Shown: piece by piece, positions 1 through 64,000 of the stretch | How positions within the stretch are numbered: the first letter of the stretch is position 1 | Layout of the letters: each line of letters starts with the position of its first letter | Source of the DNA: Macrostomum lignano | Taxonomy: Eukaryota | Length of the DNA: 64,000 nt | Assembly (NCBI GenBank): GCA_002269645.1 | Contig: NIVC01003487.1 | Span: 31,332-95,331, forward strand | Reading direction: 5' to 3' | The notes under the pieces: generated by a model | What the model saw: the letters and a program-made list of their open reading frames with translations, nothing else | What the model was told of the DNA's origin: nothing | Database searches by the model: none | Translations under genes and position numbers: made by a program

Positions 1-480
1 TGTTAGCAAAATGGGAATTTGTGAGGGCGCAGGCCTGGAGGCGGCTGATGACAAACTGATCCGCAGATTATGCTGGCTGCTAATGCTGATGAGGCAGTCT
101 TACGCTGTCTTACGCTGTAGCTTGGTAAAGCCGTATTGTCTCCAGTAGGATCGAAGACGCGTTGATGGCGAAGCTGGTATTGTTCCCATGCCAGTTGGTT
201 GGATCGGTGGCTTTAGAAGACGCTGCTGGTAGAAGACGCTGTCGGTAACTTGTGTGCCTACGACTGCCTACCTCATTGAGGGTCAAGTGAAGAGAAGAGA
301 CTGTGCTAATGTTTTACTCAAACTACACTGCAATTTCAGGCACTACTATGCTACAAATACATCAACTCGGCGGCTCATGCAACAGCTGAAGATAGTCAAC
401 TAACACATAGCTATCCAATCTCTTCTCATGGAGTTCAACAGGGTGCTGCCAATCACAGACAAGAAAATCCCCCAGCTGCC

Positions 481-2042
481 TTCGACATCCCTAAAATTCT
501 GCGGGACTCCGATGCCAGGGCTCTCATCTCCAAGGAATATCCTCAATACTTGAAGACTTACCTGAGCTTCAAATACAACCTGCAGTACTCCGATGCCGTT
601 CGATACGTCATCCTGCACCGGTTCGGAGGTGCTGCACTTGCACTTTTTATGGAGTCACAAAATGTGGTGCATCCAAGATCTCCACCAAAATGCTCATATC
701 TTGGTCCGAATTCTCCCAGATCTCCATCAGAATCCTCACAGATCTCCATCATAATCCTCCCAAATCTCCATTAGAATCCTCACAGATATCCATCAGAATT
801 TCCCAGATCTCCATCAGAATCCTCCCAAATCTCCATTAGAATCATCCCAGATCTCCATCAGAATCCTCCCAGATCTTCATCAGAATTCCCATTAGAATCA
901 TCCATCAGAATCTCAATCAGATCTCCATCAGAATCTCAATCAGATCTCCATCAGAATCTCAATCAGATCTCCATCAGAATCCTCTCAGATTTTCCTATCA
1001 ACTGTTGCTTTCTTTCAGGCATCTACCTGGACATGGACGTCGAATGCGTGAAGCCGTTCGGACCAAGCCTCACCCAGCAGGCGGCCTTCATCGACCAGGA
1101 GCGGCTGGAGCTGACCAGAATCATTCATGACGCCAATTTCAGCGCCATGAACTCCCTGATAGGCTCGGTGCCGGGGCATCCCTTCTTCAGATCCATGATG
1201 CACAAAGTGCTCGCCAAGAGGCTGCCCGGTACAGCTATCGTCTCCACTGGCCCGATGGTTCTCACACAGGTGTACAAGAACTATAGAGACAGCCGGTCTG
1301 CCCGCAGCTGGCCGGTGACGCTGCTGCCACCCAGCGTGGCCTCCCTGCTGATGACTGACAGACCAACTGGACGAGTGTCTGCCGCGGAGCCAGTGAGTCT
1401 CCAGCTTGGTATTCTGCATGCAGAGAGCAGATAGCTGGAATTGCCGGGGCAATGCGACTTTCAGTTTATTATACGTAATCTCACCGCTTGCCTCTCTCTC
1501 TTTCTTCCTCCTATTCCTAGTCATATATCTCATATTATTATTTCCTGCTTGTCTCCGCTTTCTTTCCGATTATATACATTTCTGCTCCGATCTCCGCCCA
1601 TACCCGCTAATCTCCGCTCTCTACCCGCTGATCTCCACTTTCTAACCGCTAATATTCGCTCTCTTCCTAATCTCTCCCCTCTCACTCTTGTCCACACTTG
1701 TATCCCACTGTCTCCGCGATCTCCCCTGTGTAGATCTCTCTTCTAGATTCGCATATCCTTTCCCAATCCCTAATTAGTTCGCTCTCTACCCCCTTTCTCC
1801 GCTGATCAAAAAACGAAACGCTCCTCTTTGCAGAACCGCCCGAGAGAAAGAATCTTCTTCGCTGGCTGGATCGCGGCTGTCGCATGCTGAAGTTGAAGAA
1901 CTGGAGCATGGATGACTCTGACAACAGCACTGTGGCTGTGCACCGCTTCCTGCACCTGGGCTATGATTACATGAGGAAAAGCTGGAAGCCGCTGTTTAAT
2001 GTCACTGAGACTTTCAAGCCTAGAGTGAGATACTACAGCTAG
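481..2042 (+). CDS. Glycosyltransferase family 32 (Gly_transf_sug/OCH1-SUR1-like, DXD), 3' exons: ~481-628, 1019-~1408, 1834-2042; 5' end not resolved
   Basis: The exon 1 frame reads ...[30 protein letters not shown] and joins across a phase-1 GT-AG intron (629-1018) to [14 protein letters not shown] (DXD motif), later STGPMVL. Last exon after tttgcag (1833) ends YYS-TAG at 2042. The exon 2 donor is uncertain. Confidence 0.8.
705..990. repeat. Intronic ~20-bp minisatellite (cagatctccatcagaatcct)
   Basis: Degenerate tandem copies visible inside the glycosyltransferase intron. Confidence 0.85.
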
Positions 2043-2146
2043 CAGGTGCAGTACGTATTTGGCGTGTTGAACTGGCTGCATTTTTGCTTTGATGGCAAAT
2101 TAATGCTCCACCAACCATACCATTAATCGCCTAGCCCCAAACCCTC

Positions 2147-2340
2147 AATATCGATCGAGAAGCCCATAACCCTCGATATCGACCGAGAAGCCCATAACCC
2201 TCGATATCGATCGAGAAGCCCATAACCCTCGATATCGATCGAAAAGCCCATAACCCTCGATATCGATCGAGAAGCCCATAACCCTCGATATCGATCGCGA
2301 AGCCCATAACCCTCGATATCGATCGCGAAGCCCCAACCTC
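2147..2340. repeat. 28-bp tandem repeat (agcccataaccctcgatatcgatcgaga), ~7 copies
   Basis: Direct period of 28; contains the palindromic core tcgatatcga. Confidence 0.9.
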
Positions 2341-4177
2341 TCAGTATCGAGGTTAAAAAACGTTTTCTAAAAAACTGTTTTACGAGTAATAACCGTTTTC
2401 CGAAGACTTTGAAAACTATTTTTGCCAAACCGTTATCGTCTATATCTAAGATTTTCACAGTTTGTTAAAAAAAGTTGAGTTGTAGTTCCATGGCTAAATA
2501 TACCCGCAAAAATGGATGCCTTTTCTCGCACTATTTTATTTATTTCAACGTAGGGCGGATAAACAGGGAATCTGGCTTAGTGAGGTGAATATTAAAATCT
2601 AATCAGTGTACATGTACATGCATCAAATAGTTCTGGCATTAGCAAAGTAAAAGTAAGAAAATGTATGTGCAATAATGTTAAGACGCTGTAGGTACATGAT
2701 AGATGACCGCCGCATAGTGGGAGTAACAACTCACTGCGTAAGGGTGCACAAGTCTGCGCTGCTGGTATTGTACATGAGCATTATTATTATTAAACAGACA
2801 GCCACAGGGGTCAGCGAAGCACACGCTGGTGGAAAGCAGCTGAGTCCCGCCTTAGTTGCAGACCGAGGAGTACGAGAGACCCAGAGCCTGACTCAGCCTG
2901 TAAATCAGAGAGAAAAGTATCCGCCAGAGTGGTGCAGCGAGTATGGCTCCGACGGAGTCTTCAACAGGGTGGCCTGAGTGCAGGTCGGCGAGCGGGGCCC
3001 CTTAACATCTGGCGTCGCCTTTGCAAGGTGCGGCCCTGGGCGGCACGCGGGTAGCAGTCAGCAAGTCATGGGAACAGCCTCCAGCCCGTAAGGTCAGCAC
3101 CTCAACTGCCGAGCGGAATATAGAGCGGGGACTAAAAGTCCCCTGAATAGGGCGACCTTCAGGCTGTCGGTGTCGAGCCGGCAGTTGCAGATAAAGCAGC
3201 AAATTAATTTGCCAATATCGAGTTGCATGTAATTTTAATGAAACGAGGTGAGGATAGGACTGCCAGTCCCTTTTGCAGTTTTCAGTATGTTTGATTCTTC
3301 CAAAATGCATTCCCTGCATCTCGGCCGTCTGCAGATGGTTAAGAAACATACACTGCACGAATGCACCTGTGTATCTGTGTATTGAAGCTTGCAGCTGTGG
3401 TCAGCAACAGTGCTTTCTGCATCGGTCGATGACAACAAATAGCAATAGGCCTACCCAATTTTTTACACGAGTTAAAAAGCTAATTAAGTCGTTTCTCGTA
3501 TACTTACTTCGCTAGCAGGAATTCGGTCCGATCCACGCTCGATCTTCTAGGCGTACACAACTTCTGTAGTTCCTTGTCATTGGTTGTGTATAGTGTACGC
3601 AAGTTTCACTTCCTTTGTGCAAAAGAAGGTGCTTAATACTGCATTCCTGTTTGCTATCCAGCCGCTACCTCTTTTTTCACGATCCAATTGGAAATGAAAC
3701 GTCTGGTTGTAGACTTGTGTGTGGAAGTTCTGGCTGAGGGTTGGAGTTGCAGGTAAACGAAGTTTGGAGAGGCTTACTGCTGTATGTCGGCAACAGTTGT
3801 CAGGTCATTGGCTGGCCTCCGGACGAACTGGAGACGGGAGGGGAATCGGGATCACGTACCCGCGCCTGTTGCGTAGGAGGATCGCGAGGCAGCCGACATG
3901 GGGTTGTTCGACTCGGTTTCGGGCCTTCGTCATGGATTGCGCTCCTATAAAAGTGCCTGAACTGCTTCAGGCCGCGGCAGTAGGCATTTCCGCGTCTAAA
4001 TATTTCTGCTACTGCTTGCCCTCTGTTTCTATTCCACTAGGATAGTACCAGCTGCCTGCACCTTCTGGATCCGTTCAATCCTCGCTGCAATTGTTTATTT
4101 GCAATATATACAAGTCAAATTAGGACCAAATTGAAATCCCTATCATTAAGTCTTTAGTCTCGCGGCAGTAAAGATTC

Positions 4178-7100
4178 ATGCAGGACAGTAACAACAAACA
4201 GTGCAGACATCAGCATCATCAGCACCGTCACCATCAGCATCATCATCATGGTCAGAGTCAAAGCAGCAGCCAGCAGCCGCAGCAGCAAAAACAGTCAAAT
4301 CAGCAACTCTCACAATCGCAATCGCATTTGCAATTCGATCGTTTCTTCGATTTTGACTTTGCTTCGTCGAGCACCGGCACTGGCACTGCGGTTGTGAAAG
4401 TAAGCCCCCAATTATGCATCACTTATTTCAGGGTCAGGAACGTCTGAGGGCACTTATAATAAGAACAGTACTAGGAAGTCAGGAACTGTAGTAAGCAACA
4501 ATTCATTTTAATAGAAAATTTCACGTAACCATACGACGAGTACCATTTAACATTTAACAATACCATACCATTATAAACAAAAATATAATCATTACCGTAT
4601 AAATATTTTTATCCAATGACTATTTTATCATCATGTAGACCCTAACCTAACGTTCGTACGCTACGGGGGGCTTGATTTCCAGATGACTCACCGCTCGTTT
4701 CGTCTATATAGCACAAGCACACGCTGTTTGGGGGGGAGGGGGTCAGCTCTGCTTTCCCCCCCACAGTAGGGTAAATCATCAGCTGAGAGAGACATCGAGA
4801 GGGAGAACAAAGCGGGCGCGCACAAGTGAACGCTCCAACCCCGCGATGTGTACATTAAGATGGGGGTGTGGGTTTGATATCGACCAGTCCGGGCGAATCC
4901 ACGCTCAGTCCTTATAGAACTGAAACCCCCCCCCTCGATCCACCTCTCTGCCCCCTCCACTAAAGCCCAATTTTCTTACCCTTATCACTTCAACAGCCAT
5001 CTGTACGAAAAAAGTGTCCTACAAGCGCAGCCACCTCGTGCTTTAATAACAACAACAAGCGAAATTTAGCAGCCAGCGATAGTGCCAGTGGCGGCGCTGA
5101 GCCTAGTAGTGTCTCCATATCAGCGGCGCAGCCAGATAACTGTCACAGGCACAGCGATATCCATTTGCACCGGCCTCCAAATAAGGCAAAACAAGCGCAA
5201 CAGCAACAGGAAGAAGAGTCCGACTGTATTGCTTTGCGTCGAAGTTTCTCTCAGATAGCGCAACGCTCCCGGCCTAATAGCTGTGCTATTAAGCTGCGCT
5301 CCTATTCCCAATCTCAATCTCAATCTTCGGCATTCGACGGCGCAGCCGATGCCGCCGCGCCTGATCCGTTCGCTTATCAGGATCGATATCCCTACAATAG
5401 CAGTGCCTGCGGCGGCGACTCCAACTTCAACAAGAGAATGAGCGCGGCTAACAATTCCAGGCGTAGCTCGCGGATTAAGCTACCCAGCACCCGGGCCGAG
5501 TCCAGAGACGAAGGCAATTTCTTTTATCCGGCCGACAGTCTCAGATTGTACGGCCACGCGCAGCTTGTCAACTGCGAGCTCGACGATGAGTCAGACTCTG
5601 GCGCATCCAGCCTGCCTTCGTCTAATGGTTCAACATTGAACTCTTCCTGCGCTTCCATTGATCTGGTGCGATGCAATCGGACCGCATTTGAAGGTGGGAA
5701 ACTGACTGCGTGATTACTGAATTGATATTGATTCTGACTCCTCAGCAGAGACTGACTCCTTTGACAGAGACTTGTACTTCTACTCGCTATACATGGCTTG
5801 ACTGACTTGACTAGTTTGACTTGCCTCACTCCGTCGTCAGATTTTAACTTTAATTATCTGAACTTATTAAGTCTCCTCAGAGACTTGCTCCCCTCTTCAG
5901 CGACTCGTTCCCTTACCTTAGACTTTTTCCCTCCTCAGAGACTCATTCCCCTCCTCAGAGACTCGTTCCCCTCCTCAGATACTCGTTCCCCTCCTCAGAG
6001 ACTTCTTCCCCTCCTCAGAGACTCGTTCCCCTCCTCAGAGACTCGTTCCCCTCCTCAGAGACTCATTCTCCTCTTCAGAGACTCGTTCCCCTCCTCAGAT
6101 ACTCGTTCCCCTCCTCAGAGACTTCTTCCCCTCCTCAGAGACTCGTTCCCCTCCTCAGAGACTCGTTCCCCTCCTCAGAGACTCATTCTCCTCTTCAGAG
6201 ACTCGTTCCCCTCCTCAGAGACTCGTTCCCCTCCTCAGAGACTTCTTCCCCTCCTCAGAGACTTCTTCCCCTCCTCAGAGACTCATTCCCCTCCTCAGAG
6301 ACTCGTTTCCCCCCTCAGAGACTCGTTCCCCTCCTAAAAGAATTGCACTGTACACTAAAATTAGGCATGATGCAGTACTGCAATTCGCGCATGTTGCACA
6401 GGCTTGACCACTCACTGAACTGTCAGTCTTGTCTCAGTTGTTTGTAGCCACAGTCACGACAACCAGGCATGACTGACAGCTGCAGAACATGACATGAAAT
6501 TTATTTATAGCAATGCTGCATTGCTTTGATCATTTGTTTGTTTATTCTGTGCTGCCTGCTTTCACTTATCAGGAAATTGGCATTAATAGAAGTTATCTGG
6601 AGTACACGACAAGTATTTGCTCGCACTCTTATTTAAGCTGCTCAAATTTTTATGGCTTGAGAAATTATGAAAACCGGAAAAGATAATACCAGACAAAAAT
6701 AAGACAGAAGTTTGATGCAAACTGATGCAAAACTTCTGAAATCACTGACGACTAGGCTGAAGAGACAATCCAGGGAACATGATGAATAATTGACTTGAAC
6801 ATTTGCACTGGCCTAATGTACATCCTCAGTAGGTCCTGTACATCGCCAGTAGCAGTCCGCTAACATTCGCTAGCAGAGGGCAGGGAAGGAAGGGTGAGGC
6901 TGGCCCTGCCCTACAATCCCGGACTTTTTTGTACGCTCCATCCAAAACTGCTCCGTCAGGGCCTTTATAGTCTAGCCTGACTAACCCAGCTTTGCATAGC
7001 CTTTGAAAATCCTTTCCCCTGCGGGGGGAACAGATCAGATGAAGGATTTGGGAAAGGGGAAGAGAGGGGGAATCGGGTGCGAGAGAGAGAATGAGGTCGG

Positions 7101-10100
7101 TCCGATCCGAGTGCAAAATTCTATTTGCGAGTAGATGAGGATAATCCATAGGCCTGGAGGCGTCTTTTTATGATGGCGGTTTTTGTCACTAACACCGCTA
7201 GGGACCATCGGGCAGCATCGTCAAATGGCTCAGCTAAAAACTTTCAGCCAGATGGATTTAGTTCAGTTTAGATGGATTTAGTTCAGTTTAGGCGGGTTTA
7301 GTTTATTTTATATGGATTTAGTTTAGTTTAGGTAGTACCTAATGGGTAGGTTTATTTCAATTTAGGTGGGTTTAGTTCAGTTTAGATGGATTTAGTTCAG
7401 TTTAGGCGGGTTTAGTTCATTTTATATGGATTTAGTTTAGTTTAGGATAGGTAGTACCTAATAGGTAGGTTTATTTCAATTTAGGTGAGTTTAGTTCAGT
7501 TTAGGTGAGTTTAGTTCAGTTTAGATGAGTTTAGTTCAGTTTAGATGAGTTTAGTTCAGTTTAGGTGAGTTTAGTTCAGTTTATATGAGTTTAGTTCAGT
7601 TTAGATGAGTTTAGTTCAGTTTAGGTGAGTTTAGTTCAGTTTAGATGAGTTTAGTTCAGTTTAGGTGAGTTTAGTTCATTTTAGATGGATTTAGTTCAGT
7701 TTAGGTGGGTTTAGTTCAGTTTATTAGGTGGGTTTAGTTCAGTTTAGATAGATTTCCTTTACATCAGAAACATTTTAGTTCAGTCCCGTGTTGGGGAAGC
7801 AACAAAGAAAATATTAATATTATTTTTTCGAATGAACTGTACAGAAGCCTTGTACAGTCACTATTGGTGATTTCTTGAAGAAAATAGTCTGATATCAGCA
7901 ATGTCCCTTGAGCCTTGCGTACTGTTTTTAAAAGTTGATTTTTAATCTTTCCAACACCTCCCACTTTCAAGCAGCTTCCTCGGGCTCTCCGCAGCATCGA
8001 CGAATCTCCAGCAGCGAAGACCAGCCGGCTGCCTCTCAGCATCCTCAACCTCATCACCAGCATCCTACTCAGCAGCCGCACCTGCTGGCCGAGTTTAGCA
8101 AGTTCAAGAATGACAGCGGCACCTTCACGGACTCCGAGATGTCACCGGAATTCCGCGGCTGCACACCTGACAAGGTTGGTCACTTTTTAATCTTGACCAG
8201 ATTCCTAGGACTAGTTCTCCTTGGTCAGCTTTTTATCTCACTCTGTCGTTGGGTCAGTCTCTGTCTGGGGGTTGACTCATCCTCAGCGCTGAGTGCACAG
8301 TTGGGTCTCGCTCAAGTTTTACAATTCACAGTCATTGACAAGCCTGCCCAGGCTCTATCATGATTCATTAGTCTGAGTTCCATGCTGGCAGTGTCCAAGT
8401 GCATGTGTGCACTATCTGCAATAGCGCTTGAGGGCTCGGTCTTGGCTGCAAAGTGGCTTTACTTGTGCGCTGCTCAGGCTCAGGTTCTCAGTTGCTACAT
8501 TGGCTATACCGTAGAGCTTTCGGCTTGGCTTACTGTTATTACAGCGCTAAATTGGCCAAATTGCACCTGCCACTATGGGCTTACTATAAGGCTTTAACTA
8601 TTTATTATAACTAACTATGCAGCACAACCAGCCAAGTATAAAACACAGTTTCCACACGGCGCGACTGGCTACAAAAAGAATTAATTAAAAATCATACTTG
8701 TGTAGCTTGTGTATTTTCCATAGTGTTAACTGGATCTGCCGGTTCCAGCCCAATTCGGAATACACTTCCTTTTTTTAGCGTAGTTCGCAGCCGTAGTTTC
8801 CCCTGCGCATGCTGCGTTGGTGCTGCATTCTACAGCTGGAATATGATTTGCATTTAGTGCCCGCAGCCAGCGCCACACTGCTGGATGGCTGCGCAGTTGC
8901 CAGTTTTCTCTTCGCTTAGCCTACAGACCGACTCAAATTTCACGGCATTATGCGTGCCTTCATGGCTAACTGATTTCGGGGGGGGGGGTATTTCTTCTTC
9001 AAATTGACCTCCCAAGACTGGTTTAACCAGCCAGCTCGTCTGTTCAAGTGTTGCAGCTGTGGGCTTGCTGGTCATTCTCACGAGTTTCTCCAGTTTCCTG
9101 GCTCTTTGCACAGGGGGCAGGTTCTATAACTCTGCAATCTCATAAATCTGGGAGCTCAATAATCAGTCCAATTTGACCTAACAAAGAGTTTTACCTGGAT
9201 CTGACTTTCATGAACGTTTCTCGCTTTGCTACCTCTGACTCTCCCTTCTCACTCCCTACTCCTTAGTTCTACATCCACCTAGCCTGACTCTATCCCTTCT
9301 CACTCCCTACTCCTTAGCTCTACATCAACCTAGCCTGACTCTATCCCTTCTCACTCCCTACTCCTTAGCTCTATATCCACCTACCCTGACTCTATCCCTT
9401 CTCACTCCCTACTCCTTAGCTCTATATCCACCTACCCTGACTCTATCCCTTCTCACTCCCTACTCCTTAGCTCTACATCAACCTAGCCTGACTCTATCCC
9501 TTCTCACTCCCTACTCCTTAGCTCTATATCCACCTAGCCCTAGCTCCGCCTCTCCCTTTACTTCCTCCCCTCTGCCTCCCTCTACCCTCTGCCTCCCTCT
9601 CTACCTCCCTCTCCCCTCTGCCTCCTCTGCCTCCTGCCCTTTCTGCCTTTCTCTCCGAATCTACGTGTACTCATCTCCCCTTCCCTTCTCACTCTTCGGA
9701 GAGGGGCCTCTCTTCCCTCCCCACAACATAGCGTCAGCCCCGATAGCCCCAATATAAAGCTATGGAAGTTCAAGCCGCTGCAATTACACAGTCTGCCTCC
9801 AAGTTATCGTAATTATAAAAAACCATTTCGTGGTTTACTAGTAAGAGCCTTATTTACGAGTAAACCCAGTTAAATTTTAAACTGTTCGACTGGTAATCTA
9901 TACGCCTGTCTAGGCCTAGCTGCTGTTGAGAATGTACATGCACTATAACATTGATAATGAGTTCTAATGTTAAGGTTAGAAGTGGCGCTTAAACTCAGTC
10001 ACATAGTCTGATTGGAGTCGGCTGGCTGCGTGTCTGCGAACTGGCTTGTCATGTATCCAGGCGGGGTTGGCGAGACTATCCCCTATATTATTTATAGTTT

Positions 10101-13100
10101 ATATTCTATAATATTTTGTGTGCCAGACCCAGACAAGGTGTCACCATTTTAACAGTCCAGGCACCCGATAACATGTGCTTTTGTATCCGTGATTCCTGTG
10201 ATCGGGGAACAATAGAGATCAAAATCCTTTGGTTTCCAATAGGGATCAGAATCCTATGGTTTCCTATAGGGATCAGAATCCTATGATCTTCAATAGGGAT
10301 CAGAATCCTATGGTTTCCAATAGGGATCAGAATCCTATGGTTTCCTATAGGGATCAGAATCCTATGATCTTCAATAGGGATCAGAATCCTATGGTTTCCA
10401 ATAGGGATCAGAATCCTATGGTTTCCAATAGGGATCAGAATCCTATGATTTCCAATAGGGATCAGAATCCTATGATTTCCAATAGGGATCAGAATCCTAT
10501 GATTTCCAATAGGGATCAGAATCCTATGATCTTCAATAGGGATCAGAATCCTATGGTTTCCAATAGGGATCAGAATCCTATGGTTTCCTATAGGGATCAG
10601 AATCCTATGATCTTCAATAGGGATCAGAATCCTATGGTTTCCAATAGGGATCAGAATACTATGGTTTCCAATAGGGATCAGAATCCTATGATTTCCAATA
10701 GGGATCAGAATCCTATGATTTCCAATAGGGATCAGAATCCTATGATTTCCAATAGGGATCAGAATCCTATGGTTTCCAATAGGGATCAGAATCCTATGAT
10801 TTCCAATAGGGATCAGAATCCTATGATTTCCAGTAGGGATCAGAATCCTATGGTTTCCAATAGGGATCAGAATCCTATGGTTTCCAATAGGGATCAGAAT
10901 CCTATGATTTCCAATAGGGATCAGAATCCTATGATTTCCAATAGGGATCAGAATCCTATGGTTTCCAATAGGGATCAGAATCCTATGATTTCCAATAGGG
11001 ATCAGAATCCTATGATTTCCAATAGGGATCAGAATCCTATGATCTTCAATAGGGATCAGAATCCTATGGTTTCCAATGGGGATCAGAATCCTATGGTTTC
11101 CAATAGGGATCAGAATCCTATGATTTCCAATAGGGATCAGAATCCTATGATTTCCAATAGGGATCAGAATCCTATGATTTCCAATAGGGATCAGAATCCT
11201 ATGGTTTCCAATGGGGATCAGAATCCTATGGTTTCCAATAGGGATCAGAATCCTATGGTTTCCAATAGGGATCAGAATCCTATGATTTCCTATAGGGATC
11301 AGAATCCTATGATCTTCAATAGGGATCAGAATCCTATGGTTTCCAATAGGGATCAGAATACTATGGTTTCCAATAGGGATCAGAATCCTATGATTTCCAA
11401 TAGGGATCAGAATCCTATGGTTTCCAATAGGGATCAGAATCCTATGGTTTCCAATAGGGATCAGAATCCTATGGTTTCCAATAGGGATCAGAATCCTATG
11501 ATTTCCAATAGGGATCAGAATCCTATGATTTCCAATAGGGATCAGAATCCTATGGTTTCCAATAGGGATCAGAATCCTATGATTTCCAATAGGGATCAGA
11601 ATCCTATGATTTCCAATAGGGATCAGAATCCTATGATCTTCAATAGGGATCAGAATCCTATGGTTTCCAATGGGGATCAGAATCCTATGGTTTCCAATAG
11701 GGATCAGAATCCTATGGTTTCCAATAGGGATCAGAATCCTATGATCTTCAATAGGGATCAGAATCCTATGGTTTCCAATAGGGATCAGAATCCTATGGTT
11801 TCCAATAGGGATCAGAATCCTATGATCTTCAATGGGGATCAGAATCCTATGATCTCCAATAGGGATCAGAATCCTATGCTTTCCAATAGGGATCAAAATC
11901 CTATGATCTTCAATGGGGATCAGAATCCTATGATCTCCAATAGGGATCAGAATCCTATGGTTTCCAATAGGGATCAGAATCCCACCCATAACAATAGGGA
12001 TCAGAATCCCGGCCCTCGTTTCCAGCACACCACACAACTTAAAAAGCATGCTCACGGAGCAGAGACGAGACTCACTGTCCTCACTTACCCCACTGCACCA
12101 GGACGCCACCCCACCAAGCAGCAGCAGCAGGCGGAGGAGTCTCCTGAACCACCCGGCGACCTGTCCGATGCGTCAATCAAAAGCCGCAGCACCTTGAACA
12201 GCATAGTCACCGTCATCGAGAGGACGCATCGACGCTCCAGCAGCGGCCAGCAGCAGCCGCAGCAGCAGCTCGTCCTGCTGCCCGACTCCGACAGCAACGG
12301 CGAGAGCGACGGCGAAGAAGGCGGCAGTCCGCGCTGCCAGCTTCGCCGAAGCCAGCAGCAAAGCAAGCAGTCCGGGCAAAAGCAGCGAAAACAGCAGCCG
12401 CAGCCGCAGCAGTCCTCGGGTGACCGGTCGTCTTCGTCGACGCTCGACGGCGACGAAGAGGTGCCGGCGTCGCCGACCTCCCCTGAAGAGGCCGGAGCTG
12501 CCACCGCCGCATCCGCTGAGGACTTCGATGATAAAGATGGAGCGGAGTCTGAGGTAGGCTTGAAGGGTCTGTCCGTGTGTGTCTGTCTGTCCGCATGTGT
12601 CTCTGTGTGTCTGTCAGTCCGTCTGTCCGCATGTCTGTCTGTCTGTCAGCCCGTCTGTCCGCATGTCTGTCTGTCTGTCAGTCCGTCTGTCCGCATGTCT
12701 GTCTGTCTGTCAGTCCGTCTGTCCGTCTGCCTGTCAGTCCGTCTGTCCGCATGTCTATCCTAATTCCTGTCCGCCTGTAGGCCTCCGACCTCACCAGCAT
12801 CTCGGCGGCCGGAGCCTGGGACTACAGCCTCATCCGCTCGCAGCTGCAGTACGAGTTCAACACCTGGGACCGGCCGGCCATTCGCACCTTCGGCATCCGC
12901 GTCCGCGAGATCCAGTGCCCGCCCTCCGAGACCGTCATCGCCGGCTGGACGGACGAGGAGCTGCTCGCCAGGGTCCGCCAGCTCGGCCGCCTCCGCGGCG
13001 CCGCCGTCCGCCTCAACCCGGCGACGCGGCAGTTCAGCGGCCGGGTCCGCGTGCACGTCAACCTGATCCGGCCCATCCGGCTCGGCCGCTCGGAGCTGCC

Positions 13101-16100
13101 GCAGCTGGTGCCGAGGGGTCAGAGCCGCCTGCTGCAGATCACCAGCGCTGTGCGCAGCCAGGAGGTCGTGCAGGCGCTGCTCACCGCCCTGCAGGTCAAG
13201 GAGCAGGCCTACAAGTTTGCCCTGTATGAGCACTCCATTGAGGGGGACAAGTCGGGTGAGTGGAGACTGGGATTCAGGATTTCTGGACATACATGCGCAA
13301 CCTCCAAAATTCGTTCGGCCGTGCGACTTAGTTTTAACAAAAATGCGACGTAGTTTTTGGCCAAAAATGCGACTTACATGTAAAAAACCCTAAAGCAAAT
13401 TTAACGCAACTTTGGGTAAACGGCAGGAGTAACTATGACTGCCTTATTAAGCCAAAATGCCTCGTCAGCTACTTAGTACTACTTCTTGGTTATTTTTTCG
13501 GGATGGCATTTTTGCGACTTTCTTGGTTGGCTGCCAAATCGGTCGGCCGAATCGGCCGACTCGGCCGACTGTTGCGCATGTATGTTTCTGGATGCTGGGG
13601 ATTCGGGATTTCTGGATGCTGGGGATTCGGGATTTGTGGATGCTAAGGATTCGGGATTTGTGGATGCTGGGGATTCAGGATTCGGGATTTCTGGATGCTG
13701 GGGATTCAGGGTTCGTGATTTGTGGATGATGGGGGATTGGGATTTGTGGATGCTGGGGATTTGGGATTTGTGGATGCTGGGGATTCGGGATTAGTGGATG
13801 TTACATACATGCGCAACTGCTGGCCGAGCTGGCCGATCCGGCCACCGTAAATCATGGCTGACCAGGGGTAAGTCGCAAAATTGAGTCGACCAAAAACAGA
13901 AAAACACAAGAACCAAGAAAGAAAGGCAACAGGAAAGCGAAAAAAAGAGCAGTTCAAGGAAAAATGGTGAAGGAAAAGAAAAACAAGTCGCATAAAAAGC
14001 AAACTAAGTCGCAAAAAGGATCAGGTAAGTCGCAACAGGAGCAACTAAGTCGCAAAAAGGATCAGGTAAGTCGCATAAGAAGCAAACTAAGTCGCAAAAA
14101 GGATCAGGTAGGTCGCAACAGGAGCAACTAAGTCGCAAAAAGGATCAGGTAAGTCGCATAAGAAGCAAACTAAGTCGCAAAAAGGATCAGGTAAGTCGCA
14201 ACAGGAGCAACTAAGTCGCAAAAAGGATCAGGTAAGTCGCATAAGAAGCAAACTAAGTCGCAAAAAGGATCAGGTAAGTCGCATAAGAAGCAAACTAAGT
14301 CGCAAAAAGGATCAGGTAAGTCGCAACAGGAGCAACTAAGTCGCAAAAAGGATCAGGTAAGTCGCATAAGAAGCAAACTAAGTCGCAAAAAGGATCAGGT
14401 AAGTCGCAACAGGAGCAACTAAGTCGCAAAAAGGATCAGGTAAGTCGCAAAAAGGATCAGGTAAGTCGCAAAAGGAGCAACTAAGTTGTAAAAAGGATCA
14501 GGTAAGTTGCAATAAGAGCAGCTATATTTAGAATTCAGTTATGTCGCCGATTTATAAGTTTTTAACTAAGCAAAGCAAGCCAATAACAAGATAGCAATTT
14601 AGCAAAATATTAAGTATATTGTGATTATGTAATGTATCTTATCAGACGTCAATTTCAAACTAAAAGAGTCCACTCTGTAAGATATTTTTTTCTGCTTCGT
14701 TGTCATTTGTAACTCGTTCCTGTCGACCTCCAGGAGCATCAGATCGCCAGTGGCTTTTGAGCCAATCATTTACATATGCATCAGGCTTGAAATTAGCCAA
14801 CGGAGGTCCATTTATACGAATCCGCAGCAAATTCTCCAAAGTTTTAGGCGTGAGGCGTGACCTTCTATCATAGGCTATGTGCTTATAGATTGAAAACCCC
14901 CGTTCAGCCTCTGCAGATGATATAGGCAGTGTTAGGACAACCAGGATCAGTTTTTTTATTTTAGGCAGCCATTCAACTGTCCTTTTTTCCATAAAGTGAC
15001 TCCAAAATTTTACGGGGCCTCTACTGCGGTAGGCACAAAAGTCAAACTTGTGTGAAGTAACCAGGCTGTTTATTAGAATAGAAAACTGCCCAGATATTGT
15101 CCTGATGTTGTCTCTAGAATCTGATTCTGAATCTGAATCAGAGTCTCCTGAGACAGGGCTCTCGTCTTGCATACCAAAGCGTCTAGCCAACGGAATTATT
15201 CTTGAGCTGTAAGTGAAAACTGTATGTAATGTCTCAGCCGTAGGCAATGATTCCGGATTGAGTACATCAAATATTGAATAATCATCCTCAGGAAAATATT
15301 TACGCAGTTGACTGACAATGCTATCAATAATGACAAGCCGGATTTCGCTCAGTGCTGGATACGGTCCTACATCAGTAGCATCAGTACTGCATCCCCGGCG
15401 TCTTAGTCGACTACATGGCTGTTTCAACTCAAACCTTTGTGTTGAATCGTCAGTACCAGCAGGGCACACAAAGTCCGAATGAGATAGGTCATTTGTATGA
15501 CAACGTACACGGTATTCTATATCTGCAGTAGGTCCCACAACTCTGCGGCATCTGCACGAATTTAAGAAATCCATAACTCGAGGACCATTGTTTGTCTTTA
15601 ACATTTCTAAGGAACGGATCAAGTCATTGTGGCGTTTTTGTAATCCTATAAATGTACCTCTGGCACTTTGAAACTGCAAAGATTCAAATTCCAAAAGCTT
15701 TAGAATGTCAGTGAGAAATAGGTGCAAGGAATAATATCGTACATTTTTCAATGTCTTCAGCAATCCGGAGGCAGTAGCTTTACTTTCATCATCAAAATCT
15801 GATGAAGTTGAGATGATATTTTCTAGATTTGTGAGAAGAAGGTAGTATGACTTCCTAATTACATCCAGGGCGGACACTTCTGATGCAACCCATCTTATGC
15901 GATAGATTCTTTTAAGTTCATAAAAAACTTTGTCCAATGCTTCTGAAGTTTCAAGTAATGAAGCTTTGCGCTTTGTAGCATGTCGCATGTAAAATTTGTA
16001 TAGAGAATTTATGCTTGTATCAAGGTGCTGCATATATGGGAAGTTTTCAAAAGCATGATAAATTGAAAGTTCCAACTTATGGGCTGCACAGTGATGCTGG

Positions 16101-19100
16101 AAGAAATTGTTCTTAGCCCAAGGCCTGAGTCTGCTCACCAATCCTGCTCGATTTCCTGTCATGACTGCTGCACCATCAGTTGTCACACCCCATAGTCTTT
16201 CTTTGATACCTTCCAGAATATTGTCTTCAGTGAACATACCAATAAGCATTTCATAAATTCTTTGTCCTGTTTCTACTTGAGCAAGGCGTTTGAACCGATA
16301 GAAAAACATCATAGGGTTGCTGTTTTCAAGAATTCTGAAGTAGATCATCAAATAACTATTAGAATGGATGTCAGATGTTGTGTCTAATACAATTGAAATT
16401 GGAAGATCTTTAGAATTTTTTATATACTTCAGTAGCGTTTTATGCATGGTCATACTGATTGATTCAGCCATTGCAGTAGCACTTTTACGATGCCTGTGAT
16501 GACTGCCCATATCCAAGCCATTCTTTATTTGTAAATCAACCATCAGATTATGTGCACTAAATGGAACATTGGCTTTTACTTCAGCATATACAGTCGTTAA
16601 AACCCTGGCAGTTATTTCATCTCTTTTGGTTTGTGCTAGTTTAGCCGCCCTATTCATCTCGTTAATTTGCCTTGCAAGTATGGAGTGGTGTTTCTCTTTC
16701 ATCCAATTGATGGCTTCAGAGTGAAATAAACTTAATGAATGTCTTTGTAGTTTTCTTCGTACACTATCCTTTGCATGTCCATTTGGAACATAACCTGATT
16801 CGGTCACAAATGTCATGCCACGTTTACTTGCTTCATTTGCTGCTGAGGGAAGTGCATTGGCATACTGTTGACAGATTCGGCACTGTATTCCAGATCGCGA
16901 TAGATCATCGGTATTTTGAGTGTATTGAAACCATGTCTTCATTTCATTGGTTACAAATTTCCTCGAAAAGTACCTAAAATAAATTATTTAGATTAGAGGC
17001 AGGCAGTAGATTTAGTAGTAATAGACTAAAAAGGCATTTAATTAAAAGAGAAAAATAAATGCATTAATTTTTCTTACGCTGACTGATGTGTTTCCAAGGA
17101 ATCCAGCCACTGCTCTTGAAAACTAGATGTATCTTCCCAATCCTTTCTTAGGACTTGTTCGGTTCTTGCTTCTCCTGTCCCTGATGGTCCTGATCCTAAT
17201 GCTGATGTTGCTAAACATGCATCTGCAATTGTACTTATGCATGGCCTTTTTCTTTCGGAAGGTCCTGCAATTACAGAGTCACTAATTTGAATATCAACGT
17301 CTGGATCACACGAATTGGACGCATCAGCATCTATATCAACAGCTGAAGGCAAAGGCCTACGTCCATGACAACAAGATCGCTTTAAGGATTGCCTTTGAAC
17401 ATTTATTTGCCTAACAATTTCTACTTCTAGATCAATTGTTTGCTGGTCACTTTCCAGCACCTTATCCACTTCCTGCTCTTGTAGACTTCCAGCTGAGCAA
17501 AAGGCACTTTGTTCCGCATGCCCTGCTGTTTGCGCAGTTTGAACAGCTTGATCTCGATTGGCTGCTATTTCCTGTGAATATTCTATAGCCTTTGCCAGTT
17601 CGTTACGATGTGAGCTTGCTGAGCATGCAGATGGGGGTGGCCTTTCACTTCGTGATGGTGAGCTAGGAGAACTTGTTGGTGAATTAACGATAGTTCCAAT
17701 ATTCTCCTCAAAAATCCAATGTGCGCCTGAGCAGTCATTTTCTTTACCTGGAGTCAATTTGCCAAGTTTCCACCTTGTAAAAAGCAAAGGCTTTTGTACT
17801 TCACTGTTGGATGTAGGACACCGGTTTATGGAATAGTCTTCATGGCCAACTTCATCCCATTCTCTTGCTGGATTTAGGATGTAGTTAGGCTTATCTCTTA
17901 AGGTTGAGTAAATTGATTCAAAAAATGTGCACCTGTTATTGTGTGTACTTCGAGCATATATTATCATGTCATGTACATTACGCCTTATTATTTCAGCCAA
18001 GGAATCGTCAATTGTAAGCTTGTCTAAAAAAATAGGCCTTCTTTGGGTTAAATGCATCTTAGCTAGCCGCAGTTTTCCAATGCTACCTCTTGAACTAGCA
18101 TCATCAGTTCTAGAATAGTCTCTTTGATGCAAGAGGATGATGGCCATTGCACTTTTACCATTTCCATTTTTTAATGCATTTGGATCAGTTGGCAGTGTCC
18201 TACTAGCAGACTTGAAGAAACTAGCAATAGACAACTGTGATGATCCTGCAGAGGCAGGAGCTGTTCTTGGTAGCCCATGTCCAGCTTTTCCTTGGTATCC
18301 AATAGAGGAGTCAGTGAAAAACATATCTGCTGTTCCCAGTTTTTCCTTTGATGCTATTACAAACAAACTATTTCTCTCTTTGAAGCTAGTTCGATAGAAG
18401 TCAGCAGAAAATGTTATCACTGGCTTTCTAACATCACCACTATATTCTTGGACACCAATCAAAAGAAAATCACGCAGTCGTACAGATTCTAAAGTTGAGG
18501 CAGTAGCACTACTTGGACAAACTTTTTTTAACTCTATGAACTCTGCATATTCCTGCGATCCAATATTTGGTTCATCTGTATTAAGCTCATTAATGACAAT
18601 GGAGCACTCTTGAGCTAGGCAGTTATTAAAAAGTAATATGAGCATCATGCTATGCAGAACACTCAAACAATGAGTGCAAGGCATGATCCTTTCTTTGTCT
18701 TTCATTCAAAGACGAAATTTCTGGCTACAATGTTAAGGAATTTTTTTGTTAGGGATAGCTGTGATCAAATAGTAATGATACAACTGGTATAAAATGAAAA
18801 TAAACTCAATAACATATTTTTTGGGAACTTACCTTTGACGTGTAATTACTAACTGAATATAATAGTAACACCAAGGATTCCACAAAGGCTACTGGATTGA
18901 AGTTAAGTTTAAAGGGCTAAAAGTCGAAGGTTAAATAAAATGAGATAACCTGTAAAGCAAGAGAAAGATATTCTTTTTATGGGCAAAGCAAAGTCAGCGC
19001 GGCAAAGGTAGCATGGGCAAAGGTAGAGTGAAGTAAAAGAAAATGCCAAAGAGCTAAATATGTACAAGAAAAGGTCAACCAACTATGCTAGTTGGATTTT

Positions 19101-20722
19101 TATATGATAAGATTAAGAACAAAAAGAGCCTTGGAAATGGTAAGGACAGCGGCTGCACATGTATGCTAATGGTAGCTGGTGCTTGGTAGCACAAGGAGTA
19201 TGTTGACATTTGGAAATTTAGCACAGGGGAATGAAGTATTCAACACTAGCACTATTGTACTTAGGATGGCTATGTTCAAGTTTAGTATATTTGGACTATA
19301 CATTTTAGGATTTTATTTTTTCCGAAAGGGTAAGTTTGACAAGTGTACTGTTTGTATGTACTTTTATATATTCCTTTCGATAAGGACAACATGCTACATG
19401 TATTACCACATTCATTTTTCACTCATTTCTATAGCAAACTATTCATGCATACAAAAACTATTTATATGTAGATTGTAGACATTGTTTGTTTATGGCCCAT
19501 GCATCAATGCTGTGCAGCAATATAGCATTGTTGCACTGAAAAAAAGTTATATACTATTACTCTAAAATAATCTCTAAAATGATGTTAAAATGTCCAGTTT
19601 CCTAAAAAATAGCAATAGAGGCCTGCATGAATGCACAGCAAGCTTGCCAGTGAGTAAAAACCTCCGTAACTCTGTTGGCCTTCTTTAAGTCCCATAAAAA
19701 AGGCGTAGCGCAAAGGGTAGTCGGGTGAAAATAAATTTAATGGAACAATATGACACTTTAGTTCATAACTTCATACCATAGACATAAGTATATATATAAT
19801 TATAGACACTCATATTATTAGCATTGCTATACTCCCAGCCATGCTTGAGTGCCTCATTAATGCATAGTTTAGCAATACTCGTTAGTCGTTATAATGGATG
19901 TATAAAAACAAACAAGTAAATTTTAGAAATTCAGTTTTTCAACATTCGTGATTCGTAATATCTTGTTTTGCAAAATGTTTTGTAATGTTTTATAATGTCT
20001 TGTTTTGTAATATTTCGTGAAAACATTGAAACTTAACTTGAAGACAAGCTATATATTTTCTAGAAAAAGCTTCTACTAACGAAAAAACTAAGTCGCAAAA
20101 CTAAGTCGCATTTTTGGTCAAAACTAAGTCGCACGGCCAGCGTAATTTCAGAGGTTGCGCATGTATGGGATGTTAGGGATTCAGGATTGGAGGTGCTGGA
20201 TAGAGTGCTTTAAGTTTTAAATTATTTAATACTTTACTTCGAAGTATATTCACTATTCGAATGGGTTCATCATTCTGAGCCCTTAGTGTTCACGACGGTT
20301 GACCTGTCAAACCTTTCCATTATTATCTTCGAATCAAAGGCCAATTGTACTCGTATGATTTTCGTGTGTTCACGAGTTCTGGTCCCGCGCCACCCCTTCA
20401 CAGTGACCTTCCGTCGGCTGCACCCCACCGAGAGCCCGCTGGCCCTGGTGCTGTCCTGGCTGCACGGCACCTCAGCGGTAGCGGACGGCTCCTCCGAAGA
20501 CGATGGCAGCTCCGTGTTCGAAAGAAAGAAAATCGTGCTGCAGGAGAACGACTCGGGCCTGGTTAATGTGAGTTCTGGGCACCGCCTGTGCATTGCGGCT
20601 GCAATAAGACAGACAGACAGCCAGGCAGACAGACAGACAGACAGACAGACAGCCAGGCAGACAGACAGGCAGACAGACAGACCAGCAGACAGACAGACAG
20701 ACAGTCAGACAGCCAGCCAGGC

Positions 20723-20763
<41 letters not shown>

Positions 20764-20877
20764 GGCAGGTAGGCAGGCAGGCAGGCAGACAGCCAGGCAG
20801 ACAGCCAGGCAGACAAACAGACAGACAGGCAGGCAGGCAGACAGCCAGGCAGACAAACAGGCAGGCAGACAGCCAGG

Positions 20878-20908
<31 letters not shown>

Positions 20909-21029
20909 CCAGGCAGACAGACAGACAGACAGACAGGCAGGCAGGCAGACAGACAGACAGACAGACAGGCAGACAGGCAGGCAGGCAGGGAGACAGCCAG
21001 GCAGACAAACAGACAGGCAGACAGCCAGG

Positions 21030-21060
<31 letters not shown>

Positions 21061-21118
21061 CCAGACAGACAGACAGACAGGCAGGCAGACAGACAGACAG
21101 ACAGACAGACAGCCAGGC

Positions 21119-21171
<53 letters not shown>

Positions 21172-21269
21172 GGCAGGCAGACAGCCAGGCAGACAAACAG
21201 ACAGACAGGCAGGCAGGCAGACAGCCAGGCAGACAAACAGGCAGGCAGACAGCCAGGCAGACAGCCAGG

Positions 21270-21304
<35 letters not shown>

Positions 21305-21467
21305 GCAGACAGACAGACAGACAGACAGACACAGACAGGCAGACAGAGAGACAGGCAGACAGAGAGACAGACAGACAGGCAGGCAGGCAGACAGCCAGGC
21401 AGACAAACAGACAGACAGGCAGGCAGGCAGACAGCGAGGCAGACAAACAGGCAGGCAGACAGCCAGG

Positions 21468-21524
<57 letters not shown>

Positions 21525-21738
21525 CAGCAGACGCAGCCGGCAGCCCCCCCCCCCCAATCCGCAGTGGTCGGCCTTCTCCGTGCCAGAGCTCAGCAACTTC
21601 CTGCACATCCTGCAGCGGGAGGAGTCAGAGTACCGCGAGTCCATCCAGCTCAAGTACCTGCTTGTGAAGCGGGAGATGCGGCGCCGCCTGAGGCAGCTGG
21701 ACAAGCAGAAGCAGGCGCTGGAGGAGGACTGGCCGTAG
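4178..21738 (+). CDS. RASSF: RASSF1/5-like protein (low-complexity N-terminus, RA domain, SARAH domain), ~819 aa; exons 4178-4399, 4997-5693, 7975-8174, 12026-12553, 12781-13255, 20404-20567, 21565-21738
   Basis: RA-like FSGRVRVHVNLIRP...VRSQEVVQALL...YKFALYE. KKIVLQENDSGLVN|WSAFSVPELSNFLHILQREE closely parallels RASSF1 ENDSGEVNWDAFSMPELHNFLRILQREE. All introns are GT-AG with matching phases (total 2460 nt). The last four exons are secure; linkage of the first three and the 12026 acceptor are less so. Confidence 0.85.
5870..6336. repeat. 20-bp minisatellite (agagactcgttcccctcctc)
   Basis: Period of 20 directly visible; intronic. Confidence 0.95.
7252..7750. repeat. 20-bp minisatellite (gtttagttcagtttagatga)
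   Basis: Period of 20; intronic. Confidence 0.95.
9232..9545. repeat. 51-bp tandem repeat (ctctatcccttctcactccctactccttagctct...), ~6 copies
   Basis: Direct repeats visible. Confidence 0.9.
10215..12010. repeat. 27-bp satellite (atagggatcagaatcctatggtttcca), ~66 copies
   Basis: The 9-aa periodic translation (NRDQNPMVS / HRILIPIGN) confirms the 27-bp unit. Confidence 0.97.
12560..12770. repeat. GTCT-based intronic microsatellite/minisatellite
   Basis: Fills the 227-bp intron 12554-12780. Confidence 0.85.
13288..13584. mobile_element. 297-bp hAT-type MITE, cognate to the adjacent 6.36-kb element
   Basis: TIR CATACATGCGCAAC at both ends; 8-bp TSD TTTCTGGA (13280-13287 and 13585-13592); internal TGCGACTT motifs. 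Confidence 0.92.
13590..13800. repeat. ~24-bp minisatellite (ggatgctggggattcgggatttgt) into which both hAT elements inserted
   Basis: Related sequence flanks both elements (13268-13287 and 20168-20190). Confidence 0.85.
13984..14510. repeat. Subterminal ~20-22-bp tandem array built on the AAGTCGCA motif, inside the hAT element
   Basis: Alternating aagtcgcaaaaaggatcaggt / aagtcgcaacaggagcaact units; the same motif occurs at least 3 times at the other end (20089-20133). Confidence 0.9.
14660..18705 (-). CDS. Two-exon ~1313-aa protein: signal-peptide-like N-terminus, LTD-like domain, linker, ZNF862/C17orf113-type hAT transposase; exons 18705-17078 and 16973-14660
   Basis: GT-AG intron 17077-16974 (GC|gtaagaa...attttag|G) joins the ORFs in frame (HQSA-YFSRKFVTNEMKTW; 3942 nt). 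hAT motifs: SIVLDTTSD, TTDGA, HCAAH, RWVAS, SSAEAERGFS, DRRSRL. N-terminal IVINELNTD...EFIEL and C-terminal LTPGKENDC in exon 1. Confidence 0.88.
20587..21530. repeat. (ACAG/GCAG)n microsatellite filling RASSF intron 6
   Basis: Direct; it generates several spurious ORFs. Confidence 0.97.
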
Positions 21739-22336
21739 GCGGCCGTTGCAAGCAGCAGCTGATTCAGCAATTTCCTGTGTAAAAATGCGCATCTCCCTCA
21801 GCCTCTACTCGGCATCGTCCGAAACTCTTTCAAAGAGCTCGCATGCTGTTTCCAGTTCTCAACTTCCACACGCCTCATCTGAGTACTTTTATTTAATTGC
21901 GGCTGCCTGCAACAGGTGAGCGGATATTGGCTGCCCAGCCGCCATTTTGATTGGCTGCTCAATGCTGACGGTTTCTGTATGAACTGAATGAACTTGTATT
22001 TAAAAAATTATAAATCGTAGCCTATGTACGCCACTGTGACTACTTACTGAAAGTAGCTTAAAACAAAATATTTTTGTGTCTGCTAAATTAAAAGAATCTT
22101 TTTTTCTGCCGTTCGCCCCTGCAACCGGTTTCTGCTAATTAAGTTCTTCTGTGTGCTAAAAATTTAACGTTATAACTTAAGAAATATATTGCCCACCGGT
22201 TGAGTACTTCGGAATTGGATAGCTCAAATCACTGCATCCTCTTGCTTGCATTTCTCGTTACTCAGTAATACTACTTGTAAATGTAAGTAGTATCAGGATT
22301 TTTAACCGATCAGGTTCCGCCTACGATGATAGGTAG

Positions 22337-22341
22337 ATACC

Positions 22342-22378
<37 letters not shown>

Positions 22379-22379
22379 G

Positions 22380-22424
<45 letters not shown>

Positions 22425-22425
22425 G
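22337..22425. repeat. (TAGA)n microsatellite
   Basis: Direct. Confidence 0.95.
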
Positions 22426-22587
22426 CATGTAGCTAGACAGACAGTTAAGACATACATTCGGTATGCAGATAGATAGATTAGGTGCATGTATGTCCTAGGG
22501 CTTACTTTTGTCTTAATAAAATAATCCTACTAATGCCACCAAAGTTGTCCTCTGGGTTTTGGCTCTCTCTTTGTCTGAGTCTGGGTA

Positions 22588-22705
22588 GCGTTCTTAGTAA
22601 TGTTCTGGTAGCGTTCTTAATAATGTTCTGGTAGCGTTCTTAGTAATGTTCTGGTAGCGTTCTTAGTAATGTTCTGGTAGCGTTCTTATAAATTTTCCGG
22701 TAGCG
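22588..22705. repeat. 23-bp tandem repeat (tagcgttcttagtaatgttctgg), ~5 copies
   Basis: Direct. Confidence 0.85.
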
Positions 22706-23105
22706 CTTTAGTAAACTTGGCCTGAGCGGTCTTACTGGTATGCATGTATGTACTATTCTCCAGTCTGGGCGTTACCGAGATTAGAGGGTCACGGCGCTTA
22801 CTCTAAACGTGTACTTCTAATGCATGTACTCCATTGGTCTATACTCCTGATCACCTCGGCGAGTTTCTCCGAATACTTTACTGCAAAATGATTGATAAAT
22901 CTGAGAACGATCTTTATAGCGAACACGTTTTGAAGCCTATAGTAAGCGAACGAATTATCCTTTCTTCCCATAAATTCGCTCCTTATACTAAATCACAAAG
23001 ATTATAACAAAAGAATATCAATTTCGCGCTAATTTTAAAGCAACATTTTCTAGAAATACCGTTCAGTAACGCTATTACATGCACATGTAGGTACATGCGT
23101 ATATA

Positions 23106-24384
23106 TTAGGGTGAGCCAAAAGTTTCCGGAATTTTTAGAATCGAACTTTTAGTTAATTTTTGTCTATGGAAAAGCTTAAAAGCAGCAACCATCTACTATG
23201 CTGTTGGCCAGCCTTATCATCACTCTTTAGCTTAACATTGCTCAGTTTCCCGACCCTGCCTACTTAAGCCAGCAAACGCATCCAATGGAACTGCCAAGAA
23301 CTGAATGGCGAGCATGCAATTCTGCTCAACCACTTTCATGCGGGACGCAACGCAGCAGAGGCACATCGCGAGTTGTTGCAGCTGATGGACCCACATGCAC
23401 CCTCCAAGTCGTCGGTATACGACTGGTTCTCTCGCTTTGCTGAGGAGAACTATGAGCTGAAGGACAAGCCGAGGTCAGGCCGACCCCCTGCTGCTGATGG
23501 CGATGCCGTTCTCCAAGCCCTTGAGGACAATCCGGACTACAGCGTGCGCAAGCTGTCAGCCGCTACTGGGGTGTCCTATGGCACGGTCCGGCGAAGCCTA
23601 TGCAGACAATTAAGGTGCCGAAGAAGCTAACTCTGATGCTCCATGAGCTGACACCCCAGCAGTTGAGAGCCAGGGTGGATGTGGCAACTTCGAATCTTCG
23701 CCAGGCCGGTTCGCCAAACTTTCTCAAGTCGATAATCGCTCAAGACGAGAAGTGGGTCTGCTATGAGAACCCAAGCACATCAGCCGTCTGTGTCGATGCT
23801 TCTGAAGAACTACCCAGCTGCCCAATGCGGAACCCCCACTGCGGCAAGGAGCTGCTCTCTTTCTGGTTCTGCTCGTCTGGCCCTGTTTTCTGGGAGGTCA
23901 TCCCGCATGGCATGGCTGTGAACGCGGAGGTGATCTGCAGCGAACTGGAGCAGGTCGCCCGTTTGCTGCGATCCGTGTGCCCGGGACACTGCGACAAGGT
24001 GCTCCTCTTCGACAATGCGCGGCCTCACAAAGCAAGACTCACCCAGGCCAAGCTGGCAAGCCTGGGCTTCAGTGTTTTGCCCCACCCACCATACTCGCCA
24101 GACCTCTCGCCATGTGACTACCATGTGTTCAGGTCTCTCCAGAGCTTTTGTGATGGACAGCGGTTCGCCAACAAGCAACATGTGGAGCAGGCAGTGCAGA
24201 AATGGATTGATTCAAAGCCTGCGAGCTTCTGGAGGGAGGGGATTGAGGCATTGCCAGCAAGATGGGAGAGGGTCAGGGCCTTGAATGGCAACTACATCAC
24301 ATCGCTGTAAACTGTTTGTTCTTGACACTATATTTGTTATAGTTTTAAAATGTTCAAATTCCGGAAACTTTTGGCTCACCCTAA
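23106..24384 (+). mobile_element. Mariner (DD34D) transposon, 1279 bp
   Basis: TIRs ttagggtgagccaaaagtttccggaattt / aaattccggaaacttttggctcaccctaa; TA TSD on both sides. Confidence 0.95.
23285..24310 (+). pseudogene. Mariner transposase with two frameshifts (~23312 and ~23600-23615)
   Basis: HTH region (SVYDWFSRF...DKPRSGRP); IIAQDEKW, LFDNARPH, YSPDLSPCDYHVF, with 34 residues between D2 and D3. Confidence 0.9.
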
Positions 24385-25009
24385 TAGTTAGATAGAATAA
24401 GTTAAGGTAAATAACTTTTTAGTGATGAGGACGCATTTTTTTCAATCTTAAAACCGCACAATTTGCTCCGATGCGCTTTTTCCCCTACTGTCAGTAGGCT
24501 AGCTTAGTACTTTCTCTCTATTCTCTGATCTAGGCTGGGTTCTATATTAATTTATGACATTATTATTAATTCTTTTAGATACTCAATGTACTTCCCTTAG
24601 GATTCTATTTTTGGGTTGTTTACGCATCTTTGAAGGTCAGGCTGTCTGGGTCTGAGACGGGTTGACCTTTAACAGTCTAGACAGGCGACACTAAGTCTGG
24701 GAGGAATGTTTTTAATATCCTTCTGGCCCCCTGATTTGTGACTTTTTCACTATTTTTAGTTATTTATGACGGTCTAGCTGTCATGTTTGGCTCCAGCCTG
24801 TCTGGGTCAAAGAGGTCTTTCCAGCAATTTCTCCCCACTCGCTCTGTTACCTTCTCCTTTGATTTATGGGCGTTTTGCAGTCACTTTTGGCTCCAGGATG
24901 TCTAGACAAGTGACTTTTATTTTGCTTTGCACGTGATTTATGACCGCACCTGTCAACTTCCCTGGGGTCTGAAGGCCACCTGGTTGGGGTGGGTTTTGGG
25001 GTCTTGAGC

Positions 25010-25120
25010 TCAGCCAATCAGAGACGACCTGACTGCCCCTGCTCGTCCAATCAGAAAATTCGGCGCCTATTTTAACAAAAGCTCTCAGCCAATCAGAAAA
25101 TTCGGCGCGCGTTATAACAA
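25010..25120 (+). promoter_or_regulatory. Cluster of three CCAATCAG boxes followed by a TATA-like ttataa
   Basis: ccaatcag at ~25015, ~25046 and ~25089; the last two share the direct repeat ccaatcagaaaattcggcgc. No downstream gene identified. Confidence 0.35.
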
Positions 25121-26646
25121 ATCGGCCGCATGAGAGCTAAAAGGCGGCAACTCGACCCGCGCTCAAAAAGGCTCGGCCTGATACTGCCTTCAGGCTCTTC
25201 TCCCTTCGGTCCTGCCGACCTGATCCCCCTTCCCCGGCAGTTTTGGCTTCAACAGCTAAGTTCCCCCTGAGAAGCATCAGATCAATACATGTATCTCCCG
25301 GCAGTGATCTAAGAGCAGCAACGACAACCGGCAAGTGAAGAGTACCGGCGGCACCCGTCAGTTAAGATCAGCAGCAGCATCCCATCCGAGCGCTTCGGTC
25401 TCTGCGGATCCCTTGGCTACCGGCAGTTAGGTCCTCTGATTGGTTTGGTGAGAGGCTCTCTTGACCTGCTTAACTGGGTGCGCCTTTGTTTGACCCCTTC
25501 CTGGGTAGTCTGATAGGATTTGCACTTTTGCTTACTTGCTTTTTGCGTGCCAAACTCGAGGCAGAAGTGTCATTTAATACTAAAAGTAGCCATTTGCTCT
25601 GACTCAATCAAAGGCGTTTAGGATTGCGGATTAAGTAAGAAAGTTAAATCTAGAAGTTAAAGACTTAGTGTTTTCTTTCTTTTTCGCAATGCCAGCTGAG
25701 ATGAGTGGCTAGATCTAGGGGCAGAGGTCACAGTGGACCGGAAGCGGCACAGTTCCCAGTCAATTAGTCGATCTACTAAGCATTCATAATAAGCATGCAA
25801 CCTAAGTGCCAGACTGGTGCTTTCGCGCAGTCTCAGGCAGCTAAGCGGCTAAAGCGAGTTAAATGTTAGTCTAAAGATCTCCAAAGGCGGCAATACACCT
25901 ACATAATCGCTATCTGTCGACGCGTTAACACATTTAGTGCCAAAGGTGTGCAGTTACGTGTACTTGTACATGTACTTCTGGGAATTCGGTAATGAAATAG
26001 TACATTCAGTAGTGTATAGAGGCTCGCCAGCGCAAGAACCCCCTGCAGAAGTCCTCTCTGTCCCTGCATGGCCAATGCGATCTTAGTCCCTGCAGCGTCC
26101 CTTCTATTCGGCTATGACTTCGAGATTGACAGCTAAAAGACACTAGTTGGCAGGTGAGTGCTGTGCTCTCTAGTCGGAAGTCCGATTTCGATAGCTCCGG
26201 TTTGGTGAGCCGGGGCGCACGGACTGGGGGCAGCGGGTTAGTTAATCTGCGGATTAGCTAATCTCTACCTTTCAAATTCCCCCTGCTTGTCTCTCGCTGT
26301 CTTCTCTTAGCTATAGGACCTTGCTGCTCGCCCACAATCTAGCTACCACGGGGCTGACCATCTGACAGGAGTGAGAAGCCAGAGCTTTAAGTGATTCATT
26401 TCTGAGTTCCGAGGGCCGAAGCTACAGGCTTAAAAAGGCCGAACCCATCATTAGCAGGATATTTAGCAACTAGTAGATTGGATAAAAACGCAAATGTGTA
26501 TTTGTACTTCATAGAAGCAAAATAACTTTGGCATACATGTACTTGTAAGCATCGATCATGAATTTTTCAAATAAAGCTGTGATATTTTGCCATCCCTACG
26601 AGCGTACATGAAATCAAATTTGTCAAAGCAATGATGCAGCGCAGCA

Positions 26647-27660
26647 TCAGCCCTGAATGTAGTAATCGCCGAATCGAACCCGGGGCCTTCGAAATCCGCG
26701 ACCGCCCATTGTGTTGCGCAGCTGCTCGTCGGGCGAGTACTTCGGCTTGGGCCGCTCGAATTTCACCTCCGGGATGTCCGGATTGGACCAGATGTCCTTC
26801 AGGTCGTTGAGGTTCTCCGGGGTCATGGTGGGGTCAGGTATCACCGGCTCCTCCGCATCGACCTCAGCTGATCCTCCGGTGTCGCCGCCGCTTCCGCCTT
26901 CGACATCACCGGCAGGGTCGGGCAGCAGGTCGTCCAAATCGTCGTCGCTGTTTTCAGCGGAGGCTTCAACAGGAGGGGGTGAAATTTGAAGTCAGAGCAG
27001 CGATGAAACACCGGAGCGCAGATAGGGGAGTGAAATTGGGATGAGTTTAGAGACTCGAAATTCAGAGTGACATTGAAATTAGAAATGGTGGCGCAATAGA
27101 GTGCCATTGAAGTTTGAGTGACACGTACAGAACTGTATTAGAGTGACACAAGTGTATTGGAGTGACACAAGTGTATTGGAGTGACACAACTGTATTGGAG
27201 TGACACAACTGTATTGGAGTGATACAATTGTGTGTATTTGGGTGACACAAATGTATTGGAGTGACACAACTGTATTGGAGTGACACAACTGTATTGGAGT
27301 GACACAACTGTATTGGAGTGATACAATTGTGTGTATTTGGGTGACACAAATGTATTGGAGTGACACAACTGTATTGGAGTGACACAACTGTATTGGAGTG
27401 ACACAAATGTATTGGAGTGACACAAATGTATTGGAGTGACACAAATGTATTGGAGTGACACAAGTGTATTGAAGTGACACAACTGTGTATTGGGGTGACA
27501 AATGTATTGGAGTGACACAACTGTATTGGAGTGACACAACTATTTTAGAGTTACACAAATAAATAATTTTACCTGGCATGCCCATCGACTGAGACTTGAG
27601 CAGCAGCGCCGCAGTGAGAAGCAGGAGACTCAGGTTCGAGGCAGAAAACACGAGAAACAT
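26647..27660 (-). CDS. Putative secreted orphan protein, 134 aa; exons 27660-27573 and 26963-26647
   Basis: Signal-like MFLVFSASNLSLLLLTAALLLKSQSMG; phase-1 GT-AG intron fits (88+317 nt); acidic middle, basic C-terminus GRGFRRPRVRFG; GC3-rich codons. Confidence 0.7.
27118..27550. repeat. 19-bp intronic minisatellite (gtgacacaactgtattgga)
   Basis: Period of 19. Confidence 0.93.
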
Positions 27661-28077
27661 TTTCTTCGAAGTGGCAAAGCAAACACAAGTCTGTAAACTT
27701 TATCTGGTCGCTTTCCGGGTCTGTCGCAGATATTCATGCATGCTCAGCGACTTGCGATGACGAGTTTTTATAGGCAAAAAGATCGGAAATTGGAAATTGG
27801 TCAGTCTGGTGCAGTGAGTAAATTTGGCAGACTTCTTATCTTGGGCCTGAGAGCGTTCTGGGCGGGGGCAGTTCAGAATGCCTGCGTGGGCTTTGGGTGC
27901 CTAAAATTTGAAAGAATTACATGTACCTGCGGGTTATCACGAAGACACGGAAAATAATAATTACCAGCCATCACGTGACCACGCAAAACTCGCGGCTTCA
28001 TTTTGGTCATCGAAATAAAGCATAACAAAAATACATGTACAGTGTATGAGTATTAGATAGCTTATCTATGCACCACG

Positions 28078-29715
28078 GATGGCTAATCTAGCTCATGGGT
28101 TGCTAATCCATAGGTTGATAATCTAGCTCATGGGTTGCTAATCCATAGGTTGATAATCTAGCTCATGGGTTGCTAATCCATAGGTTGATAATCTAGCTCA
28201 TGGGTTGCTAATTCGTAGGTTGATAATCTAGCTCATGGGTTGCTAATCCATAGGTTGATAATCTAGCTCATGGGTTGCTAATTCGTAGGTTGATAATCTT
28301 GCTCATGGGTTGCTAATCCATAGGTTGATAATCTAGCTCATGGGTTGCTAATCCATAGGTTGATAATCTAGCTCATGGGTTGCTAATCTAGCTCATGGGT
28401 TGCTAATCCGTAGGTTGATAATCTAGCTCATGGGTTGCTAATCCGTAGGTTGCTAATCTAGCTCATGGGTTGCTAATCTAGCTCATGGGTTGCTAATCCA
28501 TAGGTTGATAATCTAGCTCATGGGTTGCTAATCCGTAGATTGATAATCTAGCTCATGGGTTGCTAATCTAGCTCATGGGTTGCTAATCCATAGGTTGATA
28601 ATCTAGCTCATGGGTTGCTAATCCATAGGTTGATAATCTAGCTCATGGGTTGCTAATCCGTAGATTGATAATCTAGCTCATGGGTTGCTAATCTAGCTCA
28701 TGGGTTGCTAATCCATAGGTTGATAATCTAGCTCATGGGTTGCTAATCCATAGGTTGATAATCTAGCTCATGGGTTGCTAATCTAGCTCATGGGTTGCTA
28801 ATCGGTAGGTTGATAATCTAGCTCATGGGTTGCTAATCTAGCTCATGGGTTGCTAATCTAGCTCATGGGTTGCTAATCTAGCTCATGGGTTGCTAATCTA
28901 GCTCATGGGTTGCTAATCCGTAGATTGATAATCTAGCTCATGGGTTGCTAATCTAGCTCATGGGTTGCCAATCCGTAGATTGATAATCTAGCTCATGGGT
29001 TGCTAATCTAGCTCATGGGTTGCTAATCCGTAGGTTGATAATGTAGCTCATGGGTTGCTAATCCGTAGGTTGCTAATCTAGCTCATGGGTTGCTAATCTA
29101 GCTCATGGGTTGCTAATCCGTAGGTTGATAATCTAGCTCATGGGTTGCTAATCTAGCTCATGGGTTGCTAATCCGTAGGTTGCTAATCTAGCTCATGGGT
29201 TGCAAATCCGTAGATTGATAATCTAGCTCATGGGTTGCTAATCTAGCTCATGGGTTGCTAATCCGTAGGTTGATAATCTAGCTCATGGGTTGCTAATCCG
29301 TAGGTTGATAATCTAGCTCATGGGTTGCTAATCCGTAGGTTGCTAATCTAGCTCATGGGTTGCTAATCCGTAGATTGATAATCTAGCTCATGGGTTGCTA
29401 ATCTAGCTCATGGGTTGCTAATCCGTAGGTTGATAATCTAGCTCATGGGTTGCTAATCCGTAGGTTGATAATCTAGCTCATGGGTTGCTAATCCGAAGGT
29501 TGCTAATCTAGCTCATGGGTTGCTAATCCGTAGATTGATAATCTAGCTCATGGGTTGCTAATCTAGCTCATGGGTTGCTAATCCGTAGGTTGATAATCTA
29601 GCTCATGGGTTGCTAATCCATAGGTTGATAATCTAGCTCATGGGTTGCTAATCTAGCTCATGAGTTGCTAATCTAGCTCATGGGTTGATAATCTAGCTCA
29701 TGGGTTGCTTATCTA
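28078..29715. repeat. Satellite of mixed 20-bp (taatctagctcatgggttgc) and 15-bp (taatccataggttga) subunits, mainly a 35-bp higher-order unit
   Basis: Direct. Confidence 0.96.
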
Positions 29716-30379
29716 GCGCGTTCAGGATTTAATCATCCTGGGCTTTAAAATAGCTCAGCTCGAACTCCTGAAAAATAAATTAACGATGTTAAACGAACTT
29801 TTCAGATTTAAAACAGTAAATCTATAATTAATTTCAATATTTATTATTGTCCTTTTTTGTCACAAACAACAAATCACCCGCAGCTCATAAAACAGAAAAT
29901 TTACGTTCTTTTACTCAATAGGTACAGAATCTGTCTGAAATTTCACGCACAGAATTTAACAATTAGCACGGAAGACGTGGCCACCAAGCTCAGTTTATGG
30001 CACATGCGCGCGTCCGTTACGGATTTATCAAAAATGCACAAATTTGTTTAAATCGGAGAGAGAGTTATTACGAGCGTATTGGCCCGACTCAATCAAAAGG
30101 CGTAAAAGTGAGAGCACTGCGACCGCTTCAACACTGCTTATCTTGCACTGAGAATGTTCTGATTTTTAACAATTTTTTCTAATACGACTAGTGTTGCGGT
30201 GGCTACTTGTACTTGAGTGAGTAGGCAAGTAAGGAGTTTTACATTTGAAACATAAACATTTGAATGTTTTAATGAGTTTTAAAGAAAATTTGCTCTTAAC
30301 TATACTTGAGCACATGTAGTTACTGGCCTGCTCCTTAACACGACTGGCTGTTCAAATTTGCATTCAAAGCTGCAACTTG

Positions 30380-30785
30380 GAGAGGGGAGAGGAGAGGGAA
30401 GATAGAAGAGGGGAGAGAGGAGAGGGGAGAGGGGAGAGCGAAGATGGGTGAGAGGAGAGGGGAGAGGCGAGAGGCGAGAGGGGAGAGAGGAGAGGGGAGA
30501 GGCGAGAGGGGAGAGAGGAGAGGCGAGAGAAGAGAGGGGAGAGAGGAGAGGCGAGAGAAGAGAGGGGAGAGAGGAGAGGCGAGAGAAGAGAGGGGAGAGG
30601 CGAGAGAGGAGAGGCGAGAGAGGAGAGGCAAGAGAGATAAGGGGAGAGAGGAGAGAAGGGAGAAGAACGCTGAGAAGAGACTTATTAAGTCTTGATCAGA
30701 TCAGATTGGTATTGTGAAGTTTCAAACGACCCGAGGGAGGGCCTTTGATAGAGAGACTTTGCGGGCCGTAGTTTGGCGACCCCTG
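30380..30785 (+). mobile_element. hAT-type MITE fragment (GA-rich core plus right end)
   Basis: Ends in gagagactttgcgggccgtagtttggcgacccctg, matching the right end of the 61240-62086 element; left TIR not found. Confidence 0.6.
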
Positions 30786-31086
30786 CTCCATTTGAAGCAT
30801 TAGTTAAAGGCTCAATGTTCTGTGCGAAAATGCATCATTGAGATGGGAAATTTCAGTTTTTAAGCACTAATCTAAATATACTAAATCTCTAAGGTTTGTA
30901 TGTTTGTCCATAACGCTCTAGAGATTGCAATAAATTTACTATTCCTGAATGTTTTGGACTGACGACATTTTTGGCCTTGTACTATCTAGCCAATAAAGCA
31001 GCCTGCAATTGAATATTCGCGTCACCTCGTGTTGCCAGTCCGGTCCCCGAGCTGCGGGAGGGCCAGTCAGTCACGTGACCGGGGGC

Positions 31087-33933
31087 TCAGCCGAAGCAGA
31101 TGCAGTCCAAGCAGGCCGCCAGCTTGAAGCACAGCCAGTAGCGCAGAAGGGCGAAGCACAGGGCGCCGCAGGACAGCAGGCAGATGGCCCACCACAGCCC
31201 GGCAAGGCCGGGGTCCTCCGACTGCAGTGACTCCTCCACCGCGTGCACCAGCCGCTCGCGCTCGGCGCGTCGCTCGGCCAGCGACAGCCTCGGCCAAGTC
31301 GGCAGAGCAAGCGGCGGCGGCGGCGACGGTGGAAGGTCGCGAGCTCGACGCCACTGTTGCCAACCGCGCAGCAGGGAACGCCGCAGGCTGGGCGGTGGCG
31401 GCGGCGGCGGCTGCCGTCTCGAATCCGCGGCGTCGGCGGACACCGGGATGAAGTCGTAGGCGTCGTGAAGCAGCAGGGCGACGACAGCGTGGTTGGCGTG
31501 ACTGTGCCAGCGACAGCCGTCTGCGGGCGGGTGGGGGGGTGATCGGGTGCTGACACAGGTGAGTCAGGGTGATTAGGTGCTGACTGAGGTGAGTCAGGGA
31601 GGCTAGATCACTTAATTATTGCTCCAGACTCAGGGACAAGCAGATGCCGCATATTTTATTCACTTCGGTCATCATTTTTTATCGCTGATAACAAATTTTA
31701 AATATCCATTTTTGTTTTTTTCAGCAGAAGTTTCTGTTTAAGCTGTACTTAAGCAGTTCCTGCTTTGCTCTCACCTGGTCACCTCGACTCACCTCTGCCG
31801 ATAAGATAAGAGTGCGCGCTGCGGCAGGGCGAGTGAAGAGACTTATCTCTTGGATTTCAGAAGAGTTTACTTAAGGCTGCTCCAAGTGAGGCACTATCTG
31901 GTGGGTCTTGCTTGACCATCTGATGCATGTAGACTCGGTTTTGTCCCTCTAGCATAGTTGTGACGCCACTATCCCAGTTGTGACGCCACTATCCCAGTTG
32001 TGACGCCACTATCCCAGTTGTGACGCCACTATCCCAGTTGTGACGCCACTATCCCAGTTGTGACGCCACTATCCCAGTTGTGACGCCACTATCCCAGTTG
32101 TGACGCCACTATCCCAGTTGTGACGCCACTATCCCAGTTGTGACGCCACTATCCCAGTTGTGACGCCACTATCCCAGTTGTGACGCCACTATCCCAGTTG
32201 TGACGCCACTATCCCAGTTGTGACGCCACTATCCTAGTTTTGACACTACTATCTCAGTTTCGACGCCACTATCCCAGTTGTGACGCCATTATCCCAGTTG
32301 CGACGCCATTATCTCAGTTGTGACGCCACTATCACAGTTTCAATGACACTTAAATGATGAGTCAGACGCCTTGGCCCTCAGCTGTTCAGTCCCTCTGCCA
32401 TTTTGACAGACCAAAACTGATTTCCTCGCCCCCAGCAACTGCTTCGCCCTGTGATTTTCGATTGCTACTGTAACAACGTCATAAATCAGCCAATATAGCC
32501 TGAAATGCGGGTCACTGCAACATACCAGGCGCGCTCAGGCTGACTGAATGCCTGCATCCTGATGTGTGCAGATGAAGGCTGTTCCAGTCATTAATTATGC
32601 AAATTGCCATTCAGAGCGCAGTTACAGCCAGGTACTTATTTGCCAGAGCAGGCAATTTAAGACTGCAGACGAGGGCTTTGTACTGAGTCGCTTAATTGTG
32701 CATTGACTTTAACAGGTTTTAAACTCTGACATTCAAAATGGCACTCTGATATTCAAAATGGCACTCTGATAGTCAAAATGGCACTCTGATAGTCAAAATG
32801 GCACTCTGACATTCAAAATGGCACTCTGACATTCAAAATGGCACTCTGACATTCAAAATGGCACTCTGACATTCAAAATGGCACTCCGACATTCAAAATG
32901 GCACTCTGACATTCAAAATGGCACTCTGACATTCAAAATGGCACTCTGATAGTCAAAATGGCACTCTGATAGTCAAAATGGCACTCTGACATTCAAAATG
33001 GCACTCACCTTCCAGACCGTCAGCGTCTCGCTGACTCGTCGGCTCCTCCGGCAGCAGCCGCAGCCGTGCCGGGTTGATCAGCCGCAGGCGGCCCTGCCTG
33101 TCCACCCCGAAGTCGTCGAGCTCCGTTGCCGGCGACAGCACCGGCAGCAGCGGCCTCGCCGTTGCCGTCAGCGACCTCGCCGAGTCCAGCTCGTCGGCGA
33201 AGCGCAGCAGGCGGAGGCCGAGCTGCAGCCGGAGCTGCATGTCGGCGAACAGCAGGAAGCTCAGCGGGCAGCCGCCGCCAGCCAGACGGGTGACGCTAAG
33301 GCTGCCGCAGGCGGAGGCGGAGTCTTTGTTGGCCAGCCGCAGGTCGGCAAGGCCGGCCGACTGTCCGCAGTCTTTGTAGAAGCCGCCCGGCTGCAGCACA
33401 AAGACACTGGCATCGCTAGATGGAACCGTCAGCAGCGCCCCGTCGATGTGCTGGAGCCGCAGGAAGCTCAGCGACAGCGGCGGCGGCGGCGGCGGCGACG
33501 GCGCGGTCAGCTGGAGCTGCAGGCGGACGCAGCTGGCGGCGAGGCGCCACTCGGGCGTCGAGTTGGAGGCGGGAAGCGTGAGCTCGAAGCACTGCAGCGG
33601 GTTGGCCGGCAGCGCCGAGGAGTCGAGAGGCGCCGCGCCGAGCGCCAGACTGCGGGCCAGCCGGAACAGGTAGAGGCAGATGAGGGTGCTGAGCAGGAGC
33701 AGGTAGGCGCAGCTCAGAGCTCTGCCAGCCGCGGAGATGCACGCGCTGTGCCGCCTGAGGAACTCCTCGCATTCAGCGCAGCCAGCGTCGACTTCTTCAT
33801 CCTGGTCGGCAGCGTCGGCCCTCCAGGAGTGCTGGTGGCGGCGCCTGCGGTGCTGGCGGAACCCGCCGTACACGTTCTGCCGCGGCTGCAGGGGCCTGTC
33901 GCTGGGGGCGAAGTTGGCTGGCAGCGGCTTCAT
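31087..33933 (-). CDS. Uncharacterised membrane protein, ~452 aa, two hydrophobic segments; exons 33933-33009 and 31520-31087
   Basis: GAA G|gtgagt...ccgcag|AC phase-1 junction keeps the frame open (925+434 nt). TM-like LSCAYLLLLSTLICLYLF and LWWAICLLSCGALCFALL. GC3-rich codons. Confidence 0.7.
31955..32345. repeat. 20-bp minisatellite (atcccagttgtgacgccact)
   Basis: Near-perfect period of 20. Confidence 0.96.
32725..33000. repeat. 20-bp minisatellite (gcactctgacattcaaaatg) abutting the splice donor
   Basis: Period of 20; the minus-strand unit resembles the donor gtgagtgccattttgaat. Confidence 0.93.
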
Positions 33934-34544
33934 CGTGATGATGCGGTGCCGCCTGCAGAGCCTGATTTACTGAATCCCGGACGGTGTTAGCGGACTGCAG
34001 GCAGGAGGAATTGCTTCATGTTGCACCATGAGCTGCTCCGAGAGGGTATTTGAATGCGCAACGAGAAAATTCTATGCAGACCTGGAATTGGGGGGGGGGG
34101 CAATGTGCAATGGGAGGTCGGTGAGGCAAAATGGGTGAGAGAGAGCAGAATACAAGAATGCAGCAGTTGTGAGTCCAGGGTCAGAGTGGGGGGAGGGCGG
34201 CGGGGGGAGCCGCTGTCTGCACTGCGCACGCGGAATGCAATTGCAGGCGGCTGCCAGAGACGGGGAGGAGGGAGGGGGGAGCCCGGGCAGCGAGAGAACA
34301 GAAAACTTGCAGCGCGGCAGAGAACGGCCGACTGACTGGCTGTACAGTGCGCGGAGGGCTGCGACTCTGGTCCAGCTCTGCTTGGCGGGCTGAAATTTCG
34401 CCTAGCAACCATATTAACAGAGGGAAGACATAGCTGTGCATTAATAGGGAGAGGACTAGTGGCAGAGAAGAGCAAGAATGGAGCGGGAAAGAGAGGGAGA
34501 GCCAGGTGGGGGGGGGAGCAGAGCTTGGGGGTTGGGAGAGGGGC

Positions 34545-34985
34545 AATAGGGAGATGAGAGAGAAGAGACTTAGAGAAAGAGAAGAGAGAAGAGTTGAGAG
34601 AGATGAGAGAGGAGATGAGAGAGGAGGTGTGAGAGGAGATGAAATAGAAGAGATGAGAGATAGGAGATGAGAGAGAGAAGAGATGAGAGCAAAGAAATGA
34701 GGGAGGAGATGAGAGAGGAGATGAGAGAGAGGAAATGAGAGAGGAGATGCGAGAGAGGAGATGCGAGAGGAGATGAGAGAGAGGAGATGCGGGAGAGGAG
34801 CTGAGAAATAAGAGATAAAGAAGAGGAGATGGAAGACGAGGAGACGAGGAGATGAGAGAAGGGATACGAGAGATGATATGAGAAAGGAGCTGATAGAGAG
34901 GAACTGAGAGAGAAGACGGGATAGAGGAGATGAGAGAAAGGGGAGGAGAGGAGATGAGAAGACGAGGAGATAGTGAGAAGGAGAG
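34545..34985. repeat. GA-rich polypurine low-complexity tract
   Basis: Direct. Confidence 0.85.
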
Positions 34986-35749
34986 GCGGAGGGGGCGGGA
35001 ACGGTCACTTCCCTGGGAGCAAGGAATGGCATTTCTATCGCAGCAGCACCAATATTATCAAATAGATGAGAAAGTCTTCCTTGCAAGCGCCGCGGCAGCT
35101 ATATCTGTCCCGAGGTTATCCTCAGCCCCTGGCTCCCTCGTGGGCGTCGGCTGGGACAGATAGCTATGCAAATAGGATGGTGTAAATATGGAACAATTCT
35201 AATGGAGGCAGTGAGACAAAGGATAAGTTGGAACGGGGTCACAGCTGCTCAGCCTAATTACCAAATTATCTTGAAATAAGAAGTCTTACCGTAAATACGC
35301 CTTGTGTTGATAGCAAAGCTCGTAGAATAATCATTGATCTCATAAGAGTCATAACTCTGGCATTTCATGCCAGCGAGCTGTCGTGTATTTATTGCTAGAG
35401 ACCATAGACAGCATTCATATTAGTCTGCAGTCTTCATGCTTAGGCTTTAAAACAATCCATTCTCTACTAATGCTCAGTAGTCTAAATAGCATGCACATTG
35501 TTAGCCAAAGAATTTCCGTCAGAACTCTTTCAGTTATTTCTATCCTAAGAGCTTCCTGCCGTTCATGCGGCCGCCGCGGTGCCGGTCGTGGTAGTGGCCC
35601 CGCTTCGGCGCAGCTCGGACTGCGGCCTCCCGCTCCAGCTGGGACTCGTGCAGCTCGGGCCTGGCTTGAGCCTGCTGGATGGCAGGGTGCCAACATTTTG
35701 CTGCAGCTTTGGACTTTAGAGGGCTAAGGGGCGAGAGCTGGTTTAGAGG

Positions 35750-36835
35750 CTACTCTGTGACACTCATTCGGGCACCTCTGTGACACTCATTCGGGCACCT
35801 CTGTGACACTCATTCAGGCACCTCTCTGACACTCATTCAGGCACCTCTCTGACACTCATTCAGGCACCTCTCTGACACTCATTCGAGCACCTCTCTGACA
35901 CCCATTCAGGCACCTCTCTGACACTCATTCCGACACCTCTCTGACACTCATTCGGGCACCTCTGTGACACTCATTCAGGCACCTCTCTGACACTCATTCA
36001 GGCACCTCTCTGACACTCATTCGAGCACCTCTCTGACACTCATTCAGGCACCTCTCTGACACTCATTCCGACACCTCTCTGACACTCATTCCGACACCTC
36101 TCTGACACTCATTCCGACACCTCTCTGACACTCATTCGAGCACCTCTCTGACACCCATTCAGGCACCTCTCTGACACTGATTCGAGCACCTCTCTGACAC
36201 TCATTCAGGCACCTCTCTGACACTCATTCGAGCACCTCTCTGACACTCATTCGAGCACCTCTCTGACACTCATTCGGGCACCTCTCTGACACTCATTCAG
36301 GCACCTCTCTGACACTCATTCGAGCACCTCTCTGACACTCATTCAGGCACCTCTCTGACACTCATTCAGGCACCTCTCTGACACTCATTCGAGCACCTCT
36401 CTGACACTCATTCGAGCACCTCTCTGACACTCATTCAGGCACCTCTCTGACACTCATTCGAGCACCTCTCTGACACTCATTCGGGCACCTCTCTGACACT
36501 CATTCGGGCACCTCTCTGACACTCATTTGGGCACCTCTCTGACACTCTTCGAGCACCTCTCTGACACTCATTCGGGCACCTCTCTGACACTCATTTGGGC
36601 ACCTCTCTGACACTCATTCAGGCACCTCTCTGACACTCATTCAGGCACCTCTCTGACACTCATTCCGACACCTCTCTGACACTCATTCCGACACCTCTCT
36701 GACACTCATTCCGACACCTCTCTGACACTCATTCCGACACCTCTCTGACACTCATTCCGACACCTCTCTGACACTCATTCCGACACCTCTCTGACACTCA
36801 TTCCGACACCTCTCTGACACTCATTCCGACACCTC
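35750..36835. repeat. 23-bp satellite (gacactcattcaggcacctctct), ~47 copies
   Basis: Period of 23. Confidence 0.96.
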
Positions 36836-37594
36836 GTGGGCACCCTGACGCACTTTAACCGACATTGTCACACAACCGGCGAGAGGCATTACTGCCCATT
36901 CCACCGACTGCCCTGAGCAGGCACACAAGCGCGCGGATACGTACGCAGTCATACGCACAGGCACACATTCACACAGGAGTGTACAGCGGCCCTAACTTTA
37001 TTTATCGTTAGGCATGTACACTTCACTGCGCCTTGGGGGGTTGGCCCTCAAGGGCATTAATTGCACAAGCAGAGCCAAGCCGAGATTCCAATTCAGCCCC
37101 AAATTAATGTGACTGCACATGAAATCGAGCCGCAGGCACATGAGCCGGGGTGCAATTTCCCGAGATATACAGGTAGCTTAACGAAACAAATTTGAATTGA
37201 GTTTGTACAAGCTAATTTGACAGTTTAAAAATTACCTGAAAAAGCGCAGCGCTGCAAACCAAGAGAAGCAGCAGAATTGCAGCAGTTGTTTTTGTCATTT
37301 TTTATGTATAATTTCTATGAATTTGAGCAGTCTGGTTGCTAGGCCGGGCAATTTATTTCCTGTTGTATTTATCAGCATTTTGGCAGCATTTTTCCTCCCC
37401 AACTGGGCGGAATTCGATCATTTTCCGGATCAAACGGGACAGGCAAACAACTCAGCGTCAGCCGGTGACTGACAGGGGCAGCAAAAAAACTTTTTGTTTT
37501 AATTGGGTTTTGAGCAGCCGCGGTAAAATATTTTAAACATGCCTGATGCTGTTGGCGTATGCGGATCCACGACTTCAGTGGGTCGAAGAACAGC

Positions 37595-38620
37595 CTAGCT
37601 GTAGTACAGGATGGTCTGTCACAGTGAGTGCCGGCAATGACAGCCTAGCTGTAGTACAGAATGGTCTGCCAAGCTGTCACAGTGAGTGCCGGCAATGACA
37701 GCCTAGCTGTAGTACAGGATGGTCTGTCACAGTGAGTGCCGGCAATGACAGCCTAGCTGTAGTACAGAATGGTCTGCCAAGCTGTCACAGTGAGTGCCGG
37801 CAATGACAGCCTAGCTGTAGTACAGAATGGTCTGTCACAGGGAGTGCCGGCAATGACAGCTTAGCTGTAGTACAGAATGGTCTGCCAAGCTGTCACAGGG
37901 AGTGCCGGCAATGACAGCCTAGCTGTAGTACAGAATGGTCTGTCACAGTGAGTGCCGGCAATGACAGCCTAGCTGTAGTACAGAATGGTCTGTCACAGTG
38001 AGTGCCGGCAATTGCAGCCTAGCTGTAGTACAGAATGGTCTGCCAAGCTGTCACAGGGAGTGCCGGCAATGACAGCCTAGCTGTAGTACAGAATGGTCTG
38101 TCACAGGGAGTGCCGGCAATGACAGCTTAGCTGTAGTACAGAATGGTCTGCCAAGCTGTCACAGTGAGTGCCGGCAATGACAGCCTAGCTGTAGTAATGG
38201 TCTGCCACAGTGAGTGCCGGCAATGACAGCCTAGCTGTAGTACAGAATGGTCTGTCACAGTGAGTGCCGGCAATGACAGCCTAGCTGTAGTACAGAATGG
38301 TCTGCCACAGTGAGTGCCGGCAATGACAGCCTAGCTGTAGTACAGAATGGTCTGTCACAGTGAGTGCCGGCAATGACAGCTTAGCTGTAGTACAGAATGG
38401 TCTGCCAAGCTGTCACAGTGAGTGCCGGCAATGACAGCCTAGCTGTAGTAATGGTCTGCCACAGTGAGTGCCGGCAATGACAGCCTAGCTGTAGTACAGA
38501 ATGGTCTGCCACAGTGAGTGCCGGCAATGACAGCCTAGCTGTAGTACAGAATGGTCTGTCACAGTGAGTGCCGGCAATGACAGCCTAGCTGTAGTACAGA
38601 ATGGTCTGCCAAGCTCTCAC
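37595..38620. repeat. 50/58-bp tandem array derived from the last codons, stop codon and early 3'UTR of the GT31 gene
   Basis: The minus-strand unit reads ...GCTTGGCAGACCATTCTGTACTACAGCTAGGCTGTCATTGCCGGCACTCAC, identical to the CDS end AWQTILYYS*. Confidence 0.93.
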
Positions 38621-41234
38621 GGTGAGTGCCGGCACGGGCTCGCTGTCGAACTCATTGAACACGACAGCCTGGGTGAGCTGCAACCCGGTCAGACTGGGAT
38701 TCAGGTAGCTGAAGTCCCAGCCGGGCGCCCAGTGCAGCAGGACGGCTCCCAAGCACTCGTGCGCCACCGCCCCAGTCACGAAAATGTCGTCAATCCAGAA
38801 GTAATTGCGCCACTGCGCGCACAGGTGAAGGGGGCCCAGCAGATCTGCTGAGAACAGGTAGGCCAGGCCTTTGCAGTGCAGCGGGTACTCCTGCACCGGC
38901 CACTCGGACGGGCTGACGAACCACTTGTACTGCGGATCGGACATCCGGGTCTCCTGCTTGGCCGTCATGCAGTAGAAGAAGTTGCGGGTCTCCAACAGCC
39001 GGTCCGAGATGTACTCCACCAGGCGGAATGTGTTCACCAGCACGTCATCGTCCGTCTGGAGGCGGGGTGAGGTTGGCTGGGGAGTGAGGTGGAGAGTAAG
39101 GTAGGGAGTTAGATGGGGAGTAAGGTGAGGAGTGAGGTGGGAAGTGAGGTGGGAAGTGAGGTGGAGAGTAAGGTAGGGAGTAAGGTGGGGAGTAAGGTGA
39201 GGAGTGAGGTGGGAAGTGAGGTGGGAAGTGAGGTGGAGAGTAAGGTAGGGAGTGAGGTGGGGAGTGAGGTGGGGAGTGAGGTGGAGAGTAAGGTGGGGAG
39301 TGAGGTGGGGAGTGAGGTGGGGAGTGAGGTGAGGAGTGAGGTGGGAAGTGAGGTGGGAAGTGAGGTGGAGAGTAAGGTAGGGAGTTAGATGGGGAGTAAG
39401 GTGAGGAGTGAGGTGGGAAGTGAGGTGGGAAGTGAGGTGGAGAGTAAGGTAGGGAGTTGATGGGGAGTAAGGTGAGGAGTGAGGTGGGAAGTGAGGTGGG
39501 AAGTGAGGTGGAGAGTAAGGTAGGGAGTGAGGTGGGGAGTGAGGTGGGGAGTAAGGTAGGGAGTGAGGTGGGGAGTGAGGTGGGGAGTGAGGTGGGGAGT
39601 GAGGTGGAGAGTAAGGTGGGGAGTGAGGTGGGGAGTGAGGTGGGGAGTAAGGTAGGGAGTGAGGTGGAGAGTAAGGTAGGGAGTTAGATGGGGAGTAAGG
39701 TGAGGAGTGAGGTGGGAAGTGAGGTGGAGAGTAAGGTAGGGAGTGAGGTGGGGAGTGAGGTGGAGAGTAAGGTGGGGAGTGAGGTGGGGAGTGAGGTGGG
39801 GAGTAAGGTAGGGAGTGAGGTGGGGAGTGAGGTGAGGAGTGAGGTGGGGAGTGAGGTGAGGAGTGAGGTGGGAAGTGAGGTGGGAAGTGAGGTGGAGAGT
39901 AAGGTAGGGAGTTAGATGGGGAGTAAGGTGAGGAGTGAGGTGGGAAGTGAGGTGGGAAGTGAGGTGGAGAGTAAGGTAGGGAGTTAGATGGGGAGTAAGG
40001 TGAGGAGTGAGGTGGGAAGTGAGGTGGGAAGTGAGGTGGAGAGTAAGGTAGGGAGTTAGATGGGGAGTAAGGTGAGGAGTGAGGTGGGAAGTGAGGTGGG
40101 AAGTGAGGTGGGGAGTGAGGTGGGGAGTGAGGTGGGGAGTGAGGTGGGGAGTGAGGTGGGGAGTGAGGTGGGGAGTGAGGTGGGGAGTGAGGTGGGGAGT
40201 GAGGTGGGGAATTACCTTGAGCACAAACCGAACTCCTGAGCAGTGCTCCAATGCCCATCGAATCCCATACAGGTTCTTGTAAGTCAGATTGCGGTAATGA
40301 TCCCTAAAATTCGCCACCACCAAATCGCCGAACTCTTCGCTCTCCTTGTCGAGTCGTCGATTTTCGTCCTGATCGGCGGACCGGCCGACCACGAAGACGG
40401 TGGCCAAGCGGCGGCCGCCGATGTTGCTGATGGAGGCCCAGGTGCGCCGGATCAGGTGGCGCTTGGCGGCGTTGCCGACCGCCGAGTGGACGATGGCCAC
40501 CAGGAACAGTCGGCCGCGACACGCGGCGCCGCCGCAAACGGCTCTGGCGTGTGGTCGGTCGGGCGGCCGCTGGTCGGGCTGAAGCCGCGCCTCCAGCAGC
40601 GGGAGCGAAACGCCTCCACTGGCGACGGACTTCCGGCTCGTGCTGCTGCATCTCTAGCTGGTGCTGCTGCATCTCTAGCTGGTGCTGCTGCATCTCTAGC
40701 TGGTGCTGCCGCATCTCTAGCTGGTGCTGCTGCATCTCTAGCTGGTGCTGCTGCATCTCTAGCTGGTGCTGCTGCTGCTGCATCTCTAGCTGGTGCTGCT
40801 GCATCTCTAGCTGCTGCTGCTGCTGCTGCATCTCTAGCTGGTGCTGCTGCTGCATCTCTAGCTGCTGCTGCTGCTGCATCTCTAGCTGCTGCTGCTGCTG
40901 CTGCATCTCTAGCTGGTGCTGCTGCTGCTGCATCTCTAGCTGGTGCTGCTGCTGCATCTCTAGCTGATGCTGCTGCATCTCTAGCTGGTGCTGCTGCTGC
41001 TGCATCTCTAGCTGGTGCTGCTGCATCTCTAGCTGGTGCTGCTGCTGCTGCATCTCTAGCTGGTGCTGCTGCATCTGCTCGAATTCCTGGAAAAGCTCCA
41101 CCACCGTTCCTTCCAGTTTTATTCGGCGGAAGAACTTCAGCTGACGCAGCCAACATTGAAGCTGCCCTGCAGGGGACACGGAAGGCCAGCAGCAGCAGCA
41201 GCAGCATCGAGGACACAGCTGAGGACTCAGTCAT
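38585..41234 (-). CDS. Beta-1,3-galactosyltransferase-like (GT31) type II membrane protein; exons 41234-40216 (one apparent frameshift between ~40650 and ~40500) and 39055-38585
   Basis: Motifs [16 protein letters not shown]...[15 protein letters not shown]|TDDDVLVN (phase-0 intron 40215-39056), [18 protein letters not shown]; N-terminal hydrophobic MLLLLLLAF. Confidence 0.88.
39065..40210. repeat. 12-bp G-rich intronic satellite (gagtgaggtggg)
   Basis: Fills the GT31 intron; produces the SPPH/PHLT pseudo-ORFs. Confidence 0.95.
40645..41075. repeat. Variable (gct)n-gcatctctagctggt repeat within the GT31 stem region
   Basis: Units are multiples of 3 nt; translates as (AAAPARD)n in the frame that carries the TM segment. 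Confidence 0.9.
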
Positions 41235-41509
41235 GTTCCGAAGAATATCCAACTTTGTCAATAATAATAAACCTACATATACTCAACTGTTTCATACAGT
41301 TGTCAGTCACGGGTTTTATATTAGTCAATGCGCCTGCTTGAGCATCTTGAGCGTCTTGTGTTCCGTCTGTTTGGAGGTGAAGGCTCTACCCATGTACGCA
41401 AGGACTCGAGAGCGGACTGGGTGTACAGCACAATACCGTAGGCGCAATTCTGTTTGCTCTGTCACTCAGTACCCGCCACTGCATTGAGTCCCCACGTCTC
41501 AGTCTAAGC

Positions 41510-42390
41510 CAGGGGTCGGAAAACTCCGGCCCGTGAAGCCCTCTGTCTGGCCCTCGGGTGTTCAACAGAATCTTCACAATAGCATTCCGGCCCGTTCAAG
41601 CTTTTATGCCTCTACTCGGCTCTCTTCTCTTCTCTTTCCTCCCTTCTCTCTCCTCTCTTCTCTCTCCACTCTTCTCTCTCCTCTCTTCTCTCTCCTCTCT
41701 TCTTTCTCCTCTCTCCACTCTTCTCTCTCCTCTATTATCTCTCCTCTCTTCTCTCTCCACTCTTCTCTCTCCTCTCTTCTCTCTCCACTCTTCTCTCTCC
41801 TCTCTTCTCTCTCCACTCTTCTCTCTCCTCTCTTCTTTCTTCTCTCTCCACTCTTCTCTCTCCTCTCTTCTTTCTCCTCTCTCCTCTCTCCTCTCTCCTC
41901 TCTTCTCTCTCCTCTCTTCTCTCTCCTCTCTTCTCTCTCCTCTCTTCTTTCTCCTCTCTTCTCTCTCCTCTCTCCACTCTTCTCTCTCCTCTCTTCTCTC
42001 TCCTCTCTCCTCTCTTCTCTCTCCTCTCTTCTCTCTCCTCTCTTCTCTCTCCTCTATTATCTCTTTTCTCTCCTCTCTTCTCTCTCCACTCTTCTCTCTC
42101 CTCTATTATCTCTTTTCTCTCCACTCTTCTCTTTCCTCCCTTCTCTCTCCTCTCTTCTCTCTCCACTCTTCTTTCTCCTCTCTTCTCTCTCCTCTCTTCT
42201 CTCTCCACTCTTCTCTCTCCTCTCTTCTCTCTCCACTCTTCTCTCTCCTCTCTTTCCTCTCCATTTCTTTTCTCTCTTCCTTCTCTCCTTTTCTATCCCC
42301 TCGCATTCTCTCCCATCTCATCTCCCCTCTCGCCTCCTCTACTACATCTCTCCTTATCCTGCTCCCTTACTCTCATCTGGCCCGCAGTCG
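41510..42390 (-). mobile_element. hAT-type MITE copy (CT-rich core), one end truncated
   Basis: Starts caggggtcggaaaactccggcccg after gtctaagc; internal ggcccgcagtcgtg matches the reverse complement of the 61.29-kb sequence. Confidence 0.65.
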
Positions 42391-42599
42391 TGAGAAGGAT
42401 TAGCTTGCATTCATATAGCCCTTCGAGGTAAACTGTTTGCTGACATGGGTCCAAGGCGTGCCTCATTACCTTTGCGAGAATTAAAATTCACGCGCGCCGC
42501 TGCTGTAAGTAGCATCAGAAGAGTATTTTACTTGTTTTTTTGCGGAGTTTATTAGGAGAGGCAGAGGTAGAAATCAGGTAAAATTGAAAGTCTGTAGCT

Positions 42600-43203
42600 C
42601 GGCGAGAACACATCGGACTTCCAAACCGAATCTGCACCATTGAGCAGCACCTGCTCCAGACGAATATCAGGAATTTCAATATTCATTTTCACACTGATAG
42701 CCAAAAGCCGCTATCAAGACTTTAACCACCGTTAAAATTTCCAGCTGCATCTCAATGTTACCGCAGTGTGCAATCTCTCAGTCCTTAACAGAATTAGAAT
42801 CATCTGGACATCCGGTCACAGCAACCTGCTGGGCAACGAACTCGCGGATTCTCTCACCAAGGACGGCAGCATCCCTAATGGCAACCACCGTCTGATGAGG
42901 CTACCCATGCCTAGGTTGCAAATCACCCGCCATATCAACAGGTGTCAAAACCAGCAACACCAGCTTCACTGGAACAGCTGCACTGACTATACACGCAGAA
43001 ACGATCTGGGATGTCTAACCTGAACAGGGAAGTTTCTGAATATCTGATCTCGCTTCATATTCAGAATATCAGAATATCTGATCTGTGAACCGATCCCAGG
43101 GAGAGGTACATGGTTCTAACCGGCCATGGATTCTTTCAGAGACATATCTCGTTGCAAACCGGTTGCCCTCCCACCTTTCCTTTCTGTGGCATAGGAGAGG
43201 AGA
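42600..43203 (+). pseudogene. Degraded non-LTR retrotransposon 3' fragment (RNase H and C-terminal Zn-knuckle region; R1/LOA/I-like)
   Basis: IHFHTDSQ, IIWTSGHSNLLGNELADSLTK (RNase H motif), then [11 protein letters not shown]...FCGIGEE; stops and frameshifts present. Confidence 0.75.
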
Positions 43204-44145
<942 letters not shown>

Positions 44146-45009
44146 CACTCGCTCTACAGTGGCAGCTTTGGGTGCTCACGCCAGTCAGTGGGCCCACCAT
44201 CAGTGCGCAGGAACTTACTCATTCCATTTCACTGGACCACGGAGCTTTGGCGCGAGACTCAGACGCGTTGCCGCTCCGCTACTCAGCGCAATAAAAATGA
44301 GAGAGGGAGAGAATATATGGGGAGAGAGGTAGGCAGAGTGGATGAGAAAGGAAAGAGATGGAGAGAAGGAGACAGGGAGACAGGAAGGGGCAGAGAAGGG
44401 AAGTGTGAGGGGAGAGATAAGATGAGAGAGAATGGTAGAGAGAAGATGAGAGAGAGGGGAGAGAGGAGAAAGGGGGAGCGGGAAGCAAGCGAAGCAGCCA
44501 TAAGACAAGCGGCAGGAGGCTCAGCAGAAGCCGAGGTGGCAGCGGGAGAAAGGGGACACAGAGGAGGGCAGGCCGGGCCTGAGCGTGTCGCTGCAGATAA
44601 AAAGTTTGTTGGTTCATCGCACGCGAACTGCGCAGAGCCGGGCCAGGGTAGGTGAGACGCCCCCGGCCTCCGCGGCACTAAAATGTTTATTCCGGAATCC
44701 GATTTCGCCACATCCACCGGGCCCAACAGGCGGGGAGGCCCTCCGTGTCTCCGCCGCTCCCTCCCCACTGCGCCTTCTTCATCCGCAGTTTGGGGGCCCG
44801 CGCACTCCACTTGCCGCTTGTGTTTACACCCCGGGCCACTGGAGCGAGTTGAAGGCTGGGCATTGGCCCGGCCGCACCTACCCGACTGCGCTATAATAGG
44901 CTGGGGTGGGGCTCGCAAATTGCAGCTGGATAATATTGATGTACCGGCTTGGTGTGCACTTGGCTGCGCTGAGAGACTTGAGAGACGGGCAGCGGTTCAG
45001 CCTGACTGA

Positions 45010-47594
<2,585 letters not shown>

Positions 47595-48834
47595 TTACAT
47601 GTACAGTCTAGTAAACTCTAACACTTATTGTTATCCAATTTTGTTTTACTAGACTTACAATAATCGTTGTTTTCGAGCATTTTATTTGTGCGTTTCGTTG
47701 ACTAAAGTTCTGTAGTTATTGAGACTGTCGTTATTCGGTTGGCAGGATGAAGCCCCGCCATTTTTTGTTTTACTACTCGCGTCTCACTCACGGAAGTTTT
47801 AAACACAGAAACTACAGTTGCTATCTGTTTTAGCATGCTTATTCCTGCACTCAAGATTTATTCGTTGAATTTATGCAGAACTGTTCAAGCTGAAACTGAC
47901 TGCATGGTGAGCGCCACCGTTTTGCGCTCTGCTGGTTTCAAGTATTGCGGCTTTTTTCAATAACCGCTGCCTGCGTTTTCTTAACAACTGCGCCGATCAC
48001 GAATGAGCTGGCAAGCAGACATTTTGAGGCTTCTGCATTTGTTTTTCGGGGGACAGCAGCTCAGTGGGCCCCCGGTCCGCGACCACACTAATCTGGCCTG
48101 GACAATTAGAAAGCTCCGATATGCATCGAAAGTATTAATAATAATTGAAACGCAAGCAAAGGTCAGCTGCTGCAGGTTCAGTGAAGAAATCGCGAAAGCA
48201 GAAGACGAAGCGCCGGCAAAAGTGCAGCCCCCCCCGCTGGGCAGGCCGGGGAGCTGGGAAATGTCAATCGGCATCAGCCCCAGAGCGGCATAAAATATGA
48301 CGGCGGGAGGGCACAGGGACTGCGAACCGTTGGCGAAGGCCGGCGCGGTGAATGAAATCCTGAATTCACCAGCCAGTCCCGCTATTGTTTGAAAATGCTA
48401 ATAAAAGACAAGATGAGTTCTGAATATGTTGATATCCGGATTTTGCGCCGCGGCGCAATGCTGATGGGAAAATTATCCCACTGAAGTTGCTCTGAATTGA
48501 ATGGCGGGGCCACCCGCGGCGGCTCTCCCAGCTGCACTGCAGGGGATTCGATGGGTTGGGGGAAAATATTGAGTGGAGAGGAGGGCGAATGAGTGTAGAG
48601 GCACGCGCGATCCCGGGCAGCCTGGTTGGGATATTTTCTTTTCTGCCCCCCCCCCGCCTGCACCCGTGCGCTGAAGATTTCTGGGATGCACGAAGCTGGC
48701 GATGAAGCTCCATCTCAGTGGCTTCCCCGGAGCTGCAGCCTCCGGAGCGAAACTGCAGCAGCTGAATAAGCCGCATTGGGGAGCGACAGTCCGCGCAGTG
48801 ACAGCGGTGGGAATTAAGGGGGCAGTTGGTTCAC

Positions 48835-49420
48835 TTGAGTGACAGGATCATGGAGTGACAGGATCACAGAGCTTCATAGAGATCACACACAGAGATCTCA
48901 CTGTGATTTTACACAGATCACACACTAACCCAAGTGACAAGATCACAGAGTGACAAGATCACAGTGACAGGATTGTAGAGTGACAGGATCACGGAGTGAC
49001 AACATCAGGGAGTGAGAGGATCACGGAGTGACAACATCAGGGAGTGAGAGGATCACGGAGTGACAACATCAGGGAGTGAGAGGATCACGGAGTGACAGGA
49101 TCACAAAATGACAGGATCACAGAGTGACAGGATTTTAGAGCGACAGGATCACGGAGTGACAGGATCACAGAGTGACAGGATCACAGAGTGACAGGATCAT
49201 AGAGACAAAAAGACAGAGTGACAGGATTGTAGAGTGATATGATCACAGAGTGACAAAATCAGGGAGTGACAAGATAACGGAGTGACAGGATCATGGAGTG
49301 ACAACAATAGGGAGTGACAAGATCACGGAGTGACAGGATCATGGAGTGACAACATCAGGGAGTGACAGGATCACAGAGTGACAGGATCACAGAGTGACAA
49401 AATCAGAGTGACGAGATCAA
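48835..49420. repeat. 16-bp minisatellite (ggagtgacaggatcac)
   Basis: Degenerate period of 16. Confidence 0.9.
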
Positions 49421-49609
49421 AGAGAAAAGTACAGGAGCATGACAAATCTTACACATTTAAATGCTGGTTAACTTGCATAGACTGTTTTAAAATCCCCACG
49501 CTAATCAAAGTAGTGCAATTAAACTTGGGGCAATTTTTTCTGAATTTCGATGATCGGCAAATACAATCTATAATCTGCAATCATTTAGCTACTCAGCTTT
49601 TCTAATGTG

Positions 49610-50445
49610 TGTTCAGGTAATTACCCAGCCTATAATCTGTGGTCAGGTAATTACCCAGCCTATAATCTGTGGTCAGGTAATTACCCAGCCTATAATCTGT
49701 GGTCAGGTATTTATCCAGCCTCTAATCTGTGATCAGGGGATTACCCAGCCTCTAATCTGTGATCAGAGGATTACCCAGCCTCTCTAATCTGTCGTCAGGG
49801 GATTACCCAGCCTCTAATCTGTGGTCAGGTGATTACCCAGCCTCTCTAATCTGTGGTCAGGTAATTATCCAGCCTCTCTAATCTGTGGTCAGGTAATTAT
49901 CCAGCCTCTCTAATCTGTGGTCAGGTAATTACCTGGCCTCTAATCTGTGGTCAGGGGATTACCCAGCCCCTAATAAGTGGTCAGGTAATTATCCAGCCTC
50001 TCTAATCTGTGGTCAGGTAATTACCTGGCCTCTAATCTGTGGTCAGGGGATTACCCAGCCCCTAATAAGTGGTCAGGGGATTACCCAGCCTCTCTAATCT
50101 GTGGTCAGGTAATTACCTGGCCTCTAATCTGTGGTCAGGGGATTACCCAGCCCCTAATAAGTGGTCAGGGGATTACCCAGCCTCTCTAATCTGTGGTCAG
50201 GTAATTACCTGGCCTCTAATCTGTGGTCAGGGGATTACCCAGCCTCTCTAATCTGTGGTCAAGGGGATTATCCAGCCTCTCTAATCTGTTGTCAGGTAAT
50301 TACCCGGCCTCTAATCTGTGGTCAGGGGATTACCCAGCCTATCTAATCTGTGGTCAGGTAATTATCCAGCCTCTCTAATCGGTCGTCAGGTAATTATCCA
50401 GCCTCTCTAATCTGGTCAGGTAATTATCCAGCCTCTCTAATCTAT
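49610..50445. repeat. 30/32-bp minisatellite (taatctgtggtcaggtaattacccagcctc)
   Basis: Direct. Confidence 0.93.
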
Positions 50446-50893
50446 GATCCATTCTTCACCTCGTGTGAGCCAAGGGTAAGACTGAGCACTAACATGGCTT
50501 TTTAATTTTGTTTTGTCTCAGGGTCCCCTACCTAACTATGTATAAGCTAGGATACCGGACAATATATCAATTGTAGCATTAACTAAATTGGCATTACGAG
50601 CGTAGTTATTAGTTATACTATAGTGCTTCTGCTTCGGACTAGAATGCGGATGTATGGTTGAAATTCTTGGACTCAGAGAGAATTTATGAAATTTCAAGGT
50701 TCATTGGGAGAATTACTGCAATTCTGTGGCTCATTGGGTTGCTCAGATGCTTTGAGCCATAGCTCATAGGGGATCTGATTGATATCTTAAATAAGAAACA
50801 AACAATGGTGACTGTATACAAGGGGAAAATCTACGGGGGGGGGCACAGATTGCTAGAATTTTACGATTTTATTTTTCCGTTTTTTGGCACTAC

Positions 50894-53800
50894 AATGCCG
50901 CCAAGCACCGCCTGCTGGGCACCGTAGCCAACCAGCCCAGGAGACTCAGCCGGATCAGCGGACCCCGGCAGGACTCAGAGCTGTGCAGCCTGGCCGCAGC
51001 GCACCCGCACCTGTCCTGCGAGTCTCTGGCTCGAGCCTGGTCCGTGCCGGCGTCCAGGCACACCGTCAGGCGGCGGCTCATCTCGGCGGGCTTCCGCAGT
51101 CGGGCGGATCGGTGCAACTCCGCGCCTGCCGGAGGCGCCAAGTTCAGGGCCTGGTGCGCGGCGCGTCTGAAGTGGGCTCGGCTACGGCTGCACTGGGGAC
51201 CGGAGCACTGGGCCAGGTGAGACTCTGAGCTGGTCAGCTCTGATTGCACTGAGCACAGGTGAGACTCTGAGCTGGTCAGCTCTGATTGCACTGAGCACAG
51301 GTGAGACTCTGAGCTGGTCAGCTCTGATTGCACTGAGCACAGGTGAGACTCTAAGCTAGTCAGCTCTGATTGCACTGAGCACAGGTGAGACTCTGAGCTG
51401 GTCAGCTCTGATTGCACTGGGCCAGGTGAGACTCTGAGCTGGTCAGCTCTGATTGCACTGAGCACAGGTGAGACTCTGAGCTGGTCAGCTCTGATTGCAC
51501 TGAGCACAGGTGAGACTCTAAGCTGGTCAGCTCTGATTGCACTGAGCACAGGTGAGACTCTGAGCTGGTCAGCTCTGATTGCACTGGGCCAGGTGAGACT
51601 CTGAGCTGGTCAGCTCTAATTGACATTGCAGAATTCTGTTCACGGACGAGACCTGCTTCAAGCTAACCGACTTTACCTGCCGAGGTCGTCAGTGGCGAAT
51701 GAAAAATCTGAGTAGGAAAAAATCATCGAGAGTGGCGGAAGAGCGCAGGAATCCGGAGGCAGAGGCGTCGGGCCATGGGCAGCCAGGTGAGCAACGCCTC
51801 ACAAGGTAAGCAAAGTGACATTGATGGCTTGTGCGTGCAGTTTAGCCATAGAAATCCGGATACAGCAGCCTAAAAGCTACTGCAAGGGGGCGCCAAAGCT
51901 ACTTTAAGGGGGCGCCAAAGCTACAAGGGGGCGCCAAAGCTGCTGCAATGGGCGCCAAAGCTGCTGCAATGGGCGCCAAAGCTGCTGCAATGGGCGGCAA
52001 TTGGCAAAGCTACTGCAATGGGCGCCAAAGCTACTTCAAGGGGGCGCCGAAGATACTGCAATGGGCGCTAAAGCTACTGCAATGGGCGCCAAAGCTGCTG
52101 CAATGGGTGCCAAAACTACTGCAATGGGCGCCAAAGCTGCTGCAATGGGCGCCAAAGCTACTGCAATGGGCGCCAAAGCTACTTCAAGGGGGCGCCAAAG
52201 CTACTCCAAAGGGGGCGCCAAAGCTACTGCAATGGGCGGCAAAGCTGCTGCAATGGGCGCCAAAGCTGCTGCAAATGGGCGGCAATCGGCAAAGCTACTG
52301 CAATGGGCGCCAAAGCTGCTGCAATGGGCGCCAAAGCTACTGCAATGGGCGCCAAAGCTACTTCAAGGGGGCGCCAAAGCTACTCCAAAGGGGGCGCCAA
52401 AGCAACTGCAATGGGCGCCAAAGCTGCTGCAATGGGCGCCAAAGCTGCTGCAAATGGGCGGCAATCGGCAAACAACAACAACAAAATACGCTGTCATGAT
52501 GGTAAAAGTCTGCGTCACAGGGCGCGCTTCATGGCTTGGGCGCGAACAAAGGCCGCGCCACCGGCAGTGTCCGGGGCGCCGGCGTCAGCCAGCAGACAGT
52601 CGACATAACGCCGAGTTCGCGCTTGACCTCGCCGGTAGGGTGCCTGCAGCGTGAGCAGCAGCACCTCCTGCACCGGCTGTGGGCAGTACGACTCGGCGCG
52701 GATGAGATGGCCTGCGAGCTGGAGTCGCCGACGGCGCAGTAGATCACTTGGACGTGGCAGGCCAGCGCGGCGATAGAGTGCCGCGTTGGTGACTCGCTCG
52801 ACGCCGATGTTGAAGGCGGCGCGCAGCAGACCAGCGTGCGCCGCATCGACTTGCTGTTCGAGTGAGTCCGTCAGCGTCCAGGTCTCGGCGTTGTACAGCA
52901 GGACGGTCTCGATTACCGCCTGGAACAGCGCCGCCCTCTGGCGGTCCGGTAGGGCCTCGGACTGCAGGACTGCCCTCACAGAACGAAAGGCAGCCCAGGC
53001 AAGCCCGCGGCGGCGTCGCAGGTCCTCGCGAGCGTCTGGAACCAGACCGCCGAGGTAGACGAACTGCTGACATCGCGGGAGTTCGGTCGCCTGCCCGTCA
53101 GCGCCTCGGCAAAATATTGCAGCCTCGATGTCGTCCGGCACGCAGAGCACAACGGTCTTCTGCGTGTTGACCACCAGGCCGACACTCGCCGCAACGGCAA
53201 CCAGCCTGTCCAGCTGCCGTTGGGCGCCCTCGACGGTCGAGGACAGCAGGGCGAGGTCGTCGGCGTAGCCAAGCACGCTGAGCCGCTTCTCCGGTTGACG
53301 TCGACCCACGCGTCGCTGCAGCAGAAAACCGTCGTCGTCGGTAGGAAGAGCAGTCCGCAGCACCCAGTCAAGCACCAGGACGAACAGAAACGGCGCCAGC
53401 GTATCTCCCTGAAGCACTCCGGAGGATGTCTCAAAGGAGTCCGATAGGCCGTCCGGTGTTGTCACAGCAGCTGTCGTATCACGGTACATCGCCATGACGG
53501 CGGAGATCAGCTGCTCAGGCACGTTGTACGCGCGGAGCACCATTGGAAGCACGGCTCTGACAACCGAGTCGAATGCCTTCTTGAAATCAATAAAGATTAA
53601 AATCAGTATCGACTGACGAATCCGCGCCTCCTCGATGACTCGGCGAAGAGCCAGGATCTGCGCCACTGTGCCGCGATGGGGCCGGAACCCGTTCTGCTCT
53701 GGGCGCAGGTACGGATCCAGCACGGGCTGCAACCGCGAAAGCAGCATCCGGTTGAACAGCTTCGCTGCACAGGACTGAAGGCAGATGCCTCGATGGTCTT

Positions 53801-56479
53801 CAAGCCTAGTGGTGCCCGGCTTCTTTGGAACAGCGACGATGTGCGCCGTGGTCCATTCGTTGGGCGCCGCCTCACCGAAGAGCACGCGGTTCATCACTCT
53901 GGCGACCTCAGCGGCCACACAGGGGATGCGCAGCGCCTCGATGGGCACCTCGTCCGGACCCAGCGCTTTCCCGCCCGGTGACTGCTGGGCGAGCTTGACA
54001 ACGTCGGCTGCGTTGACTGGGGCTACGCTGAAACTCTCCTCTGCCGGCAGCGGCGTCTCCGGCGGCAGCGTCAGACTGTCTGGCAGCGGGGGTGGCGGCG
54101 CGTTGACGATGGCGGCGAAGAACTCGCGCGTCTTCCGGCGCTCGTCCGGCGTGTCACCAGCCAGGTTCAGCGGATTGCGCCGCTTTCGTCCCGTCAGAGC
54201 GTTGATGGCGGACCAGGCCACGCGCCCTCTGGCATCGGGCCCAGCGGCAGAGACAGCCTGAATGGCGTCATCGACAGCCGCTTGTTGGCGCTGCAGGTAG
54301 ACAGCTGCCAGAGCTGCCTCTGCCTCGCGGGTTGGTCGCCTGCTCAAGCGGAGCTTCTCCAGATCTTCCCTCGCTGCCTGAATCGCGGGTCGTCCTGCCA
54401 GACCGGCTGCCCACGTTGAGCCGGCTGCATCATCGGGACTGCTTGCTCCGCGGCGGTTCTGACTGCAGCGCACACTTCCGCATACTCGGCACTTCCACGC
54501 TTGTCGCCCAGCGCGGTGTTAAAGGCGCTAGCAAAGCGACGCTGCGTATCGGTGGCTCTGAGCGCGCGGTAGTAGCGCCGCGGTGGCCGCTTCGGCGGAC
54601 GGTAGAGCGGATCGCGAAGGTTGAGGTCGCAGATGAGGAGCCGGTGATCGGACCGCAGAGCCAGCGGCGTGATGGTGCGGCAGTTGACGGCGCGACGACG
54701 CTCACGGAAACGCACGAGCACGTGGTCGAGCTGTGCTTGTCTCCGGGTTGCGTTCCTGCCACGCGCGTTCCGCCGCCTCCGCTTGCAGCCCACGAAGGTT
54801 GCGAGACCGCTCAGTGGCTTGCGGAAGCGGGTGTTGGCCGACACCATGTCCTGCCTCTCCAGGAAGTCCTCCAGTGCCTCGGTGTTGTTGTTCCCGCGTG
54901 GCGTCACGAACAGCGACCTCTCGGACCTACGCAGGACTGCGTTCAGGTCTCCGAGGGCGACCGCTGTGTCACGCTGCGCCGTCGCCTCTACCTGCACTGA
55001 GAGCTGCTCGAAAAACTCTTGAGCCTCGTCAGGGCGTGTGGCAGGGGGCGCGTACGCGCAGAACAGGCGAGCATTCCGACCGCGTAGCCGGACGTCGATC
55101 CGAAGCAACCGGGGGACAGGGAGACGCAGCGACAGCTCTGCTGCAGCCTCGGCCCGATCAGCGCTCCAACTCCTCCACGGCCTCGCTGGTCCGCAGAAGT
55201 ATAGTAGAGGGTCCACCCGGCGCCCAAGTCCTCACAATGAAGTCCCGGGTCGGCCTTGATAGACACCTCCTGCAGCGAGATGATGTCGCAGCTCAGGTCG
55301 TACGCCAGCTTCGCCAGCACCCCTCTACGCCAAGCAGCCTTGAGAGTGCGGCAGTTCAGCGTCCCGACCCGAAGCATGCCCTGTGGTACGGCTGGGGCTC
55401 GATGCAGTTGAGCCTCACGGTCCCCGGCGCCACCCGGAGGATCCGAGTGGACCCGCGCGGCAGCTCGACGGGCGGCGCCACGCAGCCGGCCTCGTCGGTT
55501 CCGCTCACGCCGGCGCTCAACACGCCGACGGGCGCTCCGCTGCCCTCGCTTGGTCCTGCCGCATTTGGCCGCCGCAGCAGTTAAGCGCGGCTCTCCGCTC
55601 TGACCACGAGGAGGTAGCGGCATTTATCATGCAATAAATTGAGTCTTCGCAGTAAGAGATGCCCACGCAGTAAGAGATCCCAAGCTACTGCAATGGGCGC
55701 CAAAGCTACTCCAAGGGGGCGCCAAAGCTATTTCTAGGGGGCGCCAAAGCTACTCCAAGGGGGCACCAAAGCTACTTATAGGGGGCGCCAAAGCTACCGC
55801 AAGGGGGTGCATATGTTTTTGCAAAAATGATTAGGGGAGGGGGCCGCGGCCCCCTTGCCCCCCCCCCCCAACCCAACTGCATGCTGACCGAGGGCCGATT
55901 TGCGAGGGCCCAACTTGTATGCTGCCACATTTCAGAAGCAGGTCACGAGCTCCGGGCGTACAGCAAGAGCAGCCGCAGTGGCGCCAGTTCCCCTCGGTGT
56001 GGCTCTGGGCTGGCATCCACTTGACCGGCCAGAGCGAGGCCGTCTTCCCGGACAGCCTGACCGGCCCGGCTTACGCCCGCCTGCTGGAGGCGGTGGTGGC
56101 GCCCTACTGCCAGCGCCACCTGCCTGAGAGCTGCCAGCTCATGGACGACAACGCGCCGCACCATCGGACGGTGCTGGTCACCGAGGCCAAGCGGCGGCTC
56201 GAACTCGCGACCGTCCAAGACTGGCCGGCCCGGTCGCCCGACCTGAACCCGATTGAGAACGCTTGGGCGCTGCTCAAAAGCCGAGTGCGGCAAAGGCGGG
56301 ACGAACTACGGCTGGGGCAGGGCGACCGCCCCGGTGAGGATTCGGCAAGGCTCAAACAAATCATCAAAGAGGAGTGGCGGCGAATGGGTGGGGAAGGCGT
56401 GGCGGCGAGACTGGTGGGGAGCATGCCGAGGCGATGCCAAATGGTTGTGGACAACAACGGAGGTCGAATTAAGTATTGA
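50894..56479 (+). CDS. Intron-containing Tc1/IS630-type transposase-derived gene (DD35E); exons ~50894/50906-51216, 51632-51805, 55936-56479; start unresolved
   Basis: HTH_Tc3-like SRHTVRRRLISAGFRSR...RLKWARLRLHW, then ILFTDETCF (D1), SVWLWAGI, MDDNAPHH (D2), WPARSPDLNPIENAW (E; 35 residues after D2). Both introns are GT-AG, phase 2, and the frame is preserved. Confidence 0.85.
51205..51620. repeat. 42-bp tandem array spanning the exon/intron boundary (about 10 copies of cag|gtgaga)
   Basis: Unit caggtgagactctgagctggtcagctctgattgcactgagca; contains the hairpin gagctg-gt-cagctc. Confidence 0.93.
51880..52468. repeat. 21-bp satellite (gcgccaaagctactgcaatgg), continuing at 55680-55805 on the far side of the LINE
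   Basis: The same unit lies on both sides of the LINE insertion. Confidence 0.93.
52515..55623 (-). pseudogene. RTE EN-RT ORF with two 1-nt frameshifts in C-runs (~55112 and ~54388); likely start MLRVGTLN at 55377
   Basis: Adding one C at each run gives VSLSPRLLRIDV and QDDPAIQAARED, and one open frame of ~1036 codons from 55623. Confidence 0.85.
55557..55622 (-). ncRNA. HDV-like ribozyme core (P2, P3/L3, P1 3' strand, P1.1, P4, J4/2); P1 5' strand absent
   Basis: Minus strand: TGCCGCT-ACC-TCCTCGT-GGT-CAGAGC-GG-AGA-GCCGCG..TGCGGC-GGCCAA-A(T)GCGGCA. Manual fold only. Confidence 0.55.
55628..55659 (-). other. Spliced-leader-like sequence TCTCTTACTGCGAAGACTCAATTTATTGCATG at the LINE 5' end
   Basis: Matches the Macrostomum lignano SL as I recall it (not database-verified); ends in ATG, as flatworm SLs do. 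Confidence 0.75.
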
Positions 56480-56920
56480 CTGGGGATCACCATGGGATCT
56501 GGGATCAGCATGAGATCTGGGATCTGGGATCAGCACGAGATCTGGGATCTGGGATCAGCACGAGAGCTGGGATCTGAGATTTGGCATCAGCATGGGATCT
56601 GGGATCATAATGGGATCTGGGATCAGCATGGGATTTGGGATCTGGGATCAGCATGGGATTTGGGATCAGCTTGGAATCTGGGATCTGTATGGGATGGGAT
56701 CAGCATGAGATCTAGGATCTGGGATCAGCATGGTATATGGGATCAGCATGGGATCCGGGATCTGGGATCAGCATGGGATCCAGGATCTGGGATCAGCATG
56801 GGATCCAGGATCTGGGATCAGCATGAGACCCAGGATCTGGGATCAGCATGGTATATGGGATCAGCATGGGATCCGGGATCTGGGATCAGCATGGGATTTG
56901 GGATCTGGGATCAGCATGAG
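56480..56920. repeat. gatctgggatcagcatgg-type minisatellite starting right after the Tc1-gene stop
   Basis: Direct, with variable unit length. Confidence 0.9.
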
Positions 56921-57064
56921 TATATTCTACGGGAATATACGGTATAAGCGTGTTTATTTTGTATTTGCGACTCTGCAAAGTTTTTGGATTTTACCCAGCT
57001 GCACATGTATTCATTTTTTATTTAAAATGTCTTAAATTGCTATCCGAATAGAAAATTAGACAGC

Positions 57065-57375
57065 AATTTAACTTTCCGAGATACTTGTTTGTCCAAAGAC
57101 GCAAATTTAACTTTCCGAGATACTTGTTTGTCCAAAGACGCAAATTTAACTTTCCGAGATACTTGTTTGTCCAAAGACGCAAATTTAACTTTCCGAGATA
57201 CTTGTTTGTCCAAAGACGCAAATTTAACTTTCCGAGATACTTGTTTGTCCAAAGACGCAAATTTAACTTTCCGAGATACTTGTTTGTCCAAAGACGCAAA
57301 TTTAACTTTCCGAGATACTTGTTTGTCCAAAGACGCAAATTTAACTTTCCGAGATACTTGTTTGTCCAAAGACGC
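57065..57375. repeat. 39-bp near-perfect tandem repeat, ~8 copies
   Basis: 13-aa periodic translation NLRLWTNKYLGKL. Confidence 0.96.
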
Positions 57376-57559
57376 ACAATTTTTACTTTTTCATATTTTA
57401 TTCATCATAATCCAATTTTAGCATGCTGATGGTACAAAAACGTGTTATAGTATTATTTTTATTGTTAATTTTTTATTTGAAAAAATAAAAACGCGAATCA
57501 CGCTACTGAATTTGTCGAACCAAGTAGTGTGCAATGCGAAATTATTTAATATTAGAATT

Positions 57560-58135
57560 TTACTGGGCAAAATACTTGGCCGCAGCCGCGTCCATTACAC
57601 TGGCCAAGCGGACGTCCCGACTGGATATGCCGCCGCAGGAGTGCGTGGTCAGGGTGACGTCAACTCGGTTGTAGACGTTGAACCACTCGGGGTGGTGGTC
57701 AAGCTTCTCAGCGTTTAGAGCCGAGTGGGTCATGAAGGAAAATGCCTGCAATTGGGAGAAAATATCAGCTGATTTCATCAAGTCAAATCTCACCCAGAAT
57801 TATATTCAGCTAGAAAGAGTCCCCATACCTGCTGAAAATCCTTGAACTTGTAACTTTTGGAGATGGCATCCCGGCCATCAACCAGTTTCCAGTTGCACTG
57901 CAGCAGTGGGTTCAGCAGCTCCTGCCTCTGCTCTGGGCTCAGCGTGGAAGGGCCCTATGGTTGAAGATAATATAACATAAAAAGCTAGACACTAAATAAA
58001 AAGCAAACATACTAACAAATATACCCTCTTAGATTTTGTTGGTGAAGAAGCATCCATGCTAAATAGTCTGTATCCAATACACTGCCACAGTCTGCAAGGA
58101 AGTACAAGGCCACAGCTTGCATACAAATGTTGCAT
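57560..58135 (-). CDS. PCBD: Pterin-4-alpha-carbinolamine dehydratase (PCBD/DCoH), ~140 aa; exons 58135-58025, 57954-57829, 57745-57560
   Basis: [10 protein letters not shown]...[21 protein letters not shown]|AFSFMT...[24 protein letters not shown]; all introns are phase-0 GT-AG. Confidence 0.95.
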
Positions 58136-58828
58136 TAAGATAGTTTTTCACTAGTAAATGGCATGCATGAGAGTGATGAAACAATGTAATTAAATTTAAA
58201 GATAGAGTCATATTTAGGACTGTCTTAATGAAATATAAAAAAAAACTGAAAATAGCCTAAATTTTTACAAGAAACAAATATTTCTTGAAAAGAACTAGTT
58301 TTTTGCCACTTGATTAGTCTTGTTTTTGTTATTTTATTAGCCCTATTTATTTCCTAAATGACTTAAAGGTAAAGACATGACTATAAATGTAATTTAAAAA
58401 TAAAAATAACTTAGGTTATCAATCTAATTATGTTATCATTTAGAGGAAAATTATATTAAAAATATTGCAAAAGTACTGCAATGATGGCTTTACTATGGAG
58501 TACGGAGAAAATATAGGGACTAGTTAAAAATTCATGAAAAAAGGAATTAAGGTACAAATAATATTAATAATAAGCAAACAAATACAATGACAAAGTCTAG
58601 CATGGTTTTAGTTTTTGTTTACTGTCCTTTTTATGCTTTTTTGAGAATTTGAAGTTTACTGAAAAATCCTTGGACAGTGGGAAAATTTAACGCCATTCCA
58701 ATTGGTTTAAAAAACTTCAAGTTCTACTGGTAATCTGGTGCTGTTTTTTGAATCTAAGACGAACTGACAAGATAACAGACGAAACGAGTGCCCCCCGGCG
58801 ACAGCAGGACCCCTCAGCCAAGAAAAAA

Positions 58829-61800
58829 ATGGGAAACAACGGTAAAATCAGAAGTTCTAGCTGTTCTTTCACGAGTATAGTATAAAAATTGAAATCAATA
58901 CATTCATCTACATGTGTGCAACGTGCATGCATCGGTACCTTTGTTTTAAACGTTCTTGGAAAACATGGTTTTAAAATTTGTGTGTTTGTTAAAGATTTCG
59001 TGGCCGTCAAGTTATAACGCAGATTTTTATGTTATTAATAACAATCATTTTTATCAATCAAAAGTACGAACACAAAACGAGATAAACGTACTTGTTTTTT
59101 AGAAACTTTACATTTGCATAGCATTTAGGCACTTTTGAGTTTTGTTGATTTTGTATCCAAGTCATTCAAATGATTTGCAAGAACTTTTTTTTAAGCATTT
59201 CTCTAGTCAGTAAAGAGTAGTACATTTAATTAGATTTTATTTTTCGTTTGTTCATAAACTGCTACGTGTTAGGCATACCAGTTTCTTAAAACAGAAAATA
59301 AGAAGCCTTTAGAGGCGGAGCCACAACCAATGTCTACTTGCGCACGCTTTGAAGTGGAAGTACAAGCAGCTGACGCTAGTTCTGCTTACACGGCCGTCGG
59401 ATTAATTATCGGTCTCATCATCGGCTTCCTCCTGACTTTTATTTTACTATGGATCTGCTGTTTTCATATGAAGGTACGCTTTATGATCCTTTAATAGCTA
59501 CTAGAAATTTGAAGCATAAAGATATATGAAGCTGTCATTGTCAGTTGTCACTTTGCCCTGTGGCGAGTTGCAAGCTTTATTTAATAAAAGGCTTAATTTG
59601 TTAAGCATGATTTAAATTTAATTTTCTAAAATCTGTAATGTCAAAACTTAATTTTTAATGTATAACTTGATAAAATTTTGAAGTTTAAAGTTACAAAAAT
59701 ACTCCTGCGAAAGTTATTCGAAATGTAATCTTTAATTTTAGAAGGCTTGAATATTCTTGTGTACCATTAAAGCTTTAATTTGGTATTTATTAATCCAATA
59801 TTTGCTCTACTCTCACCCAGTTTCGCAGTCGCTCCTACAACACATGCTTCTTGGCCAAGCTCTATTCGGCTGGCGCAGAGCGCTCCTGCGGCGCTGTGAG
59901 TCATTTGACCTGCAGTTATGCGAAATCCTTTGTTTATCAATAGCAAATAAAGAACTATACGAGCATAAATTCTTGTTTGCAGAAATTCAACGATAAGATG
60001 ACCTGCTTGGATAGAAGAAACCTGGGAAGAGTGGAAGAAGCCGATCCGGTAAGAACTTTATTATGACAGCGCACAATTGCATAAGTTATTTGGTAAAACT
60101 ATCGGAAAAGAGACCAGCTAGAGCATTTTACAAAAGTACATGTAATTGCAATAGAAAAAAATGAACAGCAGATTTAACTTCCGTTGCTTCCTGCACGCGT
60201 TAAATGTAAAGACACGAACTGATTTTAAAACTGAACTTTTTCAGTTTAAAACTGAACGCTGAGAAGGCCAAGGGTGGCCTGCAGCAAATGCGGCTCCAAT
60301 ACGCCGTCTCTTGGAGGGAGGGAGGGCGCCCCTGTCTCTTGGAGGGCGCCCCTGTCTATTGGAGGGCGCCCCATGTCTCTTGGAGAGCGCCCCTGTCACT
60401 TGGAGAGCGCCCCTGTCTCTCGGAGGGCGCCCCTGTCTCTCGCGCCCCCTGTATCTTAGCGGGTGCCCCCTGTATCTTAGCGGGCGCCCCCTGTATCTTA
60501 GCGGGCGCCCCCTGTATCTTAGCGGGCGCCCGTCTTTTTTGTGGTCGCTCTAGTCTCTGGGTAGGCGCGCCCTAATTGTGCCCATACCGTGTCTCCTACA
60601 TGTAGGTCGGTGGATGCCACATCCAAGAGATAGCAAAATTGAGCTCCTGTCATTCGTTAACTTTTGTGGAGCAGCATATTTGTGGGGGCAATTATGCCCC
60701 CTCCCCTTCAGCTTACAACCCTGAGCTGCAAAAATCCAGTTGAGCATTCTGAACGGTTTTGAATAATGTTACAATTTAAGCAGTCCGTGTGTCGACAAGC
60801 TGTTAACAATTTATTTTAGAAAAATAGCATATTGTTTATTAAAATACAAACTGGCAGAATATTGTAAATCAGCCGTCCAAACTCGGAAGATAAGATAACG
60901 GTGCAGTCTCGCCAATTGGCATGATAGGTCAATGCCAAATTGGCGCTGCAAGGGGCATTTGTTGAAAGCCTTCCACACACAATACTTTAAAGCACATTAA
61001 AGTGCCTAAAATAGTTTAATAAGAGACATAAGAATAAGAATGTTAGAAGTCCTACTTATAAAATATAAAGGTATTTTAACAGTGATTTGAATTTGTTATA
61101 ATAGTGTTCCTTTTTGGCACCGATTTGATTACCATTCAGTTTAATAAATGACTAAAGCGGTGGAGTATTTTTGTTCAGTTTTGGCTCAGCTGACAGTCTC
61201 AGAAATCGCTAAACTTGAGTCGGCTTGAAATGTCTAAGGCAGGGGCCGGCAAAATTTTTACATCCAGGGCCAGATAAACAATCCAGCCCATGACTGCGGG
61301 CCTGCTAAGAGTGGAAAAGAGAGGGGATGGGGAGAGAGAAAAACGAGGAGATGAGAGATGGCAGAAGAGAGGAGAGGTGAGTGTCGAGATGAGAGCCTAT
61401 GAGAGAAGAAATGAGTGAGAAGAAAGGAGATAAGATGAGAGGAGAGAGAAGGGGAGAGGAGAAGGAGAAAAGAGAGAAGAGGAGAGAGAAGATAGGACAG
61501 TAGATGATAGGAGATGAGAGGAGAGCAGGAGAGGAGAGAGGAGATGAGAGTAGATATGAGAGGAGAGAGGAGATGAGAGGAGATAGAAAATAAGAGGAGA
61601 TATGAGAGGAGAGAGGAGATAAGAGGAGATAGAAAATAAGAGGAGATAGGAGAGGAGAGAGGAGATGAGAAGAGATAGGAGAGGAGAGAGGAGATGAGAG
61701 GAGATAGAAAATAAGAGGAGATATGAGAGGAGAGAGGAGATAAGAGGAGATAGAAAATAAGAGGAGATAGGAGAGGAGAGAGGAGATGAGAAGAGATAGG

Positions 61801-63407
61801 AGAGGAGAGAGGAGATGAGAGGGGATGGAAAATGAGAGGAGATAGGAGAGGAGAGAGGAGAGAGGAGATGAGAGGAGATAGGAGAGGAGAGGAGAGAGGA
61901 GAGAGGAGATGAGAGGAGATAGGAGAGGAGAGGAGAGAGGAGAGAGGAGATGAGAGGAGAGGAGATCAGGAGAGGAGATATCTAAGAAGAGACAATCCTT
62001 GAGCGGGCCGGATCGCCAGTCTAAAGGGTCCAAGGACCCGATTGCCGGATAGAGAGACTTTGCGGGCCGGAGTTTGCCCACCCCTGGTCTAAGGAATTCG
62101 AGAATTTGTGCCGCCACCCGATTCAGAGCCTCCGCCGGCGTCGGCAACATCCGGCAGTTCCCTGCGAATGCGCTCCATGCGGAACAGCCAATCGGAGGCT
62201 CGCAACAGCCGGAGGTCGCTGGTTCCCCCGACGGCGGAAGTCGGATCTGGCAAGGCGGGGGAGGACGGCGTCCTGGGCCGGCTGTGGCTGCTGCAGGCTG
62301 ATGGTCAACAGGCGGCCGAGCGGCTGGCGATGATTGACGCGATTGCGCAGGTTACAGAGTGAGTCCGGGATGGGCTGGTGCTGGGCAGTGAAGCAGAATC
62401 CACATGGTTGGCGTACGGAATGCTGCAGGCTTCAGAATATCACGGAGAATTCAACAGTCTGTGTCCAACACAACTGTAATATCAGGGTGTCCGCCATGAG
62501 ATACTCAAGGTTTCCAGCATCACATTGTGGGGCCAGCGATTTGACCGGGTGTTCAATGTTAGATTTGGGTGTCCATTATAGTACATGCATGTATTTGAGT
62601 TTCAATTCAAAAGAATTGGGGTGTCAGGTATAAGATTGGGGTGTCCGGTTTAAGATGGGGTGTCCGCTATAAGATTGGGGTGTCCGGTTTAAGATTGGGG
62701 TGTCCGGTATAAGATTGGGGTGTCCGGTACAAGATTGGAGTGTCCGGTATAAGATTGGGGTGTCCGGTATTAGATTGGGGTGTCCGGTATTAGTTGGGGT
62801 GTCCGGTATAAGATTGGGGTGTCCGTATAAGATTGGGGTGTCCGGTATTAGGTTGGGGTGTCCGGTATTAGGTTGGGGTGTCCGGTATTAGGTTGGGGTG
62901 TCCGGTATTAGGTTGGGGCCCAGCCAAGCCAGTTTGGCACCGCAACACCACACCGCAGGCAGGAGGGGGAGCAGGAGCTGCTGCAGCAGGACTGGGCCGC
63001 CACGGCCCGCCAAGAACGGGACCTCTGGCGCGCCCGCTTGCTGGCTTGTGGCAGCTGACCGGGTCGCTGCTGAACGCCTGCAAGCCGACGGTGACATCGA
63101 CGAGGACACTCGGCGGAGGCTGCTGGCCGAGCACACGGACCAGATGGCCGGCGCCCAGGCCAGGGTTGAGGAGGAGCTCGCCGCGGCCCGGGAGGAGCGC
63201 AAGAAGCGTCAACTGTCTCGGAGCTCGTCGACCGATGCCACGGTGGTTGCGGCGGAGGAGGCAGAGGCGGCGTCGGAGGAGGAGGCGAAGCGGTCCGCCC
63301 GGCTGGACTCAGCGGCGCAGCTGGAGATGGCGCGGCTTCGGCGCCGGCTGTCTGGCCTGCCGAAGCTCGGCGCCGAGAAAGCGGACGCTCTGATGGCCGG
63401 CCTGAAG
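58829..63407 (+). CDS. Putative single-pass TM protein with downstream coiled-coil exons; exons 58829-58841, 59295-59473, 59983-60048, then tentatively ~62130-62351 and ~62920-63407; runs off the window
   Basis: The first three exons splice in frame (MGNNENKK...VGLIIGLIIGFLLTFILLWICCF...). Later GC-rich E/A/R-rich ORFs end at GT donors, but their linkage and phase are unresolved and one frameshift is apparent near 63040. Confidence 0.45.
60305..60535. repeat. 20/21-bp minisatellites (agggcgcccctgtctcttgg; gcgggcgccccctgtatctta)
   Basis: Direct. Confidence 0.85.
61240..62086 (+). mobile_element. 847-bp hAT-type MITE with an internal GA microsatellite
   Basis: Imperfect TIRs CAGGGGCCGGCAAA / TTTGCCCACCCCTG; 8-bp TSD GTCTAAGG (61232-61239 and 62087-62094). 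Confidence 0.88.
62625..62915. repeat. 20-bp minisatellite (gtccggtataagattggggt)
   Basis: Period of 20. Confidence 0.92.
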
Positions 63408-63529
63408 GTGAGGAGCTGGAAGGGCGATGCTTTGATGACGTTTCAAATGTCTGAACACTTCTCTGGTGGCCATGACTTACAGGCTGGAACTTATAGCTGT
63501 ACAGGCTATTGGCTGGAGGTTGACTGCCC

Positions 63530-64000
63530 CGAGATTGCAGTTACAGGCTACAGGTTATAGGTTACAGGCTGCAGGTTATAGGTTGCAGCCTACAGGTTAT
63601 AGGTTACAGGCTGCAGGTTATAGGTTGCAGCCTACAGGTTATAGGTTATCTCGTAGGCTACAGGTTATAGGCCACAGCCTACAGACTAGAGGTTACAGAT
63701 GCAGGGCTACAGACTATGGGTTACATGCTACAGACTATAGGTTACAGGCTACAGACTATAGGTTACATGCTACAGACTATAGGTTACAGGCTACAGACTA
63801 TAGGTTACAGGCTACAGACTGTGGGTTTACAGGTTACAGACTATAGGTTACAGGCTACAGACTATGGGTTACAGGTTACAGACTATAGTTACAGGCTACA
63901 GACTATGGGTTACAGGCTACAGACTATAGGTTACAGGCTACAGACTATGGGTTACAGGCTACAGACTACAGGTTACATGCTACAGACTATAGGTTACAGG
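63530..64000. repeat. ~21-bp minisatellite (ggttacaggctacagactata)
   Basis: Direct; runs to the window end. Confidence 0.9.

What the first reader, a model, noticed from the sequence alone, without database searches (positions are those of the whole stretch)
14660..18705. Intact hAT transposon encoding a transposase fused to an LTD-like, signal-peptide-bearing N-terminal domain
Seen: the two minus-strand ORFs (543 and 760 aa) are joined in frame by a 104-bp GT-AG intron into ~1313 aa, inside an element with perfect TIRs and TSD. Exon 1 starts with a hydrophobic stretch (SMMLILLFNNCLA-QEC), then IVINELNTD..EFIEL, LKNG..AIILL and SINRC...LTPGKENDC. Inference: these motifs resemble lamin-tail-domain-like extracellular modules seen in bacterial and some uncharacterised animal proteins. 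A nuclear hAT transposase carrying a secretory-type domain is unexpected, and suggests captured cargo that moves with an apparently young element.
Basis: partly seen in the sequence, partly recalled or inferred. Interest (0 to 1): 0.82.

Follow-up and report, generated by a model that had tools for sequence, protein, structure and literature searches.

The report
Mobile hAT transposon with lamin-tail-like domain
This is an intact cut-and-paste hAT transposon of the flatworm Macrostomum lignano whose transposase carries a signal-peptide-like leader and a lamin-tail-like domain, an old and conserved architecture shared by a large, unannotated group of animal transposases.

Summary
Two minus-strand ORFs (543 and 760 aa) are joined in frame by a 104-bp GT-AG intron into a 1313-aa protein.

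- **Element:** 6364 bp (13804-20167), with perfect 14-bp inverted ends (CATACATGCGCAAC) and a perfect 8-bp target duplication (GGATGTTA). A 297-bp miniature copy lies next to it.
- **Host and siblings:** the host is Macrostomum lignano. Two sibling copies sit at other loci with their own 8-bp duplications.
- **C-terminal half:** a hAT transposase with its catalytic motifs intact.
- **Residues 34-335:** homologous to a genuine lamin-tail-domain repeat of an amphioxus protein (profile-profile probability 99.7%, E 4.5e-26). Pfam's own LTD model does not reach threshold, and the fold search is inconclusive.
- **Leader:** 64 of 75 relatives have a hydrophobic leader before the domain.

The fusion is not recent cargo. 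At least 16 relatives, about 26-45% identical in the N-domain, encode it as a continuous reading frame, most of them complete. The domain is under purifying selection as strong as the transposase (dN/dS 0.14-0.19 against 0.14).

What the leader and domain do is unknown. I found no description of this architecture in the literature searched. I rate it a new variant of a known kind, of moderate to high interest.

The parts
13796..13803 (.). Target-site duplication, left copy (GGATGTTA)
   Evidence: Identical to 20168-20175 and immediately outside the TIRs.
13804..13817 (+). Terminal inverted repeat at the 3' end of the element relative to the gene (CATACATGCGCAAC)
   Evidence: Perfect 14-nt inverse match to 20154-20167. 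The same ends bound sibling copies L006 and L007.
13869..14524 (+). 3' subterminal repeat array. It holds 23 copies of TAAGTCGCA in 41/83-bp tandem units and is a candidate set of transposase-binding sites.
   Evidence: TRF array 13985-14524. All 28 TAAGTCGCA matches in the window lie in subterminal regions of this element or its MITE, against 0.36 expected. The binding role is inferred by analogy with subterminal repeats of other hAT elements.
14660..16973 (-). Exon 2: residues 543(part)-1313 plus the stop codon. It encodes the CxxC...H...H zinc finger (C574, C577, H621, H627), the DDE catalytic core (D740, D809, E1233; CxxH at 838-841; RW at 903-904) and the hAT dimerisation domain (about residues 1196-1261).
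   Evidence: Pfam Dimer_Tnp_hAT E 4.2e-8, 33.3 bits against a cut-off of 21.4. Matches Hermes transposase at the C-terminus, E 2e-4. Catalytic motifs are conserved in 20 family members. Coordinates.
16974..17077 (-). 104-bp GT-AG intron, phase 2
   Evidence: GTAAG...TTTTAG, and in frame. The same position and phase have GTAAGT donors in relatives L001 and L004. Intronless relatives read straight through, with an identical 52-residue W..C spacing.
17078..17700 (-). Exon 1, linker: residues 336-543(part). It is low-complexity and variable, with a conserved basic cluster (ERKRPC, residues 484-489) and a WEDTxxF motif (523-529).
   Evidence: Alignments. dN/dS is 0.30-0.34, more relaxed than the flanking domains.
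17701..18606 (-). Exon 1, LTD-like domain (residues 34-335) with two large insertions. Invariant residues are E40, E58, D246, C296, N323 and C325.
   Evidence: hhalign against 8 LTD repeats of an amphioxus protein: probability 99.6-99.7%, E 2e-24 and 4.5e-26, over the whole 181-182-residue unit. That protein hits Pfam LTD at E 7.5e-95. dN/dS is 0.14-0.19. Conservation.
18607..18705 (-). Exon 1, start codon and hydrophobic, signal-peptide-like leader (residues 1-33: MKDKER + CLSVLHSMMLILLF + NNCLA)
   Evidence: A stop codon lies directly upstream of the ATG. 64 of 75 relatives have a leader with a 9-residue Kyte-Doolittle mean of at least 2.0; the median leader is 27 aa. SignalP was not available.
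18706..20153 (-). 5' non-coding part of the element (presumed promoter and 5' UTR), with three TAAGTCGCA subterminal repeats at 20089-20133
   Evidence: Aligns to sibling copy L007 at 93.7% over window 19279-20167. Its role as a promoter is inferred.
20154..20167 (-). Terminal inverted repeat at the 5' end of the element
20168..20175 (.). Target-site duplication, right copy (GGATGTTA)
13288..13584 (.). 297-bp non-autonomous miniature element (MITE) of the same family. It has the same 14-bp TIRs, its own 8-bp TSD TTTCTGGA (13280-13287 and 13585-13592), and is inverted relative to the large element.
   Evidence: About 90% identical to the 5' terminal region of sibling copy L006.

Best explanation
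Window 13804-20167 is an intact, probably autonomous copy of a hAT-superfamily DNA transposon of Macrostomum lignano. It lies inside an intron of a host gene.

**How it moves.** It moves by DDE-catalysed cut-and-paste, which leaves 8-bp target duplications.

**What it encodes.** Its single two-exon gene encodes a 1313-aa transposase with these parts, in order:
- a hydrophobic, signal-peptide-like leader (residues 1-33);
- a lamin-tail-domain (LTD)-like beta-sandwich module with insertions and conserved cysteines (34-335);
- a variable linker with a basic, NLS-like cluster;
- a CxxC..H..H zinc finger;
- a DDE/RNase-H core;
- the hAT dimerisation domain.

**Age of the fusion.** The leader plus LTD module is not recent cargo. 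It is the ancestral architecture of a large, essentially unannotated clade of animal hAT transposases, and it is kept by purifying selection.

**Shown:** the anatomy, mobility, homology, conservation and selection.

**Inferred:**
- The LTD module works as part of the transposase, as a binding or localisation module.
- TAAGTCGCA subterminal repeats are the transposase-binding sites.

**Working model for the leader (about 40%).** It is a real ER-targeting signal, inherited from a secreted LTD protein. It diverts most of the protein away from the nucleus, so that only a minor fraction transposes. That fraction would either escape translocation or, in M. lignano, lack the leader through alternative RNA processing.
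For: **Element and mobility**
- Perfect 14-bp TIRs and an 8-bp TSD.
- A neighbouring MITE with its own TSD.
- Two sibling copies at unrelated loci of assembly GCA_002269645.1, with TSDs AATTTAAA and CTTGGGTT.

**Species.** P0004 is 99% identical and P0005 is 73% identical; both are M. lignano proteins.

**Transposase**
- Dimer_Tnp_hAT scores above Pfam's cut-off.
- There is a C-terminal match to Hermes transposase.
- D740, D809, E1233, CxxH and RW are conserved in 20 relatives.
- The near-identical P0004 carries the FAM200-ZBED5_RNase-like family PF27073.

**Fusion**
- The intron is GT-AG and in frame.
- The intron site and phase are conserved in two relatives.
- Intronless relatives are continuous across the junction with identical spacing.
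- At least 16 reading frames of 0.9-1.25 kaa carry both halves.

**LTD homology.** hhalign gives 99.6-99.7%, E 2e-24 and 4.5e-26, over the whole repeat unit of a Pfam-verified LTD protein.

**Selection.** dN/dS is 0.14-0.19 for the LTD domain, 0.14 for the transposase and 0.30-0.34 for the linker.

**Leader.** 64 of 75 relatives have a hydrophobic leader. Cysteines C34, C259, C296 and C325 are conserved. In the amphioxus LTD protein the signal-like leader also directly precedes the first LTD.
Against: - No RNA evidence for the splice or for expression was available.
- Pfam's own LTD model does not hit the window protein. It is sub-threshold in 2 of 31 relatives, best E 0.0099.
- The AlphaFold model is only moderate (pLDDT 71). 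Foldseek against the PDB gave no significant match and no lamin tail, only Ig variable domains at E of 0.011 or weaker.
- Signal-peptide status rests on hydrophobicity alone.
- A transposase routed into the ER lumen could not reach chromosomal DNA, so the leader model needs an unproven escape route.
- Transposition activity of this copy is untested.
- Both sibling copies examined are defective. One has a 1.3-kb deletion. The other has frameshifts and E to K at the catalytic glutamate.
Confidence: 0.8

Rival explanations
1. The leader is not used as a secretion signal. The LTD-like module acts in the nucleus as a DNA-, chromatin-, lamina- or partner-binding or multimerisation module of the transposase. 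The hydrophobic N-terminus is then a structural or membrane-peripheral element.
For: - The protein has an NLS-like basic cluster, a zinc finger and an intact DDE core, and it must reach nuclear DNA.
- In the bacterial nuclease ExeM, deleting the LTD lowers nuclease activity in vitro, so an LTD can assist a DNA-acting enzyme (PMC6085458).
- The window's own leader is a weak one, interrupted by His and Ser.
Against: - Leaders differ in sequence but stay hydrophobic in 64 of 75 relatives, as signal peptides do.
- The closest LTD relatives are repeats of an amphioxus protein with its own N-terminal hydrophobic leader and a C-terminal hydrophobic (membrane-span-like) segment, as read from its sequence.
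- Conserved cysteines fit an oxidising compartment.
Confidence: 0.3
2. In M. lignano the element makes two products. One is a leader + LTD + linker protein, made from unspliced mRNA because a stop codon follows the donor site at once. The other is a leaderless 760-aa transposase starting at M554, made for example by spliced-leader trans-splicing onto the exon 2 acceptor. On this view the fusion protein is minor or absent.
For: - The unspliced frame ends at TAA inside the donor GTAAG.
- NCBI's model of the sibling copy starts at MKTWFQY.
- Trans-splicing is very common in this species (PMC5730564).
Against: - Most relatives have no intron here and encode the fusion as one ORF.
- M554 is not conserved: P0003 has ARKTW at that position.
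- Selection on the linker and junction spacing implies a single polypeptide.
Confidence: 0.15
3. It is a domesticated host gene derived from a hAT transposase, not a mobile element.
For: - Strong purifying selection acts across species.
- Host-transposase fusion genes are common among FAM200/ZBED5-type hAT relatives (my own knowledge).
Against: - Perfect TIRs and TSD.
- Copies at three unrelated loci, each with a different TSD.
- A MITE derivative.
- Decayed siblings.
Confidence: 0.03
4. Exon 1 is an unrelated gene fragment or nested insertion that lies next to a transposase ORF by chance.
For: None beyond the separate ORFs.
Against: The same order is found in more than 16 continuous fusion reading frames and in the sibling subfamily L006. 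The junction spacing is conserved.
Confidence: 0.01

Closest known systems
hAT-superfamily DNA transposons (Hermes, Ac, hobo; the Buster / FAM200-ZBED5 / DUF4371-type branch)
   Same: - 8-bp TSD, short TIRs and subterminal short repeats.
- DDE core with CxxH and RW motifs and an insertion domain.
- C-terminal hAT dimerisation domain.
- N-terminal zinc finger ahead of the core.
- Deletion derivatives and MITEs.
   Different: - It carries about 540 extra N-terminal residues: a hydrophobic leader, an LTD-like domain and a linker.
- None of the four TSDs fits the published Buster (nnnTAnnn) or Ac (nTnnnnAn) consensus, as I recall them.
- Pfam DUF4371 is not detected in the window protein itself.
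Lamin tail domain (Pfam PF00932) proteins, especially the multi-LTD protein of Branchiostoma floridae (LOC118427361, UniProt C3ZWX4 family), which has an N-terminal leader and a C-terminal hydrophobic segment
   Same: - Colinear motifs across the whole unit: VINE(L/V)N, E(F/Y)IEL, F.IGS, NG...A..LL, VD..VY, S.NRC, TPG..NDC.
- A leader directly before the first LTD.
- Two shared cysteines.
   Different: - A single copy, not a tandem array.
- Two large insertions of about 60 and 35 residues, and two further conserved cysteines.
- Below Pfam's threshold.
- Joined to a transposase.
Bacterial extracellular nucleases of the ExeM/NucH type (signal sequence + LTD + nuclease domains)
   Same: The same order of parts: signal sequence, then LTD, then a DNA-cleaving enzyme. 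In ExeM the LTD contributes to full nuclease activity in vitro (PMC6085458).
   Different: - The catalytic domains are unrelated (EEP/OB-fold against DDE/RNase H).
- The host is bacterial and the enzyme is truly extracellular.
- There is no evidence of common descent of the architecture. This is an analogy only.
Host-transposase fusion genes of vertebrates (GTF2IRD2, ZBED/SCAND3, KRABINER and similar)
   Same: A hAT-type transposase joined to a domain of host-gene origin.
   Different: Those genes are immobile and domesticated, and have lost their TIRs. Here the fusion is inside a mobile element with TIRs, TSDs and MITEs.

Membership tests
hAT superfamily transposon | 8-bp target-site duplication | tested here: met
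   Four independent insertions have perfect 8-bp TSDs: GGATGTTA, TTTCTGGA (the MITE), AATTTAAA (L007) and CTTGGGTT (L006).
hAT superfamily transposon | Short terminal inverted repeats | tested here: met
   14-nt perfect TIR CATACATGCGCAAC, shared by all four copies.
hAT superfamily transposon | C-terminal hAT dimerisation domain (PF05699) | tested here: met
   E 4.2e-8, 33.3 bits against a cut-off of 21.4. Aligns to the Hermes C-terminus, including the catalytic Glu region.
hAT superfamily transposon | DDE catalytic triad with CxxH and RW motifs | tested here: met
   D740, D809, E1233, C838..H841 and R903-W904 are present and conserved in 20 relatives. Assignment to Hermes D180/D248/E572 is by motif knowledge. 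Only the Glu region aligned directly.
hAT superfamily transposon | Excision and integration activity | not testable with these tools
   Needs a transposition assay. Multiple copies with different TSDs show past mobility only.
Buster / FAM200-ZBED5 / DUF4371 branch of hAT | FAM200-ZBED5_RNase-like (PF27073) and DUF4371 (PF14291) regions | tested here: inconclusive
   PF27073 is on record for the 99%-identical P0004 and for P0005. DUF4371 is on record for relatives P0006 and P0007. The Pfam copy used here gave no DUF4371 hit for the window protein at E up to 1.
Buster / FAM200-ZBED5 / DUF4371 branch of hAT | TSD consensus nnnTAnnn (from memory of Arensburger et al. 2011) | tested here: not met
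   0 of 4 TSDs have TA at positions 4-5. With only four sites this is weak evidence.
Lamin tail domain (LTD, PF00932) | Match to the Pfam LTD model above the gathering score | tested here: not met
   No hit for the window protein at E up to 1. LTD is the commonest family among 31 relatives, but in only 2 of them, best E 0.0099 and below threshold.
Lamin tail domain (LTD, PF00932) | Homology to verified LTDs by profile-profile comparison | tested here: met
   hhalign probability 99.6% and 99.7%, E 2.2e-24 and 4.5e-26, over 181-182 aligned columns covering the whole repeat unit of P0122. P0122 hits Pfam LTD at E 7.5e-95 in 8 stretches.
Lamin tail domain (LTD, PF00932) | Ig-like beta-sandwich fold resembling solved lamin tails | tested here: inconclusive
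   The 13-sequence AlphaFold model has pLDDT 71 and pTM 0.77 and is mostly beta strands. The best Foldseek PDB hits are Ig variable domains at E of 0.011 or weaker, and no lamin tail is listed.
Secretory (signal-peptide-bearing) proteins | N-terminal n-h-c region | tested here: met
   The window leader reads MKDKER / LSVLHSMMLILLF / NNCLA-QE. 64 of 75 relatives have a hydrophobic window with KD of at least 2.0 within a median 27-aa leader. This is a heuristic only; SignalP was not run.
Secretory (signal-peptide-bearing) proteins | Actual ER targeting and cleavage | not testable with these tools
   Needs localisation or in-vitro translocation experiments.

The most novel reading that the evidence does not exclude
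The leader is a working secretion signal. These transposases are then truly routed into the ER and nuclear-envelope lumen, or exported from the cell, as the signal + LTD + nuclease enzymes of bacteria are. That would make a clade of eukaryotic transposases whose activity, regulation or spread between cells or hosts depends on the secretory pathway.
Probability: 0.12. Interest if true: 0.9.

Novelty: new variant of a known kind. Interest (0 to 1): 0.62.

Why it matters
**Why it is unusual.** Transposases work in the nucleus. A conserved leader resembling a secretion signal, followed by a cysteine-bearing extracellular-type LTD, is not expected on one. Here it is kept under selection in hundreds of sequence clusters, so it must serve the element.

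**What could follow.** Working out what it does could reveal a new way in which a transposon controls where or when its enzyme acts. It would also give the poorly understood LTD fold a testable function next to a DNA-cleaving enzyme.

**Practical points.**
- M. lignano is a transgenic model animal, and an intact native hAT element is a candidate tool.
- The family is almost absent from annotated databases.
- Current annotation of the sibling copies calls only the transposase half.
- Some contigs of the family are mis-binned in bacterial MAGs.

Tried and rejected
1. **Pfam on exon 1.** No family at E up to 1.
2. **PDB sequence search.** A search with the N-domain profile gave only chance hits. 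A search with the amphioxus LTD profile gave nothing useful.
3. **First AlphaFold run.** With 4 sequences the pLDDT was 46 and the model was unusable. The second run, with 13 sequences, was moderate, but Foldseek against the PDB was not significant.
4. **Word-indexed homology search.** The N-domain alone found 3 relatives and the 31-sequence profile found 10. The exhaustive HMMER search was needed to see the family.
5. **Names and taxa of relatives.** Three cluster look-ups gave no informative organism names, apart from amphioxus for the LTD protein and two bacterial-MAG labels.
6. **More loci from metagenomes.** Two alignments were too diverse to search with. Two scans found nothing.
7. **TIR/TSD search in distant relatives' contigs L008-L011.** None was found. 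A 15-nt inverted pair in L010 (791-805 and 5742-5756) has no matching TSD.
8. **Exact look-up of window proteins.** The window's exon 1 ORF is not on record. The spliced protein could not be looked up.
9. **Literature.** Searches on LTD with transposase, hAT with signal peptide, and LTD with transposable element found nothing describing this architecture.

**Rejected readings:** a nested or chance juxtaposition, and a domesticated gene (see the rival explanations).

Full report
**1. Observation**

The two minus-strand ORFs are real: 17074-18705 (543 aa) and 14660-16942 (760 aa).

Exon 1 ends at 17078. The next bases are GTAAG. The intron ends TTTTAG at 16974. Exon 2 starts at 16973.

The 104-bp intron joins the frames through a split codon (GC|G). 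This gives 3939 coding nt, or 1313 aa. A stop codon lies directly upstream of the ATG at 18705, so the frame cannot extend further 5' within this exon.

**2. The element**

I found a perfect 14-nt inverted repeat, CATACATGCGCAAC, at 13804-13817 and 20154-20167. It is flanked by a perfect 8-bp direct repeat, GGATGTTA, at 13796-13803 and 20168-20175.

The motif has 4 perfect matches (5 within two mismatches) in the window, against 0.38 expected within two mismatches. The element is therefore 6364 bp, from 13804 to 20167.

Two of the other matches bound a 297-bp miniature element at 13288-13584. It has its own 8-bp duplication, TTTCTGGA.

All 28 copies of TAAGTCGCA in the window lie in the subterminal regions of these two elements, against 0.36 expected:
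- 23 are in a 41/83-bp tandem array near the 3' end;
- 3 are near the 5' end;
- 2 are in the miniature element.

By analogy with other hAT elements these are likely transposase-binding sites. This is an inference.

Both insertions sit in a GGATTC-type minisatellite. It follows what looks like an exon-intron boundary of a GC-rich host gene.

**3. Species and sibling copies**

The transposase half is 99% identical to Macrostomum lignano protein BOX15_Mlig021755g1 (P0004). It is 73% identical to BOX15_Mlig001790g1 (P0005). I fetched both loci from assembly GCA_002269645.1.

| Copy | Position | TSD | Relation to the window copy | State |
|---|---|---|---|---|
| L007 | 6079-11323 | AATTTAAA | 97.6% identical over about 4 kb; 93.7% over the 5' region | Lacks window 17953-19278, which removes the leader and the first ~250 codons |
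| L006 | 5117-11011 | CTTGGGTT | Diverged subfamily; has the exon 1 homologue (65% and 57% aa identity in two pieces), the intron region and exon 2 | Two frameshifts, and Lys in place of the catalytic Glu |

Both copies have the same TIRs, and their flanks are unrelated to the window's. Some indels may be errors of the assembly, which I recall, without having checked, to be long-read based.

So the family has moved repeatedly. The window copy is the only intact one of the three examined, and exon 1 is present in a sibling subfamily.

**4. The transposase half**

- Pfam finds the hAT dimerisation domain above threshold.
- The C-terminus aligns to Hermes transposase through the catalytic-Glu region.
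- The hAT blocks are present in the window copy and conserved in 20 relatives:

| Block | Key residue(s) |
|---|---|
| LDTTSD | D740 |
| TTDGAAVM | D809 |
| HCAAHKLEL | C838, H841 |
| IRWVASE | W904 |
| SSAEAERGFS | E1233 |

- A CxxC...H.....H zinc finger precedes the core (C574, C577, H621, H627).
- Precomputed Pfam hits place the near-identical P0004 in FAM200-ZBED5_RNase-like. Relatives also hit DUF4371.

**5. The fusion is real and old**

- P0003 (38% identical, from a JGI metagenome) reads from the N-domain through the junction into the zinc finger without an intron.
- P0008 (1011 aa) and P0006 (1009 aa) are single ORFs with both halves.
- An exhaustive HMMER search with the N-domain profile found 235 clusters (at 50% identity) with E up to 1e-3, and 123 with E up to 1e-10.
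- Among the listed hits, at least 16 are proteins of 0.9-1.25 kaa that carry hAT motifs or the hAT dimerisation domain behind the N-domain.
- Many mid-length ORFs also read through into the zinc finger.
- From the conserved Trp of WEDT to the first zinc-finger Cys is 52 residues in the spliced window protein, and 52 in intronless P0022.
- The two closest relatives (62% and 53% identical) have GTAAGT donors at the same codon and phase.

Without RNA reads, this is strong comparative support for the splice.

**6. The N-domain is LTD-like**

Pfam gives no hit for the window protein. It gives sub-threshold LTD hits in only 2 of 31 relatives.

One hit of the profile search, P0122, is a 1693-aa amphioxus protein annotated as uncharacterised. 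A longer member of its cluster (UniProt C3ZWX4) is named "LTD domain-containing protein". P0122 matches Pfam LTD at E 7.5e-95 in 8 stretches.

I cut its 8 repeat units and compared profiles. hhalign gave probability 99.6%, E 2.2e-24, with 76 family sequences. It gave 99.7%, E 4.5e-26, with 31. The alignment covers the whole 181-182-residue unit.

The match is colinear:
- VINELN
- EFIEL
- FVIGS
- NG..A..LL
- VD..VY
- S.NRC
- TPG..NDC

The window domain has two large insertions, at about residues 125-175 and 195-235.

The structure test was inconclusive. A 13-sequence AlphaFold model has pLDDT 71 and pTM 0.77 and is strand-rich. Foldseek against the PDB returned only Ig variable domains at E of 0.011 or weaker.

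**7. Leader and cysteines**

75 relatives start with Met and have 12-70 residues before the first strand. Of these, 64 have a 9-residue window with mean Kyte-Doolittle hydropathy of at least 2.0. The median leader is 27 aa.

The leaders are not conserved in sequence, only in character, as signal peptides are.

The window leader has:
- a basic start (MKDKER);
- a hydrophobic stretch (LSVLHSMMLILLF);
- a small-residue end (NNCLA|QEC).

In the amphioxus LTD protein a similar leader directly precedes the first LTD.

| Cysteine | Conservation |
|---|---|
| C296 | 76/76 |
| C325 | 76/76 |
| C259 | 70/74 |
| C34 | 54/74 |

C296 and C325 are shared with the amphioxus repeats. I could not run a dedicated signal-peptide predictor.

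**8. Selection**

Nei-Gojobori estimates against the paralogue L006:

| Region | dN/dS against L006 |
|---|---|
| LTD domain | 0.19 |
| Linker | 0.34 |
| Transposase | 0.14 |

Against L001 and L004 the LTD domain gives 0.135 and 0.17. dS is high (0.9-1.6), so these values are approximate. Even so, the N-domain is clearly as constrained as the enzyme.

**9. How it probably works**

*Shown.* This is a mobile hAT element. It has intact catalytic motifs, defined ends, subterminal repeats, a MITE derivative and decayed siblings.

*Inferred.* The zinc finger, and perhaps the LTD, recognise the TAAGTCGCA repeats. The DDE core excises and reinserts the element with 8-bp duplications.

*The leader plus LTD module.* It most likely came from the 5' end of a gene for a secreted LTD protein. 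It is now an integral, selected part of the enzyme.

I favour a localisation or dosage-control role for a real ER signal, at about 40%. A purely nuclear binding role for the LTD stands at about 30%. A two-product arrangement in M. lignano stands at about 15%; it would use intron retention and trans-splicing, which is common in this species (PMC5730564).

The bacterial nuclease ExeM offers an analogy only. It has a signal sequence, an LTD and nuclease domains, and its LTD is needed for full activity in vitro (PMC6085458).

**10. Novelty**

Full-text searches found no paper that links LTDs with transposases, or hAT transposases with signal peptides, in this sense. The library is incomplete and Repbase could not be consulted.

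Almost all relatives come from unannotated metagenome or sequencing-run assemblies. The M. lignano annotation of the sibling copies calls only the transposase half.

I rate it a new variant of a known kind: a hAT transposon clade with an unusual accessory module that appears to be undescribed.

**11. Limits**

- There is no expression data.
- No signal-peptide predictor was run.
- No confident structure match was obtained.
- The taxonomic range is unknown.
- The ends of distant relatives were not found.
- Only three large copies were examined in this genome.

Noticed in passing
window 13288-13584: A 297-bp MITE of the same hAT family. It has the same 14-bp TIRs, its own TSD TTTCTGGA and two TAAGTCGCA repeats. 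It was inserted 211 bp from the large element, in the opposite orientation, and is about 90% identical to the 5' terminal region of sibling copy L006.
   Followed up: yes
window 13180-13260 and 20290-20560: GC-rich coding-like sequence ends in ...AAGTCGG|GTGAGT at about 13255 and resumes near 20300-20555, followed by GTGAGT. The transposon and MITE appear to lie in an intron of a plus-strand host gene, inside a GGATTC-type minisatellite (13585-13800).
   Followed up: partly
window 12576-12784 and 20600-21000: Long (TGTC/GACA)n-type microsatellites in inverse orientation flank the region about 1 kb outside the element on each side. They create long spurious ORFs (for example 10229-12763 and 20286-21782).
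   Followed up: no
L007 6079-11323 (M. lignano NIVC01000196.1): A sibling copy, 97.6% identical, with a 1.3-kb internal deletion that removes the leader and the first ~250 codons. NCBI's gene model (P0004) starts at the internal Met of exon 2. It ends early because of a frameshift in an A-run.
   Followed up: yes
L006 5117-11011 (M. lignano NIVC01002610.1): A copy of a diverged subfamily (73% aa identity) with the same TIRs. It has two frameshifts, and Lys replaces the catalytic Glu (SAEAKRGFS). It is a dead copy, or partly an artefact of the assembly.
   Followed up: partly
P0022 (GCA_024232655.1, 'Gammaproteobacteria bacterium' MAG) and P0093 ('Bacteroidota bacterium' MAG): Contigs that encode this animal-type LTD-hAT fusion are deposited in bacterial metagenome-assembled genomes. 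Eukaryotic contamination or mis-binning is the likely cause.
   Followed up: no
window 23600-24310(+), 52515-54473(-), 55919-56479(+): Other mobile-element remnants: a mariner/Tc1-type transposase fragment (Transposase_1, DDE_3), a reverse transcriptase ORF (RVT_1, E 3e-28) and another DDE_3 fragment.
   Followed up: no
window 38585-40258(-): An ORF with a galactosyltransferase domain (PF01762, E 1.4e-19). It is probably a host gene.
   Followed up: no
L010 5264-5708: A distant relative's contig carries several copies of TTTGAACCATTTCGC, together with palindromic TTCGCAGCGCTGCGCGCTGCGAA units, downstream of the transposase ORF. These may be its own subterminal repeats. No TIR/TSD pair could be confirmed.
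   Followed up: partly

What the first reader, a model, noticed from the sequence alone, without database searches (positions are those of the whole stretch)
50894..56479. Three-exon Tc1-type DD35E transposase gene without TIRs: candidate domesticated transposase
Seen: the HTH region, D1, D2 and E are split over three exons with frame-preserving phase-2 introns. The introns have accumulated satellites and a 3.2-kb LINE while the ORF stayed free of stops. Codon usage is GC3-rich like neighbouring host genes, and I found no TIRs or TA TSD. Spacing is DD35E rather than the canonical DD34E, with a ~40-aa low-complexity insert after D1. No in-frame ATG precedes exon 1; an SL-derived AUG spliced at aag|CAC (50906) would be in frame. 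Inference: a host-retained transposase gene.
Basis: partly seen in the sequence, partly recalled or inferred. Interest (0 to 1): 0.75.

Follow-up and report, generated by a model that had tools for sequence, protein, structure and literature searches.

The report
Disabled copy of host-kept transposase gene
This stretch of the flatworm Macrostomum lignano genome holds a three-exon gene descended from a Tc1-type "jumping gene" enzyme that can no longer jump. Selection has kept the gene intact in sister copies of the locus, but the copy in this window has lost its start through a 507-bp deletion and is probably dead.

Summary
Window 50894-51216, 51632-51805 and 55936-56479 splice through canonical GT..AG sites into a stop-free Tc1-type transposase ORF. 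It has D, D and E with 35-residue spacing and no terminal inverted repeats. A 3.2-kb LINE and satellites sit in its introns.

The window is M. lignano scaffold NIVC01003487.1. I retrieved three homeologous loci through the neighbouring host gene PCBD. Two of them carry the same three-exon gene complete, with 385 codons and their own ATG.

Across the four syntenic copies dN/dS is 0.17-0.35 (LRT p 4e-6 to 4e-3). Variable sites fall 9/9/26 by codon position, and exons have no small indels while introns vary 4- to 9-fold in length. An older paralogous locus (PCBD dS 0.32-0.44) keeps only a shattered exon-3 relic.

The window copy itself is damaged. A 507-bp microhomology deletion removed the upstream region, the ATG and codons 1-37 (most of the first HTH). 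The LINE is private to this copy, and its terminal branch has dN/dS of about 0.5. The spliced-leader AUG idea is unnecessary. Expression is untested.

The parts
50886..50889 (.). Junction of a 507-bp deletion private to this copy, with 3-nt microhomology GCA. It removed 396 bp of upstream sequence, the ATG and codons 1-37.
   Evidence: Alignment with L001 (minus strand 15662-15095): left flank ...TTTTTTGGCA|GCCGCC, right flank ...GCCGCGCA|CTACAAT. L004 and L005 also carry the missing segment.
50890..51216 (+). Exon 1 remnant (codons ~39-147 of the 385-codon gene): end of HTH1 helix 3, a degenerate GRPR-like linker, and the second HTH (HTH_Tnp_Tc3_2).
   Evidence: It is 99% identical in protein to L001 exon 1.
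51217..51631 (+). Intron 1 (phase 2, GTGAG...TTGCAG). It is a 42-bp x 10 minisatellite whose unit is the last 12 nt of exon 1 plus the first 30 nt of the intron. The ancestral intron was about 39 nt.
   Evidence: (TRF, 96% matches). Lengths in the homeologs are 122, 574 and 412 nt. Removing it restores the canonical W..W..(I/V)LFTDE spacing.
51632..51805 (+). Exon 2: first catalytic Asp (FTDE, D at 51645-51647) and the start of a lineage-specific low-complexity insert.
   Evidence: The same 174-nt exon is present in all four copies.
51806..55935 (+). Intron 2 (phase 2, GTAAG...TTTCAG), 4130 nt here. In the homeologs it is 2126, 762 and 471 nt.
   Evidence: The acceptor and the satellite are also present in the older paralog L002.
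51873..52472 (.). 21-bp satellite inside intron 2, left part.
52473..55659 (-). 3.2-kb LINE (APE + RT in one ORF broken by at least 2 frameshifts, (TTG)n 3' tail). It is present only in this copy.
   Evidence: Pfam RVT_1 at 3e-28, weak Exo_endo_phos. ORF frames. It matches only L003, which is the window itself, among the seven loci.
55628..55659 (-). 32 of the 35 nt of the M. lignano spliced leader, fused to the 5' end of the LINE.
   Evidence: Exact match, 0 expected by chance. SL sequence from PMC8629364. It is followed by LINE sequence, not by the SL-RNA intron.
55682..55807 (.). 22-bp satellite inside intron 2, right part.
55936..56479 (+). Exon 3: second Asp (D at 56147-56149), Glu (56255-56257), a 9-residue insert after E, the conserved C-terminus ...GGRIKY, and stop TGA at 56477-56479.
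56483..56925 (.). 18/25-bp satellite that starts 4 nt after the stop codon. No 3' TIR.
   Evidence: The same satellite follows the gene in L001 and L004 and follows the relic in L002.
57560..58135 (-). Host gene PCBD (pterin-4a-carbinolamine dehydratase, BOX15_Mlig013913g1), convergent with the transposase gene. It is the synteny anchor.
   Evidence: PF01329. dN/dS is 0.04-0.08 between homeologs.

Best explanation
The window (M. lignano Mlig_3_7 scaffold NIVC01003487.1) carries one of four homeologous copies of a stationary three-exon gene derived from a Tc1-type (IS630/Tc1/mariner) transposase. The gene lies tail-to-tail with the host gene PCBD.

Shown:
- In two homeologs (NIVC01001063.1, NIVC01001465.1) the gene is complete: its own ATG and 385 codons. 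These encode a bipartite paired-like HTH region and an RNase-H-type catalytic domain with all three acidic residues (D152, D276, E312; 35-residue spacing).
- None of the copies has terminal inverted repeats, so the gene cannot move itself.
- The reading frame has been under purifying selection in place since the copies diverged.
- It also stayed open across an older duplication after which the other paralog decayed.

Inferred: the gene is transcribed from its own upstream region (a TATAAAT about 95 nt 5' of the ATG in the intact copies). Two phase-2 GT-AG introns are then spliced out. The protein serves the host as a sequence-specific DNA-binding protein that still has a functional DDE nuclease/strand-transfer site. 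Most probably it acts on leftover ends of its parent transposon family, either repressing or cutting them.

The copy in this window is a damaged homeolog. A 507-bp microhomology-mediated deletion took away the upstream region, the start codon and codons 1-37 (most of the first HTH). A spliced-leader-capped LINE then landed in intron 2. Its private branch shows a raised dN/dS (about 0.5, against about 0.25 on the rest of the tree). It is most likely a non-functional duplicate being lost after polyploidisation.
For: Identity and synteny:
- Window 47560-64000 is 100% identical to L003.
- L001, L004 and L005 share PCBD, the flanks, both intron positions and the satellites.

ORF state:
- L004 and L005 have a complete 385-codon ORF.
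- L001 has a 25-bp tandem duplication that shifts the frame 28 codons before the stop.
- The window has the 507-bp deletion.

Selection:
- NG86 dN/dS is 0.19-0.35 for all divergent pairs, for example window vs L001: 22 synonymous against 16 non-synonymous changes, p 1.7e-5.
- ML GY94 gives omega 0.17-0.33, with LRT against omega=1 at p 4e-6 to 4e-3.
- The 44 variable sites fall 9/9/26 by codon position.
- Shifted sense frames give omega 1-2.2. The one antisense frame that shares third positions has 4-7 stops.
- Third-position divergence (about 7%) equals that of unique noncoding DNA (7.3-7.8%). From the indel rate in noncoding DNA, 5.6-8.5 indels are expected in the exons and none is seen.
- Replacements avoid conserved positions: 2 of 96 family-conserved positions, against 5 of 51 insert positions.

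Long-term retention:
- PCBD dS between the two locus groups is 0.32-0.44.
- The older paralogs keep only an exon-3 relic with frameshifts, a 116-nt deletion that removes D2, a 109-nt deletion and no exons 1-2. They still share the intron-2 satellite and acceptor.

Other:
- No TIRs.
- All family-invariant catalytic residues are retained.
- Window-branch changes are 9 synonymous to 14 non-synonymous, against 12 to 9 elsewhere.
Against: - There is no transcript evidence. No Mlig_3_7 GenBank protein model covers any copy. This is weak evidence, because that annotation excluded transcripts overlapping repeats (PMC5730564).
- Selection was measured only among homeologs of one neopolyploid genome, on 44 variable sites.
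- Two of the four copies are damaged and the older paralog lost the gene, so it is at least partly dispensable.
- The HTH regions score below Pfam thresholds even in the intact copy.
- L001 and L004 differ at 2 of 1158 coding sites but at 3.2% of noncoding sites. This hints at gene conversion, which could blur branch counts.
- Genome-wide copy number and orthologues in other Macrostomum species could not be examined.
- The raised omega on the window branch is not significantly different from either 0.25 or 1.
Confidence: 0.68

Rival explanations
1. All copies are neutral relics of a Tc1-like transposon that lost its ends not long ago. The open frame is luck, and the low dN/dS is an artefact of gene conversion among homeologs or of mutation bias at GC-rich third positions.
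For: Two of four copies already carry disabling lesions. The older paralog is fully decayed. There is no expression evidence. L001 and L004 look homogenised in the exons. The region is dense in transposons and satellites.
Against: The omega values are frame-specific and hold in an ML model with kappa and F3x4 codon frequencies. Third positions diverge at the noncoding rate while first and second positions diverge at about a quarter of it. Only 7 of 26 third-position changes are in CpG context. No small indels occur in 1041-1158 nt of exon, against 5.6-8.5 expected for the window pairs. The frame stayed open over a period in which PCBD accumulated dS 0.32-0.44 and the sister paralog was shattered.
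Confidence: 0.15
2. One reading: the window copy is itself functional. It would be trans-spliced at aag|CAC (50905/50906), so that the AUG at the end of the spliced leader starts an N-terminally shortened protein.
For: The M. lignano SL ends in ATG (PMC8629364). CAC at 50906 is in frame. A T-rich tract lies 20-45 nt upstream. The remaining 348 codons are still open.
Against: The missing start has a simple cause: a 507-bp deletion of sequence that the three homeologs retain, including their own ATG and upstream region. GCCAAG does not fit the trans-splice acceptor motif [T/C]TNCAG. The deletion cuts through helix 3 of the first HTH, not at a domain boundary. This branch has the highest dN/dS. 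A LINE has also entered intron 2 in this copy only.
Confidence: 0.07
3. It is still a mobile autonomous element, or part of a larger mobile unit, whose ends I failed to recognise.
For: Tc1 and Tc3 transposase genes are known to contain short introns (my own knowledge), so introns alone do not prove immobility. Satellites next to the stop codon could hide a diverged 3' end.
Against: Sensitive inverted-repeat searches between the 1.1-kb 5' flank and the 1.2-kb 3' flank of the intact copy L004 found only AT-rich chance matches. All seven loci hold the sequence at the same position next to PCBD. There is no second copy in the 64-kb window. Only one close protein relative exists among about 15 billion, and that is a gene model of the same locus.
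Confidence: 0.04

Closest known systems
Drosophila CG14478, a Tc1/mariner-derived host gene that keeps the DDE domain (PMC13548663)
   Same: Stationary, without TIRs or TSDs, in conserved microsynteny, under purifying selection, with a canonical DDE fold and triad retained.
   Different: CG14478 keeps only the catalytic module, is conserved across many species with dN/dS 0.107, and is shown to be expressed. The flatworm gene keeps both the HTH region and the DDE domain. Its dN/dS is 0.17-0.35, measured only among homeologs of one genome, and it has no expression data.
SETMAR (Hsmar1 mariner transposase fused to a SET domain; cited in PMC13548663)
   Same: A transposase of the same superfamily, immobilised and kept by the host with DNA-binding activity.
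   Different: SETMAR is a fusion with a methyltransferase and its third catalytic residue is altered (my own knowledge). The gene here stands alone with an intact D, D, E.
Autonomous Tc1-family transposases such as Sleeping Beauty (catalytic domain 5CR4) and the Tcb2-like proteins of Trichonephila
   Same: Same domain order and same invariant residues. The protein ends at the same C-terminal ...GG.T.Y. Identity is 29-35%; the match to 5CR4 has E 5e-11.
   Different: One extra residue between D2 and E. About 35 extra residues after D1 and 9 after E. Weak HTH profile scores. Two spliceosomal introns. No TIRs. Fixed position next to PCBD.
DD35E/Traveler family of Tc1/mariner (name from my own knowledge; no paper read here)
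   Same: 35-residue spacing between the second D and the E.
   Different: Phylogenetic placement was not tested. Of the 120 nearest relatives, 104 are DD34E and only 6 are DD35E. The spacing therefore looks like a single-residue insertion in a Tc1-type lineage.
Decaying TIR-less Tc1/mariner pseudogenes (PMC13548663, section 10)
   Same: The window copy (5' deletion) and the relics in L002, L006 and L007 look like this class.
   Different: Those pseudogenes lack conserved synteny and constraint. The intact homeologs here have both.

Membership tests
IS630/Tc1/mariner transposase (protein homology) | RNase-H-like DDE_3 catalytic domain with a D, D, E/D triad | tested here: met
   Pfam DDE_3 at E 5.5e-12 for the window copy and 3.6e-13 for the intact copy. 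D113/D237/E273 fall in invariant columns of an 18-sequence alignment. Sleeping Beauty 5CR4 matches at E 5e-11.
IS630/Tc1/mariner transposase (protein homology) | N-terminal bipartite (paired-like) HTH DNA-binding region | tested here: inconclusive
   In the window copy the first HTH is deleted up to helix 3. The intact homeologs align over both HTHs, but their Pfam scores are below the cut-offs: HTH_Tnp_Tc3_2 at 27.2 against 31.5, and the HTH1 models at 17-22 bits.
Tc1/mariner transposon (mobile element) | Terminal inverted repeats flanking the transposase gene | tested here: not met
   No flanking inverted repeats in the window, in L001 or in L004 with word size 7.
Tc1/mariner transposon (mobile element) | TA target-site duplication at the element ends | not testable with these tools
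   Without recognisable ends there is no place to look. Satellites abut the stop codon.
Tc1/mariner transposon (mobile element) | Multiple dispersed copies | tested here: inconclusive
   All seven copies found are syntenic next to PCBD. No other copy lies in the window. The only close protein among about 15 billion is a model of the same locus. No M. lignano whole-genome search was possible.
DD34E (Tc1 sensu stricto) | 34 residues between the second D and the E | tested here: not met
   35 residues in all four copies. 104 of the 120 nearest relatives have 34.
DD35E/Traveler | 35-residue spacing plus monophyly with Traveler elements | tested here: inconclusive
   The spacing is met. Monophyly was not tested. 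Identity to DD35E relatives (P0008 33%, P0014 32%) is no higher than to DD34E ones (34-35%).
Domesticated transposase gene (criteria of PMC13548663) | Loss of TIRs and TSDs | tested here: met
Domesticated transposase gene (criteria of PMC13548663) | Conserved microsynteny of orthologous or homeologous copies | tested here: met
   Four homeologs and three older paralogs all lie next to PCBD and share the satellites and intron 2. This is within one species only.
Domesticated transposase gene (criteria of PMC13548663) | Purifying selection on the reading frame (dN/dS below 1) | tested here: met
   Omega is 0.17-0.35, with LRT p 4e-6 to 4e-3, and is frame-specific.
Domesticated transposase gene (criteria of PMC13548663) | Orthologues in other species | not testable with these tools
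   No other Macrostomum genome was reachable. No non-lignano close hit was found.
Domesticated transposase gene (criteria of PMC13548663) | Detectable, correctly spliced expression | not testable with these tools
   No RNA data were available. The GenBank annotation filtered out repeat-overlapping transcripts. The UniProt model P0001 is an ab initio chimera.

The most novel reading that the evidence does not exclude
A full-length Tc1-type transposase, with both HTH motifs and an intact DDE site, has been kept as a stationary, intron-bearing host gene in a flatworm. It would still be catalytically active, serving as a host nuclease or recombinase on dispersed relic ends. It might contribute to the unusually indel- and tandem-repeat-rich, karyotypically unstable M. 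lignano genome. As far as the held literature shows, this would be the first such gene described in Platyhelminthes, and one of very few Tc1/mariner domestications that retain the whole enzyme.
Probability: 0.15. Interest if true: 0.7.

Novelty: new member of a known kind. Interest (0 to 1): 0.5.

Why it matters
Tc1/mariner domestications are described as rare, and most keep only one module of the enzyme (PMC13548663). This case has a complete enzyme, a clear neutral control (the decayed older paralog) and a natural series of alleles: two intact, one frameshifted and one 5'-deleted. It sits in a laboratory flatworm where RNAi and transgenesis work, so the function is directly testable. It also shows that a TIR-less transposase ORF in a repeat-rich genome can be told from debris by using polyploid homeologs as the comparison set. 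For the window itself, the practical message is that this copy should be annotated as a truncated homeolog, not as an intact gene.

Tried and rejected
(1) I first read the single close database hit, P0001, as a possible dispersed copy. Its exons map colinearly to the window, including an 'exon' antisense to PCBD. It is an ab initio chimera of a syntenic locus. A look-up of its DNA failed.

(2) From P0001's protein alone, in-frame and out-of-frame replacement rates looked equal (4/161 against 4/134, my count). At that stage I leaned towards a neutral relic. This was overturned once real DNA of the homeologs was retrieved through PCBD.

(3) I looked for an alternative splice that would remove the 35-residue insert (donor CTGA|GTAGG). 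It is phase-incompatible with every nearby acceptor in the transposase frame (inspection).

(4) I searched for the missing N-terminus elsewhere in the window by tblastn with word size 2. Nothing was found.

(5) TIR searches in the window, L001 and L004 gave only chance AT-rich matches.

(6) An Rfam scan of the window gave no hits.

(7) A target-site duplication for the LINE could not be resolved inside the satellite.

(9) GC3 as evidence of host ownership was rejected, because the LINE has the same GC3.
Full report
**1. The observation**

Joining window 50894-51216, 51632-51805 and 55936-56479 gives one stop-free frame of 346 codons ending at TGA 56477-56479.
- Both gaps are phase 2 with canonical sites, CCAG|GTGAGA...TTGCAG|A and CAAG|GTAAGC...TTTCAG|A. 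These fit the M. lignano consensus GT[G/A]AG and CAG (PMC8629364).
- Pfam finds DDE_3 (E 5.5e-12) and a sub-threshold HTH_Tnp_Tc3_2.
- In an alignment with 17 relatives, every family-invariant catalytic residue is present. These include FTDE (D at 51645-47), DDNAPHH (D at 56147-49) and NPIE (E at 56255-57).
- The protein ends exactly where the relatives end.
- It has one extra residue between D2 and E (DD35E), about 35 extra residues after D1 and 9 after E.
- Intron 1 is a 42-bp x 10 array whose unit contains the last 12 nt of exon 1.
- Intron 2 holds a 21/22-bp satellite split by a minus-strand 3.2-kb LINE.
- No inverted repeats flank the gene and no second copy lies in the window.
- No in-frame ATG precedes exon 1.

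So the description is accurate. The GC3 argument is not informative, because the LINE has the same GC3.

**2. Where the window comes from**

The only close protein among about 15 billion was P0001, a UniProt M. lignano model.
- Its pieces map colinearly to the window. One 'exon' is antisense to the last exon of a real host gene on the minus strand at 57560-58135. That gene is PCBD, pterin-4a-carbinolamine dehydratase. P0001 is therefore an ab initio chimera of a syntenic locus.
- A search with PCBD found two groups of M. lignano proteins, at 99% and 94% identity. Through them I fetched seven Mlig_3_7 loci.
- L003 (NIVC01003487.1) is 100% identical to window 47560-64000, so the window is that scaffold.
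- L001, L004 and L005 are homeologs. M. lignano DV1 has three subgenomes (PMC10733133).
- L002, L006 and L007 are an older paralogous locus.

**3. The gene in the homeologs**

- L004 and L005 carry the same three exons (440, 174 and 544 nt) with the same splice sites and a complete 385-codon ORF. It starts MPPQLSTEQRQQLVGMRMAGASYRQIASRLGISLGAAHY|NAAKH....
- L001 is the same except for a 25-bp tandem duplication in exon 3, which shifts the frame 28 codons before the stop.
- The window lacks 507 bp that all three retain. The junction shows 3-nt microhomology (GCA). The lost segment comprises 396 bp upstream of the ATG, including a TATAAAT about 95 nt 5' of it, plus codons 1-37. That is most of the first HTH.
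- This explains the missing ATG. The break lies inside helix 3, not at a domain or exon boundary.
- The LINE is present only in the window copy.
- Intron lengths differ greatly: intron 1 is 122, 415, 574 and 412 nt, and intron 2 is 2126, 4131, 762 and 471 nt. The exons have no length differences other than the two lesions.
- No TIRs are found around the complete copies either.

**4. Selection**

- Nei-Gojobori dN/dS is 0.19-0.35 for all divergent pairs. For the window against L001 there are 22 synonymous and 16 non-synonymous differences, with dS 0.090, dN 0.021 and binomial p 1.7e-5.
- A pairwise GY94/F3x4 likelihood model gives omega 0.17-0.33 and rejects omega=1 with p 4e-6 to 4e-3.
- The 44 variable sites fall 9/9/26 by codon position.
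- The signal is specific to the transposase frame. Shifted sense frames give omega 1.0-2.2. The one antisense frame that shares third positions carries 4-7 stops.
- It is constraint, not third-position hypermutability. Unique noncoding DNA differs by 7.3-7.8% between the window and the others, which matches the third positions (about 7%). Only 7 of 26 third-position changes are in CpG context.
- From the indel rate in noncoding DNA, 5.6-8.5 indels are expected in the exons of the window pairs. None is seen.
- Replacements avoid family-conserved positions (2 of 96) and favour the lineage-specific inserts (5 of 51).
- PCBD gives the same dS (0.108) with omega 0.04-0.08.

**5. Long-term retention**

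- Between the two locus groups PCBD has dS 0.32-0.44.
- The older paralogs keep the intron-2 satellite, the exon-3 acceptor and the downstream satellite, so the insertion and intron 2 predate that duplication.
- Their exon 3, however, has 1-, 2- and 4-nt indels, a 116-nt deletion that removes D2, and a 109-nt deletion. Its 3' end is replaced by satellite. Exons 1-2 are undetectable.
- This is what neutrality does over that time. The open 1158-nt frame in L004 and L005 is therefore hard to explain without host-level selection.

**6. The window copy**

On the unrooted tree ((W, L005), (L001, L004)), the window's private branch carries 23 changes: 9 synonymous and 14 non-synonymous, for omega of about 0.5. 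The rest of the tree carries 12 and 9, for omega of about 0.25. The difference is not significant. Together with the loss of the upstream region, the ATG and HTH1, and with the private LINE, the simplest reading is a duplicate that has stopped functioning after polyploidisation. GCCAAG is also a poor match to the trans-splice acceptor motif.

**7. How it probably works**

Shown: an immobile, selectively maintained ORF encoding HTH-HTH-DDE.

Inferred: the gene is transcribed from its own upstream region, and splicing of both introns is obligatory because intron 1 has an in-frame TGA after 3 codons. The protein would bind DNA and retain a metal-dependent nuclease/strand-transfer site. Because it has no ends of its own, any activity must be in trans, most plausibly on relic ends of the parent family. 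The weak HTH profile scores suggest the binding specificity has drifted from canonical Tc1 enzymes. I put about 0.68 on 'host-maintained gene, window copy disabled'. I put much less (about 0.15) on a retained catalytic role in genome dynamics.

**8. Comparison and novelty**

- By homology it belongs to the Tc1 branch of IS630/Tc1/mariner. Of the 120 nearest relatives, 104 are DD34E. The closest solved structure is the Sleeping Beauty catalytic domain 5CR4.
- As a mobile element it fails the TIR test.
- Against the published domestication criteria (PMC13548663) it meets loss of TIRs, microsynteny and dN/dS below 1. Orthologues in other species and expression remain untested.
- The absence of a GenBank model is uninformative, because repeat-overlapping transcripts were filtered out (PMC5730564).
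- Compared with CG14478 or SETMAR it keeps the whole enzyme and stands alone.
- A literature search found no description of it.
- I rate it a new member of a known kind.

**9. Limits**

- There were no RNA data, no whole-genome copy count and no other Macrostomum genomes.
- Selection rests on 44 sites within one neopolyploid genome, with a hint of gene conversion between L001 and L004.

Noticed in passing
window 52473-55659 (-), 5' end at 55628-55659: The LINE in intron 2 begins with 32 of the 35 nt of the M. lignano spliced leader, joined directly to LINE sequence rather than to the SL-RNA intron. It is therefore a cDNA copy of a trans-spliced LINE transcript. A 12-nt partial SL duplicate (TCTCTTACTGCG) lies 6 nt further 5'. 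The insertion is absent from all three homeologs, so it is young, yet its ORF already has at least 2 frameshifts. One literature search found SL-tagged retrogenes in dinoflagellates but no flatworm LINE case.
   Followed up: partly
window 51205-51622; L001 14799-14670; L004 13716-13135: The intron-1 minisatellite is a tandem duplication of the exon-1/intron-1 junction itself. Each 42-bp unit starts with a GTGAG donor and ends in CAG. Copy number runs from 3 to about 14 among the homeologs. Every extra donor would bring an in-frame TGA, so the first donor must be paired with the last acceptor.
   Followed up: partly
window 14660-16942 (-) and 17074-18705 (-): There is a 760-aa ATG-initiated ORF with a hAT dimerisation domain (E 4e-8). 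Next to it lies a 543-aa ORF without any Pfam hit. Both are AT-rich (GC3 0.29-0.34), unlike the GC3-rich Tc1-like gene and LINE. No clear TIRs were found in a quick scan.
   Followed up: partly
window 23600-24310 (+): A 236-aa ORF matches mariner-type Transposase_1 and DDE_3. It belongs to a different family from the gene studied and is probably a fragment.
   Followed up: no
whole window: The window has an extreme density of minisatellites: 67 TRF rows at score 200 or above, roughly one array per 1-2 kb, with unit sizes of 4-125 bp. Arrays abut coding exons on both sides without entering them.
   Followed up: no
L001 vs L004 (NIVC01001405.1 vs NIVC01001063.1): The two copies differ at only 2 of 1158 coding sites but at 3.2% of unique noncoding sites, and their intron lengths differ 3- to 5-fold. 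This suggests gene conversion limited to the exons, or very strong constraint.
   Followed up: no
window 57581-57631 and 62138-62356; UniProt model P0001 (A0A1I8...): The public M. lignano protein model for this locus is an ab initio chimera. It joins frameshifted transposase exons, an 'exon' antisense to PCBD, and a further downstream piece. Its many homopolymer indels look like assembly errors of the older ML2 assembly.
   Followed up: yes
L005 13908 upstream (about -310): Upstream homology among the three ATG-bearing copies stops about 310 nt before the ATG in L005. Beyond that point L005 has unrelated AT-rich sequence. The last 100 nt before the ATG are almost invariant (1 difference).
   Followed up: no

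What the first reader, a model, noticed from the sequence alone, without database searches (positions are those of the whole stretch)
55620..55680. RTE-type LINE whose 5' end is a trans-spliced leader
Seen: the full-length LINE begins (minus strand) with TCTCTTACTGCGAAGACTCAATTTATTGCATG, immediately followed by ATAAATGCCG; no SL-RNA intron/Sm portion follows. Knowledge: flatworm SLs end in AUG, and this string matches the M. lignano SL as I recall it. Inference: the LINE RNA was SL trans-spliced before reverse transcription, so the cDNA copied the leader. The element may use host trans-splicing to obtain a capped 5' end rather than relying on an internal promoter. This differs from SLACS/NeSL elements, which insert into SL genes. 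Alternatively, the SL is now a fixed part of the element's 5'UTR.
Basis: partly seen in the sequence, partly recalled or inferred. Interest (0 to 1): 0.9.

Follow-up and report, generated by a model that had tools for sequence, protein, structure and literature searches.

The report
LINE copy tagged with spliced leader
One copy of a flatworm jumping gene (an RTE-like LINE) carries the host's spliced-leader sequence where its normal 5' hairpin should be, most likely because its RNA was trans-spliced before being copied back into DNA; this kind of event has already been noted in other flatworms.

Summary
Window 55628-55659 (-) matches nt 4-35 of the published 35-nt Macrostomum lignano spliced leader (SL) exactly. 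ATAA and the LINE's native start codon follow directly, not the SL-RNA intron.

Empty-site reconstruction defines one 3211-bp insertion (55681-52471, minus strand) in a 21/22-bp satellite. It ends in (GTT)4 and has no target duplication beyond a 0-2-nt T ambiguity.

The four closest relatives with intact 5' ends (65-72% aa identity) carry no SL. They begin with a conserved hairpin that runs into the start codon, and the SL replaces that hairpin here. One relative has AG exactly at the junction.

Best reading (about 0.7): a host-driven LINE transcript was SL trans-spliced and then retrotransposed. The main rival (about 0.2) is an RT template switch onto SL RNA, helped by a UAA microhomology.

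No second copy of the same subfamily with a 5' end could be retrieved, so whether trans-splicing is a habitual strategy remains untested. The copy has two 1-nt frameshifts.

SL-tagged retroelement loci and SL-bearing transposon transcripts are already described in schistosomes, other parasitic flatworms and Hydra. This is a new member of a known kind.

The parts
55682..55807 (-). 5' flank: 21/22-bp satellite (target DNA), ending ...CATTGCAGTAGCTT
   Evidence: TRF. The last 25 nt joined to the first 50 nt of the 3' flank reproduce exactly a 75-mer of the intact array at 52242.
55666..55681 (-). 5' end of the insertion: GGG + ATCTCTTACTGCG (A plus a partial copy of SL nt 4-15)
   Evidence: It forms an 18-nt x2 tandem repeat with the next segment (TRF 55648-55682).
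55660..55665 (-). Spacer TGGGCA, standing where SL nt 1-3 (CGG) would be expected
   Evidence: compared with the SL and the SL RNA gene L007.
55628..55659 (-). Spliced leader, nt 4-35, exact
55624..55627 (-). ATAA: remnant of the LINE's native 5' hairpin 3' arm (the 4-nt 5'UTR after the SL)
   Evidence: Homology to L008 and L010 starts at the first nt after the SL (0/2000 and 1/2000 shuffles).
55111..55623 (-). ORF segment 1: native ATG (55623), basic N-terminal region and first half of the AP-endonuclease domain, up to frameshift 1 in the C5 run at 55111-55115
   Evidence: The same C5 frameshift is present in L001.
54380..55110 (-). ORF segment 2: rest of the endonuclease and linker, up to frameshift 2 within GACCCGCGATTC (54391-54380)
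   Evidence: Pfam Exo_endo_phos, weak; tblastn against P0008.
52515..54389 (-). ORF segment 3: reverse transcriptase (RVT_1 about 53049-53828) and C-terminal region; stop TGA at 52515-52517
   Evidence: Pfam RVT_1 3e-28; 65% identity to P0008 over 614 aa.
52471..52514 (-). 3'UTR (32 nt) and (GTT)4 tail, the 3' end of the insertion
   Evidence: The same (GTT)n tail ends relatives L008 and L003.
51873..52470 (-). 3' flank: the same 21-bp satellite (179-bp higher-order period), starting TGCCGATTGCCGCCC
   Evidence: TRF; empty-site reconstruction.

Best explanation
This is a single retrotransposition product of an RTE-like LINE (one ORF of about 1036 aa with AP-endonuclease plus RT, 3.2 kb, (GTT)n tail) that landed in a 21-bp satellite of the Macrostomum lignano genome.

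The RNA that was reverse-transcribed was not the native element RNA. Native RNAs of this group begin with an 11-15-bp hairpin that runs into the start codon. Here, a transcript, probably started at a host promoter upstream of a source copy (inferred), had received the 35-nt host spliced leader by trans-splicing. The acceptor lay inside the 3' arm of that hairpin, 4 nt before the ATG (inferred).

The SL-capped mRNA was translated, and its own RT copied it back into DNA by target-primed reverse transcription. The copying ran to within 3 nt of the SL's capped 5' end. There a few extra nucleotides and a second 13-nt piece of the SL were added before joining to the target (inferred).

The new copy has lost the outron, the acceptor and the native hairpin. 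It carries an out-of-frame SL AUG that opens a 37-codon uORF, and two frameshifts. It is therefore a dead, SL-tagged retrocopy rather than a new master element.
For: - The SL identity is exact over 32 nt.
- The junction falls exactly at the SL exon's 3' end. LINE homology to L008 and L010 begins at the very next nucleotide.
- There is no SL intron or Sm region.
- The ATG at 55623 is the native start.
- The insertion boundaries are proved by an exact 75-nt empty-site match within the satellite. The SL is therefore part of the inserted cDNA, not of the target.
- Relatives L003, L008, L010 and L011 have a 5' hairpin (z -3.6 to -5.0) that is absent here.
- L008 has AG immediately before ATAA.
- About 30% of M. 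lignano genes are SL trans-spliced, and an unpaired acceptor near the 5' end is sufficient for it (PMC8629364).
- The donor GGUAAGA of SL RNA is base-paired in the predicted fold. That disfavours annealing of a cDNA end there.
- Precedents exist: SL exons fused to TEs in S. mansoni (PMC5832876), 597 LTR/LINE-associated partial-SL loci in parasitic flatworms (PMC12582326), and about 30% of Hydra TE Iso-Seq reads carrying an SL (PMC12220107).
- Other copies of the family exist in M. lignano gene models at 89-100% identity.
Against: - Only one SL-bearing copy was seen. No progenitor with an outron and no SL-LINE transcript could be examined.
- The AG is seen only in L008 (71% aa identity). L010, L011 and L003 lack it, so its presence in the true progenitor is an inference.
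- TATAG fits the M. lignano trans-acceptor motif [T/C]TNCAG only loosely, and it lies inside a stable stem.
- Three of the 4 nt after the SL match the SL intron start GTAA. That offers a microhomology for the template-switch rival.
- The first 3 SL nt are replaced by GGGCA, and an 18-nt duplication sits at the 5' end. Template jumping or slippage therefore did occur somewhere in this event.
Confidence: 0.7

Rival explanations
1. RT template switch (a chimeric retrocopy of the U6/L1 type). While copying a native LINE RNA, the RT stalled inside the 5' hairpin after copying ...ATAAATG. The cDNA 3' end (...TTAT) annealed to UAA of the GUAA at the SL-RNA exon/intron boundary, or the RT jumped to the 3' end of a free SL exon. 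Synthesis then continued to the SL's 5' end. No trans-splicing of LINE RNA is needed.
For: - The junction lies inside the 3' arm of a strong hairpin in relatives, which is a plausible RT stall site.
- The alignment to the SL RNA gene extends 4 nt past the exon, with 35 of 36 matches (GTAA versus ATAA).
- The 18-nt duplication plus extra nucleotides at the 5' end show irregular template use in this same event.
- SL RNA is an abundant small nuclear RNA.
Against: - The switch point would have to coincide with the exon end, one of about 109 positions in SL RNA. snRNA-LINE chimeras normally contain the small RNA up to its own 3' end, and here about 70 nt of SL RNA are missing.
- GUAA is base-paired in the predicted SL RNA fold.
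- ATAA is identical to the LINE sequence of L008, so the TAA match needs no special explanation (about 5% by chance).
- The complete ORF is retained.
Confidence: 0.2
2. Habitual strategy. The subfamily regularly matures its mRNA by SL trans-splicing of host read-through transcripts, or the SL has become a fixed part of its 5'UTR. Full-length copies would then generally start with the SL at this junction.
For: - The element group has essentially no 5'UTR beyond a hairpin, so dependence on host transcription plus 5' processing is plausible.
- The flatworm RTE Perere-3 is reported to use host promoters plus a 5' ribozyme (PMC8501958).
- The junction sits 4 nt before the ATG and preserves the whole ORF.
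- TE transcripts commonly carry an SL in Hydra.
Against: - All four closest relatives with 5' ends have the hairpin and no SL.
- An SL-bearing copy has lost the acceptor and cannot repeat the process at the same site.
- The SL AUG is out of frame and creates an overlapping uORF.
- The junction 24-mer has no hit in JGI metagenome contigs, although that collection holds little Macrostomum DNA.
- Only one copy was observed.
Confidence: 0.15
3. The LINE is an SL-gene-specific element (SLACS/CZAR/NeSL-like) sitting in an SL RNA gene, or the juxtaposition is an assembly chimera.
For: SL sequence abuts the LINE. The assembly shows 1-nt indels in the ORF.
Against: - Both flanks are one continuous satellite with an exact 75-nt empty site.
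- There is no SL promoter, intron or Sm sequence on either side.
- The endonuclease is AP-type, not REL-type.
- A mis-join falling exactly at the SL exon end and 4 nt before the ATG is very unlikely.
Confidence: 0.03

Closest known systems
SL-exon sequences fused to transposable elements in flatworm genomes (S. mansoni, PMC5832876; 597 LTR/LINE-associated partial-SL loci in 24 parasitic flatworms, PMC12582326)
   Same: A genome-encoded SL exon without the rest of the SL RNA sits at the 5' side of a retroelement. The authors propose the same origin: integration of retroelement transcripts that had been trans-spliced.
   Different: Those reports are genome-wide tallies without junction anatomy, and one flags possible assembly chimeras. 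Here the insertion boundaries, the exact exon-end junction, the replaced native 5' hairpin and a candidate acceptor AG are resolved. The host is a free-living macrostomid.
Dinoflagellate retrogenes with SL relics (PMC5585692, PMC12014239; Slamovits and Keeling 2008, from my own knowledge)
   Same: Reverse transcription of SL trans-spliced mRNAs leaves a DNA-encoded SL at the 5' end of the retrocopy.
   Different: Those are host genes copied in trans. They often carry stacked, 5'-truncated relics because the dinoflagellate SL contains a reusable AG. Here the RNA is the LINE's own mRNA, and the extra piece is a 5' partial duplicate, not a re-spliced relic.
SL-bearing TE transcripts in Hydra (PMC12220107) and SL1 trans-spliced Cer1 mRNA in C. 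elegans (PMC3315495)
   Same: Transposon transcripts are substrates of the host SL trans-splicing machinery.
   Different: That evidence is at the RNA level. For Cer1, the trans-spliced RNA is a subgenomic spliced mRNA, not the full-length RNA that would serve as the genome. Here the evidence is a DNA copy made from such an RNA.
SLACS / CZAR / CRE (trypanosomatids) and NeSL-1 (C. elegans)
   Same: These are non-LTR retrotransposons physically associated with SL sequence.
   Different: Those elements insert site-specifically into SL RNA genes using a REL-type endonuclease, and they are flanked by SL gene halves (from my own knowledge). This element has an AP-type endonuclease, lies in a satellite, and carries the SL as part of its cDNA.
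U6/L1 and other snRNA-LINE chimeric retrocopies formed by RT template switching (from my own knowledge)
   Same: A small nuclear RNA sequence is fused to the 5' side of a LINE in one insertion event. This is the model for the main rival explanation.
   Different: Those chimeras contain the small RNA up to its own 3' end and usually a 5'-truncated LINE. Here only the SL exon is present, ending exactly at the splice donor, and the LINE ORF is complete.
Ribozyme-processed 5' ends of co-transcribed LINEs (R2 and L1Tc HDV-like ribozymes, PMC3774820 and PMC3185411; twister-variant at Perere-3, an RTE of S. mansoni, PMC8501958)
   Same: These are promoter-less or promoter-poor LINEs transcribed from host promoters that need a 5' end-forming step. 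Trans-splicing would play the same role and would also add a cap.
   Different: No Rfam ribozyme was found at the 5' ends of the relatives. The native 5' element here is a simple hairpin of unknown function.

Membership tests
SL-tagged retrocopy (retroposed trans-spliced RNA) | DNA-encoded sequence identical to the species' SL exon | tested here: met
   32 of 32 nt identical to SL nt 4-35 and to the SL RNA gene in L007.
SL-tagged retrocopy (retroposed trans-spliced RNA) | The SL ends exactly at the exon's 3' end, with no SL-RNA intron or Sm part; the downstream sequence is the acceptor RNA | tested here: met
   GCATG|ATAAATGCCG versus the gene's GCATG|GTAAGACACCG. LINE homology starts at the first nt after the SL. 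Caveat: TAA is shared with the intron.
SL-tagged retrocopy (retroposed trans-spliced RNA) | The SL lies inside a discrete retroposed unit (defined ends, 3' tail) | tested here: met
   Exact 75-nt empty site. The (GTT)4 tail is shared with relatives.
SL-tagged retrocopy (retroposed trans-spliced RNA) | A progenitor locus with a 3' splice acceptor (AG) at the junction | tested here: inconclusive
   AG is present in relative L008 (TATAG|ATAAAAG) but not in L010, L011 or L003. The true progenitor was not available.
SL-tagged retrocopy (retroposed trans-spliced RNA) | SL-LINE junction present in RNA | not testable with these tools
   No M. lignano RNA-seq or genome was reachable. Exact look-up of the window's 211-aa and 652-aa ORFs found no encoding contig on record.
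RTE-clade non-LTR retrotransposon | Single long ORF with N-terminal AP endonuclease and RT, and no separate gag-like ORF1 | tested here: met
   Exo_endo_phos plus RVT_1. The window copy matches the 1042-aa single ORF of P0008 over residues 12-1031, in three frame segments, so two frameshifts break it here.
RTE-clade non-LTR retrotransposon | Very short element (about 3.2 kb) with minimal UTRs and a simple-repeat 3' end rather than poly(A) | tested here: met
   3211 bp, a 32-nt 3'UTR and (GTT)4. Relatives have a hairpin-only 5'UTR of about 35 nt.
RTE-clade non-LTR retrotransposon | RT groups phylogenetically with RTE-1/BovB/SR2/Perere-3 | not tested
   No named RTE reference sequences were available. 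Database hits are unnamed.
SLACS/CZAR/NeSL SL-gene-specific LINEs | Inserted within an SL RNA gene, with SL gene sequence on both sides | tested here: not met
   Satellite DNA lies on both sides. No SL intron follows the 3' end.
SLACS/CZAR/NeSL SL-gene-specific LINEs | Restriction-enzyme-like endonuclease C-terminal to the RT | tested here: not met
   The endonuclease is N-terminal and AP-type. No other domain was found C-terminal to the RT.
snRNA-LINE template-switch chimera (U6/L1 type) | The small-RNA part extends to that RNA's own 3' end or includes non-exon parts | tested here: not met
   Only the SL exon (nt 4-35) is present. The roughly 74-nt intron part of the 109-nt SL RNA is absent.
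Ribozyme-processed LINE 5' end (HDV-like, twister) | A recognisable self-cleaving ribozyme at the element's 5' end | tested here: not met
   No Rfam hit at E<=1 in the L003, L008, L010 or L011 5' regions, and none in the window at gathering scores. Variant ribozymes outside Rfam are not excluded.

The most novel reading that the evidence does not exclude
SL trans-splicing is a regular maturation route for this RTE-like subfamily in M. lignano. Source copies embedded in host transcription units would be trans-spliced at an AG inside their 5' hairpin. This would release a TMG-capped, translatable LINE mRNA and so do the job that ribozymes do for R2 or Perere-3. SL-tagged full-length copies with the identical junction would then recur in the genome.
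Probability: 0.15. Interest if true: 0.65.

Novelty: new member of a known kind. Interest (0 to 1): 0.35.

Why it matters
This is a clean, base-resolved case of a LINE's own mRNA passing through the host's SL trans-splicing pathway and still completing retrotransposition. The insertion limits are exact and the junction is at the exact exon end. The native 5' hairpin is replaced, and there is a candidate acceptor site.

It supports the passing suggestions made for schistosomes and other parasitic flatworms, and it extends them to a free-living model flatworm with transgenesis. In that animal the question of how promoter-poor RTE elements obtain a capped 5' end could be tested directly.

There is also a practical point. 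[quoted passage not shown]

Tried and rejected
**Searches for other copies of the same subfamily with 5' ends (all failed or were uninformative)**
- A protein search with the N-terminal ORF gave 2 hits. One is a 5'-truncated copy, L001; the other is a UniRef model with no DNA.
- Exact look-ups of the window's own ORFs found nothing.
- The SL-LINE junction 24-mer has 0 hits in JGI metagenome contigs.
- The search for related loci with an N-terminal alignment gave 2 distant loci without an SL.
- The SL 21-mer has 0 hits in IMG/VR.

**Relatives examined**
- L002, L004 and L012 (52-67% aa identity) belong to a different subgroup, with TGACGTCA-containing 5'UTRs and, in L012, a (TAA)n tail. They are not informative for the junction.
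- L009 is 5'-truncated.

**Ideas rejected**
- The 21-bp array is not the LINE's own 3' tail, nor a head-to-tail LINE tandem. The two flanks join into an exact intact satellite unit, and relatives end at (GTT)n.
- The element is not inserted in an SL gene.
- No ribozyme at the 5' end was detected by Rfam.
- This is not a dinoflagellate-style re-spliced SL relic. The extra piece is the SL's 5' part, not its part downstream of the internal AG.
- Pfam gave no clade-specific domain to confirm RTE membership.
Full report
**1. Observation**

On the minus strand the window reads ...CATTGCAGTAGCTT GGG ATCTCTTACTGCG TGGGCA TCTCTTACTGCGAAGACTCAATTTATTGCATG ATAA ATGCCGCTACC.... It is unique in the window and is never reached in shuffles. 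The 3' 18-mer is also unique, even with 3 mismatches allowed.

The published M. lignano SL is the 35-mer CGGTCTCTTACTGCGAAGACTCAATTTATTGCATG (PMC8629364). The window therefore holds SL nt 4-35 exactly.

An independent check came from a scan of prokaryotic genome contigs for the SL 21-mer. It hit one contig that had been mis-binned into a Flavobacteriaceae MAG (L007). That contig carries a U1 snRNA gene (Rfam, 151.7 bits). About 320 bp downstream of it is a canonical SL RNA gene: the SL, then GTAAGAC, two further hairpins and an AUAUUUUUAG Sm-like site.

In the window the SL is followed by ATAAATGCCG, not by that intron. The species assignment is supported by UniRef M. lignano gene models that contain fragments of the same LINE family at 89-100% identity.

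**2. What the element is**

The minus-strand ORF runs from the ATG at 55623 to the TGA at 52515-52517. It encodes an AP-type endonuclease and a reverse transcriptase (Pfam). It aligns to residues 12-1031 of the 1042-aa single ORF of relative P0008/L003, and the N-termini align from the Met in a separate alignment.

The frame is broken twice by 1-nt losses. One is in a C5 run at 55111-55115; the other is within 54380-54391. The first frameshift is shared with L001, an Illumina metagenome contig 84-87% identical in nucleotides. The more distant relatives are intact at that site.

After the stop come 32 nt of 3'UTR and (GTT)4. Relatives L008 and L003 end in the same (GTT)n. This architecture is that of an RTE-type LINE: about 3.2 kb, one ORF, a simple-repeat tail and almost no UTRs. 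I did not test phylogenetic placement.

**3. Insertion boundaries**

The same 21/22-bp satellite lies upstream of the SL (55682-55807) and downstream of the (GTT)4 tail (51873-52470). Joining the last 25 nt of the upstream flank to the first 50 nt of the downstream flank gives a 75-mer. That 75-mer occurs exactly, once, in the uninterrupted part of the array.

The insertion is therefore 55681-52471 (3211 bp), with no target duplication or deletion beyond a 0-2-nt T ambiguity. Three things follow:
- The satellite is target DNA, not the LINE's tail.
- The element is not in an SL gene.
- The GGG, the partial SL copy, the TGGGCA spacer and the SL all arrived with the cDNA.

**4. The native 5' end of the family**

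No second copy of the same subfamily with a 5' end could be retrieved. The closest relatives with 5' ends come from metagenome and Logan contigs (L008, L010, L011, L003; 65-72% aa identity). All of them start with an 11-15-bp A/U-rich hairpin whose 3' arm runs into the start codon. Their folding energies are -12 to -17.6 kcal/mol, with z-scores of -3.6 to -5.0. The stems differ in sequence between relatives, so the pairing is kept by compensatory changes.

None of these relatives carries an SL. The window's copy lacks the hairpin (z -1.0). Its sequence becomes homologous to L008 and L010 at the first nucleotide after the SL (ATAAATGCCGCTACCTCCT versus ATAAAAGCCGC-ACCTCCT; 0/2000 and 1/2000 shuffles). 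The SL has therefore replaced the 5' arm, the loop and most of the 3' arm.

In L008 the two bases before ATAA are AG (GGCGTATAG|ATAAAAG). L010, L011 and L003 have no AG there.

**5. Mechanism**

The junction coincides exactly with the SL exon's 3' end, and it lies 4 nt upstream of the native ATG. A relative has an AG at that point. In M. lignano, 30% of genes are trans-spliced, and an unpaired acceptor near the 5' end is sufficient.

I conclude, with confidence about 0.7, that the template for this insertion was an SL trans-spliced LINE mRNA. It most likely arose from a source copy transcribed from an upstream host promoter. That last step is an inference. It rests on the absence of any 5'UTR beyond the hairpin, and on what is reported for the flatworm RTE Perere-3 (PMC8501958).

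Reverse transcription ran to SL nt 4. In place of nt 1-3 the copy has GGGCA, preceded by a second copy of SL nt 4-15 with its own leading A and GGG. Together these form an 18-nt x2 repeat. This could reflect cap-proximal non-templated addition and a template jump during TPRT, or a later slippage duplication. I cannot tell which.

The SL's AUG is out of frame with the ORF and opens a 37-codon overlapping uORF. The copy also has no acceptor left. Together with the frameshifts, this makes it a dead-on-arrival product.

**6. Rivals**

The serious rival (about 0.2) is a template switch. In this scenario the RT stalls in the hairpin after copying ...ATAAATG. The cDNA end pairs with UAA of the GUAA at the SL RNA donor site, and copying continues to the SL's 5' end. 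This would explain why alignment to the SL RNA gene extends 4 nt past the exon, with 35 of 36 matches.

Several points count against it:
- ATAA is exactly what L008 has at that place.
- The donor region is base-paired in the SL RNA fold.
- snRNA-LINE chimeras normally keep the small RNA's 3' end.
- The switch would have to fall on one particular position out of about 109.

The stronger claim, that trans-splicing is the family's habitual way of making mRNA or that the SL is fixed in its 5'UTR, gets about 0.15. The relatives' hairpin-type 5' ends argue against fixation, and recurrence could not be tested. SL-gene targeting and assembly artefact are contradicted by the flanks.

**7. Comparison with what is known**

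- Boroni et al. found SL exons merged to transposable elements in S. mansoni. They suggested these were trans-spliced elements that had been reverse-transcribed (PMC5832876).
- A 2025 survey discarded 597 SL-like loci associated with LTR and LINE elements in parasitic flatworms, with the same interpretation (PMC12582326).
- About 30% of Hydra TE Iso-Seq reads carry an SL (PMC12220107).
- A subgenomic Cer1 mRNA is SL1 trans-spliced in C. elegans (PMC3315495).
- Dinoflagellate retrogenes carry SL relics (listing).

The kind of event is therefore known. What is new here is the host and the resolved anatomy. I rate it a new member of a known kind, with interest 0.35.

Noticed in passing
L003:21-46, L008:46-79, L010:2-37, L011:177-203: A conserved 5'-terminal hairpin (11-15 bp, A/U-rich, stems differing between relatives) runs into or immediately abuts the start codon, which is mutated in L003 and L008, in the four closest relatives of this LINE. 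Its function is unknown (5' processing, translation control or RT binding?). No Rfam ribozyme match was found.
   Followed up: partly
window 55648-55682; L003:1-34: Both the window's copy (ATCTCTTACTGCG x2, 18-nt spacing) and relative L003 (CATGATATTTTCA x2, 17-nt spacing) have a 13-nt exact duplicate at the extreme 5' end, separated by a short G-rich spacer (TGGGC / GTGC). This may be a signature of how this RT finishes or jumps at RNA 5' ends. It rests on only two cases, and L003 is a de Bruijn contig.
   Followed up: no
window 55111-55115; L001:~505-509: The same 1-nt frameshift (C5 where relatives have one more base) occurs in the endonuclease of both the window's copy and L001 (84-87% nt identity, Illumina assembly). 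Either a frameshifted lineage kept propagating (mobilised in trans, or recoded), or the run is a deletion hotspot.
   Followed up: partly
L007 (JAGQZA010000190.1, 'Flavobacteriaceae bacterium' MAG), 1121-1283 and 1599-1707: A contig in a bacterial MAG is eukaryotic. It carries a U1 snRNA gene (Rfam, 151.7 bits) and a Macrostomum-type SL RNA gene, so flatworm DNA was mis-binned into the MAG. It also shows the sequence CCGTAAAGA directly upstream of the 35-nt SL.
   Followed up: partly
window 55919-56479 (+): ORF with a DDE_3 (Tc1/mariner-type transposase) domain, E 7.5e-12, next to the satellite. A G12 run lies at about 55861-55873.
   Followed up: no
window 51205-51622; 56483-56920; 57065-57382: Further tandem arrays flank the locus: a 42-bp unit x10 (96% matches), an 18/25-bp degenerate array, and a 39-bp unit x8 (99% matches). 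The LINE sits in a repeat-dense region. The insertion has 65% GC, against 49% for the whole window.
   Followed up: no
L002:~700-720, L004:~185-200, L012:~355-395: A more distant subgroup of the same LINE superfamily has TGACGTCA (CRE-like palindrome) motifs around the start codon instead of the hairpin. At least L012 has a (TAA)n tail instead of (GTT)n.
   Followed up: no
P0025, P0053, P0056, P0060 (UniRef M. lignano gene models): Published M. lignano gene models are chimeras of host exons (Band 7, PCI domain and others) with fragments of this LINE's RT at 89-100% identity. LINE fragments contaminate the protein annotation.
   Followed up: no
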